Positions 1 to 64,000 of a DNA stretch of 64,000 bases are shown here, piece after piece. Origin of the DNA: Alphaproteobacteria bacterium (GTDB taxonomy: Bacteria; Pseudomonadota; Alphaproteobacteria; UBA828); the NCBI GenBank assembly GCA_965237415.1, contig CBDEFM010000001.1, forward strand, positions 576,001 through 640,000, written 5' to 3'. Within the stretch, counting starts at the first letter, position 1. Every line of letters starts with the position of its first letter. A program made the translations under genes and the position numbers. Under the pieces are notes generated by a model. It was not told the DNA's origin. It did not search any database and saw only the letters and a list, made by a program, of their open reading frames with translations.

Positions 1-772
1 CCAGGAGCTTGGCCGCAAGCGGCCCCAGCTCTTCTTCCGGCAGACCGCAATGGCCCTCGTCCATCGCTTCGGTCAGAGCGTAGCCGATGCCGGCGCGGAC
101 CCGGACCATGGCCGTCTTCTCGATCCCCAGCTTCATCGCGATCGCGTCGGCGGTCACGAAGCCGATCCCGCGTATGTCGCGGGCGAGCCGGTACGGATTC
201 TCGGTCATCACCTCCACGGCGTCGGCGCCGTAGGTCCGGAATATCCGCACCGCACGCGCCGTGCCGACGCCATGGCTGTGCAGGAACACCATGATCTCGC
301 GGACCACCTTCTGCTCGGCCCAGGCGTCGGTGATCCGCTTCGCCCGCACCTTGCCGATGCCGGTCACCTCGCGCAGCCGTTCCGGCTCGGCCTCGATGAT
401 GTCGAACACCTTCTCGCCGAACGCACGGATCAGCTTGCGGGCGTAGACCGGGCCGATGCCCCGGATCATGCCCGAACCGAGATACTTCTCGATGCCCTCG
501 ACGGAGGACGGCGCGGCGGTGCGAATGAAGCGCGCCTTGAACTGCTGGCCATGGGTGCGGTCGTTGACCCATTCGCCCGAGGCGGTGATCCATTCTCCCG
601 GCGCCACCATGGCGGCATGGCCAACCACGGTGACCAGGTCGCGATGGCCCCGCGCCCTGGTCCGCAGCACGCAGAAGCCGTTCTCGGGATTGTGGAAGGT
701 GACGCGCTCGACCAGCCCGGCCAGGACCTCCCGGTCCGCAGAGTCAGGTTGCCGGCCGGCGCCGGGTTTCAC
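1..772 (-). CDS. recD2: ATP-dependent RecD2-like helicase, 5' part (runs off the window start)
   Basis: Manual minus-strand translation from GTG 772: EVLAGLVERVTFHNPENGFCVLR...GIEKYLGSGMIRGIGPVYA...NPYRLARDIRGIGF, the typical RecD2 N-terminus. GTGA overlap with the upstream stop. Confidence 0.88.
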   Translation of the reverse strand, partial: MKPGAGRQPDSADREVLAGLVERVTFHNPENGFCVLRTRARGHRDLVTVVGHAAMVAPGEWITASGEWVNDRTHGQQFKARFIRTAAPSSVEGIEKYLGSGMIRGIGPVYARKLIRAFGEKVFDIIEAEPERLREVTGIGKVRAKRITDAWAEQKVVREIMVFLHSHGVGTARAVRIFRTYGADAVEVMTENPYRLARDIRGIGFVTADAIAMKLGIEKTAMVRVRAGIGYALTEAMDEGHCGLPEEELGPLAAKLL

Positions 773-1155
773 GACGTGCCGAGCGCCGGAGCGGCGAGCA
801 GCTCCTTGACGAACTCGAAGCGCCGCGCCTTGGCGGCCGAGGCGGCAAGGTCATCCAACTCCGGATCGTAGACGTCCATCGCATCCATGTCGCGCTGGAC
901 ACGCTCACGCTCGATCCGCGCCAGGTGCTCCTCGACTTCCTCGGGCGTGAACATGCGTCTGAGCTCCGAGACGAACTGCGGCAGTGCCCGCGCGAACTCG
1001 GGATGCTCCTCCGCCGCCTCCGCGAAGGTGAGCAGCTTCTCGCCGACCACGTAGTCGAAGGCCGACCCGACGCCGTATTGGAGCCGGATGGACTCGGCCG
1101 CCTCGCACTGCTCGATCCAGATATCCTGCCAGCGGCGTTCGGTTGTCTGCTCCAT
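769..1155 (-). CDS. hypothetical protein (128 aa), translationally coupled to recD2
   Basis: AAGGAG RBS upstream, protein-like acidic/helical composition, 4-bp overlap with the recD2 start. Confidence 0.75.
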   Translation of the reverse strand: MEQTTERRWQDIWIEQCEAAESIRLQYGVGSAFDYVVGEKLLTFAEAAEEHPEFARALPQFVSELRRMFTPEEVEEHLARIERERVQRDMDAMDVYDPELDDLAASAAKARRFEFVKELLAAPALGTS

Positions 1156-1194
1156 TCCCGATCTCCTTGTCCCCGCGACACCCCGCTGCCGCGT

Positions 1195-1845
1195 TCATGT
1201 GCCGGCGGGCGAGCCCGGCCGGCCCGCCCCGAACAGCGCATCGATATCCTCATCCGTCAGCGCCAGCGGGCCCTTGCCCGTTCCTTCGAACAGGGCGTCC
1301 GCCAGAGACTGCTTGCGCGCCTGCATCCGCTGGATGGCGGCCTCGACGGTATTCTCCGCGATCAGCCGGTGGACGAATACCGGCTTGTCCTGGCCGATCC
1401 GGTGCGCCCGGTCCATGGCCTGGCGTTCCACCGCCGGGTTCCACCAGGGATCGTAGACGATGACGGTATCGGCGGCGGTCAGGTTGAGGCCCGTGCCGCC
1501 GGTCTTCAGGCTGACCAGGAACAGCGGCAGGTCGCCGGACTGGAATGCCTCGACCTGGGCGTCGCGGTCCTTCGTTGCCCCGTGCAGCATGGCGTAGCCC
1601 CAGCCGCGCTCGGCAACGTCGCGTTCGACCAGTCTCAGCATCGTCACGAACTGGGAGAACACCAGAACCTTCCGGCCCTCGGCGACCAGTTCCTCCAGCA
1701 GCGCCATGAGGCGCGCCCGCTTGGCGCTCACCGTGACCTTGCGGGCCGCGTCGAGCTTGACCAGACCCGGATCGCAGCAGACCTGGCGCAGCTTGAGCAG
1801 CGCGTCGAAGATCGCGATGCGGGACCCCGCCAGACCTTTCGCGGC
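1195..1845 (-). pseudogene. SNF2-family helicase, C-terminal fragment
   Basis: LLKLRQVCCDP, KVLVFSQF, LVSLKTGGTGLNLTAAD and DPWWNPAVERQAMDRAHRIGQ motifs. The ATPase N-lobe is missing and the fragment abuts relaxase sequence at ~1845. Confidence 0.88.
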
Positions 1846-2411
1846 CCCTCGTTGGCCATGGTCCGCCACTTTCCATCGCCGCCCCTGACCATGTTGGCGA
1901 GCACGGCATGGGTATGGAGCTGCGGGTCGAGATTGCGCGAGGTGTCGTGGCGGAAGGTGGCGGCGACGATCTCCTGGCCGCCGACCCGGACCATCTTCCC
2001 GGTCTCCTTGTCCTGCATCCGGGTCTCGGCGGCGTTCTTCTCGATCCAGCCGAGGGTTGCCTTCACGGCGCGGTCGTGGGCCTCGACGATGCGCGCATCG
2101 CCGCCCACCAGCGCGGCGAGCGAGACCGATTTCGGGGCCGAGAAGGTGAGGTCGCGGCCGGGACGGTGCGCGATCTCCCCGTCCTTGCCGCGGCGCCCGA
2201 GCCGTTGCCCCGACCCGTCGGGCACCTGGCCTTCGAGCACCCCCCGGAACACCTCGGCATCGACCGGGCCGTCGAGCCCGAGCTCGGCCGCGCCCTTGCC
2301 GGCCCAGGCGCTGGCGGCGCGGTGATCGGGATCGTCCTTCTCGTAATAGCCGTCGCGTTCGTAGTAGCTTGCGCCCTGGGCCGCCGAGGAAAGCGCCCCG
2401 ATCGAGAGCAT
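1845..2411 (-). pseudogene. trwC: MOB-F (TrwC/TraI) relaxase, N-terminal fragment
   Basis: MLSIG...SYYERDGYY catalytic tyrosines, DLTFSAPKSVS, HDTSRNLDPQLHTH (HUH). Truncated after WRTMANEG. Confidence 0.9.
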
Positions 2412-2412
2412 C

Positions 2413-3933
2413 TCAGCCCCAGTCCTGCGCCGCCTGCGGCTCCGCATCGTCCGTCTGCGAGGCCGAACCGGTCGCCGGACCGCCGCCGCGTTGCCGTTCC
2501 ACGCCGGCGGCGGGCGTTTCGCCCGAGCCGGAGGTCTTCTCCGCGGCGGCGTCCGCTTCGTCCGTTCGCCCCTTATCGGCGTCGTCCGGCGCAGTTTCCG
2601 GCGTCGCCGCCACCAAAGGCTCCGGCGCCATGTCGCTGTCTTCCGGCGGCCAGAATTCCAGCTCGCCCTGCGGGTCCGGCATCTCTGCCGCATCGTCCGC
2701 CGCCGGCTCCGGCGGAGCGCCATCCTCGCCCGCGGTTTCCGGCGCGGCACCGGCGGTTTGGGTGTCCCCCCGCGCCTTGAACCGTTCCGCCGCCGCCGGC
2801 CGTTTGACGTATTTGAGCCGGATCGAGGCGACCGGGAAGGGGCCGGGGAACTTGAGATAGCCGGAGAGGTTGGGCAGGCGCATGATCTCCGAGGGCAGCG
2901 CCAGCGCGCGCAATTCGCGCTTCGGCGTGAGCGAGACGCCGTCGCGGATGGTGTTGGCGCCGTAGGAGTAGCCCTCGGCGACCTCCTCGACCTCGCTGCG
3001 CCCGAGGCTGTCGGCCGACCATTGCGCGGTGTCGCGGTCGGGGGCGGCCAGCACCACGCGGGTGCCGCACAAGCCCGAGATGGTCTCGGCGCCGTTGCGC
3101 CCGTAGAGGTCGCGCAAGGCGGACGCGACCTGGACGCCGAGCACGAAGCAGCCGCCGAACTGGCGCGATTCGGCGAGGCCGGGCTGCAGCGACGGCACCT
3201 GGTGCAGGGTCGGGAGCTCGTCGAGGATGACCCAGATGCGCCGCCCGTCGTCCTGGGGCAGCGACAGCATGGCGTTGACCGCGATCTCGAGCCAGGTCGA
3301 GATCAGGCCGCGCAGGGATGCATGCTGGTCGCCGCGCGAGGTCAGGAACAGGAAGCTTCCACTGTTTCGGGCGCCGTCCTCCCGTGAGATCCACTCCCTG
3401 ATGGAAAAGGGTTGTCCGGTGTCGGGCAGGAACTCCAGCGCGGAGAGATGCGCGGTCAGCATGGCCCGCACCGACAGCGCGGTCCTGGGGTTCTCCGGAT
3501 CCACGATCGACTGCGCCACCGTGCCCTCCATCGCCTCGGCCAGCGCCGTGAGCTCGGTCTTGAGGAGATGGTCGACCAGGACCTTGTTTTCCGTGACGCC
3601 GCGTTCCCAGAGCACGCCGGCGCCGTTCGAGAACAGTTGCCTTGCCGCCGTCACCCAGAACGGATCGACGGTGTCCTTCTGCTGCGGGATCAGCGCCGCC
3701 GCCATCATGTCGAAGTCGCGCGGGTTGCGGGCCTCGTAGAAGGGCGACCAGCGCGGCGCCCTGGCGTCGAGCGGGTTCATCAGCACGTCGCGGTCCGGAT
3801 CGAAGAACGACCGGGTGTAGCTCCCCATCTTGTCGTAGATGACGCCGCGCTCGCCGCGCGCGCGGACCTGGGCCACCAGGTCGGCGATCAGCACCGTCTT
3901 GCCCGAACCCGTGGTGCCCGAGACGATGGTGTG
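2413..3933 (-). pseudogene. trwB: type IV coupling protein (TrwB/TraD), lacking N-terminal TM region
   Basis: Walker A HTIVSGTTGSGKT at the 5' edge, LDELPTL Walker B, ESRQFGGCFVLGVQ. Sequence turns abruptly AT-rich at 3934. Lies directly upstream of trwC. Confidence 0.87.
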
Positions 3934-4280
3934 AAAACTTTAATTATGATATTCGGTACATTGAGGCTGATGTAGGGTTGCAGGTTTCTCCTGTAAGAGG
4001 GTTATAATACAGTGGCTTAGGGTTGTTGTCAAGGACGGGTGGGGATGGTTGGAACGACATAGAATTTGATTGTGTGTCATTGAGGAGTTGCATTCGGGGA
4101 TGTGGGTGTGGAGGCTGGGGTGGGACATCAGAATGATCTTGATAGCGAGATAGATGGGTTCTGTACGTAACCTATAAGTGATGCGAGTCATCTGGTCATG
4201 AGGATTTTCTTGGGAGATTTTATAATTTCGATTCCCTAAATTGGTCTGGTGTGTCATAGTTGATGCAGGCTTTTTCAGAC
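3934..4280. promoter_or_regulatory. AT-rich intergenic segment, candidate promoter/oriT region of the RHH-relaxase unit
   Basis: Sharp drop in GC relative to the flanks; immediately upstream of three RHH genes and a relaxase. No nic site confirmed. Confidence 0.35.
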
Positions 4281-4282
4281 GG

Positions 4283-4654
4283 ATGGCGACCATGAAGGAG
4301 GATGCCAGCGGGCGGCGACAGCGTGCCGTGATGGCGACCGATGCGGAGTGGGAACGGATCGGCCGGGCGGCTGCGGAGAGCGGCATGGACCTGTCGCGCT
4401 TCGTGGTCCATCGCGCCCTGGATCGGGACCCTCTACCGCCGGAGGTCCTGCGCCGGGCTGTTCGCGAGATGCTGGTGCTGGCCAGGCTGGAGGAGAGGCG
4501 GCTGCGCGGGGCCGGCGCGGGCGAGGCCTGGGAGGACGCCTGCGACGCGGTTGACGAATGGATCGAGCGGGAGGGCATGCTGGAGGGGCTGACCGATCCC
4601 GGCGCGGCGAACCGCTGGAAGGCGGTGGGGCCGGCTGGGGAGGGCGAGCCGTGA
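4283..4654 (+). CDS. ribbon-helix-helix (MobC/TrwA-like) protein 1
   Basis: RQRAVMATDAEWERIGRAAAESGMDLSRFVVHRAL fits the RHH pattern; relaxase context. Confidence 0.7.
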   Translation: MATMKEDASGRRQRAVMATDAEWERIGRAAAESGMDLSRFVVHRALDRDPLPPEVLRRAVREMLVLARLEERRLRGAGAGEAWEDACDAVDEWIEREGMLEGLTDPGAANRWKAVGPAGEGEP

Positions 4655-4962
4655 CGGAGGAGGCGGGGCGGCCCGGCAGGCGGCAGCGGAGCCTGCACTG
4701 CAAGCCTGCGGAGCAGGCGATGATCCGGGAGCGCGCGGCGGCGGCGGGCAAGACCGTGTCGCGCTATGTGATGGAGCTTGCGCTCGCCGACGATCCGGAC
4801 CGTCATCCCCTGGTGCTGTCGGAAGAGGAACAGGCTGAGTTGCGGGATGGGGTGCGGGAGTTGCAGGCATTCGTGCTGGCTCTCCGGCGCGAGCTTCCGG
4901 GCGGCAGCGGGCTGAGCCTGCTGAGCGCGGTCTCTGTGATTGCACGGGTGCGGGCGCCGTGA
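4651..4962 (+). CDS. ribbon-helix-helix (MobC-like) protein 2
   Basis: GTG start overlapping the previous TGA; RQRSLHCKPAEQAMIRERAAAAGKTVSRYVMELAL. Confidence 0.7.
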   Translation: MTEEAGRPGRRQRSLHCKPAEQAMIRERAAAAGKTVSRYVMELALADDPDRHPLVLSEEEQAELRDGVRELQAFVLALRRELPGGSGLSLLSAVSVIARVRAP

Positions 4963-5459
4963 GACGGAAGCGGCGCCGCCGGAAGGTGGGCAAGCACATC
5001 TCGCTCTCGGCGACGGACGCGGATTGGGAGATCGTTCGCCGCAACGCAAAGCGGCGCGGCCTGTCGATCGCGCGCTACCTTGTAGAGCTGGTGGAGCGGG
5101 ACGCTTCGGAAGAGGACGCCGGTCCTGAGCTGGCGTTCGCAAGGGAAGAGCAGCGGGAGCTGCTGGAGGCGGTGCGCGAGGTTCGCGCGCTGATGCTGGA
5201 GGGGGAGGATGCGGGTCCCCTGGTGCGCGACATGCAGGAGCGGATCGCGGTGATGTTCGCCGCCTGGGCATCTGCGATGGCCGGGTCGGGCCGCTCGGAA
5301 GAGCTGTGCGCGGCGCTCGCCTCGGTGGTGGGCGAGGAACGGGCGCGCATCGCTGCGGCCTCGGTCATGGCCTCGGTCGTGCCGTCTGCCGCGAAGCGGG
5401 CGAAGGTTCCGCAGGCCGGCGATGGGAAGACGCACCCCCGCCAGGACCGGCTGCTGTGA
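4959..5459 (+). CDS. ribbon-helix-helix protein 3
   Basis: GTGA overlap; KHISLSATDADWEIVRRNAKRRGLSIARYLVELVE. Confidence 0.7.
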   Translation: MRRKRRRRKVGKHISLSATDADWEIVRRNAKRRGLSIARYLVELVERDASEEDAGPELAFAREEQRELLEAVREVRALMLEGEDAGPLVRDMQERIAVMFAAWASAMAGSGRSEELCAALASVVGEERARIAAASVMASVVPSAAKRAKVPQAGDGKTHPRQDRLL

Positions 5460-5528
5460 GGCAGGCGCCGTCTCCGCCGCCGACCCCGGTGAGGTGCAGG
5501 AGGTCGTCCACGCGAGGAGAGAGGCAAC

Positions 5529-6161
5529 GTGACTGCGGAGCGCGACGGCAAGAGTAGACGGACGGACCAGCCGGACCTCCTGGCGAGCCTGCCGGACGAG
5601 CGTCCGCCCGCTTCGCAGCCGGCACCCGGTATCGATCCGGCCGCGATCGAGGAATTGGTAACCGGGGTGCGGGACATCCGCGAGCAATTTGCCGGACTGA
5701 GGGAAGCGGAGGCCGCCGACCGGCCTGCGCCAGTGCCTGCGGCACTGACGCCGGAGGCGCTTGAGGCCTGGGGCGACAAGCTCGTGGCCCGTGTCGCCGA
5801 GGCCGCGCGGACCGCGGACGCGCCGGGGGACAACGCGGCGGCAACTCGTATCAAAAGGATTGAGGACGCGGCGGCGAAGGCGGAAGCGGCGGCAGAGCGC
5901 ATCGATGGGGGACTGGAAAGCACTGCGGACCGGGTTGTGGCCGAGATCGAGGGGGCCGTCACCACGATGAACGAGAGCCTCGCGAAGACGCGAGCCCAAG
6001 TCATCCAGCAGTCCCGTCAGGCCGATCCGATTCTCGAAGTCATCAAGACACGCGTGGCCGGGCCGAGGTACGGCTGGCGGACGGTCTTCGTGTGCTTGAT
6101 CGTCTTCGTCGCGGGCATGTTGCTCGAGAGCTACATACACTTGTTCTACCGATGGCTGTGA
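5529..6161 (+). CDS. hypothetical coiled-coil protein with C-terminal transmembrane helix
   Basis: GAGG RBS, Ala/Glu-rich helical body, C-terminal TVFVCLIVFVAGMLLESYIHLFY. Confidence 0.7.
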   Translation: MTAERDGKSRRTDQPDLLASLPDERPPASQPAPGIDPAAIEELVTGVRDIREQFAGLREAEAADRPAPVPAALTPEALEAWGDKLVARVAEAARTADAPGDNAAATRIKRIEDAAAKAEAAAERIDGGLESTADRVVAEIEGAVTTMNESLAKTRAQVIQQSRQADPILEVIKTRVAGPRYGWRTVFVCLIVFVAGMLLESYIHLFYRWL

Positions 6162-6236
6162 GCCCGTTGAGCCGGCGGCGTTCCCCCTCTCTGCCTCTGC
6201 CGCTCACCGGCGCGGCCTTATCCGAGGCCTGAGCCG

Positions 6237-6983
6237 ATGACAGCCACGGTCGTGGTGGTTCGTTCGTCCGGCAAGGCGGTGATCTATTACGAGCGCGACG
6301 GCTACTACCTCAAGAACGACCCCGAGCACCGCCAGGCGAGTTTTTGGTACGGGGATGCGGCGAAGGCGCTGGGGCTCAGGGCCCACGTGCATCCATCGCG
6401 CTTCGAAGCGGTGCTGTCGGGATACGTGCCCGGGACGGATCTGCGTCTCGGCCGGATGCGCGAGGGGCAGCACGAGCACCGGCCCGGCTGGGACATCACC
6501 CTGTCGGCGCCGAAGTCGGTGTCGCTGGAGGCGCTGGTGATGGGCGACCGCCGCGTGATCCGGGCTCACGACGAGGCGGTGCGCGCGACGCTCGACTTCG
6601 TGGAGGCGGAGCTTCTGCAGACCCGGGGCTGGGACCCGGCGACCCGCCGCCGCCCCCGGGTGAGCGCGAATGGCATGGTGGTGGCGGGGTTCCGGCATCT
6701 GGCGAGCCGCGACCAGGACCCGCAGCTGCACACCCACTGCGTGCTGGCCAACATGACGCGCACTGCCTCGGGCGAATGGCGGAGCGTGGAGCCGACGAAG
6801 ATCCGCCGCAGCCAGAAGCTGATCGGAGCGTATTACCGGAACGAGCTGGCGCGGCGCCTCCAGGCGCTCGGCATGGCGGTGGCGCCGCGCATGGTGGGGC
6901 CGGTACCGGGGTTCGAGCTTGCGGGTTACGAGCGCTCGTTCATCGATGCCTTCTCGGGCCGGCGCCGGGCGATCCTGGAATAT
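6237..6983 (+). pseudogene. trwC: second MOB-F relaxase domain, 3' truncated
   Basis: YYERDGYY, DITLSAPKSVS, HLASRDQDPQLHTH, FSGRRRAILEY, followed by unrelated sequence. No helicase domain follows. Confidence 0.88.
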
Positions 6984-7053
6984 CGCCCGCGTGGCAGCCA
7001 GACGAATCAACGGCTTGAGCTGTCAACGCGGCATATTCTGAATGTCGGCATAT

Positions 7054-7085
7054 TTGCCGCAATGCCGAAATCGGCATTGCGGTAA
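7054..7085. promoter_or_regulatory. palindrome, possible operator or hairpin
   Basis: CCGCAATGCCGA-AA-TCGGCATTGCGG: 12-bp perfect arms, extendable through one mismatch. Confidence 0.5.
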
Positions 7086-7319
7086 CGACCCCTCCTACCC
7101 GGCCCGGCAGGGCTTCGTGATTCTGGAGCGGTCAGAGATCGACGACGACCGAGGACACCGATGCCCGCGATGTTGAAACAGGGCGCTTGCGGTACGATGA
7201 CGGCGCCCGCGCCCGTAGGTTCGCGTGCCGATAAGAAGTCAAGCCAGGCTAAAGGGTTGACGCGAGCCCGCCGCCCCCGCTACCGGCAAGATGGCGAAAC
7301 AAGCAGAAACATGCGCATA

Positions 7320-7417
7320 GCAGGGCGATCGGCCTCCGGGCGGGGCGCTGCGGTGGCCCTGGCATATGCGAGCCAGACGCCGGAGTCGCGCCGGTTCGGG
7401 TCGACGCCGCGGTGGTT
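7320..7417 (-). pseudogene. internal remnant of a GcvA-like LysR paralog
   Basis: NHRGVDPNRRDSGVWLAYA matches NHRGVDPARRDFDAWLAYS (11597-12544) and NHRGVDPDRRDFDVWLAYA (21819-22751). Confidence 0.7.
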
Positions 7418-7500
7418 ACCGGCATCATCGATGCGATTCCGGACGCGGGCCGGGATGAGCCGCGCAAGCAGGGTCAAATCCTGTCGCGGCTCGTCGAACG
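7416..7500 (+). pseudogene. degenerate IS21 istA fragment
   Basis: TGIIDAIPDAGRDEPRKQ resembles the IstA FTGIIDAILEADR..PRKQ motif and the FTGIIDA seen at ~20890. Confidence 0.55.
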
Positions 7501-7705
7501 CGTCGCTTCGGGCCAGGTGTCGGGCAGATCAGGGCCGGCGCGTGGTCGACAAGCTCCCGGCCTTCGCCTATGTGATGCCGGTTCGCACCGTGGCGAGCAC
7601 TGGGCCGGATGTCGTCACGGGCAAGCGGCGCAACATGCGTATCCCGGCCGGGGCGGTGTGCGGCCCGGGAGGTCCCGGGTACCGATGCGAGCGAGGAGGC
7701 TGCCG

Positions 7706-8782
7706 ATGAGCCGCGCGATGAAGGCGATGGTGCTCACCGGTCACGGCGGCCTCGACCGGTACGAATGGCGCGAGGACTGGCCCGTGCCGGTGCCCGGACC
7801 GATGGAGGTGCTGATCGCGGTCGGCGCCTGCGGGCTGAACAACACCGACGTCAATACCCGCACCGGCTGGTATTCCCGGACCGTGACGGACGCCACGACC
7901 GGCGACGCCCGCGCCGGGCTCGATGCCGGCGACGCCGGCTGGGGCGGCCGGCGCATCCGCTTCCCGCGCATCCAGGGCGCGGATGTCGTGGGCAATGTGG
8001 TCGCCGTGGGCGAGGGCGCCGATTCCGGCCTGGTCGGCAAGCGGGTCATGGTCGACGGCTGGCAGCGCGACCGGTCGGACCCGGAAAACCTGGACAAGGC
8101 GGGCTATTTCGGATCGGAGATCGACGGCGGCTTCGCCGAGTACACCAAGTGCGACATGCGCAACCTGGCGGTCGTCGAGTGCAACTTGAGCGACGCCGAG
8201 CTTGCGACCTTCTCCTGCTCCTACACCACGGCCGAAGGCATGCTGAACCGCGCGCGCGTGGGAGCGGGAGACACCGTGCTGGTTCCCGGCGCGTCGGGCG
8301 GAGTGGGGGGCGCGCTGGTCCAGCTCGCGAAACGCCGCGGCGCGCGGGCGATCGCCATGGCGTCCGAGGCCAAGCACGCCGAGGTGGCAAGGCTCGACCC
8401 CGACCGGATCCTGCCGCGTGCGCCCGGGGATTTGCGCGGGGCGTTGGAGGGCGAGACGGTCACGGTCGTCGCCGATGTCGTCGGCGGGCCCGGCTGGCCG
8501 GCGCTGATCGACATCCTCGCGCGCGGCGGGCGCTACACCTGCTCCGGCGCCATCGCCGGGCCCACGGTCGCGCTCGACCTGCGCAGCCTCTATCTGCGCG
8601 ACCTCACCTTCACCGGCTCCACCGTGGTGCCGGGCCATGTCTTCCGGGATGTCGTGGGCTACATCGAGCGGGGGGAGGTCAGGCCGGTGCTGGCGGCGAC
8701 CTGGCCGCTCTCCGAGCTGCGCGCCGCCCAACGGGCGTTCATCGACAAGCGCCACGTCGGGAACATCGTGGTCGTGCCGTGA
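7706..8782 (+). CDS. MDR superfamily alcohol dehydrogenase/quinone oxidoreductase-like protein
   Basis: AGGAGG RBS; MKAMVLTGHGG, CGLNNTD, PRIQGADVVG, GASGGVG NAD(P)-binding motif, GNIVVVP end. Confidence 0.9.
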   Translation: MSRAMKAMVLTGHGGLDRYEWREDWPVPVPGPMEVLIAVGACGLNNTDVNTRTGWYSRTVTDATTGDARAGLDAGDAGWGGRRIRFPRIQGADVVGNVVAVGEGADSGLVGKRVMVDGWQRDRSDPENLDKAGYFGSEIDGGFAEYTKCDMRNLAVVECNLSDAELATFSCSYTTAEGMLNRARVGAGDTVLVPGASGGVGGALVQLAKRRGARAIAMASEAKHAEVARLDPDRILPRAPGDLRGALEGETVTVVADVVGGPGWPALIDILARGGRYTCSGAIAGPTVALDLRSLYLRDLTFTGSTVVPGHVFRDVVGYIERGEVRPVLAATWPLSELRAAQRAFIDKRHVGNIVVVP

Positions 8783-8857
8783 ACCTGCCCCGGTACCCGC
8801 GAGCAGGAACGCCCTCCAGGCAATATTGAAAGCGCCCAGTTGGACGCGGACGCCGGT

Positions 8858-10039
8858 TCAGGCGGCCAGCCGGTTCGCGATCCACTTGTGGAAGTGGTGG
8901 GTCGGCTCGTCCATGACGCCGGAGAACACACCCCCGAGAAAGGCGGGCGAGCCGCGTCCGCGCTGCATGCCCTCGACCACTCCCTGATCCTCCAGGAAGA
9001 CGTTGCGCCATGCTTCCTGCGTCGCGGCGCGCGCCGCGTCGTGGGCGGGGTCGCCCGCCGTCTCCCCGACATAGTAGATCTGCCAGTGCTCCCTCGTCCG
9101 GTCGGGTGAGAGCGGAAAGAGCACAATGGACCATATGTGGTCGTCGTGAACGCCGAGCAGGAGGTTCGGGAACACGGTGGGGTACTCCGACACCCCTTCC
9201 GGCCAGCCCTCGAAGCGGTGGAATCCGGCGGCGGCCTCGCCCGCGCCCGGTCGGTACAGGTTCGACCCCTGTCCCGCAAACAGGTCGCCGCCGTAGTAGT
9301 GGTAGTGGTCCTGGAGGCGCGATCGGCGGTTGAGGTCCCGGTGCACGAACGGCAGGTGGTAGCTCTCGAGGTTGTTCTCGACAACGAGCTTCCAGTTGCC
9401 GTCGAACTCGAGCTGGAAGCTGCCGTGGGTCGCGGCAGGTCGCATCCGTTCGATCTGGGTCCGGTGCGCAAGCCCGTAGACGCGCTCGGCGAGCGGGGCG
9501 ATGTGCTGCTCGAAGGGAGGCGCGTCGCCGCCCAGGTTCACGAATACGAGATCCAGCCACACCGCCGCGCGTATCGCCTTCAATCCGTGGGCACGGCGGT
9601 CGAAGCTGTCGTTCTCGTGCCGCCCGGGCCCGCCGATGTGCGGAGTGACCAGGAGCTCGCCGTCCAGGGCATAGGTCCATGCGTGGTAAGGGCAGCGGAT
9701 TCGCCCGCGGAAGCGGCAGGGCTCGCCTGCGAGCCGATTGCCGCGGTGGCTGCACACGTTGTGGAAGACGCGCACCCCGCCGGCCTCGTCGCGCAGCATG
9801 AGCAGGGGTTGACCCAGGAGCTCGACCGGGCGCGCATCGCCGGGCGCGGGGATCGTGCAGGCGTGACCGATGCAGGTCCAGGTCGGGGAGAACAGACGAT
9901 CGCGCTCCAGCGCCAGAAATCTCCACGAGGTATAGGCGTCGTTCGGCAGGCCGGCCGCATCGACGGTGGGGCGGTTGATGCGCTCGACCAGTTCGGGACG
10001 GAGGCCGTCCAGGCCGGAAACCGAAGGGATGGACTCCAC
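8858..10039 (-). CDS. Rieske non-heme iron oxygenase alpha subunit (choline monooxygenase/betaine-type)
   Basis: Rieske CSHRG...CPYHAW, NWKLVVENNLESYHLPFVH iron ligands, EDQGVVEGMQRG. GTG start at 10039 after GAGGA. Confidence 0.9.
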   Translation of the reverse strand: MESIPSVSGLDGLRPELVERINRPTVDAAGLPNDAYTSWRFLALERDRLFSPTWTCIGHACTIPAPGDARPVELLGQPLLMLRDEAGGVRVFHNVCSHRGNRLAGEPCRFRGRIRCPYHAWTYALDGELLVTPHIGGPGRHENDSFDRRAHGLKAIRAAVWLDLVFVNLGGDAPPFEQHIAPLAERVYGLAHRTQIERMRPAATHGSFQLEFDGNWKLVVENNLESYHLPFVHRDLNRRSRLQDHYHYYGGDLFAGQGSNLYRPGAGEAAAGFHRFEGWPEGVSEYPTVFPNLLLGVHDDHIWSIVLFPLSPDRTREHWQIYYVGETAGDPAHDAARAATQEAWRNVFLEDQGVVEGMQRGRGSPAFLGGVFSGVMDEPTHHFHKWIANRLAA

Positions 10040-10218
10040 GGCGTGTTCCTCGACCGGGTGAGCGGGCGAAACCGCGCGAGCGAAAGTTCTGCGCTTGCGG
10101 CCGGGTACTCCGCCTTGGCGGAATCGTCCACGACCGTCGATGCGCATCGGACCAACCTCCCGACATGTTGTCAACAAGGACTGTCTTGTCGATTCCTACA
10201 GGGACGATTGGTGAATGC

Positions 10219-10325
10219 GCAGGCGCGGCTGTTCGCAGCGCGGCGCGAGTCGCGCTCCGGGGAGGTGATGCAACTCGAGGAGCGGATCGGGCAGATGCGC
10301 AGGCAGACCGGAGGGGCTGAGGGGC
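10219..10325 (+). pseudogene. ~100-bp fragment of the HlyD gene
   Basis: QARLFAARRESRSGEVMQLEERIGQMRRQ versus QARLFAARRESRSGEVAQLRERIGQMRRQ in the HlyD gene at ~35215-35317. Confidence 0.8.
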
Positions 10326-10522
10326 ACGTGCTGCGCTCGAGCACCGGCGCGGGCGTTGCGAACGAGCGGGTGGAAACCGGACCCGGTCCGCCCGGTCCCG
10401 CCGGAATCGGGCGTTTCCGGCCGAAACCGCTTGCAATCGCCGGAAGGGGACGGCACCTGTCGGGCGGCGATGCGAGACCCGCACGGCGATCTGTGCAGCA
10501 GAACGGAAGGCCCGCGCCCGCC

Positions 10523-11578
10523 ATGTCCAGCCCCCTTGCCGGCATCGCCCGCTTTCCGCGGGTCCGGCTCGGCCACATGCCGACGCCGCTGGAGCCCGCG
10601 CCCAACCTGGGCGCGGCGCTCGGGATCGAGCTCTGGATCAAGCGCGACGACTGCACGGGCCTCGCCCTCGGCGGCAACAAGGTGCGCCAGCTCGAGTTCC
10701 ACTTCGGCGAGGCCCGCGCCCGGGGCGCGGACACGGTGCTGGTCACCGGCGCGGTGCAGTCGAACCTGGTGTGCATCGCCGCCGCCGCCGCGCGCCGGCT
10801 GGGGATGGCGATCCACATCCAGCTCGAAGACCGGGTGAAGGGCGCCGGGGACCTCTATTGCGCGTCGGGCAACCTGCTGCTCGACCGGGTGCTGGGGGCA
10901 ACGTTGCATGCGTTCCCCGAGGGCGAGGACGAGGCGGCGGCGGACGCGGCGATGGAACGGCGCGCAGCGGCGCTCGCGGCCGAGGGCCGCAAGCCCTACG
11001 TGATTCACTCCGCGCCGGACTGCCCGCCGCTCGGCGGGCTCGGCTACGTGCTGGCGGCCGGCGAGGTCGCGGAGCAGGCCGGAGACTTGCGGATCGGCTT
11101 CGACGCGGCGGTCACGGCCTCGGGCAGTGCGCTCACCCATGCCGGCCTGCTGGTCGGGCTGCGGGCGCTCGGCGAGCGGGTGCCGGTGCTCGGCATCTGC
11201 GTGCGGCGCGATGGCGGGCGGCAGGGCGCGCGGGTGGCGCAGGTGGGGTCCGGGCTCGCGGCGATGATCGGCTGGCCGGATGCGTTCGATGCGGGCGAGG
11301 TGGAGGTCTGCGACGCGGTGCTGGCGCCGGGCTATGGGCGGCTCAATGACGCGGTGCGCGAGGCGATGGCGCTGGCGGCGCGCCACGAGGGGCTGCTGCT
11401 CGACCCGGTCTATACGGCGAGGGCCATGGCGGGACTGATCGGCCATGTGCGCTCGGGCCGGATCGCGCCCGCGAGCCGGGTGCTGTTCGTGCACACCGGC
11501 GGGCAGCCGGCGCTGTTCGCCTATGGCGAGAGCCTGGGGCCCTGGCTGTCGGAAGCGCCCGGCGGACGGACGGGCTGA
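10523..11578 (+). CDS. D-cysteine desulfhydrase / ACC deaminase family PLP enzyme
   Basis: PTPLE, KRDDCTGLALGGNKVR PLP lysine, GAVQSN, LLDPVYT, FVHTGG. Confidence 0.9.
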   Translation: MSSPLAGIARFPRVRLGHMPTPLEPAPNLGAALGIELWIKRDDCTGLALGGNKVRQLEFHFGEARARGADTVLVTGAVQSNLVCIAAAAARRLGMAIHIQLEDRVKGAGDLYCASGNLLLDRVLGATLHAFPEGEDEAAADAAMERRAAALAAEGRKPYVIHSAPDCPPLGGLGYVLAAGEVAEQAGDLRIGFDAAVTASGSALTHAGLLVGLRALGERVPVLGICVRRDGGRQGARVAQVGSGLAAMIGWPDAFDAGEVEVCDAVLAPGYGRLNDAVREAMALAARHEGLLLDPVYTARAMAGLIGHVRSGRIAPASRVLFVHTGGQPALFAYGESLGPWLSEAPGGRTG

Positions 11579-11596
11579 GAATACCGGCGCGCCGGA

Positions 11597-12544
11597 TCAG
11601 GGTTGGCGCGGGGCGCCGTTGCCGGCGGAGCGTGGCGCGGCGGCCCGGGCCTCGCCGAGGATCCACTCCCGGAAGGCCCGCAGCTCCGGGCGCTGCCGCG
11701 AGGCGGCGGTGGTGATCAGGCAGCAGCGTTCCGGCGCCTCTTCCTGGCGGTCGAAGAGCGGCACCAGGATCCGCCGTTCCAGCTCGTGGGCGATCAGCAT
11801 GGGGCGTCCGATGGCGCCGCCGAGCCCGCTCGCGGCAGCCTGGACCAGCATGCTGTAGAGGCGGAAGCCGGAGGCGCGGGAGAGGTCCGGCGTGGGCTGG
11901 CCCTGGCGGGCGAACCAGTACGACCAGTCGGCGTCCCAGCCGAGATCGTAGAGCAGCGGCCAATCGGCGAGGTCGGCGGGGCCACGGGGCCGGCCGCGCG
12001 CGGCGAGCAGCGCCGGGCTGCACACCGGCAGCAGCTGCTCCTCGTAGAGCGTCTCCTCGAGCAGCGTGTCCTCGCGCCGTGTCAGCGGGCGCGGGGCGGA
12101 GGTCTCGCCCGAATAGGCGAGCCAGGCGTCGAAGTCGCGCCGCGCCGGGTCGACGCCGCGGTGGTTGGTCTCGAGTTCGATGGCGATGCCGGGGTGGGCG
12201 GCCTTGAACGAGACGAGCCTCGGCAGCAGCCACTTCTCGGCCACCGCCTCGACCGAGACGATGCGCACCCGCCGGGGGGTGTGGCGCTGGCGCTCGGAGA
12301 CGCCGTGGACTTCGGCCAGGATGCGCTGGACCTCCTTGAGATAGGCCCGGCCGCGGCGGTTGAGGCGCACGCCGCGGCGCCGGCGCTCGAAGAGCTCGGC
12401 GCCGAGATGCCTCTCCAGGGTGCGGATACGGTGGGCGACGGCGGCGGCGGTGACGCCGAGCTCCTTGCCGGCAAGGACGAAACTCTGGTGCCGGGCGGCG
12501 GCCTCGAAGAACCGCAGGCTTTCGAGCGGGGGAAGGTGCAGCAC
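11597..12544 (-). CDS. LysR-family regulator, GcvA-like
   Basis: LPPLESLRFFEAAARHQSFVLAGKELGVT HTH plus substrate-binding domain (KWLLPRL, LLPVCSPAL). Confidence 0.9.
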   Translation of the reverse strand: MLHLPPLESLRFFEAAARHQSFVLAGKELGVTAAAVAHRIRTLERHLGAELFERRRRGVRLNRRGRAYLKEVQRILAEVHGVSERQRHTPRRVRIVSVEAVAEKWLLPRLVSFKAAHPGIAIELETNHRGVDPARRDFDAWLAYSGETSAPRPLTRREDTLLEETLYEEQLLPVCSPALLAARGRPRGPADLADWPLLYDLGWDADWSYWFARQGQPTPDLSRASGFRLYSMLVQAAASGLGGAIGRPMLIAHELERRILVPLFDRQEEAPERCCLITTAASRQRPELRAFREWILGEARAAAPRSAGNGAPRQP

Positions 12545-12650
12545 GGGGAAGGTCCAGACGAAGCCCTTTGGCAAAACTCGATTATGTCATCTCACATCGG
12601 CGCGTCTCAGGCAAGCCGGGCGCCGCGGCGGAGCCGCCGGGACGCCGGCT

Positions 12651-12938
12651 CTAGGGGCCGCGAAAGCGCCTGCGGTCGCCGTGGCGCCCGGTGGTCTCAA
12701 TGATGTCGAGGAGGATGCGCCGGACTTCCTCGCAATAGGCCCGGCCGCGGCGGTTGAGACGCACGCCGCGATGGCGGCGGATGAACAGCGCGGCGCCGAG
12801 ATGGCTCTCGAGCATGCGGATGCGGTGGGCGACGGCCGGCGGGGTGACGCCGAGCTCGTCGGCGGCGAGGACGAAGCTCTGGTGCCGGGCGGCGGCGTCG
12901 AAGAAGCGGAGGCAGTCGAGGGGTGGGAGCGCGTACAT
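12651..12938 (-). CDS. stand-alone LysR HTH protein (95 aa)
   Basis: MYALPPLDCLRFFDAAARHQSF...; ends with TAG right after the linker helix, no effector domain. Confidence 0.75.
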   Translation of the reverse strand: MYALPPLDCLRFFDAAARHQSFVLAADELGVTPPAVAHRIRMLESHLGAALFIRRHRGVRLNRRGRAYCEEVRRILLDIIETTGRHGDRRRFRGP

Positions 12939-13055
12939 GGCGTTGCGGCAGTTTACGCAAATCATATTTGGTCATCGAGATAATTCACCTTGATAACGAT
13001 CAGGTCCGCGCCCCTCGTCGATCGCCGACCGCTGCAGGGTCGGGCGGGGGGTTCG

Positions 13056-13150
13056 GGTGGGCCCCTGGGGTCGGACAGTTTGAGGCGGCCGATTTGACCG
13101 GCTTGCGGGGCTGTTCCTCCTCAAAGCGGTTGGGGCTGAGATAGCCGGGC
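13056..13150 (-). mobile_element. IS3-family 3' end remnant
   Basis: GYLSPNRFEEEQPRKPVKSAA is a typical IS3 transposase C-terminus, followed by an IR-like AACTGTCCGACCCCAGGGGCCCAC. Confidence 0.6.
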
Positions 13151-13510
13151 AAGCGCATCGCGTCGAACCGAGCTTCGCACGCCTGCACGCGTTGGAGTGT
13201 CGCCTCCCAGCTATGCTCGAGCTGGGCAGCGATCAAACGGTTGTCCGGATCGCAGGCAGCATAGCGCCACTCGGCCAGCGAGGCCTCGTAGCGGGCTTGC
13301 TGCAGATCCAGTTCAGCCACGCGCTGGCGTTCGCGCAGCTCTTCCTCGCGCATGTGCTCAGCCTCCATCATGGCTTCGATTGCCATGGGCTCCACGACAC
13401 GAATGATCTCCTCGGCGATGGCGGCGTCCACACGAACACCGCCAAATATCTGGCAGCGCTCAAGCCCGAGCTGGATTCGCTGTTCATTGCAACGATAAAC
13501 CGGACTGCCG
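13151..13510 (-). pseudogene. large serine recombinase family fragment
   Basis: VYRC...C..FGGVRVDAAIAEE zinc-ribbon region and QARYEASLAEWRYAACDPDNRLIAAQLE coiled coil. Confidence 0.75.
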
Positions 13511-13714
13511 CGCCGCTGCTCCGAGTGCGCGCGAGGGTCGCTTCCGACGAACGAGCGCGGGGGTCATCGGGAGGGTTGACCGGGGCTGGCGAGGGGCGAT
13601 CGTAAGCCCAAGTATAATTTTCTCAATCAGATAATTGTCCTTTTCTAACAATCCGTTGACAACCTTTTCAGGTGATGGTCTGATTCTCTCAGACCGTCGA
13701 GGACGGTCCGGCCG

Positions 13715-14050
13715 GGGCGGGGATCCCGGGTCTCCAGCCGGCGGTGCGAATGTGATCGAACCCAGCCGTGGCGCCTGCGCGTCCGGGGTGCGGCGGTGCA
13801 CGGGGGACCGAGTGAGCGATGACCGCCGAGCCGAGCCAGGCCGCACCGCGCAGGGTCCGATCCCGGACCGAAGCGCCCCTTTCCAACCTTCCTTCCGCTG
13901 CCGGGCGGCCGGTCCTCTACGGGCCGCACCGGGCGCGGCGCATGTCCTGCCCCGCTTGCGTTGGCGCCGCCTCGGCGCGCGCGCCCTTTCCGCGTGAACG
14001 ATCGGCGCTGCGCCGCCCGTGCCGGCGCGGCGGCGCCGCCGGGGCGAAGG
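13715..14050 (+). promoter_or_regulatory. conserved upstream leader, copy A
   Basis: CCGGCGGTGCGAATGTGATCGAACCCAGCCGTGGCGCCTGCGC aligns with minus-strand CCGGCGGCGCGAATGTAATCGAAGCCAGCCGTGGCGCCTGCGC at ~28700-28742; weaker similarity downstream. Confidence 0.6.
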
Positions 14051-14175
14051 AAGGAGACGATGAGCGATCCACTCCAGGCGACAGGGATCGGGTGGGGGGC
14101 CACCCGCCGCCTGGCGACCGAATTGGTGTCTCGTGCGACCCGTGCGGCAGCACAGCGGACCAACAGGAGGCGGCG

Positions 14176-15054
14176 ATGAAGAACGAATTCGTGACAGCCA
14201 TGGGCACCGGGACTCGCGCCCGGCCGCTTGACGCGCGTCCCGCGGGCGGAGGGCGTTTCACGACGGCGAAGATATCGAGCCTTCGCGTGCTGGGCGCATT
14301 CGCCGCCCTGTTGTTCCTGGCGCCTCTTGTCATAGGGGAAGCTGAAGGAGCCTGCGAATCGAACCATCGACTCAGTCACAGCGAGGTCGACTGCCTTCAT
14401 GCCTGGTGGGACAACACGCCATCCGCGAGCACCGGCGTCCCCGGGGGAAGCACAGTGGCAGCGATCAGTAATTGTTCCATATACGGAACCGTCGTGGCGA
14501 AAATCGACATTAGGCACAGGAGTGATTGGACTTGGCACCTCGGAAACAGTTCCACGCGGAGGGGAAAGTTAGCGTACCATGATATTCGTGGAGTTTCTTG
14601 CTGTAGGGATATCTCAGACCTCTGCCTAAGACGGCAGGTCGAGGCCAACCCAGATGGCAGAATCGTCGTATACAACACCTCCAGCGCTTCATACGATGCG
14701 GTCGACGTCAGCACGCGTATAAAGCGCTACGAGTTCTGCCAGGACAATCCGGACAACATCTACTGCGTTGTCGATCCCAAGGGGGACGCGTACTGGGAGC
14801 CCAATTGCGGCGATCACGACTGCACGATGGGGGACTGCAACTGGCAGTGGAACAAGAGCGACGCAGCGGAGACCTGCACCAAGGAAGACATGGGCTTTAG
14901 CGGGCACAATTTTTGGTCGCCGCAGTGCGACATAGCTACGAATTGCAGAAGCGCGGATGGGTCTCGAAGCGTGCGAACCCGAGTCTTCGTCACACTGTGG
15001 GATATGGATGACCTGCAGAAATGCGATGATCTTCGAGTCAAGCTGAACTGCTGA
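14176..15054 (+). CDS. secreted cysteine-rich hypothetical protein
   Basis: AGGAGG RBS; hydrophobic signal LRVLGAFAALLFLAPLVIGEAEGA; 16 Cys in the mature part; lower GC than its neighbours. Confidence 0.8.
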   Translation: MKNEFVTAMGTGTRARPLDARPAGGGRFTTAKISSLRVLGAFAALLFLAPLVIGEAEGACESNHRLSHSEVDCLHAWWDNTPSASTGVPGGSTVAAISNCSIYGTVVAKIDIRHRSDWTWHLGNSSTRRGKLAYHDIRGVSCCRDISDLCLRRQVEANPDGRIVVYNTSSASYDAVDVSTRIKRYEFCQDNPDNIYCVVDPKGDAYWEPNCGDHDCTMGDCNWQWNKSDAAETCTKEDMGFSGHNFWSPQCDIATNCRSADGSRSVRTRVFVTLWDMDDLQKCDDLRVKLNC

Positions 15055-15094
15055 ACGCGGTCGAAGGCCCCCGAGGCCTGTCGCAGGTGCCCCA

Positions 15095-16618
15095 ATGGCC
15101 GATACGCGTGACACGGGGCAGCCGGCGGTTGCCGGTGGTCTCACGAAGCCCGCCGGCGCCGGATCAGGGCGGCACGGCCGCCCGGCGGGCACGCGGCATC
15201 CGGCGATGAGCCCCGTTCGCGCGCTTGCGCTGGTGCTGCTCACGTCGCCGATGCTGATCCTGTGGCCGGCGGCGGGCCAGGGGGCGGAGAGCGTCGCGGG
15301 CGAGCGCTTGGCGCTCACGCTCGACGACGCCATCCGGCTCGCGCTGCAGAACAACCGGGGCCTGCTCGACGCGCGGCTGCAGCGCACGATCCAAGAGTTC
15401 TCGCTGGAGGTGACGGAGGACCGCTACCGGCCTACGGCGAGCGTCGGGTCCTCGCTGCGCGGGCAGAAGGAGCAGGACGACTGGACGACGGACGTTGTCG
15501 CTGAGACGGGGCTCCGGGTTCGCACCGGCGGACAGGTCTCGCTGCGCTGGTCGAAGCCCCTTGCGGGCCGGGACGACACCGCCGGCATCGTCACCCTCGG
15601 CTTCTCGCAGCCGCTGCTGCGGGGCTTCGGGGCGGACGTCGAGACCGCGTCGCTCCGGGCGGCGCGGCTCGGCGAGAAGATCGGCGTTCTGGCCTTCCGC
15701 GAGACCATCGCCGGCGTCGTCGACTCCACGATCCGGGCCTGGCGCGGCCTGGTGCGGGCCGAGCGGCAGCTCGAGATCGGCGAGGCCTCGCTGGAACGCG
15801 CCCGCCAGCAGCTCGCGACCAACCGGACGCTGATCGAGGCGGGCCAGATGGCCGAGCGGGAAATCCTGCAGAGCGAGGCCGACGTCGCCGCGCGGGAACT
15901 CGGCCTGATCGAGACCCGGAACGGCGTGACCACGGCCAACTTCGGGCTCATCGACATCCTCGACATCGACAGCGCGACCGCGATCGAGCCGGTGCAGCGG
16001 CCCGCCGCCGCGCGGCCGGTGTTTTCGGTGCAGGAGGCCATCGAGGTGGCGCTCAGCCGCTCACCCGACCGTGCGCGGGCGCTCATGGACAAAGAGATCG
16101 CCGAGATCGACCTCGAGGTCGCCGAGGACGACCAGCGCTGGGACCTCTCGTTGGACGCCGAAGCGTCGCGCGGCACCGGCGGCGGCGGCCAGGGGACCGA
16201 CTATTCGGCAGGGCTGCGGCTGACGGTTCCGCTCTGGGACCGCGGGCCCGAGCTCGGGCTGATGGGGGCGCGCGCCGATGTCACGCAGGCCGAGCGCCGC
16301 CTGGTGGAGCTGCGCCAGTCCATGGACATCGCCGTGCGCCAGGCGGTGCACGACGTTGAGGTGGGTCTGAGACGGATCGAACTCGCCCGCCAGGCGCTGG
16401 CGCTCACGGAGGAGAAGCTCGCGATCGAGCGGAGCAAGTTGCAGCAGGGGCTGTCCTCGACCTTCCAGCTCAGCCGCTTCGAGGAAGACCTGGTGAGCGC
16501 GCAGAACGCCGAGGTGGACGCGCTGGTCGACTACGAGAACGCGCTCACGTCGTTGGATCGGACGCTGGGCACGACGCTCGAGACCTGGGGCATCGCGGTC
16601 GAGCAGGTCGGCCGATGA
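15095..16618 (+). CDS. TolC-family outer membrane efflux protein (alternative start 15206)
   Basis: LTLDDAIRLALQNN, FSQPLLRGFG, LTVPLWD; two OEP repeats; signal peptide. Confidence 0.88.
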   Translation: MADTRDTGQPAVAGGLTKPAGAGSGRHGRPAGTRHPAMSPVRALALVLLTSPMLILWPAAGQGAESVAGERLALTLDDAIRLALQNNRGLLDARLQRTIQEFSLEVTEDRYRPTASVGSSLRGQKEQDDWTTDVVAETGLRVRTGGQVSLRWSKPLAGRDDTAGIVTLGFSQPLLRGFGADVETASLRAARLGEKIGVLAFRETIAGVVDSTIRAWRGLVRAERQLEIGEASLERARQQLATNRTLIEAGQMAEREILQSEADVAARELGLIETRNGVTTANFGLIDILDIDSATAIEPVQRPAAARPVFSVQEAIEVALSRSPDRARALMDKEIAEIDLEVAEDDQRWDLSLDAEASRGTGGGGQGTDYSAGLRLTVPLWDRGPELGLMGARADVTQAERRLVELRQSMDIAVRQAVHDVEVGLRRIELARQALALTEEKLAIERSKLQQGLSSTFQLSRFEEDLVSAQNAEVDALVDYENALTSLDRTLGTTLETWGIAVEQVGR

Positions 16619-18390
16619 CGGACGGGCACCCAGGCATCCACGGGAGCGTCCTGGAGAACCTGCTCGACGGGGTGATGGTGGTCGAGCGCGGCGGCACCGT
16701 CACGGTGTTCAACCGGGCGGCGGGCCGCATCCTCGGCCTCTCGCCCGGCGAGGTGGTGGGGAACAGCTTTGCGGCGCACTTCATCGCCCGCGAGGGCTTC
16801 GAAGAGCTCAGCGAGCTGATCCTGGACGCCGTGGCCGGGGAGAGCGAGGCTCGCCGGCAGGTGGTGAGCCTCAATGCCGGCAGCGAGACGCGGTCGCTCT
16901 CGGTGGCGACCTCCTACCTGCGCTCGAACGTGGACGGCAAGCCCGTGCCGGTGGCGCTGATCGCCGTGTTCAGCGACATCACCGAGCTCAAGGAGCTGCG
17001 CGAGACCGAGCTGCGGATGGCGAAGGCGGTGGAGGCGCAGCACACCGAGCTTCAGTCCGCCTACCGGCAGATCGAGGAGCGCAACGCAACCCTCGCCGCG
17101 ACGCTGAAGAAGGTTCAGGTCGCGCGGATCATGGCGACGGTGCTGGTGATCGGGGTGTTCCTGGGCGCCGGCGCCTATGTGTGGCAGCCGCTGGACCTGT
17201 TCGGCGGCTCGTCCGATTCGTCCATGGTCGCAGAGGCCGAAGCCGGCGTCTCGGACGGCTTTCGCATGGTGACGGTCGAGCCTCGGCCGATACGGGAGAC
17301 GATCTCGCTGTCGGGCAAGCTGGCGCCGTGGCGGACGGTCGCGGTGACGATCCCGATCCAAAGCACCATCGCCGCGGTGCACTTCCAGTATGGCCAGGAA
17401 GTGAAAGAGGGCGATCTGCTGGTGGAGCTGGACACCACCGAGGCGGTGCGGAAGCACCGCGAGGTGCAGGTGAAGTACATCGAGAAGCTGGAGGCATACG
17501 AGAACGTCGCGAACTGGGAGAGCGGACCCGAAATGGCCGAGGCGCGGCGGTCGTTCACGCGCGCGCGGATGGCGCTCGAGAACCAGGAGAGGCGCCTCAA
17601 GCGGACCACGTTCCTGCTGGAGCAGGGCCTGATCGCAGCCTCCGAGCACGAGGACGCGGAACGGCAGTATCAGAGCCAGCTTCTGGACTTCGAGGCGGCC
17701 CGCGACGACTTCGAGGCAGCAGGCGCCGGGGGCAGCCGGGAGGCGCTGGACAAGGCAGCGCTGGAGCTCAGTACCGCCGAGGAAGAGTTGGCGGAGCTCG
17801 CCGAGAACCTGGGGAAGAGTCGCGTCCATGCGCCGCTGGCAGGCGTTGTCCTGGCGGCGGCGCGCAGCGGCGGCACGCCGCCCCAGGCTGGCACACCGCT
17901 GAGGGAAGGCGAGGCGCTGCTGAGCATCGGGGACTTCGGCCGCATGGCGGCGACCGCCATGGTGGACGAGATCGACGTCGTGCGAATTGCGGTCGGCCAG
18001 GCGGTGTCGGTCACCGGCAACGCATTCCGCGACCTGAGGCTGAATGGCACCGTCACCCACGTTTCGTCGCAGCCCGACCAACGCTCGCGCGGCGCCTCCC
18101 AGTTTGCGGTCGAGGTGACGCTCGACCCGCTTGAGGAGGAGCAGCGGGAGCGATTGCGCGCGGGCATGTCGAGCAGGATGCGGATCGTCGTCTACCAGAA
18201 CGACGCCGCGCTGATCGTGCCGCTGGACGCGGTGGAGCGCCGCGGCCGGATGCATCGGGTCCGTGTGGTCGACCCGGCGACCCGCGAGGTGAAGGAGCGT
18301 GAGGTGAAGATCGGACCCACCACCATGGATTCGGTCGAGATCGTTGCCGGTCTTGCACCCGGCGACGAGATCGTGGTGCCGAAATACTGA
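16615..18390 (+). CDS. MacA-type periplasmic adaptor (MFP) with N-terminal PAS domain
   Basis: N-terminal VLENLLDGVMVVERGGTVTVFNRAAGRILG...VFSDITELKE (PAS), coiled coil, TM, then lipoyl motifs (GQEVKEGDLLVELD, VHAPLAGVV) and GLAPGDEIVV. Confidence 0.88.
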   Translation: MTDGHPGIHGSVLENLLDGVMVVERGGTVTVFNRAAGRILGLSPGEVVGNSFAAHFIAREGFEELSELILDAVAGESEARRQVVSLNAGSETRSLSVATSYLRSNVDGKPVPVALIAVFSDITELKELRETELRMAKAVEAQHTELQSAYRQIEERNATLAATLKKVQVARIMATVLVIGVFLGAGAYVWQPLDLFGGSSDSSMVAEAEAGVSDGFRMVTVEPRPIRETISLSGKLAPWRTVAVTIPIQSTIAAVHFQYGQEVKEGDLLVELDTTEAVRKHREVQVKYIEKLEAYENVANWESGPEMAEARRSFTRARMALENQERRLKRTTFLLEQGLIAASEHEDAERQYQSQLLDFEAARDDFEAAGAGGSREALDKAALELSTAEEELAELAENLGKSRVHAPLAGVVLAAARSGGTPPQAGTPLREGEALLSIGDFGRMAATAMVDEIDVVRIAVGQAVSVTGNAFRDLRLNGTVTHVSSQPDQRSRGASQFAVEVTLDPLEEEQRERLRAGMSSRMRIVVYQNDAALIVPLDAVERRGRMHRVRVVDPATREVKEREVKIGPTTMDSVEIVAGLAPGDEIVVPKY

Positions 18391-18405
18391 GCGCGGGGCC
18401 CCGCG

Positions 18406-19086
<681 letters not shown>

Positions 19087-19100
19087 GGCATCGGGTTGCG

Positions 19101-20318
19101 ATGAGGCGGTCGGGACCGGCTCTGACGGCTACCCTTCGCGAGGCGGTGCGCAGCCTCTACGGCGCCCGCTTGCGCACGCTGCTGGGGCTGATCGGCATCA
19201 CCATCGGCATCGCCTCGGTGATCGCGATGATCTCGACGGGGGAGATCGCAACGGCCCAGTCGCGCAAGCAGTTCGAGGCCGTGGGCACCGACATTCTCTC
19301 CATCGAGAAGTCCGACGACATGGCGCGCACGGCCTCTGGGCAGGGGCCGGCGATCGGCCTCGAAGGCGCGCTCGATCTCGCGGACGCGCTTTCGACGGTC
19401 TCGGACGCGGCACCCCGGATCCGGTCGCAGGGCAAATTCGGCTATGGCGGCAAGTCCATCGGCTCGGGCTCCCTGCAGGGCGTCTCTGCCTCTTTCCTGG
19501 GCGTCAACAGGCTGCGCGTCGCCGAGGGACGCTTCGTCTCGGACATGGACACAGGCCGCTACTTCGCGGTGGTCGGTGCCGAGGTGGCCGGGTCCATGCG
19601 TCGCCGCAGTACCGGCGAGATCGTCGGCGAAACCCTGGAGGTCGATGGGCGCCTCTACACGGTCATCGGTGTGCTGGCGGACGCGCCGGAAAGCTATGCG
19701 CTGCCCTTCCAGGTGGAAGCGAACCGATCCGTGTTCGTGCCCGTCACCACCGTGAGGCGCACAGACCCGAGCGCCGAGATCGAACTGATCATCGCCCGTG
19801 CGGCGCCCGGCATTCACTACACGGAAGCGGCGCGCGACATCGAGGCCTACTTTGCGGAGCGCACCAGGGGACTCGCGGTCGAGGTCACCAGTGCCGAGCA
19901 GCTGATCGAGCAGATGGAATCCCAGCTCGGGCTGATGACGCTGCTGCTCGGCGCCGTCGGCAGCATCAGCCTCATCGTCGGCGGCATCGGCGTGATGAAC
20001 ATCATGCTGATCTCGGTGACCGAGCGCAGGCGCGAGATCGGCGTGCGGCGCGCCCTCGGCGCAACCCGCGGCCACATTCAGCGTCAGTTCCTGAGCGAGG
20101 CCCTGATCCTGACTCTGGGCGGCGGCATCGCCGGGGTCGTGGTCGGGAACGGGACCGCCTACGGCATCTGCCAGTACTTCGCGTGGGATTTCCTCTTGTC
20201 GCCCACACCCATCGTCGCGGGTGTCGGCGTCTCGACCGTTGTCGGCCTCTTCTTCGGCTTCCAGCCCGCCTATCAGGCCTCACGTCTCGATCCCATCGTC
20301 GCCTTGCAGGGGGAATAG
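19101..20318 (+). CDS. MacB/FtsX-type ABC permease
   Basis: RTLLGLIGITIGIASVI, ISLIVGGIGVMNIMLISVTERRREIGVRRALGA, PAYQASRLDPIVAL. Confidence 0.93.
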   Translation: MRRSGPALTATLREAVRSLYGARLRTLLGLIGITIGIASVIAMISTGEIATAQSRKQFEAVGTDILSIEKSDDMARTASGQGPAIGLEGALDLADALSTVSDAAPRIRSQGKFGYGGKSIGSGSLQGVSASFLGVNRLRVAEGRFVSDMDTGRYFAVVGAEVAGSMRRRSTGEIVGETLEVDGRLYTVIGVLADAPESYALPFQVEANRSVFVPVTTVRRTDPSAEIELIIARAAPGIHYTEAARDIEAYFAERTRGLAVEVTSAEQLIEQMESQLGLMTLLLGAVGSISLIVGGIGVMNIMLISVTERRREIGVRRALGATRGHIQRQFLSEALILTLGGGIAGVVVGNGTAYGICQYFAWDFLLSPTPIVAGVGVSTVVGLFFGFQPAYQASRLDPIVALQGE

Positions 20319-20359
20319 AGTGCTCCTGCGAGGCGACGGCCATAACGCCTGAGAACGGG

Positions 20360-20600
20360 GAGGTCGCCTGCATCGGCGCGTTCTATGTCGCGCGCGGCCT
20401 GGAGGACGGATCGAACGAGTCAGGGGACTACGCGAGCACCGTTTACCGGCCCGTCAACCCGTACCTCGACCCCCAGTATCCCGGCGATGCCGGTCTGAGC
20501 GACCCGAACCGCTGGCAAACGCTGGCCCTTCGCCTGTTCATCGATCAGGCTGGCAATCCGGCAGACGGGATTCATGAGTTCGTGACCCCCGAATGGGGCG
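20360..20600 (+). pseudogene. fragment resembling a vanadium-dependent haloperoxidase-family protein
   Basis: GLEDGSNESGDYA...YRPVNP...DPNRWQTL...FIDQAGNP...FVTPEWG; no start; cut by an IS21 end. Confidence 0.6.
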
Positions 20601-20912
20601 GTTAACGGCGGCCCAATAATGCCCCACGCGGAGCGGCCGGGCGGTCCGGTCGCGGCGGCGCAACATTCGCCACCTATGGTCCCTTGTCGGCTGCGACGAG
20701 GGGCGGGGGATGTACGGCGTGGAGATCTATTCGGCGGTTCGGCTTGCGGTTGTCGATGAGGGACTGAGCCATCACGAGGCGGGCCGGCGGTTTGGCATCG
20801 ACCGTCGCACGGTGAAGAAGATGCTGCGTTATTCGTCGCCACCGGGGTATCGGCGGACGAAGCCGGTGCGGCGGCCCAAGCCGGACGGGTTCACCGGCAT
20901 CATCGACGCGAC
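20600..20912 (+). mobile_element. istA: IS21-family left end plus istA 5' fragment
   Basis: GTTAACGGCGG...CCCCAC and a repeated CGGCGG...CCACC end motif; MYGVEIYSAVRLAVVDEGLSHHEAGRRFGIDRRTVKKML from 20710. Confidence 0.8.
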
Positions 20913-21411
20913 CCCGGCGCCTCGGGCGGCGTGGGGGGGCGCGTTGGTCCAGCTCGCGAAACGCCGCGGCGCGCGGGCGATCGCCATGGCGTCCGAGGCC
21001 AAGCACGCCGAGGTGGCGAGGCTCGGCGCAGACCTGATCCTGCCGCGTGCGCCCGAGGACCTGCGCGAGGCGTTGGAGGGCGAGACGGTCACGGTCGTCG
21101 CCGATGTCGTCGGCGGGCCCGGCTGGCCGGCGCTGATCGACATCCTCGCGCGCGGCGGGCGCTACACCTGCTCCGGCGCCATCGCCGGGCCCACGGTCGC
21201 GCTCGACCTGCGCGGCCTCTATTTGCGCGACCTCACCTTCACCGGCTCCACCGTAGTGCCGGGCCACGTCTTCCGGGATGTCGTGGGCTACATCGAGCGG
21301 GGGGAGGTCAGGCCGGTGCTGGCGGCGACCTGGCCGCTCTCCGAGCTCCGCGCCGCCCAACAGGCGTTCATCGACAAGCGCCACGTCGGGAACATCGTGG
21401 TCGTGCCGTGA
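20913..21411 (+). pseudogene. third, diverged copy of the MDR oxidoreductase (C-terminal half), in one ORF with the istA fragment
   Basis: GGALVQLAKRRG...GNIVVVP is near-identical to 8285-8782 with a few substitutions (LGADLILPRAPEDLRE versus LDPDRILPRAPGDLRG). Confidence 0.88.
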
Positions 21412-21818
21412 ACCTGTCGCGCGCTCGCCCTGGGCACCGGCGGGACGAGATGCCCTCCGGCAATACCTGACCGCGTCCGGTCGGGCGCGAAAGACGATCC
21501 GCGCGGCTTCTCCGTTTCACCGATAGTCCCGACGGCGGCAAGATCACGCGCCGCGGACGATCCTTCGCGGGGACCTGCGCGACGCACGTTGGCCGCCGAC
21601 ATCGGGTGGATCGCGGGCTGAATCCGGGGAGCTGCATCGCGGTGACCAGGATGGTCCCGACCTCGCCTCCCGGAGCATACGGAAGGGTTCCTCCGGCGCC
21701 GGGCGTGACGACCTCCACGATGCCCCTTCCGGCCGACGCGCCCCGGGCAATGGCCGCACACGCGCATCCCCTCGACACCTGCGCCGCTCGCGCCGAGTCC
21801 GGGAAGCCCGCCGCCCGG

Positions 21819-22751
21819 TCAGCAGAGCGGCGCGGCCGCGGCCCTGTACCCTTGCGCGGCCTCCCGGAGGACCCATTCGCGGAACGCCTGCACCTCGGAC
21901 CGGCGCCGGGCGGCGGCGGTGGTGATGAGGCAGCAGCGCGCGGGCACCCCGGCCTCGCGGTCGAAGAGCGGGACCAGCCGGCCGTCGTCGAGCTCGCGGG
22001 CGATGACGCCGGGGCGTCCGATGGTGGCGCCCAGCCCCTCGACCGCGGCGTGGATCACCATGCTGTAGAGGCGGAACCCCGAGGCGCGCGAGAGATCGGG
22101 CGCCGGCACGCCCTGGCGGGCGAACCAGCAGGGCCAGTCGGCTTCCCATCCGAGATCGTAGAGCAGCGGCCAGCGGTGCAGGTCGGCGGGCGCCCGGGGC
22201 CGCCCGCGCGCCTGGATCAGCGCGGGGCTGCACACCGGCAGCAGCGCCTCCTCGACCAGCGTGTCCTCGCCCGGACGGAGCTCGGGACGCCGCGCCGCGG
22301 TCGGGCCGGCATAGGCGAGCCAGACGTCGAAGTCGCGCCGGTCGGGGTCGACGCCGCGGTGGTTGGTCTCGATCTCGACCGCGATGTCGGGATGGGAGGC
22401 CTCGAAGCCGGGCAGCCGCGGCATGAGCCACTTCTCGGCCAGCGATTCGACCGAGACCATCCTGACGCTCCGGGCGACCTCGCGGCCGCGATGGAGCTCG
22501 GTGGCGCTCTCCAGGTCGGCGAGGATGCGGCGCACGTCGCTCAGATAGGCCCGGCCGCGGCGGTTGAGGCGCACCCCGCGGCGCCGGAGGCGGTCGAACA
22601 GGGGATGGCCGAGATGGTCCTCGAGCATCTTCACGCGGTAGCCGACGGCGGCGGCGGTGACCTCGAGCTCCTCGGCGGCGCGGGCAAAGCTTTCGCGCCG
22701 CGCCGCGGTCTCGAAGAAGCGCAGGCAGTCCAGGGGCGGCAACGGGGGCAT
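21819..22751 (-). CDS. LysR-family regulator, GcvA-like paralog
   Basis: LPPLDCLRFFETAARRESF; substrate domain closely similar to 11597-12544. Confidence 0.9.
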   Translation of the reverse strand: MPPLPPLDCLRFFETAARRESFARAAEELEVTAAAVGYRVKMLEDHLGHPLFDRLRRRGVRLNRRGRAYLSDVRRILADLESATELHRGREVARSVRMVSVESLAEKWLMPRLPGFEASHPDIAVEIETNHRGVDPDRRDFDVWLAYAGPTAARRPELRPGEDTLVEEALLPVCSPALIQARGRPRAPADLHRWPLLYDLGWEADWPCWFARQGVPAPDLSRASGFRLYSMVIHAAVEGLGATIGRPGVIARELDDGRLVPLFDREAGVPARCCLITTAAARRRSEVQAFREWVLREAAQGYRAAAAPLC

Positions 22752-22863
22752 CGGGATGCTCCGGGAACGAAGATTAGCATAATCTTCTTATGTCATTACA
22801 CAAAGCAAGCATGACATACAAGTCGGGGCGGAGCGAGTCAGTAGCGGCTTCGCCGCCGGCGGC

Positions 22864-23302
22864 TGCCGATTCTCACCAATGTAGCCGGTCGTTCTCACTC
22901 AACGTAGCCACCTATTCTCAGCAAAGTAGCCACCCCCTCTCAGCCTGGCAGCCACCCCGGAGCGAAGCGACGCGATTACGTTGATGTCAGCAGTTCTCCC
23001 TCCGCGATTTCTTCGAGATCGATACCACCGCCGAAGGCGCTGCGGCAAGGCGGTGGAGCATGGTGCGCGCGCGACGCGTGACCCCTCACGAGTCGGAGCG
23101 GCGCGCGCGCACCATGCTTTCGCTCGATCTCTCCGCTTGCTCCGACACCCCGGAGCGGAGCGACGATTCTACCGCGCGAAGCGCGGCTCCCTGTCGTCGC
23201 GTTCATGCCTTGGTTCCGGCGCCGGCGTCATCGGTGCGCATGGATGTGCCGTGCAGCTCGAACCGGGTGGCGCCATGAACGAGACGGTCGAGGATGGCGG
23301 CG
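22864..23302 (-). mobile_element. istB: IS21-family right-end remnant: istB 3' end and terminal repeats
   Basis: AAILDRLVHGATRFELHGTSMR (23203-23302); three ~23-bp TTCTCA-N5/6-GTAGCC repeats starting from TGCCGATTC at 22864. Confidence 0.75.
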
Positions 23303-23704
23303 GACCGTGCCAGGGCGTGGCGGCGGGGGTTGCGGGCGCGCACGAGGGTCGCGTCCGATGCTGCGCCCGTTCGCATCGCTCAAGGTCCAAACGCCGTCCA
23401 GCAAACCATTCCGGTAGACACCATGGACCCGCGAGCCGTCCGGGTAGCGATAGCTCCATGCGCCCTCCTTGCGTCCGTTCGCATAGCTTCCTTCTCCGGT
23501 CCGGTCATCGGGATAACGGAGGGTCCAGGAGCCGTGCCGGCCGCCATGCCGGAAACCCCCGGCGGCTTCGGCGCCGTCGCAATGCACGATCCGCCATTCG
23601 CCATGCGGGAGCCCGTCGCCGTCGAGCGGCCCGCTGGCATCGGGGGTGCATGCGCCGGCGGGCGCGGCGGCAATTGCAACGGCTAGCAGGATGCAGCCGA
23701 GCAT
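23303..23704 (-). CDS. secreted MORN-variant/YwqK-like repeat protein, 3' end disrupted by the IS21 remnant
   Basis: Signal MLGCILLAVAIAAAPAGA; repeats G.W...Y.DG...G.Y.NG...G.W. Confidence 0.65.
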
Positions 23705-23785
23705 GCCACGAACAGGCCTCCCGGCATCGGCTCTCGAATTGTTCACAAGGAAGTCGCCAGTACGTCGTCGCACCCGAGTGCCGGG

Positions 23786-26700
23786 TCAAATGGCGTCCAC
23801 GACCTCTTCCACCGCCAGGGTGTAGCTGCCGGTCCTGTCCCTGTACGCACCCGCCGCCACGTAGTAGGCGCCGTCCGTGACCGGGGTAAAGGTCATCTGG
23901 CTGTTGTAGCGCGTGCCGCCGTCGTCGTCCGTAGTACCGTCAATCAGGGCGCCGGTCGCATCGTGAATGCCGCGCAGATACGGGTCCCGCAAGGTGCCCT
24001 TGTCGGTCCATAATCCCTCCAGATCGAACCGGTACTTCTTGCCGGCCAGCAGTTCGACCGCAAACCAGTCGTTGTCGCCGGCGTAGCCAATAGCGCTGCT
24101 CACCGAAGAGCCGACCGAGACCGTGCCGATTGTGCCGGTATCCGCGGCAACATCCAGTTTCGGGGTCACATCGGTTACCGACAGGGTGTACGTGCCCAGA
24201 TGGTCTGGATGAGAGAACCACGACCCCGCCTCCACATAGTAGGTGCCGCCGGCTTCCGGTCTGAAGGTCAATGTGCCGAGCGAATTCGCAGCGCGGTCGG
24301 CATGTGACGTTCCTGGAACCCCGTTGCCGTCGGCGTCGCGTATCCAATGGAGAAACGGTTGCGTCAGTGTGCCCTTGTCGGTCGACCTTCCTTCCAGGTC
24401 GATCCGGTAGGTCTTGCCCGCCACCAGCTCCACCGCGAACCAGTCGCGATCGCCCGGCCGCTCAATCTCGCCGGTGGCCGAATCTCCAACCGCAACAGTC
24501 CCCTCCGTTTGGGTGTTGGCCACGTAGTCGTCGCGGGCCTCGCTGACGGATAGCGTGTAGGTGCCGCCGAAGACCTCCCCGTCCCCCCCGGCTGCTACGT
24601 AGTAGGTGCCGTCTGTTTCCGGCCTGAAGTACACTTGGCTGTTCGCACCCGTACGGATGCCGTTGTCGTTTACCGTTCCCGGAAGCAGGTTGCCTTCACC
24701 GTCGTGGATCCCGTGAATGTACGGATTCATCAAAGTGCCGTCGTCCGAGATGCGCCCTTTCAGGTCTATCTGGTAAGTCTTGCCCGCCTCCAGGGTCACC
24801 GCAAACCAGTCGCGGTCCTCCCTCCGTTCGACCTCGCCGGTGACCGAGCCCCCGACCGCGACCGAACCGCTCGTCCGGGTGCTGGCCACATAGTCGTCCC
24901 CTGCGCCGAGAAGTGACGTCACCGACAGCGTGTAGGTGCCGGTGCGCGACCCATCCGCCCCGGCCGCTACGTAATAGGTGCCGTCCGCGGTCGGCGTGAA
25001 CAGCACCCGGCTGTTGCTGCCGCCGTAGCCGCTGTCGTCGTTCGTCGTGCCGGGGATCGGGTTGCCGTCAGCATCGTGGATCCCGTGGAGGTATGGGTCC
25101 CTCAGCGTGCCCTTGCCCGTGTACATTCCCTCCAGGTCGATGCGGTACGTGTGGCCCACCTCCAACTCGACCGCAAACCAGTCGCGGTCACCGTCCACCT
25201 TGACCTCACCGGTGACCGAACCCCCCGCCGCAACCGTCCCCCTGGTCCCGGTATCGGCCGCGTAGTCGTCCGGCACCTCGGCGACCAGCACCGTGTAGGT
25301 GCCCATATGTCCTCCGGCGCTCCCGGCCGCCACGTAGTAGGTGCCGTCCTCGATCGGCGTGAAGTACACCCGGCTGTCAAAACCACCGGAGCCGGTGTCG
25401 TTGTTCGTCGTGCCGGGAATCAGGTTGCCGTCAGCGTCGTGGATGCCTCGCAGATACGGATCTCGCAAGGTACCGTTACCCGACAGCGCACCCTTGAGCT
25501 CGAATTTGTAAGTCTTGTCAGCCTCCAGGGTCACTGCGAACCAGTCGCCGTCGGCTGGAATGTCGATGTCGCCGGTGGCCGAACCCCCCACCGCAACCGT
25601 CCCCGTCGTCCCGGTATCGGCTGCGTAGTCGTCCGCTATCTCGGAGACCGCCAGCTCGTAAGTGCCGTAGATGCCGTAATTGGAACCCGGGCGGGGCGTA
25701 TCGTAGCCGGCCGCGATGTAGTACGTACCGTCCGCGGGTGCCTCGACGTACACTAGGCTGTTCAGGCCGTAGCCGCCGTCGTCGTTCGACGTGCCGGGGA
25801 TCGGGTTGCCATCGGCGTCGTGGATCCCGTGAAGATACGGATCGAACAGGGTGCCGTCTTGTGTCCACGTCCCCTTGAGGCCGACGGCGTACAACTTGCC
25901 CGCCACCAGCTCCACCGCGAACCAGTCCCGGTCGCCCGGCGTTTCGATCACGCCCCGGACCGAGCCCCCGACCGCAACGGTCCCCGCTGTGCTGGTGTCG
26001 GCGGCAATATCCGGCGGCAGTTGGATGGCCGACAGCGTGTAAGTGCCGGCACCCGGGCCACTCCCCCCGGCCGCCACGTAGTAGGTGCCGTCCGCGGGCG
26101 CCTCGAACTGCACCAGGCTGTTCCGGACGACGCCGCCGTCGCCGTCCGTCGTGCCGGGGATCAGGTCGCCGTTCGCGTCGTAGATCCCGTAGAGACGCGG
26201 ATCCGCCAGCGTGCCCTTGCCGGTGTCCTCTCCCTCCAGGTCGAAGCGGTACGTGTAACCTGCCTGCAACTCCACCGCGAACCAGTCGCGGTCCCCGTCC
26301 AACTCGACCTCGCCGGTTACCGAACTCCCCACCGCGAGCGTACCCGCGGTCCCGCTATCGGACGAAAAATCGTCCGGCACCTCACTGACCAGCACCGTGT
26401 AAGTGCCCTCATTTCCTCGGACCCCACGGGCCGCCACGTAGTAGGTGCCCGCCACGGTCGGCTCGAAGTACACGAGGCTGTCGGTTATGTGGCCGCCGTT
26501 GTCGTCCGTCGTGCCGGGGACCAGGTTGCCGTCCGCGTCGTGGATGCCTAGCAGATATGGATTCCACAAGGTGCCGTTACCCGAATTTACTCCCTTGAGC
26601 TCCACCTTGTAGACCTTGCCCGCCTCCAGGGTCACCGCAAACCAGTCGCGATCCCCCCTCCGTTCAATCTCGGCAGTGGTCGGAACCCCGACCTCGGCGA

Positions 26701-28366
26701 TACCGCTGGTTCGGATACTGCCCACATAGTCGTCCCCGGCGCCCAGAAGCGACGTGGCCGACAGCGTGTAGGCGCCCCGGTCCGTCGAGTCTGCCCCTCC
26801 AACCGCCACGTAATAGGTGCCGTCCGCGGGCGCCTGGAAGTGCACCACGCCGTCCACGGGCGCCTGCAACCGGAACACCAGATTGTCCCGGCCGCTGTCC
26901 GCGGTGTCGTCGCTCGTGCCGGGGATCAGGTTGCCGTCCGCGTCGTGGATCCCGTAGAGAAAAGGGTAGTCCAGCGTCTCCCCTTCCGTGGACGCTCCCT
27001 GCAGGTGGAAGCGGTACGTTTCACCCTTCTCCAACTCCACCGCGAACCAGTCGCGTTCGCCTGGAAATTCGATTTCGCCAGTGGCCGAACTCCCCACCGC
27101 AACCGTCCCCGTCGTCCCGGTATCGGCCGCGTAGTCGTCCGCCACCTCGGAGACCGACAATTCGTAGGTGCCATCGGTGCCATAACTGTGATCGGAGCCG
27201 TATACGGAGACGTCGTCGTAACCGGCCGCGATGTAATAGATGCCGTCCGCGGGCGCCTTGAAATGCACCAGGCTGTTCAGGACGGCGCCACCGTCGCCGT
27301 CCTCCGTGCCGGGGATCAGGTCGCCGTTCGCATCGTGGATCCCGTAAAGATGCGGATCGTACAGGGTCGCGGTATGTGTCCACACCCCCTTGAGGTCGAT
27401 CGCATACCTCTTGCCCGCCACCAGCTCCACCGCGAACCAGTCGCGGTCGCCGACGTCCCCGATGCGACCGGTCACGGTCTCTCCGACCAGCACGCGCCCG
27501 CTGGTGGCCAGGTCGGCCGGCAGGTCCTCGCCGGCGGGTTCCGAGACGCTCTGCGGCGCAACCTGCTCCGCTGCCTCTCGCTCCGCCTCCAGCCGCGCCA
27601 CCTCCTCTGCATCCGGCGCGCTCACCCCGTAGCGGAACACGTAGTCGTTGCGGCCCGCCTCCTGCGCGTCCACCCGCACGTAGTACGTCCCCGCCAGCAG
27701 CGTCACATCGAGCGCCTCGCTGGTCGTCCCCGACAGCGTGCTCGAATGCAGCACATTGCCCTCGGCATCCTCCAGGAAGAAATCCGCGTTCGCGTCCTGC
27801 TGGCGCAGCCCCAGCCCCACCGCCTTCGCCTCGGTCAGGGTGAACGTGAACCAGTCCCGCTCTCCCGCCTCGCCTTCCAGCGTCCCGCGCGGAAAGCGCG
27901 GACCGTTCAGGGCCGTGATGTCGCCGAGATCTTCCGCCGCCGCGCGCGCCGTGTCCGCGGTGCCGCTCGCCGGTGACGGCTCAGGCGTCAGATCCGCCAC
28001 CGACAGCGTGTAGGTGCCCGTCTCGTCGCGGTCGCCCGACACCTCCACGTAGTACGTCCCCGTCACCGTCGCCGTGAACGTCACCCGGCTGTCGCGCGAG
28101 GCGCCGAAATCGTCGTTGTAGGTCCGGTTCTCCCCGTCGCCGGTGCTCTTGTTCCCCTCGGCGTCGAGAATGCGCCGCAAAAACGTGTCGGACAGGGTGC
28201 CGTGCCCGCTCGGCGCGCCCTGCAGGTCGAAGCGGTAGGTGTGGCCGGCCACCAGTTCCACCGCGATCCAGTCGCGCTCGCGCGCCGTCTCGATGGTGCC
28301 GGTGACCGAGCCGCCGACCGCGACGGTGCCCGTGGTGCTCGTGCTGGCCGAATAGTCGTCAGGCAT
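23786..28366 (-). CDS. large PPC (pre-peptidase C-terminal)-type repeat protein, 12 repeats, probable T1SS substrate/adhesin
   Basis: 12 D-W-F/I repeat cores (DDY.ADT.T.GTVAVG...DRDWFAVEL...GTYYVAAG...GTYTLSV); acidic; no signal peptide or catalytic motif. Confidence 0.88.
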   Translation of the reverse strand: MPDDYSASTSTTGTVAVGGSVTGTIETARERDWIAVELVAGHTYRFDLQGAPSGHGTLSDTFLRRILDAEGNKSTGDGENRTYNDDFGASRDSRVTFTATVTGTYYVEVSGDRDETGTYTLSVADLTPEPSPASGTADTARAAAEDLGDITALNGPRFPRGTLEGEAGERDWFTFTLTEAKAVGLGLRQQDANADFFLEDAEGNVLHSSTLSGTTSEALDVTLLAGTYYVRVDAQEAGRNDYVFRYGVSAPDAEEVARLEAEREAAEQVAPQSVSEPAGEDLPADLATSGRVLVGETVTGRIGDVGDRDWFAVELVAGKRYAIDLKGVWTHTATLYDPHLYGIHDANGDLIPGTEDGDGGAVLNSLVHFKAPADGIYYIAAGYDDVSVYGSDHSYGTDGTYELSVSEVADDYAADTGTTGTVAVGSSATGEIEFPGERDWFAVELEKGETYRFHLQGASTEGETLDYPFLYGIHDADGNLIPGTSDDTADSGRDNLVFRLQAPVDGVVHFQAPADGTYYVAVGGADSTDRGAYTLSATSLLGAGDDYVGSIRTSGIAEVGVPTTAEIERRGDRDWFAVTLEAGKVYKVELKGVNSGNGTLWNPYLLGIHDADGNLVPGTTDDNGGHITDSLVYFEPTVAGTYYVAARGVRGNEGTYTVLVSEVPDDFSSDSGTAGTLAVGSSVTGEVELDGDRDWFAVELQAGYTYRFDLEGEDTGKGTLADPRLYGIYDANGDLIPGTTDGDGGVVRNSLVQFEAPADGTYYVAAGGSGPGAGTYTLSAIQLPPDIAADTSTAGTVAVGGSVRGVIETPGDRDWFAVELVAGKLYAVGLKGTWTQDGTLFDPYLHGIHDADGNPIPGTSNDDGGYGLNSLVYVEAPADGTYYIAAGYDTPRPGSNYGIYGTYELAVSEIADDYAADTGTTGTVAVGGSATGDIDIPADGDWFAVTLEADKTYKFELKGALSGNGTLRDPYLRGIHDADGNLIPGTTNNDTGSGGFDSRVYFTPIEDGTYYVAAGSAGGHMGTYTVLVAEVPDDYAADTGTRGTVAAGGSVTGEVKVDGDRDWFAVELEVGHTYRIDLEGMYTGKGTLRDPYLHGIHDADGNPIPGTTNDDSGYGGSNSRVLFTPTADGTYYVAAGADGSRTGTYTLSVTSLLGAGDDYVASTRTSGSVAVGGSVTGEVERREDRDWFAVTLEAGKTYQIDLKGRISDDGTLMNPYIHGIHDGEGNLLPGTVNDNGIRTGANSQVYFRPETDGTYYVAAGGDGEVFGGTYTLSVSEARDDYVANTQTEGTVAVGDSATGEIERPGDRDWFAVELVAGKTYRIDLEGRSTDKGTLTQPFLHWIRDADGNGVPGTSHADRAANSLGTLTFRPEAGGTYYVEAGSWFSHPDHLGTYTLSVTDVTPKLDVAADTGTIGTVSVGSSVSSAIGYAGDNDWFAVELLAGKKYRFDLEGLWTDKGTLRDPYLRGIHDATGALIDGTTDDDGGTRYNSQMTFTPVTDGAYYVAAGAYRDRTGSYTLAVEEVVDAI

Positions 28367-28765
28367 GGGTACAACTCCGGAGGTTCATGAACACGAATGA
28401 GGCGCCGCCCCGCACGGCGGCCGCCCAGGGCAGGGCGGCGCACCGGCGGACGGCGTGAGGCGCCGTTCGCCGGACAAGGGGCCGACTGGAAAGGAAAGGC
28501 CGCTGCCCAGCCTGGCCCGAGGAAGGGCGCCCGCCGAAGAACGGTAGTCGGGAAGGCCGCGGCCGAATGCGGAATACAGAACAGGTCGGCGCGCTGCACG
28601 CCGGCAAGGTCCGAGGCAAGCTTTTCGCCTCGCCTGGGCTCAATGGTCGCAGCCGTGGTTGTCGCTCACACCGGCTCCCGCACACCGCCACACCACGGGC
28701 GCAGGCGCCACGGCTGGCTTCGATTACATTCGCGCCGCCGGACCCGGAATTTCCGCCGTGGCGGC
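28367..28765 (-). promoter_or_regulatory. conserved upstream leader, copy B
   Basis: 28367-28634 aligns with 37693-38093; 28660-28765 aligns with 13715-13825. Confidence 0.65.
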
Positions 28766-28833
28766 ACCGTCTTTAGCGGTCGGAACAAATCAGACCAGCG
28801 CAGATATATATTGTCAACTTATTACTCTAAATG

Positions 28834-30391
28834 TGTCGGTAACACAGGATATGTCCGGTCTATGTACCAGATGATCTGTCCGGTTTTAGAAGGCATCCAG
28901 ACCATGGAGGTTTTGGATGCGTCGGACGGAGCAGGCACAGGGACTGAGATTGATGAAGTTCGAGGAGGTGTATGGGCGGACCAGGTCACGGCTGTTGAGC
29001 CAGGCCGAGGCGGCGGAGGTGCTGGGCGTGTCGGAACGGACCTTCCGGCGCTGGCGCGATCGCTACGAGGCGGAGGGCGCGGAGGGTCTCTACGACCGCC
29101 GCCTGGGCCGGGTCTCGGCCCGGCGCGCCCCGGTGGACGAAGTGGTACGGGTGCTTGAGCTGGGGCGCTTCGAGACGGAGTTCCTTGCCACCGACGAAAA
29201 CCTCACCGCCCTTGCCGGTTCGTCGGGGCAATGGATCGACCGCGTGCATGCGCGACACCCGCCGAGGATGATCGTCCTCGACATGGATTCCAGTGTGAGC
29301 CCAACCCACGGCGATCAGGAGGGCACGGCCTACAACGGGCACTTCGGGTGTTCCTGCTATCATCCGCTGTTCGTGTTCAACCAGTTCGGCGATCTGGAGC
29401 GGTGCGCCTTGCGTCCCGGCAACGTCCATAGCGCTCATGGTTGGCACGACGTTCTGGAACCCGTGGTTGCGCGCTATCGGGATTGGAAGGTGCAGCGGTA
29501 CTTCCGTGGCGATGCGGCCTTCGCCGCGCCGGACCTCTATGAATTCCTGGAAGCCGAGGCTTACAAGTACGCCATCCGTCTCAAGGGCAACGCGGTTCTT
29601 CAAGCCAGCATCGCTCACCTGCTCACGCGTCCCGTCGGTCGCCCGCCCAACCATGTGCGCCGTTTCCATGCCAGCTTCAGCTATCAGGCCGGATCGTGGA
29701 ACCGGAAGCGCCGGGTGGTCGCCAAGGTTGAATGGCATCCAGGGGAGCTGGTTCCCCGGGTCGGCTTTATCGTCTCCAATCTGGCCCGGCCCGCCGAACG
29801 CGTGGTGGCCTTTTACAACCAGCGGGGCACGGCGGAGCAGCACATCAAGGAAGGCAAGAACGCCATCCGGTGGACGCGCCTCTCGTGCCGGAAGTTCCGC
29901 AACAACGAGATCCGGCTTCAGCTTCACGCCCTGGCTTACAACCTCGGCAACTTCATGCGGACGCTGGCCTTGCCGAAGGCGGTGGAGCACTGGTCTCTGA
30001 CCACGCTCAGGGAGAAGCTGATCAAGATTGGCGCCAAGGTCGTGAGCCACGGCCGGTATGTCACTTTCCAACTGGCGGAGGTTGCGGTGCCGAGGGAGCT
30101 GTTCCGACAAATCCTCCGCCTCATCGATGGGCTGCGGCCGGCCCCTTTGCCGCCATGACGGCATTCCATCCCGTAGCATCCAGGTCGCGCGACAAGACAG
30201 GTGTGTGCTGCGCACGTCGAAGTGCGCCCTCACAGTGCGAAATGGTCACGGGGCCGGCTTTCTCATCGCCAAGTCAGCCCGATCGAGAGCGGACCACAGC
30301 CTATCGTGACAACTCAGAGCCGGTATCGCGGTCGGATGCCCATTGTGTTACCGTTGTCGGCGATCAGGAGCAGCCATCTGGGGAATCCCGG
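28834..30391 (+). mobile_element. chimeric IS: ISNCY/IS1202-like left end plus IS1380 right part
   Basis: TGT start with repeated TGTCCGG blocks at left; CCATCTGGGGAATCCCGG IS1380-type end at 30374-30391. Confidence 0.7.
28917..30158 (+). CDS. fused transposase: ISNCY-type HTH (~82 aa) plus IS1380 DDE domain
   Basis: LSQAEAAEVLGVSERTFRRWRDRYE...LYDRRLGR, then GRFETE...LDMDSSVSPTHG.QEG..YNGHF...RGDAAF...QRGTAEQHIKEGK. Confidence 0.85.
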   Translation: MRRTEQAQGLRLMKFEEVYGRTRSRLLSQAEAAEVLGVSERTFRRWRDRYEAEGAEGLYDRRLGRVSARRAPVDEVVRVLELGRFETEFLATDENLTALAGSSGQWIDRVHARHPPRMIVLDMDSSVSPTHGDQEGTAYNGHFGCSCYHPLFVFNQFGDLERCALRPGNVHSAHGWHDVLEPVVARYRDWKVQRYFRGDAAFAAPDLYEFLEAEAYKYAIRLKGNAVLQASIAHLLTRPVGRPPNHVRRFHASFSYQAGSWNRKRRVVAKVEWHPGELVPRVGFIVSNLARPAERVVAFYNQRGTAEQHIKEGKNAIRWTRLSCRKFRNNEIRLQLHALAYNLGNFMRTLALPKAVEHWSLTTLREKLIKIGAKVVSHGRYVTFQLAEVAVPRELFRQILRLIDGLRPAPLPP

Positions 30392-30603
30392 ACAACATGT
30401 TGATCAAACCGGAGCCATGTGCATAAGCGGTTCGTCGATTTCGTCATAGGGTCTTGAGCAGGTTATCGGCGGCATGGGTGGTCGGGCGAACACGTCAGGG
30501 CTGCGTGCCGACTGAGTTGAGACCGAACTTGGCCGGAGCGGGCGACCGAAACGCAATCTCGGGCTGGCCCGAGAATCTGGAAGTGCCTGCGGGAGGGAGT
30601 TCA

Positions 30604-40168: not shown

Positions 40169-41224
40169 TCAGCCCGTCCGTCCGCCGGGCGCTTCCGACA
40201 GCCAGGGCCCCAGGCTCTCGCCATAGGCGAACAGCGCCGGCTGCCCGCCGGTGTGCACGAACAGCACCCGGCTCGCGGGCGCGATCCGGCCCGAGCGCAC
40301 ATGGCCGATCAGTCCCGCCATGGCCCTCGCCGTATAGACCGGGTCGAGCAGCAGCCCCTCGTGGCGCGCCGCCAGCGCCATCGCCTCGCGCACCGCGTCA
40401 TTGAGCCGCCCATAGCCCGGCGCCAGCACCGCGTCGCAGACCTCCACCTCGCCCGCATCGAACGCATCCGGCCAGCCGATCATCGCCGCGAGCCCGGACC
40501 CCACCTGCGCCACCCGCGCGCCCTGCCGCCCGCCATCGCGCCGCACGCAGATGCCGAGCACCGGCACCCGCTCGCCGAGCGCCCGCAGCCCGACCAGCAG
40601 GCCGGCATGGGTGAGCGCACTGCCCGAGGCCGTGACCGCCGCGTCGAAGCCGATCCGCAAGTCTCCGGCCTGCTCCGCGACCTCGCCGGCCGCCAGCACG
40701 TAGCCGAGCCCGCCGAGCGGCGGGCAGTCCGGCGCGGAGTGAATCACGTAGGGCTTGCGGCCCTCGGCCGCGAGCGCCGCTGCGCGCCGTTCCATCGCCG
40801 CGTCCGCCGCCGCCTCGTCCTCGCCCTCGGGGAACGCATGCAACGTTGCCCCCAGCACCCGGTCGAGCAGCAGGTTGCCCGACGCGCAATAGAGGTCCCC
40901 GGCGCCCTTCACCCGGTCTTCGAGCTGGATGTGGATCGCCATCCCCAGCCGGCGCGCGGCGGCGGCGGCGATGCACACCAGGTTCGACTGCACCGCGCCG
41001 GTGACCAGCACCGTGTCCGCGCCCCGGGCGCGGGCCTCGCCGAAGTGGAACTCGAGCTGGCGCACCTTGTTGCCGCCGAGGGCGAGGCCCGTGCAGTCGT
41101 CGCGCTTGATCCAGAGCTCGATCCCGAGCGCCGCGCCCAGGTTGGGCGCGGGCTCCAGCGGCGTCGGCATGTGGCCGAGCCGGACCCGCGGAAAGCGGGC
41201 GATGCCGGCAAGGGGGCTGGACAT
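40169..41224 (-). CDS. D-cysteine desulfhydrase family protein (copy 2)
   Basis: Translation identical to 10523-11578. Confidence 0.9.
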   Translation of the reverse strand: MSSPLAGIARFPRVRLGHMPTPLEPAPNLGAALGIELWIKRDDCTGLALGGNKVRQLEFHFGEARARGADTVLVTGAVQSNLVCIAAAAARRLGMAIHIQLEDRVKGAGDLYCASGNLLLDRVLGATLHAFPEGEDEAAADAAMERRAAALAAEGRKPYVIHSAPDCPPLGGLGYVLAAGEVAEQAGDLRIGFDAAVTASGSALTHAGLLVGLRALGERVPVLGICVRRDGGRQGARVAQVGSGLAAMIGWPDAFDAGEVEVCDAVLAPGYGRLNDAVREAMALAARHEGLLLDPVYTARAMAGLIGHVRSGRIAPASRVLFVHTGGQPALFAYGESLGPWLSEAPGGRTG

Positions 41225-41707
41225 GGCGGGCGCGGGCCTTCCGTTCTGCTGCACAGATCGCCGTGCGGGTCTCGCATCGCCGCCCGACAGGTGCCGTCCC
41301 CTTCCGGCGATTGCAAGCGGTTTCGGCCGGAAACGCCCGATTCCGGCGGGACCGGGCGGACCGGGTCCGGTTTCCACCCGCTCGTTCGCAACGCCCGCGC
41401 CGGTGCTCGAGCGCAGCACGTGCCCCTCAGCCCCTCCGGTCTGCCTGCGCATCTGCCCGATCCGCTCCTCGAGTTGCATCACCTCCCCGGAGCGCGACTC
41501 GCGCCGCGCTGCGAACAGCCGCGCCTGCGCATTCACCAATCGTCCCTGTAGGAATCGACAAGACAGTCCTTGTTGACAACATGTCGGGAGGTTGGTCCGA
41601 TGCGCATCGACGGTCGTGGACGATTCCGCCAAGGCGGAGTACCCGGCCGCAAGCGCAGAACTTTCGCTCGCGCGGTTTCGCCCGCTCACCCGGTCGAGGA
41701 ACACGCC

Positions 41708-42889
41708 GTGGAGTCCATCCCTTCGGTTTCCGGCCTGGACGGCCTCCGTCCCGAACTGGTCGAGCGCATCAACCGCCCCACCGTCGATGCGGCCGGCCTG
41801 CCGAACGACGCCTATACCTCGTGGAGATTTCTGGCGCTGGAGCGCGATCGTCTGTTCTCCCCGACCTGGACCTGCATCGGTCACGCCTGCACGATCCCCG
41901 CGCCCGGCGATGCGCGCCCGGTCGAGCTCCTGGGTCAACCCCTGCTCATGCTGCGCGACGAGGCCGGCGGGGTGCGCGTCTTCCACAACGTGTGCAGCCA
42001 CCGCGGCAATCGGCTCGCAGGCGAGCCCTGCCGCTTCCGCGGGCGAATCCGCTGCCCTTACCACGCATGGACCTATGCCCTGGACGGCGAGCTCCTGGTC
42101 ACTCCGCACATCGGCGGGCCCGGGCGGCACGAGAACGACAGCTTCGACCGCCGTGCCCACGGATTGAAGGCGATACGCGCGGCGGTGTGGCTGGATCTCG
42201 TATTCGTGAACCTGGGCGGCGACGCGCCTCCCTTCGAGCAGCACATCGCCCCGCTCGCCGAGCGCGTCTACGGGCTTGCGCACCGGACCCAGATCGAACG
42301 GATGCGACCTGCCGCGACCCACGGCAGCTTCCAGCTCGAGTTCGACGGCAACTGGAAGCTCGTTGTCGAGAACAACCTCGAGAGCTACCACCTGCCGTTC
42401 GTGCACCGGGACCTCAACCGCCGATCGCGCCTCCAGGACCACTACCACTACTACGGCGGCGACCTGTTTGCGGGACAGGGGTCGAACCTGTACCGACCGG
42501 GCGCGGGCGAGGCCGCCGCCGGATTCCACCGCTTCGAGGGCTGGCCGGAAGGGGTGTCGGAGTACCCCACCGTGTTCCCGAACCTCCTGCTCGGCGTTCA
42601 CGACGACCACATATGGTCCATTGTGCTCTTTCCGCTCTCACCCGACCGGACGAGGGAGCACTGGCAGATCTACTATGTCGGGGAGACGGCGGGCGACCCC
42701 GCCCACGACGCGGCGCGCGCCGCGACGCAGGAAGCATGGCGCAACGTCTTCCTGGAGGATCAGGGAGTGGTCGAGGGCATGCAGCGCGGACGCGGCTCGC
42801 CCGCCTTTCTCGGGGGTGTGTTCTCCGGCGTCATGGACGAGCCGACCCACCACTTCCACAAGTGGATCGCGAACCGGCTGGCCGCCTGA
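41708..42889 (+). CDS. Rieske oxygenase alpha subunit (copy 2)
   Basis: Translation identical to 8858-10039. Confidence 0.9.
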   Translation: MESIPSVSGLDGLRPELVERINRPTVDAAGLPNDAYTSWRFLALERDRLFSPTWTCIGHACTIPAPGDARPVELLGQPLLMLRDEAGGVRVFHNVCSHRGNRLAGEPCRFRGRIRCPYHAWTYALDGELLVTPHIGGPGRHENDSFDRRAHGLKAIRAAVWLDLVFVNLGGDAPPFEQHIAPLAERVYGLAHRTQIERMRPAATHGSFQLEFDGNWKLVVENNLESYHLPFVHRDLNRRSRLQDHYHYYGGDLFAGQGSNLYRPGAGEAAAGFHRFEGWPEGVSEYPTVFPNLLLGVHDDHIWSIVLFPLSPDRTREHWQIYYVGETAGDPAHDAARAATQEAWRNVFLEDQGVVEGMQRGRGSPAFLGGVFSGVMDEPTHHFHKWIANRLAA

Positions 42890-42964
42890 ACCGGCGTCCG
42901 CGTCCAACTGGGCGCTTTCAATATTGCCTGGAGGGCGTTCCTGCTCGCGGGTACCGGGGCAGGT

Positions 42965-44041
42965 TCACGGCACGACCACGATGTTCCCGACGTGGCGCTT
43001 GTCGATGAACGCCCGTTGGGCGGCGCGCAGCTCGGAGAGCGGCCAGGTCGCCGCCAGCACCGGCCTGACCTCCCCCCGCTCGATGTAGCCCACGACATCC
43101 CGGAAGACATGGCCCGGCACCACGGTGGAGCCGGTGAAGGTGAGGTCGCGCAGATAGAGGCTGCGCAGGTCGAGCGCGACCGTGGGCCCGGCGATGGCGC
43201 CGGAGCAGGTGTAGCGCCCGCCGCGCGCGAGGATGTCGATCAGCGCCGGCCAGCCGGGCCCGCCGACGACATCGGCGACGACCGTGACCGTCTCGCCCTC
43301 CAACGCCCCGCGCAAATCCCCGGGCGCACGCGGCAGGATCCGGTCGGGGTCGAGCCTTGCCACCTCGGCGTGCTTGGCCTCGGACGCCATGGCGATCGCC
43401 CGCGCGCCGCGGCGTTTCGCGAGCTGGACCAGCGCGCCCCCCACTCCGCCCGACGCGCCGGGAACCAGCACGGTGTCTCCCGCTCCCACGCGCGCGCGGT
43501 TCAGCATGCCTTCGGCCGTGGTGTAGGAGCAGGAGAAGGTCGCAAGCTCGGCGTCGCTCAAGTTGCACTCGACGACCGCCAGGTTGCGCATGTCGCACTT
43601 GGTGTACTCGGCGAAGCCGCCGTCGATCTCCGATCCGAAATAGCCCGCCTTGTCCAGGTTTTCCGGGTCCGACCGGTCGCGCTGCCAGCCGTCGACCATG
43701 ACCCGCTTGCCGACCAGGCCGGAATCGGCGCCCTCGCCCACGGCGACCACATTGCCCACGACATCCGCGCCCTGGATGCGCGGGAAGCGGATGCGCCGGC
43801 CGCCCCAGCCGGCGTCGCCGGCATCGAGCCCGGCGCGGGCGTCGCCGGTCGTGGCGTCCGTCACGGTCCGGGAATACCAGCCGGTGCGGGTATTGACGTC
43901 GGTGTTGTTCAGCCCGCAGGCGCCGACCGCGATCAGCACCTCCATCGGTCCGGGCACCGGCACGGGCCAGTCCTCGCGCCATTCGTACCGGTCGAGGCCG
44001 CCGTGACCGGTGAGCACCATCGCCTTCATCGCGCGGCTCAT
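42965..44041 (-). CDS. MDR oxidoreductase (copy 2)
   Basis: Translation identical to 7706-8782. Confidence 0.9.
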   Translation of the reverse strand: MSRAMKAMVLTGHGGLDRYEWREDWPVPVPGPMEVLIAVGACGLNNTDVNTRTGWYSRTVTDATTGDARAGLDAGDAGWGGRRIRFPRIQGADVVGNVVAVGEGADSGLVGKRVMVDGWQRDRSDPENLDKAGYFGSEIDGGFAEYTKCDMRNLAVVECNLSDAELATFSCSYTTAEGMLNRARVGAGDTVLVPGASGGVGGALVQLAKRRGARAIAMASEAKHAEVARLDPDRILPRAPGDLRGALEGETVTVVADVVGGPGWPALIDILARGGRYTCSGAIAGPTVALDLRSLYLRDLTFTGSTVVPGHVFRDVVGYIERGEVRPVLAATWPLSELRAAQRAFIDKRHVGNIVVVP

Positions 44042-44070
44042 CGGCAGCCTCCTCGCTCGCATCGGTACCC

Positions 44071-44245
44071 TTGTATGGCGGTTCGTCGCTCGTCTCGTTG
44101 CTTACGATGGTGCGCAGACGGTTGGCGTGCGGACCGTCCTCCGCAAGCCGTCCGGCCAGGGTGCGGATGAGTTCGCGGTCGCTCTCGCGGCCGAGAACCT
44201 CGAAGCGGACCAAGCCGCGTTCGCTCAGACGGCGGCGGTTTCGGC
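44071..44245 (-). pseudogene. fragment of a putative antitoxin of PIN/VapC-type TA loci
   Basis: RRRLSERGLVRFEVLGRESDRELIRTLAGRLAEDGP...EPPYKG, recalled as a small conserved protein found upstream of PIN toxins; cut at the duplication boundary. Confidence 0.5.
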
Positions 44246-45190
44246 GCGTGGCCGAAGCGGGCGGGGGGTGCCTTGCGGTTGCGCGTCCAGCGGATCCGGT
44301 CGCCGGCGCGCAACTCGATCCGCTCGGTGTCGTAGAGGCCCAGATAGCGCGCCGCATTGCCCGAGGGCCGGAACCGGCGTTCGCCGTCCGGATGGGCCAG
44401 CACGACCATGCCGTCGTCGTGGCCCATGACGATGCAGACGTCGTTCGCGCGGCAGCCGTAGACGTCGCGATGGAACACGATGGTGTCGCCGGGCTCGTAG
44501 CTCCGGATGTCGGAGGCCTGCACCCGGGTGAGCTGCCGGTTGACCAGGCGATCGACGGCGAGTGTGCGGCCCCGCAGCACGCCTTCCTCGGCCAGCCCCT
44601 CGCGCACGGTGTCGTTCGCCTGCCGGCAGATCGCGTGCGTGGGAGCGAAGATCAGGGTGTCCGCCCGATGCTCCGGCGCCAGCGCGAGCCAGCGACGTCC
44701 CGCCTCCAACCCAAGCTCCTCCGGAGGCGCCTCGCGCACCCGATTGCCCAGCTCCGCGATCGCCGCGCCCGGCTCCCCCTCCCGGGCAAGACCCACCGCA
44801 GCCCGCAGCTCCGGGTCGCGCTGGCGCTTCACCTCCTTCATCGTCGCTGTCGACATGCCCGCCTTCTGCAGCAGCCGGAAGGGCTGCCCCGCATCCACCG
44901 CCTTCAACTGTTTGGTGTCGCCCACCAGCGCGACCCGCGCCACATCCAGTGCGCGCGCGACGCGCAGTAGCGCCTCCATGCGAACGCTGCCGATCATCGA
45001 GGCCTCGTCCACCGCCAGAACCGCGCCCCCGTACTCCGCCCGGCCCCGCGCCAGCCGCTCCGGGTCGGAGAGGTCGCCGAAGCGGGTCAGGAAGTATTGC
45101 AGCGTTCGCGAGGGGATGCCGGCCTCATTGGCCAGAACCCGGGCGGCGGCGGCCGACGGCGCCAGGCCCTGTATCCTCCGCTCTGCGGCC
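44246..45190 (-). pseudogene. trwC: TrwC/TraI helicase-domain internal fragment
   Basis: GLAPSAAAA, VDEASMIG, LVGDTKQLKAVDAGQPF, RQRDPELRAAV, IELRAGDRIRWTRN; homologous to 62675-63991. Confidence 0.85.
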
Positions 45191-45193
45191 TTG

Positions 45194-45980
45194 ATGGGCG
45201 TAGAGCAGGCGCGCCGCAAGTGCCTCGCCGTAGAGACCGAAGCGGGGTCCGAGCGGACGAAGCGCGGAGCGGTTCCGACGTTCGGGGACTTCTGTGCTGG
45301 TCCGGTGAAGGCGCGGCTCGACAATCTCAAGCCTTCGACACGGAAGAGTGCGGGCTGGGTCTTGCGTGGGAACTTGCTTCCGGCCTTCGGCTCGCTGCCG
45401 CTCGACCGGATCACCCCTGCGGCCGTGCACCGTTGGTTCGACGCGTACAGCCGGACTGCGCCGGGCGGGGCCAACTGCGCGTTGAGCGTACTCCGCCGGA
45501 TACTGAACCAGGCGGTTGAAATCGGTCATCTCGACACGAACCCGGCCAGGGGCGTCAAGCGGAACCCCCGCCCGAAGCTCACGCGCTTCCTGTCGCGCGA
45601 GGAGATCCGTCGCCTCCACCAGGAGCTGGACGACTATGGCAGTGCGCGGCCCTCACGGGCGCGGCAGGCGGACATCATCCGCCTTCTGTTGCTGACCGGC
45701 TGCCGGAGGGGCGAGATCCTGACCATGCGCTGGCAGGACATCGACGGGGACACGCTCGACCTGGTCGACGCCAAGACCGGTCCGGGAAAGGTCCTTCTGA
45801 GCGCCCCGGCCCGGGCCATCCTGGAGCAGCAGCCACGGTCCGGGAGCGCCTACGTCTTCCCCTCGCCTCTCGACCCTGGACAGCCGCTGTCGCCCGGCCT
45901 GGGGCTCTGGCGCGAGGTCCGCAATACGGCCGGCATCGAAGACGTGCGGCTTCACGACCTGCGACACACTTGTGCCAGCG
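45194..45980 (+). pseudogene. tyrosine recombinase/integrase, truncated at both ends
   Basis: NPARGV, LLLTGCRRGEI, DAKTG, RLHDLRHT; catalytic Tyr region missing. Confidence 0.87.
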
Positions 45981-46428
45981 CTTGGGAACTTCCTACGCCG
46001 CCCAATCATCTAACGCATTATTTTTCCACGATATTTTTACCTTTATGTCAGGCGGCCTGACCCGTCGTACAGATTTGCGTAAGCGTTTTGAAACCGATCT
46101 GATCCGTAATCCTGCCCACTCAATTCGCAATTGTCCTTTGGCCCGCCCAACGCCCCGATTCCGGATGTATCCGTTTCCTCGGCCGGGTGGGGGACTGCAC
46201 GGTTTGACTTTGTGCGCGTCCGCTGAGCAAAGAGATCAGTTGGTTACGCGTGGCCACCTCTCTGGCCTTCGGAACGCTTACGACCAGCGCTGGGGCGAGC
46301 GACAACTTGGTGTCCCATCAGAATGTGATGGACGACCCGTCCTGACCGACCATAGGGGTGTGGACCGTGCCACGGTATACCGTCCGGGGCGTGAACGCAG
46401 TGTACGGGAGCCCCTACAAGTACCGTCT

Positions 46429-47208
46429 CTAGAAGCCAACGAGACCAGCCGGCCTACCGAGGAGAATCTCATTGCTCTCCGAGCGCCCAACCCTGAAAGC
46501 CAGAAACCCCTTCTCGCTGTCCTCACAGACGAACACGAGAGAGCTTCCTATCTCCGGCCTGCGACCATCCACGGACGGTGCGAGCCGGCGCAATGCATCG
46601 GTCCTAAAGAGCGGGCTAAATCCCTTGCCTACGTCAAGCTCCGTCTTGACGGGAGCAAAATACACCCGCGACAGCAACTCGTAGAGGGCACCGAAGTCGC
46701 GCTTCGCCTCGCGGTAGATTCTTTCGTCGTCAACCGTCAACAGGCGATGCGCTAACACGTCGCGCCGCCCTACGAGCTCGCGCCATGACACTTCGCCCTG
46801 GGACGCCTCGGGGATTTCGAAGAACAACTGTGCCAGACCCGACCCCTTGCGCTTGAGGCAGTTGTCGACCTGCTTGATGGCCTCGCACGTGTCCTCCACG
46901 TACTTCTTGAGGGCCGTCAGCAGGTCGGGGTCCTTCGGGCTGTCCGTGCGGTCCATGCGAGCCATGACGCCGAGAGCACTACGACAGCTACGTGCCGCGC
47001 GCGCCATCAGTTCCTCTAGGCGGACGCAGGTCTCTGAAACCTCCTCCTCTGCCCCGATCCTCCAGACGATTTGCGACTGCTCCAGGAGGCTCGCCAATTC
47101 TACCTCGGTCGCGCCGTGCTCCACCATCCGGGCCAGTAGTCGCTTTCGGTCGCCACCACCTTCGTTCATCGTTAGAAAGCCCCCTAGCCGACCTGTCAGC
47201 ATATGCAT
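46429..47208 (-). CDS. hypothetical protein with HEPN (DUF86/HepT-like) motif
   Basis: EAIKQV...SWRELVGRRDVLAHRLLTVDDERIY..AKRDF matches the DUF86 pattern W..i.G.R..laH....vD...vw; Rx4H = RDVLAH. Confidence 0.6.
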   Translation of the reverse strand: MHMLTGRLGGFLTMNEGGGDRKRLLARMVEHGATEVELASLLEQSQIVWRIGAEEEVSETCVRLEELMARAARSCRSALGVMARMDRTDSPKDPDLLTALKKYVEDTCEAIKQVDNCLKRKGSGLAQLFFEIPEASQGEVSWRELVGRRDVLAHRLLTVDDERIYREAKRDFGALYELLSRVYFAPVKTELDVGKGFSPLFRTDALRRLAPSVDGRRPEIGSSLVFVCEDSEKGFLAFRVGRSESNEILLGRPAGLVGF

Positions 47209-47502
47209 CCGTTCACTCGAGGTCCACCGCTGCTAACCACCCGTCAATGTTCCGTACGGCCCGTGAGCGCGACTCTCTAGCCCGACTTGAGCGCGCTTCA
47301 GCACCCCCTTCTTTGCCGCGCTTGATCTCACTCCAACCCGGGAGAGATATCATCGCCTGTGCGCTAGGCAATGCCGACGGGTGAGATCGGTGCCGGGGCC
47401 AGCAGCGATCCTCTGTCTTACCTGATTGTGGTCCCTTTCGCGCACCGAATCGAGGGCGATGAGGTGCGTGTCATGGAGGATCGTTGGTTTGACGAGCAAC
47501 TT

Positions 47503-47665
47503 TCGGGCTGCCGGGCCGAACAGGCGCGGCTGCGAACCGCCGAGCGGCTGGTCAGGTTGCTCGCAGTGTTCTGCATCCTGAGCTGGCGCGTGTTCTGGTT
47601 GACGATGCTCAACCGGGTCAAGCCGGACCACGAACCGGCCCTGGTGCTGACCGAGTTGGAGACGT
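47503..47665 (+). pseudogene. IS4-family (IS50/Tn5-like) transposase fragment
   Basis: SGCRAEQARLRTAERLVRLLAVFCILSWRVFWLTMLNR. Confidence 0.75.
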
Positions 47666-48204
47666 CCGCCAAGCTGTGGAATCGTCCGGCCGACGGGTGA
47701 GGTCGGAGCGCGCGGCCGACCCTGGCCTCGCCGGTGAACTCCGCCGCTTAGTCCGTGGTGATGCCGCCGATCTCGACGAGCTTGTCCACGTGCATCCGCA
47801 AGGCCTAGACCTAGGCGCTCTCGCTTTCGGTCACGACCCGTGCTTGGGCCGTGCCGGTGCCGACGTCATGGGAGAACCGCGCGACCATCGCGGTCGCTCC
47901 GGTGGCCGCCGCGGTCAGCGCCGAGGCGGCTTCGATGGACCAGTACCGCGCGAGCGTCCGCGTCTCCGCGGCGCGATCCTCGTAACTGGGCGCCAGCGAT
48001 TCCGAAGCCGGCTGCCCGCCGCTGAGATGCGGCTGGCGGCACTGCCGGCGTCGGCAACCGCCGTGTCGACGACCGCCGTTTCTAACACGCTTAAAACATG
48101 CTCTAATGAGCTGAACATCTGATTTTCAGGGTGATTGAACTCCAAACCTGAAAGCTACGATAGTGCCAGAGAACGGGACATGCTCCATAAAGATGGAGGG
48201 GTAA

Positions 48205-50349
48205 ATGCAGAGCAACTACCGACCGTCCTCCGGACTGCGCATCAATATCTCAATCGTTTGCGTCTTGGTTGCAGTCCTCGCTGCGTACCACCCCATTGCG
48301 GGCGCTCAACAGGCCGACGGTGCGGTGAGCCCGGCCGTGCCACCGGACGACGTTGCGAAGCTCGCTGAGCGCAAGCTAAAACTCGATTACGCGGCCACTC
48401 CGATTGCTCTCCGCATCGCTTTGCCTCCGGCAGATGTGGCGAGCAAGCGATCGGAGGCAGAGGCGAGAGGAGATCGACCGCTTCAGATCGGGTTCGCTCG
48501 CACCATGCCAAGCAAATTTCGGGGTGACTTGTCGCCGCTGATTGATTGGACTCCGCTTGGTGACGGCTCCATCGTCGGCGCCCTTTCGGTGACCTCTCCC
48601 GAAGCGCTGGCGATAAGGGCAGGCATTCACGCCGAGTTGGGATCGGGAGGAGAGATCCGCTTCTTTGGTAGGTATACGGCTATGGGGTACACGGAACAAG
48701 GACGCGCGAATCTGGATCTCCCCGTGATTACACAGGAGGACTTCCCGGAAGGCGAGAAGCCCGAACTCTTGTGGTCACCCACCGTGGAGGGCGATACGAT
48801 CGGGATCGAGATTACTTTGCCTTCCCAGGAAGCTCTGTCAGCCTTTTCACTCAGCATAGAGCGGCTGTCACACATTTACGTTCCGATCGGCTCGCTTGGA
48901 TACATGCTTAAGCGCCTTGACTGCAATAATCACATCGACGTTCAGTGCCCCGACAGGATCTCTCCGCAATCTGGAGAAGATGCGGTGGCACTCATCTCCT
49001 ACGTGAAGAGCGGTAATAGCTATATTTGTTCCGGCACCTTGATAAGAAATAGATTCTTCAGTCCCTTATTCTTGACGGCAAACCACTGCGTTTCGACAGG
49101 GACCGTGGCGCGGACGGTTGATGCTTGGTGGTTCTATCAGGCGACGAGCTGTGGCAGCCCAAAAATTGATCGTCGATTTGCGCGAACTAACAGCGGCACC
49201 CTTCTGCTGGAAACCAGCGTCGCCCAAGATTCGACGCTGCTTCGGTTCAGAAGAAGACTACCCGGAGGACTGTTTTATTCTGGCTGGTTCAGTGGTGCCT
49301 TGAACCATAAGAGCAAGGTGTATGGGATTCATCATCCGGACGGAGGCATCAAGAAGTACTCTGAGGGGAAGATTACCGGCCAAAGAAATCAAAGAATATG
49401 TCAGGATCCACGAAACGAAATAGGCTGCTTCACCCTACAAAACGCCATAAGTGTGGATTGGAGCAAAGGGACAACGGAGGGCGGCAGCAGCGGGTCGGGC
49501 CTGTTTGACCCCGGGACGAAGTTGCCCCAAGTACTAATCGGAGTTCTTTCTGGCGGGAGTGGAGCATGCGAAACAAGGATAGCTTATTACGGGCCATTCG
49601 CAGATTTTCATCCAAAGATAAGTCACTGGCTGTCGCATGACCATCTTCGGTCTTCTGCGCTCCCGCTGGTCATGTCGGCGTCCAACGCCGTTGGGCAAGG
49701 ATTGGTCCGGATCATCAATCGTTCCGATGTCGATGGAAGCGTAGAAATCCAAGCCATTGACGATGTGGGCGGGAGCCCCACACCGATTAGACTGTCGCTG
49801 GACGCATATGAGGCGGTGCAGTTAAACTCCAAGGACCTGGAAAGAGATACAGGGTCTGGTATCGGCGACTGGAGACTGGAACTGACCTCGGACGTGAATA
49901 TCGCTCCATTCGCGTACATTCAAACCCCGGACGGTGTCGTAACCAGCATTCACCAAGTGGCGGCGAAGTCCCATGGGGAGAAATCAAACGGCTTACTCGT
50001 GCCATTCTTCAACCCAGGGAGCGATACTAAACAGCGGAGTTTTCTGCGCATGATCAACCCCATCGACATAAACGTTAACGTGCAAATCTATGGACGTGAC
50101 GATTGGGGCAGTAGATCCCTCGATGTGCATGTCACTCTAAAGGCCAGAGAGGCCTGTACAGTTAGCTCGCAGGAACTGGAATCAGGTCAAGGTTCAGCCG
50201 ACCCATTCAGCAGTTGCCAAAACGCACCGACGGGGAAGCTTGGAAACGGCAGGGGTAAGTGGCGACTGATCGTCGTCCCAGACCATCCGATCCAAGTCAT
50301 GGGTCTGTTGCTAAGCCCAACGGGGGTTCTCACTAACCTCTCGCGGTAA
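48205..50349 (+). CDS. secreted trypsin-like serine protease (lysyl endopeptidase-like) with duplicated C-terminal domain
   Basis: Signal peptide, propeptide, CSGTLI, FLTANHC (His), DSTLL (Asp), HHPDG, TEGGSSGSGLF (Ser); two QG/SF-L/VR-IN repeats at the C-terminus. Confidence 0.87.
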   Translation: MQSNYRPSSGLRINISIVCVLVAVLAAYHPIAGAQQADGAVSPAVPPDDVAKLAERKLKLDYAATPIALRIALPPADVASKRSEAEARGDRPLQIGFARTMPSKFRGDLSPLIDWTPLGDGSIVGALSVTSPEALAIRAGIHAELGSGGEIRFFGRYTAMGYTEQGRANLDLPVITQEDFPEGEKPELLWSPTVEGDTIGIEITLPSQEALSAFSLSIERLSHIYVPIGSLGYMLKRLDCNNHIDVQCPDRISPQSGEDAVALISYVKSGNSYICSGTLIRNRFFSPLFLTANHCVSTGTVARTVDAWWFYQATSCGSPKIDRRFARTNSGTLLLETSVAQDSTLLRFRRRLPGGLFYSGWFSGALNHKSKVYGIHHPDGGIKKYSEGKITGQRNQRICQDPRNEIGCFTLQNAISVDWSKGTTEGGSSGSGLFDPGTKLPQVLIGVLSGGSGACETRIAYYGPFADFHPKISHWLSHDHLRSSALPLVMSASNAVGQGLVRIINRSDVDGSVEIQAIDDVGGSPTPIRLSLDAYEAVQLNSKDLERDTGSGIGDWRLELTSDVNIAPFAYIQTPDGVVTSIHQVAAKSHGEKSNGLLVPFFNPGSDTKQRSFLRMINPIDINVNVQIYGRDDWGSRSLDVHVTLKAREACTVSSQELESGQGSADPFSSCQNAPTGKLGNGRGKWRLIVVPDHPIQVMGLLLSPTGVLTNLSR

Positions 50350-50553
50350 ACACAACGGGCTGTGTGTTGGCACACAAATAAATGAGTTATGGTTGAAAGT
50401 TGGCGACGGAGTGAAGTGAACGCCGCGTATCCTGGCGAAGACTTATCCCTTCGCCCCCGGTGCTACGAGATATTGATTCTGTCTTCAGCCGTCGGGTATC
50501 GCCGAAGCGTCGTTCGCCGCGTGGGGGCGCCGACCGGCCGCGCCTTCGCGTTC

Positions 50554-50653
50554 CCGGTATACGTATAGCCGTCCGGGCGGTGGCGCTGCCGGAACCGTCG
50601 CTGCGCCGGTCCCGACCACGGCCCGTGCTTCCGGTATACGTATGGCCGGCCGG
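50554..50653. repeat. two 23-bp direct repeats with a palindromic TATACGTAT(A) core
   Basis: CCGGTATACGTATAGCCGTCCGG (50554) and CCGGTATACGTATGGCCGGCCGG (50631). Confidence 0.6.
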
Positions 50654-50688
50654 TGTACCGCGTCCGACGGCGCACTACCCTGCCTCGA

Positions 50689-50925
50689 ATGAGACGGGAC
50701 AAGATCGACGAAGCCGTGCTTGCGCTCCTCCCGGGAATCCATGAGCGCCACCCGATGACGGACGCGTGGACGTGGAAGTCCTTCTACTGGGACGCGATGG
50801 ACCGTCTCCACGGCAAGGGTTCGATCTCCAGTCCGGTCGGCAAGGCCAGGTCGGTGGTGTTGATCGAAGCGGGCCTGCGCGAGGCGGAAGCGGCGTTTCA
50901 CCGGCTGTTCGGGCCGCACGACTGA
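50689..50925 (+). CDS. DUF6429-like small protein
   Basis: DKIDEAVLALL...WKSFYWDAMDRLHGKG.IS.PVGKARSVVL.E.G pattern. Confidence 0.72.
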   Translation: MRRDKIDEAVLALLPGIHERHPMTDAWTWKSFYWDAMDRLHGKGSISSPVGKARSVVLIEAGLREAEAAFHRLFGPHD

Positions 50926-51257
50926 GCCGCCCGCCGGTTCGGCGCAACCGGCGCGGTCATCGCCCGGCACTCCCGGCCCCCTCGACTCCGACCGTCCCGA
51001 GGACGGCGCGCGCCTCATGGCTGGCCCGCCGCCGCCCGCGTCCCCACGGTGCGGTCTCGCGCATCTCCCGCAAGCCGCCCATCGCGGGCGAACCCCCGGC
51101 CCGGTCCCGATCCGCCGATAGCGCCGGGTCCGTGCCGTCGTGCGCGATCGTGCCCCGTGCCGCGGAGAGGAGAGTCTGGCCGTGAGCGGGGCGGCGGATG
51201 GATGTCCGGGAGGATGTCCGCGCCGTTCCCGTTCACCAGTCCGAAGGAGACGGCCCC

Positions 51258-51581
51258 ATGCAGCCAGCCCAGGCGTTTTCCGGCAACGCAACCACGTTTC
51301 TCACGCACATCGTCGGCCGCGGCCTCGACGACGAGCGCTACGTCGTCGAGCGCTTCAAGTCGATGCTCGACGGCGACATCCGCCCCGTCGAGGCCGAGGC
51401 GCCGAAGGGCAAGCGCCGGCGCAAGGCCAGGCACACCCTCGCGTCCCGGGAGGAAGTGAAGGAGATGCGCCCTGGACGCAACGAGATCATCATCTGCACC
51501 GGCCTGCGCCTCAAGGGCGGCGTCCAGTACTGGGGAGTTTTCGCGACCTCTCTTTTCCACGACCGCCGGCAGAAGGGCTGA
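51258..51581 (+). CDS. hypothetical protein
   Basis: AAGGAG RBS and GC3-biased codons. Confidence 0.65.
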   Translation: MQPAQAFSGNATTFLTHIVGRGLDDERYVVERFKSMLDGDIRPVEAEAPKGKRRRKARHTLASREEVKEMRPGRNEIIICTGLRLKGGVQYWGVFATSLFHDRRQKG

Positions 51582-51667
51582 GCGCGCGCTCAGCGGACGT
51601 CCGGACGGCCCTGCGCCGGCCGGACGTCCTCCGCCTGGATATCGACACCGGCAGGGAGGACACCCCG

Positions 51668-52810
51668 ATGTGCGACCATGACCTCGAAGCGAGGCGCGCG
51701 CGCGACCTCGAGCGCTTCCACCGGCGCACCGCAGAACGCCGCGCCAAGGGCCTGTGCCTGAAGTGCGGCAAGCAGCCGCCCGCGGCCGGGCGCACCATGT
51801 GCGGCGCTTGCGCGGCGAAAAAGCGCCCCGCCGACCGCGAACGCTTCCATAGGCGCACCGCCGCGCGCATCGCCCAGGGCCTGTGCCCGAAGTGCGGGAA
51901 GCAGCCGCCCGCGTCCGGACTCATCCACTGCGAGCCCTGCACGGAGAAACGCAACCGGGCGAGCCGCGCCCGCGACGCCAGGCTCAGGGCCGCCGGCAAG
52001 CCGCGCCGTAACCTGGAGAAAGCGCGGGCGTACAACAAGAAGCACTCCCGGGAGACGGACGCCGAGCGCCGCGCCCGGGGGCTCTGCCCCAAATGCGGGA
52101 AAGAACCCCCGGCGCCGGGCCGGAGCATCTGCGCACCCTGCGGCGAGCAGCGCCGCGCCGACGCGCGTGCGCGTTACGCCGAGGCGAAGGCGGCGGGCAA
52201 GCTCTACGGCGGCCGCAACCCGGAGAGCCGGCGCCGGCTCGCGCGCGAGAAGAGCCGCAGGCGCATGCTCGCGCGCCTCGATGCGGGCCTGTGCACCTAT
52301 TGCGGCAGGCGGCCCCCGGTCGAGGACGGCGCGACCTGCGAGCCGTGCCGCGAGGCGCGCCAGGCGGCCGAGCGCCGGATTTACGCCGAACGCCGGGCCA
52401 GGGGTCTCTGCACCCGCTGCGGCGTGCCGACCTTCGATGGGGTCTCGCGCTGCGCCGTTTGCGCCGTGCGGGAGTCCGAACGACAGGACCGGAAGAACGC
52501 CGCCAACCGCCGGCGCTATGCCGAACGGCGCGCGCAGGGCCTGTGCACCACGTGCGGCCAGCCCTCGGTGGGGGCAGCGGAGTGTCCTCCGTGCGCGAAG
52601 CGTTCGTACGAGCGCTCGGATTACCACCGCGGCATGCCGGTCTATCCCCCGAGCTACACCGTCATCGAATTGGCGACGGGGACCGACCACGGGACGTATG
52701 ACAGCGAGGCCGACGTGTCGTTGTGCCTCGCGTTTGCGCGCCTGTCCCGCGACCAGGTGGAGGTGATTGCCGACGCCCCCGAGGTGATGCGGTTCGCCGC
52801 CTGGGAATGA
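51668..52810 (+). CDS. Arg-rich protein with six C4 zinc-finger repeats
   Basis: GGGAGGA RBS; six GLCxxCG-(8-10 aa)-CxxC units separated by basic helices. Confidence 0.82.
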   Translation: MCDHDLEARRARDLERFHRRTAERRAKGLCLKCGKQPPAAGRTMCGACAAKKRPADRERFHRRTAARIAQGLCPKCGKQPPASGLIHCEPCTEKRNRASRARDARLRAAGKPRRNLEKARAYNKKHSRETDAERRARGLCPKCGKEPPAPGRSICAPCGEQRRADARARYAEAKAAGKLYGGRNPESRRRLAREKSRRRMLARLDAGLCTYCGRRPPVEDGATCEPCREARQAAERRIYAERRARGLCTRCGVPTFDGVSRCAVCAVRESERQDRKNAANRRRYAERRAQGLCTTCGQPSVGAAECPPCAKRSYERSDYHRGMPVYPPSYTVIELATGTDHGTYDSEADVSLCLAFARLSRDQVEVIADAPEVMRFAAWE

Positions 52811-52949
52811 GCGGTCGCCCCACGCCGGCCGCATCGCCGTCCCGTCCATCGAGCCAGAGAGAAGCGAGCGCCGGGCGAACGCCCGGTGGAAGAGAGGGAG
52901 ACGGTCTCCTTCGCTGCCGGGCGCGGCAACCGCACAGGAGTCCTCAGCC

Positions 52950-53105
52950 ATGTTCGATTTCAGTTCCGACTACGACCCCGTTACCCCAGCCACCGGCGAA
53001 CTCATCGCGGAATTGGGCCTGGACGAACGTACCGTCCGCGACGCCCTGGCCGAAGACCGCGCCCGCCGCTGCCCGGACCGCGAGGCGCCGACGGCCGAGA
53101 GGTAG
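52950..53105 (+). CDS. small acidic protein (51 aa), below the ORF-track cutoff
   Basis: AGGAG RBS; MFDFSSDYDPVTPATGELIAELGLDERTVRDALAEDRARRCPDREAPTAER*. Confidence 0.55.
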   Translation: MFDFSSDYDPVTPATGELIAELGLDERTVRDALAEDRARRCPDREAPTAER

Positions 53106-53208
53106 AGAGGGGCTTTAGAGAAGATGAACGGGAAGGGGCCGGTGAGAGAAGCCGGTCCCGACCGTTCGCGAACCCATCGTCATCATCCAGACCTGAAGGA
53201 GCATCGTC

Positions 53209-53676
53209 ATGAGCTTCGGAATCAATCGCGTGGAACTCATCGGCCGCCTCGGCGCGGACGTCACCGTCAACCATCTCGCATCGGGGGGCCGCGTGGCCAA
53301 TCTCAGCATTGCGACCGACGAGAGCTATATCGAAAAAAACTCGGGCAACAAGGTCGACAAGACCGAATGGCACCGCATCGTGACCTTCCAGGACGGCCTC
53401 ATCGACATGCTGGAGCGCCACGCGAAGAAGGGCCGCCTGGTCCACGCCGAGGGCAAGCTCCAGACCCGGCGCTGGTCGAAGCCCGGCGAGGACTCCGACC
53501 GCTTCTCGACCGAGATTCTGGTCGTCCCCGGTCACAGGGTCCAGTTTCTCGACAAGCCGAACGGCAACGGGGCGGCGGCCCAGCCGGAGCAAGCGCCCGC
53601 GAACGGTTCGGCGATGCCGGCCGGCGGCGCCCCGGCGCAGGTCGACGACCTGGGGTCGGACGAAATTCCGTTCTGA
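53209..53676 (+). CDS. ssb: single-stranded DNA-binding protein
   Basis: INRVELIGRLGAD, KTEWHRIV, EGKLQTRRW, C-terminal DEIPF. Confidence 0.95.
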   Translation: MSFGINRVELIGRLGADVTVNHLASGGRVANLSIATDESYIEKNSGNKVDKTEWHRIVTFQDGLIDMLERHAKKGRLVHAEGKLQTRRWSKPGEDSDRFSTEILVVPGHRVQFLDKPNGNGAAAQPEQAPANGSAMPAGGAPAQVDDLGSDEIPF

Positions 53677-53708
53677 GGAGCCCTTTCTTCCATCCTCCCT
53701 CCCGACTG

Positions 53709-53739
53709 GACCGGCGCTTCGGCGTCGGTCCTTTTTTTG
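53709..53739 (+). terminator. rho-independent terminator after ssb
   Basis: GGACCGGCGC-TTCG-GCGTCGGTCC followed by a T run. Confidence 0.8.
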
Positions 53740-53911
53740 CTGCCGGATTCGAGTCCGCTGCCGTCCGGGCCTCGCGCCCGCGCTTCGCGCGGCTCGCGTC
53801 GCCCTCCGGCGCCGGCGAGAGGCCGGGCCGGCCGGTATCGGGGCGTCCCCCGCCGAGCCAGAGGAGCTCCATCATGCCGACATTGTGTTTCGCATCCGCC
53901 CGAGCGGCGTC

Positions 53912-54949
53912 GTGAACGCCGCCGCCGTCGCCGCCGCGCTGGGCGCGCGCGCCGAGGCCGTGTGCCGGGCGTATCTACCCCACGGCAGGAAGCAGGGCCG
54001 CTACTGGGTCGCGGGCGACCTCGACGGCGCCCGTGGCCGCTCGCTCTACGTCCGCCTCGCCGGCCCCGGCACGCCGGGGAAGTGGACCGACGCGGCACAA
54101 GGGACGCACGGCGACCTGCTCGACCTCATCCGCCACCGCTCGTGCGCGCCGACGCTGCGCGCGGCGCTCGACGAGGCCCGCGCCTTCCTCGCCCTGCCGG
54201 CTGCGCCGGCCGCGGGCGAGGGCGACAGCTACGACGCGACGGAAGCGGCACGCCGCCTGTGGCGGCGCTGCCGCACCATCGACGGCACGCACGCGGAGCG
54301 CTACCTCCATGCCCGGTGTCTCGCGCGCTGCCGCTTCGCGGCGCTGCGCTACCACCCCGAGCTTCGCTACCGCGAAGGCTCGACGGTGGGCCGCCTGCCG
54401 GCGCTGGTCGCCGCCGTGACCGGCGACGACGGCGCCGTCACCGGCGTGCAGCGCACCTGGCTCGACCCCTGCTCGCCCGCCAAGGCGGGCATCGCGACGC
54501 CGAGGAAGGCGCTCGGGCGGGTCTACGGACGCGCCGTGCGCTTCGGCACCGTCCCCGCCGACGGCCTCGCTTCGCTCGTCGTCGGCGAGGGCATCGAGAC
54601 CGTGCTATCCGTCGTCACCGCCATGCCGGACATCACCGCGGCGGCGGCGCTGTCCGCCGGGAGCCTCGGCGCTTTCGCGCCTCCGCCCGGCGTCGCGCGC
54701 TTGGTCATCGCACACGACAACGACATTGAAGGCGAGCAGGCGGCGATGCGCCTCGCCCGGCGCTGCGCGCGGGCGGGCGTCGCCACCATCGTCGTCGTCC
54801 CCGAGGGTGGGGACTTCAATGACGATTTGGTCACGCACGGTCCTGCCGCGCTCGCCGCGCGGCTCGGCCCGCTCCTCCGCTTCGCGGGAGCCCACGACCG
54901 GCGCGCGCTACCCCCGAGCGAGACAAGCGGGAAGCGATGCGGCGGGTGA
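53912..54949 (+). CDS. toprim-domain protein (plasmid/ICE primase-like)
   Basis: YWVAGD..G..G.SL.V.L, GKWTDAA, GVQRTWL, VGEGIET, IAHDND, GDFNDDL. Confidence 0.85.
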   Translation: MNAAAVAAALGARAEAVCRAYLPHGRKQGRYWVAGDLDGARGRSLYVRLAGPGTPGKWTDAAQGTHGDLLDLIRHRSCAPTLRAALDEARAFLALPAAPAAGEGDSYDATEAARRLWRRCRTIDGTHAERYLHARCLARCRFAALRYHPELRYREGSTVGRLPALVAAVTGDDGAVTGVQRTWLDPCSPAKAGIATPRKALGRVYGRAVRFGTVPADGLASLVVGEGIETVLSVVTAMPDITAAAALSAGSLGAFAPPPGVARLVIAHDNDIEGEQAAMRLARRCARAGVATIVVVPEGGDFNDDLVTHGPAALAARLGPLLRFAGAHDRRALPPSETSGKRCGG

Positions 54950-55006
54950 ACGCCGTTGAAGGCGAGAGAGAGTCCCGACGACACCATCATGCAAGGAGAC
55001 ACGACC

Positions 55007-55237
55007 ATGGGTTCTATCCGCTTCAAACGAATCTCGCCCGAGGAGTCCCGCATTTACACAGCCGACGGTGAGCATGTCGGCGACGTCTACGTCCACGACG
55101 ACATCCTCAATCCCGGTGCGCGGGTCTTCCTGATCTCCCTCGACGAAGATCCGCGCGGCTGGGTCCGCGTCAACGACCGCTCCCAAATCCGCGACATCAC
55201 CGAACAGCGGCTCCGCACTCATCCCTTGTTCACCTGA
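55007..55237 (+). CDS. small hypothetical protein (76 aa)
   Basis: AAGGAG RBS; globular composition. Confidence 0.65.
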   Translation: MGSIRFKRISPEESRIYTADGEHVGDVYVHDDILNPGARVFLISLDEDPRGWVRVNDRSQIRDITEQRLRTHPLFT

Positions 55238-55265
55238 GGGCGGGATGCTTCGCACAGAAGGGGTT

Positions 55266-55380
55266 GGGCACGTCGCTTCGCGACCGGGCTACCCTGCCGA
55301 GCCCGCTGCGCGGTCTCGTCCCTGCGGGCGGGTATCCCTCGTGCCTCCGCTCGCGAGCTCGCTGCGCGCTCCGCTTACCA
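55266..55380 (+). repeat. ~110-bp structured repeat, copy 1 (candidate ssDNA promoter/ssi)
   Basis: CGTCGCTTCGCGACCGGGCTACCCTGCCGAGCCCGCTGCGCGGTCTCG...CGGGCGGGTATCCCTCG recurs at 57032-57145. Confidence 0.75.
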
Positions 55381-55728
55381 AAGAAAAAAGCGGGGGTGGT
55401 GGGGTTCCTAACAATTACTCCTCCCGACATCTTCGCATTGTCCCACACGTGCTCACTGCGCCAACCCGCTAACGCGGGTCCTCCACTCCGCTGCGCTCCG
55501 TTCCGGCCGGGACTCGCAATGAAACGGCGCTGCGCGCCTAGGCCCGATGGTGCGCGCGACCGTGGCTCAGTCGCTTCGCTCCCTGCGCCCGCACCACTCG
55601 CGCACACCACCGCGCCATTCATTCCGGCCCCGGTGGCTCCGCTGCGCGCGCGTGAATCAATACGAACACGTCGGGAGGGTCCGGCGCACAGGGCCAGATG
55701 GCTCATCACTTCCTTTCAGGAGAGCATC

Positions 55729-56649
55729 ATGCACATCATCGACAACATCGAGCACAGCGAACAGTCCGTGACGGCGACCGTCTGCGAGAACGCCCAGCTC
55801 TTCGGCGCGAAGCCCGAGCGCGGCGAGTTCGACCCCCGCGAAGTCTGGGACGAAGACGACGCCACATGCGCGGTGAGCGAAGCGTTCCGCATCCTCGCCG
55901 AAGGGGTCGGGCCGGACGGGTTCCAGATGGCCGACGAACGCGAGAGCCTCCTCTGGGGGTTCGTGAACACCTTCGACGCTCAGGTCCGCAGACTCGACCG
56001 CAGCGTCGACCGCCTCAGCCCCGAGCTGCGCGACCTCCAGAGCTCCCAGGACGGCTCCGAAATCAAGTCCCGCGAGCTCGAGCTGGTCACCGACCGCGCC
56101 CAGAACCTCGGCGACCGGCGCGACGCCTTCGAGAAGATGCGCGACGCAGTGGCCGACGCCTACCGCGCAGAGACCGGCGACACCTGGCGACCGCGACGCG
56201 GCTCCAACGTCTCGCAGACCGGACACCTCACCTCGGCGGCCATCGACGCCCGCGACTTCATGCGCGCGAGGAAGGACCGCGAGACCAGGGCGCACCTGCC
56301 CGAGGGAACGCTGGTCGCCATCGCGGGCGGCAAGCAGGTCACCGACGCGAACGCCGTCATCGACCGCCTCGACAAGGCCAAGGCGAAGTACGCGGACATC
56401 ATCCTCGTGCACGGCGGCGGCCCCGGCGTCGAGCGCATCGCGGCGCAGTGGGCAGAGCGGAACGGCGTCCACCAGGTGGTCTGCAAGCCGGACTGGAACG
56501 CACACGGACGGGCCGCTCCGTTCCGGCGCAACGACGAGCTGCTGAACCTCCTCCCGAAGGGCGTCATCGCCTTCCCCGGCTCCGGCATCACCGACAACCT
56601 GGTCGACAAGGCCGTGAAGCTCGGCATCCCGGTCATGCGGGCCGCATAG
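55729..56649 (+). CDS. DUF2493 (YspA/SLOG) domain protein
   Basis: CAGGAG RBS; LLWGFVN.F, TSAAIDARDF, VAIAGG, LVHGGG.G.E.IA..WA, GRAAPFRRND, IAFPGSGIT.NL. Confidence 0.85.
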   Translation: MHIIDNIEHSEQSVTATVCENAQLFGAKPERGEFDPREVWDEDDATCAVSEAFRILAEGVGPDGFQMADERESLLWGFVNTFDAQVRRLDRSVDRLSPELRDLQSSQDGSEIKSRELELVTDRAQNLGDRRDAFEKMRDAVADAYRAETGDTWRPRRGSNVSQTGHLTSAAIDARDFMRARKDRETRAHLPEGTLVAIAGGKQVTDANAVIDRLDKAKAKYADIILVHGGGPGVERIAAQWAERNGVHQVVCKPDWNAHGRAAPFRRNDELLNLLPKGVIAFPGSGITDNLVDKAVKLGIPVMRAA

Positions 56650-56661
56650 CCGCACCGCCTC

Positions 56662-56702
56662 GAAGGGCCGCGTCGCTTCGGCGGCGTGGCCCTTTCTTTT
56701 TG
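56662..56702 (+). terminator. rho-independent terminator
   Basis: AAGGGCCGCGTCGC-TTCG-GCGGCGTGGCCCTT followed by TCTTTTT. Confidence 0.75.
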
Positions 56703-57031
56703 GTCGTCACCACGAGCCCCGCCACCACCGCCTTCGCTTCGCGCGTCGCCTGCGGCGCCGCGCTACGCGGCGGCTACGCCGCTCTTCCCCGCCATCGTCT
56801 CGCGCACTTGCCGAGTCAGCAACGCCAGCACGTGCGTCTTCACGATGTTGCACCGCTCAGCGACAATGAACGCTCGCCGCTGCTGTCGTCGACCCCGACG
56901 ATGTTGCTCACGCTGCCGATGTTAGTGACGGTGAGTAAGACTGCGATGGTGCAGTCGGCGATGGTGACGATGTTGTTGGCGATGACGGTTCAGAAGATGG
57001 TGATCGAGGCGGGTGTCCATACGACAAGGCT

Positions 57032-57145
57032 GGGCGCGTCGCTTCGCGACCGGGCTACCCTGCCGAGCCCGCTGCGCGGTCTCGACCCTTCGGGCGGGTA
57101 TCCCTCGCGCCTCCGCGCGCTTCGCGCGCTGCGCACTCCGTTTGC
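57032..57145 (+). repeat. ~110-bp structured repeat, copy 2
   Basis: Direct repeat of 55266-55380 with scattered substitutions. Confidence 0.75.
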
Positions 57146-57687
57146 CCGGCGGCTCGCTGCGCTCCCCGCCGAGTGCCGGGCCGACACGGTCGTGGTCACG
57201 TTCGACGGCATCGGCAACGTCACCGCCGTGTCCTCTTCGCGACGGCGCTACGCGCCGCGCTCGTCGCGGAACTCGCTTCGCTCGCCCTGGCTGGCTACGC
57301 CGGCTGCGGGCTTCGCCTCGGCTCGTCGCCGTCGCACTCCGTGCGTCGCCGGTGCCGGCTTCGCCGTGCACCGCGCTGCGCTCCGCGCCGGGCAGTCGTG
57401 CCCGCACAAGTGCGGACACTTCCGCCAGCGCTTCCGCCGCCGTGCTCCGCACGACCCCGTGCAGTACCCTCGGCGCTTCCGCCCGCTCAAACGCCGCGGC
57501 GGCTCCGACCCGCCGGCTTCGCCGGCGTCGATTCCCCCATCGCTCATACCGCAGATTTGGCCGTTCCGTACCGCCGGGGCGGCCTTGGATTCCACACCCG
57601 ACGCATCGATGATGCAGGCTGCGGCATAGTCGATCATGGCTGCGATAGACTGCGCTCCATCATGATCGCGCGCACGGGAGCGCGCGT

Positions 57688-57852
57688 TTGACATGCCGGA
57701 AAAAGTTGCCACCGATCGGTGGCACGAAGTCCATGCAAAAAACGGAAAAACACCACGACAAATCAAGGCTTTGAGAGGCTTGCCACCGATCGGCGTCACA
57801 GCGTACTACGGCAGTTCTCTGGAGCTTTCCTGCGCGCCTCCATTCGGTGGCA
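57688..57852. promoter_or_regulatory. palindromic operator cluster, candidate oriT/promoter
   Basis: TTGACA at 57688; perfect 18-bp palindrome TGCCACCGATCGGTGGCA at 57707-57724; partial copies at 57781 and ~57844. Confidence 0.55.
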
Positions 57853-58025
57853 CCGCCAATTGCGCCATGCGACGACACCGCCCTGTCGCCAACCATCGAA
57901 CCTGGCATCGGTTCAGCCAACATGAGGGCATCCGTATGGGTTGAAAGGCGCCGAATTCGCGCATAATTTTGGAGCAAAGAGCCTCCGTTCCTGGAACAAA
58001 TTGAGACGAAAGGCGGCTGAAACCC

Positions 58026-58394
58026 ATGGCAGATTCCACAGAAAAGAGCGTGAAAAAGAACATCCGCGTGAGCCCGGAGCAATGGCAACGGATCGAAAGC
58101 GCCGCCGCGGGGACCGCCCTGACCGCCAACCAGCTCCTGATGGAGCTAGCGATCGAGGCGCTGAACCGTCGCGAACGACCGCAGACCGTGGCGGAAATCC
58201 GCGTCGCGCGGGCCTCGCTGTTCACCGCACAGGCCATCGCGCGCGATCTAATCGCGGCCGGGCGAGAGAAGGAAGTCGAGGAAATACGCGGCTTCATCTC
58301 GACAATCGTGCCCGACGTGACGCCGCACGCACCAGACCCGGATCAGGCCGGCGGTCCGTCAGGCTCAAGGGGCGACGAGACTTCGCAGCGCTAG
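58026..58394 (+). CDS. ribbon-helix-helix protein (TrwA-like relaxosome accessory candidate)
   Basis: KSVKKNIRVSPEQWQRIESAAAGTALTANQLLMELA. Confidence 0.65.
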   Translation: MADSTEKSVKKNIRVSPEQWQRIESAAAGTALTANQLLMELAIEALNRRERPQTVAEIRVARASLFTAQAIARDLIAAGREKEVEEIRGFISTIVPDVTPHAPDPDQAGGPSGSRGDETSQR

Positions 58395-58567
58395 CACATG
58401 TCCGCCGCAGCGATCCGGCGTATCCACTCGCCGATGCTGAGTTCGGAATCCGGTCGACGAACCGCACTGCTTGCGCACCGTCGGTCGCCCAGAAACCCGC
58501 GAACGCTGTGGACCAGCCACCATACCGGCATCAACCCAATTGTCATTGACCCAACCTGGAGAGGCCG

Positions 58568-59923
58568 ATGCGTTTTCTGACTGGAACCGACATTCAGCGC
58601 GAGGTCGTGAAAATCATGAGCCGGACCGGTGAGGTCATGGCGGCAGTCGCGTATTGGGGTGACGGCGCGTCGGAACGCACCGGGATCACGAGGAAAAAGC
58701 ATCGCAACAAGGCCCGGGTCATCTGCGATCTCCTCAGCGGAGCGTGCAACCCGGCCGAAGTCGAGAAACTGATGAAGCTCGGCGTTCAGGTCAAGACTTT
58801 GGACCGCCTCCACGCCAAGGTCTGGATCGCCGGTGACGACGTCATTCTGGGTTCTGCAAATGCGTCGAAGAACGGTCTTCCCGATACAGACCAGGACACG
58901 CCGAGAGCGAATGTCGAAGCCGCCATCCTGTCCAGAGACCGAAGCCTTTCTCAAGAAATGCAAGGATGGTTCGAGACCCGATGGCAAGCATCCACCGCCA
59001 TCGACAAGGAGATTCTGGACCGAGCCAGGGCAGCGTGGGAACACCGCAACAGGTTCAGCGGCCGCGCCTTCACCACCACACTCATGCACAAGTTCTGGAA
59101 TCCCCAACCTCCGGACAAGTTTTCAGGTCTCCGTCTCGTCGCGTACCAGGAAAAAGACTGGAGCAAGGACGCTAAGCGATTCCTCGGAGAAAAAGCGAGG
59201 CTTCACTATTCCGACGAAGAGTTGGCGGAACTGAACGGCGACGCCCCTTTCTACGAATGGCCGCGTCCCCATCCCCGCTGGAACCCCGGCGCGGGAACAG
59301 TGCTGATGGATTTCAGTTGCAAGAGGAAACGCGGACGTTTCATCTCCAACGGTTTTTGGTCCGTGCGCGACTGCCCGCCCGTCACGCTGGCGAATTCCAG
59401 ACTGACCCTCTTGACGAAACTGCCGCATTTCAATGGCTATTCGATTTCCGCCAAGGAAAAAACCGAGATCGCCGAGGCTATCAAGCGTTTCGTCGCAAGC
59501 CGTGATTTTCGTGTCGATAACTTCGACTTCCACATCGATATGGATTTCCTCGAATTCTGTCGATCGGAATCCACACTGCTGAAACGGCGGCTGGTCGAAC
59601 AGGCCGTCGAAACGGCGAAGGATCTGTGCCGGGCCGGCCGGTTCGACCGCGCACTCACGCTCAATACAATCAGGCACTGCATGGAAGACCGGACATGGCT
59701 GAACGACTACGCAGAGTATGTCGGTGGCTCCATTTACGAACGCGGCAACCCCCGGAAGAAGGGCATCAACCTTGAGCTCGGACGACGTATTCGCGCCGGT
59801 ATCGGCGCAACGATCCAGACCGACGACAACGGAAAACGGGCCAAGGTGACCGTGGCAGGCGAAATTATTCAAAGCTATACGCCACTGACGGGCTACCGTG
59901 CTGCGGCTGTCATCGCACGCTAG
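58568..59923 (+). CDS. PLD-domain (single HKD) nuclease-like protein with long C-terminal extension
   Basis: AAVAYWG, CDLLSGACNP, LHAKVWIAGDDVILGSANASKNG, NVEA. Confidence 0.8.
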   Translation: MRFLTGTDIQREVVKIMSRTGEVMAAVAYWGDGASERTGITRKKHRNKARVICDLLSGACNPAEVEKLMKLGVQVKTLDRLHAKVWIAGDDVILGSANASKNGLPDTDQDTPRANVEAAILSRDRSLSQEMQGWFETRWQASTAIDKEILDRARAAWEHRNRFSGRAFTTTLMHKFWNPQPPDKFSGLRLVAYQEKDWSKDAKRFLGEKARLHYSDEELAELNGDAPFYEWPRPHPRWNPGAGTVLMDFSCKRKRGRFISNGFWSVRDCPPVTLANSRLTLLTKLPHFNGYSISAKEKTEIAEAIKRFVASRDFRVDNFDFHIDMDFLEFCRSESTLLKRRLVEQAVETAKDLCRAGRFDRALTLNTIRHCMEDRTWLNDYAEYVGGSIYERGNPRKKGINLELGRRIRAGIGATIQTDDNGKRAKVTVAGEIIQSYTPLTGYRAAAVIAR

Positions 59924-60100
59924 CGGCCAGGTCCAGCCAGAGCGCCGCACGGCCGGTCCCCAGATCCAGCCGTTACACCTGCTTTCCGCAGCGTCTGAGC
60001 GGCAAGCATGACGCGACTCAGCAAGCCATACGCGACCGGCCTCAAAACCTTCCGCTGCGATTTCCGCACCACGCAGCGTTCCTCATCCGTCTCTCGACCG

Positions 60101-61072
60101 TCAGCGGAAATACGGACCGGCTACCCCTTCCACAAACGTCCGGTACGCTTCACGGAGCGCCGTGCTGGCGGCAAGGACCTTCGTGCCTTGCTCAACAATA
60201 TCGGATGCCGCGTCCATACGCTCTGCCGCAACGCGTATTCTCAGCTCCCGGAGCTGTGAGTTCTCGGCAACGAATCGATCCAGAGTTTGCCGTATGCCTT
60301 GCGCACCCGCAGGCCCCAAATCTTCAACCAGCTGATGGTCCTTGGTCGAATTTATGAATTCCTCCAGGTTGGTCGGACCGGACGTCCCGTACCTTGAGGC
60401 ATGATGGAAGAAAAACGTCTCGACATGTCGGCGAAACTCCAGATGTCGTTCGTACGTTGATAGTGAGCCACGCCGCATGTAAGGCCATGCTTCATTTACG
60501 CTTTTCTGATACGCTCGCCAGACCGGATCTTCGTGGACAGGATGACCCATAATTCCACCTGACTCGTGGTCCGGTAAATCCAGCCAAAACATGGGCGGGC
60601 TCAATTTCCTCAACGCTTCAGACAGGTCCTTCACCGCGGTGTCCTCGGGACCGGATCCCGTTTCCTGACTGCTCGCGCGTTCCAGCTTCCTGTTGATATC
60701 TTCCACTTCCAATACCCATCCCTGGTGATCGTGGAATTTCGTGGCGAACAAGGCGATGTGTCCATAGTCCCGCAGCCTTTCGTCGCCAAGCCTCCACACC
60801 GCCGCCAGCGTGACCTTCTGCGCGATTTCCGCGTTTCGTTTCAGTTCCTCCTCGGTTGCAGTCGCTTTTGAACGAAGCTCATCCAGGAGCCTGTCGCCCA
60901 ACGTGGTCCCAAAGATTGTGTAGCAGGTCACAAGAGCTATCGCGAACGTCGACCACGCTTGAATAACTTCCGTCCATCGTCTCTTTCGAAGCCAAGACCA
61001 AGTGTTCGCCAGCCGCCTTCTTGACGTCCTGTCCGTCGCTCTTGTCTCTTCCGTTTCTTCTTTCTGATCCAA
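60101..61072 (-). CDS. hypothetical membrane-anchored protein
   Basis: 323-aa ORF in lower-GC DNA; hydrophobic WSTFAIALVTCYTIFG near the N-terminus. Confidence 0.65.
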   Translation of the reverse strand: MDQKEETEETRATDRTSRRRLANTWSWLRKRRWTEVIQAWSTFAIALVTCYTIFGTTLGDRLLDELRSKATATEEELKRNAEIAQKVTLAAVWRLGDERLRDYGHIALFATKFHDHQGWVLEVEDINRKLERASSQETGSGPEDTAVKDLSEALRKLSPPMFWLDLPDHESGGIMGHPVHEDPVWRAYQKSVNEAWPYMRRGSLSTYERHLEFRRHVETFFFHHASRYGTSGPTNLEEFINSTKDHQLVEDLGPAGAQGIRQTLDRFVAENSQLRELRIRVAAERMDAASDIVEQGTKVLAASTALREAYRTFVEGVAGPYFR

Positions 61073-61355
61073 TGTCCGACACCCTTGCTAACTGACTTCG
61101 GTTTGCCTCCCACTTACGGGGCGGCTCCCAGCCCATCGGCGGAGTTCTTCCAAGACTGCCAGATTCCCGACATTCCTTTCGCAGCTACCGATCGTCTCGG
61201 GGGGACTGCTTGCTCCCGTGCCCCCCGCATGGTGAAGCGCCCGAACGATATTGCGTCACGCTTACCTGGCACTTTCGAAGCATACTTCTGTCCGGTCATG
61301 CCGAAAGCTACCTTTTGCGCAGTCGAGCAACGCTCCGGACTCGTTCGGGCCGTCC

Positions 61356-61949
61356 TCAGCGCAATAAACCAATTTCGTGCCGGGCCAGAACATCCGGCAA
61401 ATCTGGATGTTCCTCCAGCCTTCCCGCCTCCAGGCAATCGAGCTTTTCGACACCGCGGTCGAACACGGCATAGGCATCCCCACCGGTCAGGCGGGAAACA
61501 AAATGCAGCCCGTCGATATCTCCATGTTCACCGTGGATCGCCTTCGCAAATGCACGCCCTGCCGCGTGATTCCTCGCACCGATCACATCGGTCGGCGCGC
61601 CGATCCGAGTGCATCCGTCGCCGCGAAGATCAATCAGGTTCAGAACCTCTCCCTTTCGCCCACAGATGCGCGCCCAGGCCCGTGACGTGATTTCCTTCAG
61701 TGCAATTTCCCGCGACCGACTCCGCGTGAACCTGTCCCTCACCACCGTTTCGATGAACGCGGTGGCGAAATCGGAAGCGGCGTAGAGGACGGTGTAGCCC
61801 GCGTTCCTGGAGCAGAATCGGGAATCCGCGGGACTCGTTCCAAGCGGCGACGCTCGATAGTGCCCCGGCATGATCCGGTAGCTCTCGTGAAACCTCGCCT
61901 TCAGCAGTACGGATTCAATTCGGTCCCGAGGATATTCGGCGCCGCTCAC
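61356..61949 (-). CDS. RES-domain toxin (NAD+ phosphorylase family)
   Basis: SRF, VLYAASDFATAFIETVVRDRF, IDLRG, DGLHFVSRLTG (R, E, S residues); GTGA overlap with the upstream gene. Confidence 0.85.
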   Translation of the reverse strand: MSGAEYPRDRIESVLLKARFHESYRIMPGHYRASPLGTSPADSRFCSRNAGYTVLYAASDFATAFIETVVRDRFTRSRSREIALKEITSRAWARICGRKGEVLNLIDLRGDGCTRIGAPTDVIGARNHAAGRAFAKAIHGEHGDIDGLHFVSRLTGGDAYAVFDRGVEKLDCLEAGRLEEHPDLPDVLARHEIGLLR

Positions 61950-62512
61950 GTGAAGGCAGCGCCAAATCCGGGCGCTGCATCCAGCACTTCGCCGACGCGG
62001 TCGGCCTTCAGCAATTCGAGAGGGATCGCCACTGCGTCTTCGAACGGCCATTCCTGGGTGAGGAACGCCCAGGCAAGTTCGGGGTCGCCGATAACGTCGA
62101 CGACTTCCGCGAGACCTGGAACCACCCGGCCGGGACCGAGAATCTGGGCCGCGGGAATGCTCAGACCGCGCTTGGTCCCCCTCCAGGCAAGCAGCGTCTT
62201 TCTGTCTACCCAGTCATAGATTGTGGTACGCGACACTTCGAGCCGCGCCGCGGCTTCCGAGACTCCGAGAATGTCTTCACTATCGCTGCGACGAACAATG
62301 AACGGGCGCAATTTTTTTTGCGGCACCTCTGCGGTGGAGCCACTGTCTTCTGTCTCGCATTGCGCGGCCGCCGCTTCCAGTGCGACGGTCACTGCCAGAC
62401 GGGCTTCCCGGGGACGATGGCGGACGAATTCCCAGGCGCTGCGCGACAAGGACGGAAATCCCTCCGCGAGAAATCCCATCGCTTCCCGCGCCGATCCACT
62501 CGGCTTGGCCAT
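61946..62512 (-). CDS. HTH-containing putative antitoxin of the RES toxin
   Basis: LGVSEAAARLEVSRTTIYDW HTH, AWAFL...P.ELL; coupled to the RES gene. Confidence 0.78.
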   Translation of the reverse strand: MAKPSGSAREAMGFLAEGFPSLSRSAWEFVRHRPREARLAVTVALEAAAAQCETEDSGSTAEVPQKKLRPFIVRRSDSEDILGVSEAAARLEVSRTTIYDWVDRKTLLAWRGTKRGLSIPAAQILGPGRVVPGLAEVVDVIGDPELAWAFLTQEWPFEDAVAIPLELLKADRVGEVLDAAPGFGAAFT

Positions 62513-62674
62513 ACCATCCCCCTTCCGCTTCATTGGCAGGGACAATAATCGCGCTCGATGTCCAGTTTGTAAAGTATGTCCGCCTTGTGCGATGGCAAGA
62601 ACTCTCGCGGAAATTGCGGGAATGCCGTCTTCGCCTCCCGCACAATGGGCATCCCCGCACTTTGCGGATGGCTG

Positions 62675-64000
62675 TTAGAGCCCGAATTCCCGATCGACAC
62701 TCTTTGGCGCCCGGACCTTTTCAGCATCCGGCCCACGCGTCCGCTCCACCGTTTCCCTCGCTTCCCCGATAGCCCGTCCGGTCTCCGGCGCCGCCTCACG
62801 CCCCTTCGCCCGCTCCGGCTCGACCGCTTCTAGCGCCGCGATCCGCTCGCCTGTCGCCGCCTCGAGCTGTTCCCTGAGCGCCGCCTTGTCGTCGGTCACG
62901 AGCTCGGCCTTGTCCCGCGCCCGGCTGATTTCGACGTAGAGCGTCTTCTGCGTGGTGAGATTGGGATGGTTCGCCTCCATCGCGGCGATCACGGTGTCCA
63001 CCGTGCGCCCCTGGAACGCATGCACGGTCGAGGCCCAGGCGCGGTCGACATGGCGGAGTTGCGCATCGCCCGCGTGCAGGTCCAGCATGCGCCCGTCCCC
63101 GAGGCGGAACGTCACGCGGCCGTCGCGCACCGCGGCGACCTCTGCGGCCTGGCTGTTCACGAGGCCCAGCCCGGTATCGTTGCGCGTCCAGCGGATGCAG
63201 TCGCCGGCGCGCAGTTCCATCGCCTCGCTCCTGTAGACCTCGACCCCGCCGCTGCGCGCGCCGATCTGCCCCGGTTTCCACGGCACGGATTGCCCGTCCC
63301 GGCCTTCGAGCATGACCGCGCGGGCCTCGCGATCGACGCCCGCGACGCGCAGCTCGTCGCCCTTCTCGACCCCGAGGCGCTTGTAGGGGCGGTGAAACGC
63401 GACCACGTCGCCGGCAGCGTAGTTGGCCGGGAGCGACTTCTCAGCGTTGGTATAGCCCTTCGAGACCAGCCGCTCGCCCTGCATGGCGGGACCGTGGACA
63501 GTGCCGTCGCGCACCAGGCGCTCGCGCACGATCTCGTTGATGCCCTCGCGCAGCGCATGGCTCGGCGCCATGAGCCCGGCGTTGGCCCGTTCTTCCGGCG
63601 GCAGGGCCAGCCAGCGCGCGGCGGCGGCGCCCGCGAGATTGTCGGGTTTCACTTCGGCGATGTTCGATCCGAGCTTCTCGAACGCCTTGCGGACATCCCC
63701 CGCGAGGCTCGCCTCGACCGCGGCCTTCAGCTCGGGATCACGCTGGCGCATGATCTCGTCCATGGTCGCGGTCTTCATCCCGGCCCGCTGAAGCTGCGCG
63801 AAGGGTTTGCCGGCATCGACCGCTTCGAGCTGCTTCTCGTCGCCGACCAGCACCACGCGGGGGATGCGGAGCGCATCGGCGATCCGGAGCAGGTCGCGGG
63901 CCTGGACCGTGGAGGCGAGCGAGCCCTCGTCGACCACGAGCGCGGTCTTCGCGAACGCCGCCCGCATTTCCTTTTCGCCCTTCTTCGTCATCCGCCCTTC
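62675..64000 (-). CDS. trwC: MOB-F TrwC/TraI relaxase-helicase, C-terminal part (starts beyond the window end)
   Basis: VVDEGSLAS, LVGDEKQLEAVDAGKPF, RQRDPELK, AWASTVHAFQGRT, LYVEISRAR. Confidence 0.9.
   Translation of the reverse strand, partial: EGRMTKKGEKEMRAAFAKTALVVDEGSLASTVQARDLLRIADALRIPRVVLVGDEKQLEAVDAGKPFAQLQRAGMKTATMDEIMRQRDPELKAAVEASLAGDVRKAFEKLGSNIAEVKPDNLAGAAAARWLALPPEERANAGLMAPSHALREGINEIVRERLVRDGTVHGPAMQGERLVSKGYTNAEKSLPANYAAGDVVAFHRPYKRLGVEKGDELRVAGVDREARAVMLEGRDGQSVPWKPGQIGARSGGVEVYRSEAMELRAGDCIRWTRNDTGLGLVNSQAAEVAAVRDGRVTFRLGDGRMLDLHAGDAQLRHVDRAWASTVHAFQGRTVDTVIAAMEANHPNLTTQKTLYVEISRARDKAELVTDDKAALREQLEAATGERIAALEAVEPERAKGREAAPETGRAIGEARETVERTRGPDAEKVRAPKSVDREFGL

Follow-up and report, generated by a model that had tools for sequence, protein, structure and literature searches.

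A PAS domain and coiled coil on the adaptor of a putative MacB-type tripartite pump suggest control of export from inside the cell

Introduction

Tripartite pumps are controlled mainly via transcription, and their adaptors are viewed as periplasmic parts. The 64,000-nucleotide stretch of alphaproteobacterial DNA analyzed here, hereafter the window, encodes an apparent pump of this kind whose adaptor carries an N-terminal PAS domain, raising the question of what such a domain does on a secretion machine and whether it might gate the pump. No paper on a PAS-bearing adaptor was found among the CC-licensed papers of PubMed Central or in bioRxiv, and the term "PAS domain" was absent from the pump reviews searched; PMC11218460 mentions PAS and HlyD, separately.

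Results

The operon encodes a putative MacB-type tripartite pump

Four genes stand in the order TolC-like channel, adaptor, MacB-type ATPase, and MacB-type permease:

15095..16618, + strand: TolC-like outer-membrane factor, 507 aa as the longest ORF
16615..18390, + strand: PAS-coiled coil-TM-MacA-like adaptor, 591 aa, ATG start, one ORF
18406..19086, + strand: MacB/LolD-type ABC ATPase, 226 aa, a separate polypeptide
19101..20318, + strand: MacB-type permease (periplasmic core domain and FtsX)

This order was conserved in 13 of 15 loci, with the ATPase and permease as separate genes in every locus examined. The TolC-like protein matched OEP at 117.7 bits (cut-off 22) and scored 84.7 bits on TIGR01844, under the cut-off of 225.15. 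The ATPase (ABC_tran, 113.4 bits) has recognizable Walker A, signature, and Walker B motifs in its translated sequence and matches residues 4-221 of the MacB model NF007826. The permease matched both MacB_PCD (111.5 bits) and FtsX (78.7 bits); its start is uncertain, either the GTG at 19026 that begins the longest ORF or the ATG at 19101, and the alignments to relatives begin at residue 20-31 of that ORF. The combination of MacB_PCD and FtsX with an ATPase, an adaptor, and an outer-membrane factor indicates, at the level of sequence, that the operon probably encodes a MacB-type (type VII ABC) tripartite pump. Assembled pumps of this type comprise six copies of the adaptor, two of the transporter, and three of the channel subunit.

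When 13400-20900 was scanned for promoters and terminators, the + strand showed no promoter-like site, and every terminator-like site lay inside an ORF. The region contains much rearranged and mobile DNA, including a 7.6-kb unit that may be tandem or circular and a putative 5.25-kb inverted repeat, with 12929-13057 and 20653 as the points at issue. Genes for LysR-type regulators flank it; a tie between these genes and the operon was considered and rejected, as they are part of local duplications and lie outside the conserved unit. No RNA run was among the sequencing runs listed as containing this DNA; ten runs contain small shares (0.05-0.11), one of them labeled a sponge metagenome, which is not evidence of habitat.

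The adaptor combines a PAS domain, a coiled coil, and a single membrane helix

The 591-aa protein can be divided into five regions:

16642..16980, + strand: predicted cytoplasmic PAS domain, residues 10-122, with an S-D-I-T motif at its end (profile matches and model)
16981..17115, + strand: putative signaling helix, residues 123-167, heptad-periodic and unbroken into the membrane helix
17116..17184, + strand: single transmembrane helix, residues about 168-190 (hydrophobicity, and helical in the model)
17185..17259, + strand: variable periplasmic tether, residues about 191-215, of low pLDDT and least conserved
17260..18387, + strand: periplasmic adaptor (membrane fusion protein), residues 216-591, with membrane-proximal, beta-barrel, lipoyl, and long alpha-hairpin domains

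PAS domain, coiled coil, transmembrane helix, and MacA-like adaptor are united in one protein, and of this architecture there is practically no doubt. It agrees with an earlier note on this DNA, which had described a single ORF with these parts, a PAS domain ending DITELKE (AVFSDITELKE occupies residues 117-127), and an overlap with the tolC stop; the adaptor ATG at 16615 indeed shares bases with the upstream ORF's TGA stop (16616-16618) in the sequence ggccgATGAcgg, giving ATGA. The MacA-like character that the note had assigned was likewise recovered by Foldseek, with MacA in 9qgy_G as the best structural match of the adaptor (E 1.3e-24, TM-score on target 0.65, 376 aligned columns) and a second MacA structure, 5nik_D, at 0.63. 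The adaptor part scored 127.6 bits on TIGR01730 RND_mfp (cut-off 94.9) and was above cut-off for HlyD_3 and HlyD_D23.

The sole hydrophobic segment of the protein lies at residues ~168-190, where the Kyte-Doolittle value peaks at 2.07 for the 19-residue window at 172, and is preceded by KK..R. Given one membrane helix and a periplasmic adaptor, the PAS domain is predicted to lie inside the cell and the adaptor in the periplasm. In the AF2 model, one helix spans residues 123-185, coiled coil first and membrane helix second, and the tether region (184-214) has pLDDT below 50.

The fusion recurs across a wide family

The earlier note had also taken the fusion to be native and had raised uniqueness to this contig as the finding that would speak against it. 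The architecture proved not to be unique, recurring across relatives and other genomes: a PAS Pfam family together with adaptor families was present in 117 of the best 120 relatives (49-87% identity, 478-625 aa). With the N-terminal 200 aa as query, 549 cluster representatives were recovered at E<=1e-10, and among the matches listed, 78 (544-1064 aa), each from a further 50%-identity cluster, were scanned together with the window protein, giving a set of 79 members in which HlyD_3 was found in 78 and PAS_4 in 76. M1 and T2 are conserved at the N-terminus. The stretches 16559-16981 and 16960-17358 are matched, with 0-2 differences, by short-read contigs of four runs from two studies, although one of them may be the window's own source.

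That a PAS gene and an adaptor gene were joined by accident, by a frameshift, or in the assembly might be suspected in a region rich in rearranged, mobile DNA, but this explanation is refuted, with next to no probability left to it, by the same architecture and length in relatives and further clusters, by the conserved first residues, and by the reads that span the region. By these sequence comparisons, the PAS-adaptor fusion is native and old, and the design is widespread.

The motif R-x3-L-x6-S at the hairpin tip of adaptors serves to bind TolC. The window protein holds no exact match to it; L334 and G338 are present in 78/79 members, and the Arg position is R in 8/79.

The N-terminal domain has a predicted PAS fold and no cysteine for a LOV- or PYP-type chromophore

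Whether the N-terminus scores as PAS had been left by the earlier note as a check, and it did so above curated cut-offs in both Pfam (PAS_4, residues 13-126, 34.9 bits against 23.1; PAS, residues 12-104, 32.5 against 22.6) and NCBIfam (TIGR00229 sensory_box, residues 11-130, 46.4 against 22.9). In the AF2 model, this domain has pLDDT of about 80-89 and a five-stranded sheet with helices between strands 2 and 3 (E19-24, E28-32, H34-40, H44-47, H52-57, H63-74, E82-88, E91-106, E109-121). A profile search with the N-terminus led to the PAS domains of WalK, DhaR, PYP, DosP, and FixL, and phmmer against PDB sequences gave a weak PYP match alone. For two copies of residues 1-200, complex prediction scored 0.30 against a mark of 0.42, a value that speaks neither for nor against their pairing.

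LOV and PYP sensors need a Cys for the flavin adduct or chromophore, and heme PAS domains of the FixL/DosP type need a His in F-alpha. No Cys occurs in residues 1-130 of the window protein, indicating that the domain does not carry a covalent chromophore of the LOV or PYP type, and no His was found in the F-alpha stretch (63-74) of 11 aligned sequences. The near-invariant PAS residues of the wide family (G19, V20, G27, N33, and D121) are for the most part of a generic structural kind. In one relative, P0257, the PAS domain is preceded by a cyclic-nucleotide-binding domain, which points to a sensory character of the former.

The helix between the PAS domain and the membrane keeps its heptad phase

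The spacing from D121, at the "DIT" end of the PAS domain, to G184, in the membrane helix, was 63 residues in 58/79 members and 56 in 16/79, so that heptad phase was kept in 74/79 diverse members. Since 56 is one heptad less than 63, this pattern fits what a signaling helix should show; heptad periodicity of linker length is described as a mark of coiled-coil signal transmission in PAS/LOV kinases in PMC6798134. The phase is not absolute, as spacings of 59 (4/79) and 60 (1/79) occur in the wide set and of 54 in 2/62 close relatives, and in one locus (L006), 5 residues of the helix are deleted. Core positions are formed by L146/I153/L160/V167 and Y150/N157/L164/R171, with Asn157 at a core position in 61/79 members. 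With lengths that differ by whole heptads and a hydrophobic a/d core, the segment thus has the sequence features of a signaling helix.

Conservation was highest in this helix, with a mean majority-residue share of 0.79 (the highest of six regions), compared to 0.68 for the PAS domain, 0.67 for the adaptor, and 0.52 (the lowest) for the tether. Judging from these shares, the PAS-helix module appears to be under purifying selection. A rigid helix of fixed phase between the PAS domain and the membrane anchor suggests a switch that acts on the pump from inside the cell.

A Cys-rich secreted family neighbors the operon

Upstream of the pump genes lies a further gene:

14176..15054, + strand: Cys-rich secreted protein, candidate cargo, 292 aa (longest ORF starts at 13819)

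Relatives have the protein in its 292-aa form (P0121, 292 aa, 98% identical over 100%). Members of this family have a signal-peptide-like hydrophobic stretch at the N-terminus and invariant Cys columns. The Cys-rich protein matched no Pfam family, an ESM Atlas search gave no usable match, and its model, although confident (pLDDT 84.2), had no Foldseek match in the PDB at E<=0.001. The best VIA-align match was tendamistat (66 residues, Z 6.0), and residues 227-291 gave a cyanovirin-like match (Z 5.0); both scores are under the meaningful level, and we therefore name no fold.

Cys-rich genes, often in tandem, lay within the retrieved flanks of the operon in 9/15 loci and were absent from those flanks in 6/15. 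Apart from the four pump genes and the Cys-rich family, nothing recurred next to the operon across the 15 loci, and no conserved partner gene was seen. The Cys-rich family was present in 7/8 genomes with the adaptor compared to 3/53 without it, counts that include kin and are not independent; one genome (G005) has the family without an adaptor matched by this query, and another (G008) has the adaptor without the family. In the genome of the window, two other Cys-rich copies adjoin unrelated genes. A 1526-aa PPC-repeat protein encoded 3.4 kb downstream (23786-28366) was considered as an alternative cargo and rejected, as no homologue lies near the operon in other loci.

The E. coli enterotoxin STII has 48 residues, and the folded Cys-rich protein, at ~230 residues, is far larger, which counts against a role as cargo. 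STII itself provides a precedent for the route, as PMC5985334 describes its Sec export and Dsb oxidation, followed by MacAB-TolC. By this analogy, the pump may take as its cargo the Sec-exported, disulfide-rich proteins encoded beside the operon, a candidate role to which we give not quite an even chance.

Discussion

The window adaptor resembles MacA of E. coli MacAB-TolC (PDB 5NIK, 9QGY, 3FPP) in its hairpin, lipoyl, beta-barrel, and membrane-proximal domains, in its anchorage by an N-terminal membrane helix in place of a lipid, and in its partners, a MacB-type ABC transporter and a TolC-like channel. It differs in its ~165 extra cytoplasmic residues, comprising PAS domain and coiled coil, and it is not an orthologue of MacA proper (63.1 bits on the equivalog model NF008606 against a cut-off of 342); moreover, ATPase and permease are separate genes, unlike the fused MacB of E. 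coli. The review PMC13328181 describes MacA as having no cytoplasmic domain; the earlier note stated that MacA proteins normally have a short cytoplasmic tail only. HlyD is likewise a membrane-helix-anchored adaptor with a cytoplasmic N-terminal domain, which according to PMC13328181 is functional and couples cytoplasmic events to channel recruitment; that domain, however, is small, binds substrate, and does not have a PAS fold, and HlyD works with a six-helix ABC exporter rather than MacB. Split MacB-superfamily exporters of the DevBCA type share the separate genes for ATPase, FtsX-type permease, and adaptor together with an outer-membrane factor, but matches to the DevA, DevB, and DevC models were all below the family cut-offs (DevB 56.7 against 129), and no PAS-bearing adaptor was described for such exporters in the reviews searched. 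With PAS/LOV-coiled coil sensor histidine kinases (YF1, FixL, BvgS type), the window protein shares the D-I-T end of the PAS domain and the ensuing parallel coiled coil varying by whole heptads (PMC6798134); in the window protein, in contrast, the helix leads to a membrane helix and periplasmic adaptor and not to a kinase or cyclase, a phosphotransfer partner is absent, and signaling is presumed to run from the cytoplasm to the periplasm.

We propose that the PAS domain takes a cytoplasmic signal, that this signal alters the coiled coil in its packing or register, and that the membrane helix, as a direct continuation of the coiled coil, relays the change to the pump. The effect could be a changed adaptor-dependent stimulation of the ATPase or a changed assembly with the channel, the four-domain adaptor presumably bridging permease and TolC-like channel. 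This would be sensor-kinase logic turned inside-out, with the pump as output. A route to such an output exists, since removing the cytoplasmic part or membrane helix of MacA abolishes stimulation of the MacB ATPase (PMC5985334). Like STII in the case of E. coli MacAB-TolC, Cys-rich cargo would enter the pump from the periplasm. That a cytoplasmic signal gates the pump via the PAS domain, as the earlier note had proposed for the assembly or activity of the exporter, seems to us slightly better than an even bet. The fuller picture, in which PAS domain, phase-locked coiled coil, and membrane helix switch a secretion machine and time the release of a new disulfide-rich family, with pump and cargo traveling between phyla as a small mobile unit, is offered as a tentative proposal that falls clearly short of even.

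It is possible, though unlikely, that the PAS-coiled coil is instead a structural clamp without sensing, which would pair adaptor protomers or dock the separate ATPase subunits under the permease and so stabilize assembly. That the PAS positions best conserved across the wide family are generic, that cofactor residues are lacking, and that ATPase and permease are separate genes in all loci examined, unlike in E. coli MacB, would all accord with a clamp, and a core Asn is also expected of a fixed parallel dimer. However, other split MacB-type systems (the LolD, DevA, and DevB models) score in the same searches without such a module, a purely structural role would not call for a helix that is better conserved than the adaptor, and the cyclic-nucleotide-binding domain stacked on the PAS domain in P0257 is left unexplained. 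Signaling might also run from outside in, the adaptor sensing periplasmic cargo or assembly and the PAS domain serving as an output that binds a cytoplasmic partner, e.g., a regulator. PAS domains also act as protein-protein interaction modules, and genes for LysR-type regulators flank the region, but those genes lie in duplicated local DNA, outside the conserved unit, and the 15 loci show no conserved partner gene next to the operon. Even with the adaptors CusB and MacA described as sensing periplasmic substrate (PMC13328181 and PMC5985334), we consider this direction improbable.

Less probable still is recognition of cargo in the cytoplasm, as by the small N-terminal domain of HlyD, which binds the signal of its substrate (PMC13328181). 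The 1526-aa repeat protein 3.4 kb downstream would offer a substrate, but is not a conserved neighbor, and the recurrent Cys-rich neighbor has an N-terminal signal peptide. The window adaptor reached only 42.9 bits on the HlyD type I model TIGR01843 (cut-off 208.65), and the transporter is of the MacB type (MacB_PCD and FtsX), which as described in PMC5985334 has no transmembrane substrate path and receives cargo from the periplasm.

Returning to gating by a cytoplasmic signal, such control would, if true, regulate export across two membranes post-translationally from inside the cell, and the unit of PAS domain, helix, and membrane helix could serve as a portable inside-out switch. According to PMC5985334, the structural basis on which the membrane helix of MacA stimulates the ATPase of MacB is unresolved, and a natural family with a folded sensor on a MacA-type membrane helix offers a direct handle on that question. 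The linked Cys-rich proteins constitute a family without known fold or function whose export route is open to immediate testing. New here are both this family, beside the operon and co-occurring with it in genomes, and the distribution of the operon, which is patchy, crosses phyla, and lies within mobile DNA.

A native fusion of a PAS domain to a MacA-like adaptor

The ORF listing places the adaptor gene as follows.

16615..18390, + strand, PAS-adaptor ORF, 591 aa

The start codon shares an ATGA with the TGA stop of the preceding ORF (15095..16618), and the product belongs to both the adaptor superfamily and the PAS superfamily. Residues 11-130 were assigned as PAS above the curated cut-offs of two profile libraries, with N-terminal scores of 34.9 for PAS_4 (cut-off 23.1), 32.5 for PAS (cut-off 22.6), and 46.4 for TIGR00229 (cut-off 22.9), and a profile built from 11 N-termini matched the PAS domains of WalK, DhaR, PYP, DosP, and FixL among solved structures. 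The protein has a single hydrophobic segment at about residues 168-190, with KK..R just before it, and the adaptor part scored 127.6 with TIGR01730 (cut-off 94.9). The earlier note had described this ORF as a PAS domain, one TM segment, and an adaptor, with the ATGA overlap, and this description was right throughout.

An AlphaFold2 model computed with 62 relatives as input (mean pLDDT 81.2) places strands and helices in canonical PAS order at residues 19-121, followed by an unbroken helix at 123-185 that spans the cytoplasmic linker as well as the membrane segment, a disordered tether at about 186-215, and a four-domain adaptor whose long hairpin is formed by helices 275-399. The top Foldseek match was MacA in MacAB-TolC (9qgy_G, E 1.3e-24, TM-score on target 0.65), with 5nik_D at a TM-score on target of 0.63. 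Because there is one membrane helix and the adaptor is necessarily periplasmic, we infer that the PAS domain faces the cytoplasm. The domain contains no cysteine and its F-alpha stretch no histidine, which, judging from these residues, makes a covalent LOV or PYP chromophore or a His-ligated heme unlikely as the ligand.

Scoring of 8000 candidates yielded 291 relatives at E<=0.001. Among the best 120 of these 291 (49-87% identity, 478-625 aa), a PAS Pfam family and the adaptor families occur together in 117, the exceptions being P0069 (478 aa, on a 2.9-kb contig), P0075, and P0084 (540 aa). The first 200 residues alone, searched against 1.84 billion cluster representatives, gave 7213 matches at E<=0.001, of which 549 reach E<=1e-10 and 49 reach E<=1e-30. 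From the best 150 of the 7213, 78 proteins of 544-1064 aa were kept as a wide family; the other 72 were dropped, being either short and fragment-like or long multi-PAS proteins in which 4-32 stretches matched. Together with the window protein, to which overall identity falls as low as 29%, HlyD_3 is present in 78/79 and PAS_4 in 76/79. The fusion is thus native, as the earlier note had proposed, and not unique to this contig. Two relatives extend the architecture: P0257 (621 aa) carries a cyclic-nucleotide-binding domain, PAS, and adaptor, in that order, and in P0139 (1064 aa) the PAS-adaptor runs on into a MacB periplasmic core domain, which could be a true fusion or gene-calling read-through.

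The PAS-to-membrane linker behaves as a signalling helix

Conservation in the close family peaks in the linker, with a mean majority-residue share of 0.79 compared to 0.68 for PAS and 0.67 for the adaptor. As a measure of helix length, residues were counted between two landmarks: the invariant Asp of the S-D-I-T motif and, within the membrane helix, the position of Gly184. This spacing is 63 in 60/62 close-family proteins and 54 in the other 2; in the wide family it is 63 in 58/79, 56 in 16/79, 59 in 4, and 60 in 1, with the seven-residue gaps falling within the cytoplasmic helix and the 3-4-residue gaps at or in the membrane part. A conserved core is spaced at 3-4 residues (L146, Y150, I153, N157, L160, L164, V167, and R171), and Asn157 is kept in 61/79; a core Asn is typical of parallel dimers. 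These features indicate that the helix from PAS to membrane behaves as a signalling helix, and a passage in PMC6798134 gives linker length in heptad steps as the hallmark of signalling through a coiled coil behind PAS/LOV sensors. At one locus in a record titled Aphanocapsa feldmannii (L006, 5831-6325), the signalling helix lacks 5 residues right after its D-x-S/T-E motif, a deletion that would be expected to shift the heptad phase.

The operon is conserved and recurs with a Cys-rich neighbor

The upstream gene, 15095..16618, encodes an outer-membrane efflux protein, and the two genes downstream of the adaptor encode a MacB/LolD-type ATPase and a MacB_PCD and FtsX permease. We compared 15 distinct loci (the window, 8 MAG records, and stretches of 6 further genomes, with duplicates merged), and the order channel-adaptor-ATPase-permease is kept in 13/15; L002 is rearranged and L003 stops at a contig end. 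In the congener G011, a 2.2-kb insertion (L023, G011:C3, about 9806-11962) encoding a DDE transposase on the other strand interrupts the adaptor gene at residue 345-347.

Besides the pump genes, the sole recurrent neighbor in the 15 loci is a Cys-rich gene, which in the window lies just upstream of the pump operon.

14176-15054, + strand, Cys-rich gene, 292-aa product

The N-terminus of the product resembles a signal peptide, the protein has seven or more invariant cysteines, and no Pfam family was found for it. Its model is confident (pLDDT 84.2, with 208 residues at 90 or more), and structure comparison found no convincing solved relative. The family is small (14 matches), with a short form of about 200 aa and a long form of about 290 aa, and its N-terminal module also starts proteins with open frames of about 810-950 aa. 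Homologues occur in the fetched flanks of 9/15 loci, up to three in tandem, and were not found in those of L001/G012, L004, L005, L007, L019, and L020. The two other copies in the window's genome (G000:C2, about 1525800-1526200 and 1539900-1540300) adjoin unrelated genes, and one of the two makes up the N-terminal part of a 932-aa protein. Of 61 related genomes, 8 carry the adaptor and 10 the Cys-rich family, with both in 7, the adaptor alone in G008, and the Cys-rich family alone in G001, G005, and G014. Since all carriers belong to one genus, these co-occurrences are not independent events. L001, which has no Cys-rich gene in its flanks, carries a DsbA/ScsC-like thiol-disulfide oxidoreductase gene (12905-13669) 1.2 kb downstream of the pump operon.

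A possible input to the pump from inside the cell

According to passages of one review (PMC5985334), MacB lacks a transmembrane path for its substrate and drives out cargo from the periplasm, and STII is exported by Sec, oxidized by Dsb, and then expelled by MacAB-TolC. The same passages state that MacA stimulation of the MacB ATPase needs the MacA cytoplasmic region and membrane helix, and describe the structural basis of this stimulation as unresolved. The mechanism that we infer as a whole is that a phase-conserved rod would fix the folded PAS sensor to the adaptor's membrane helix, and that PAS input would tune, from the cytoplasmic side, pump assembly or the ATPase activity that depends on the adaptor. 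The module is read as an input to the pump because a folded sensor sits on a helix of the type needed for MacA's stimulation, and we consider tuning of this kind somewhat probable. The Cys-rich proteins would be the pump cargo, a plausible assignment that we make tentatively.

The module could instead be a ligand-free structural clamp, which seems unlikely, or signals could run from outside inward to a cytoplasmic partner, which seems less likely still. HlyD-like recognition of cargo in the cytoplasm is quite improbable. The window protein is no orthologue of type I HlyD (42.9 vs. a cut-off of 208.65) or of MacA (63.1 vs. a cut-off of 342 bits), and a passage in PMC13328181 describes MacA as having no cytoplasmic domain and HlyD as having only a small one. 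An artefact has a negligible probability; the PAS-bearing adaptor is real and conserved. The term "PAS domain" was absent from the adaptor and pump reviews searched, and no paper on such an adaptor design was found among CC-licensed PubMed Central papers and bioRxiv. As far as this search reaches, the adaptor is undescribed in print, and its pump is a known kind in a previously undescribed form.

The operon is patchily distributed and lies in a rearranged region

The adaptor was found in 7/20 congeners, and not in 16 genomes of the family's other genera or in 24 further relatives. In an even sample of 400 other genomes of the class, with three candidates scored per genome, the adaptor turned up at E<=1e-40 in 4, and in three of these it is full-length. 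Records with a protein 49-73% identical are titled Alphaproteobacteria, Thalassobaculaceae, Rhodobacterales, Candidatus Binatia (two complete chromosomes), Chloroflexi, and Aphanocapsa; the Chloroflexi and Aphanocapsa records, both short contigs, may be mis-binned. Around the pump operon, the window has conjugation genes (for a coupling protein and a relaxase), transposases, and fragments of genes. The simplest reading is that it is a patchy accessory unit that moves horizontally.

7677-12929 and 38818-44070, perfect (100%) inverted repeat, arms of 5253 nt
2413-3894, 6237-7085, 44038-45474, 62675-63991, and 53209-54949, conjugative-element genes
28917-30158 and 33174-34130, transposases
46429-47208, HepT-like gene
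23786-28366, - strand, 1526-aa protein with about a dozen pre-peptidase C-terminal (PPC, PF04151) repeats of period 360-405 nt
20710-21411, 20934-21421, and 21819-22751, chimeric ORF and LysR paralogue

The repeat arms are 25,888 nt apart with the pump operon in between, and hold a zinc-type dehydrogenase, an 813-aa PALP-domain protein, a LysR gene, and a LysR N-terminal fragment. Either a genuine invertible or composite structure or an artefact of assembly could account for the repeat. Contigs of two sequencing runs (X1 and X6) link position 20653 back to 13057 with 4 letters between, the shorter side of the join being 53 letters. The join therefore means that a 7.6-kb unit is duplicated in tandem or exists as a circle; the genes of this unit are the Cys-rich gene and the four pump genes, with no others. 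A very high-depth repeat extends from position 20654 onward.

The conjugative-element set comprises a TrwB-type coupling protein, a TrwC relaxase N-domain, two AAA_30 helicase parts, SSB, and a Toprim protein, and the window, taken as a whole, resembles an integrated conjugative or plasmid-like region. No homologue of the PPC-repeat protein was found near the pump operon in other loci. The N-terminal stretch of the chimeric ORF has a helix-turn-helix look and lies in very high-depth repeat DNA, it is joined to sequence that copies the dehydrogenase gene (7412-8782) in its 3' part at 96%, and the LysR paralogue that follows has 78% DNA identity to 11597-12574. These regions look like rearrangement scars.
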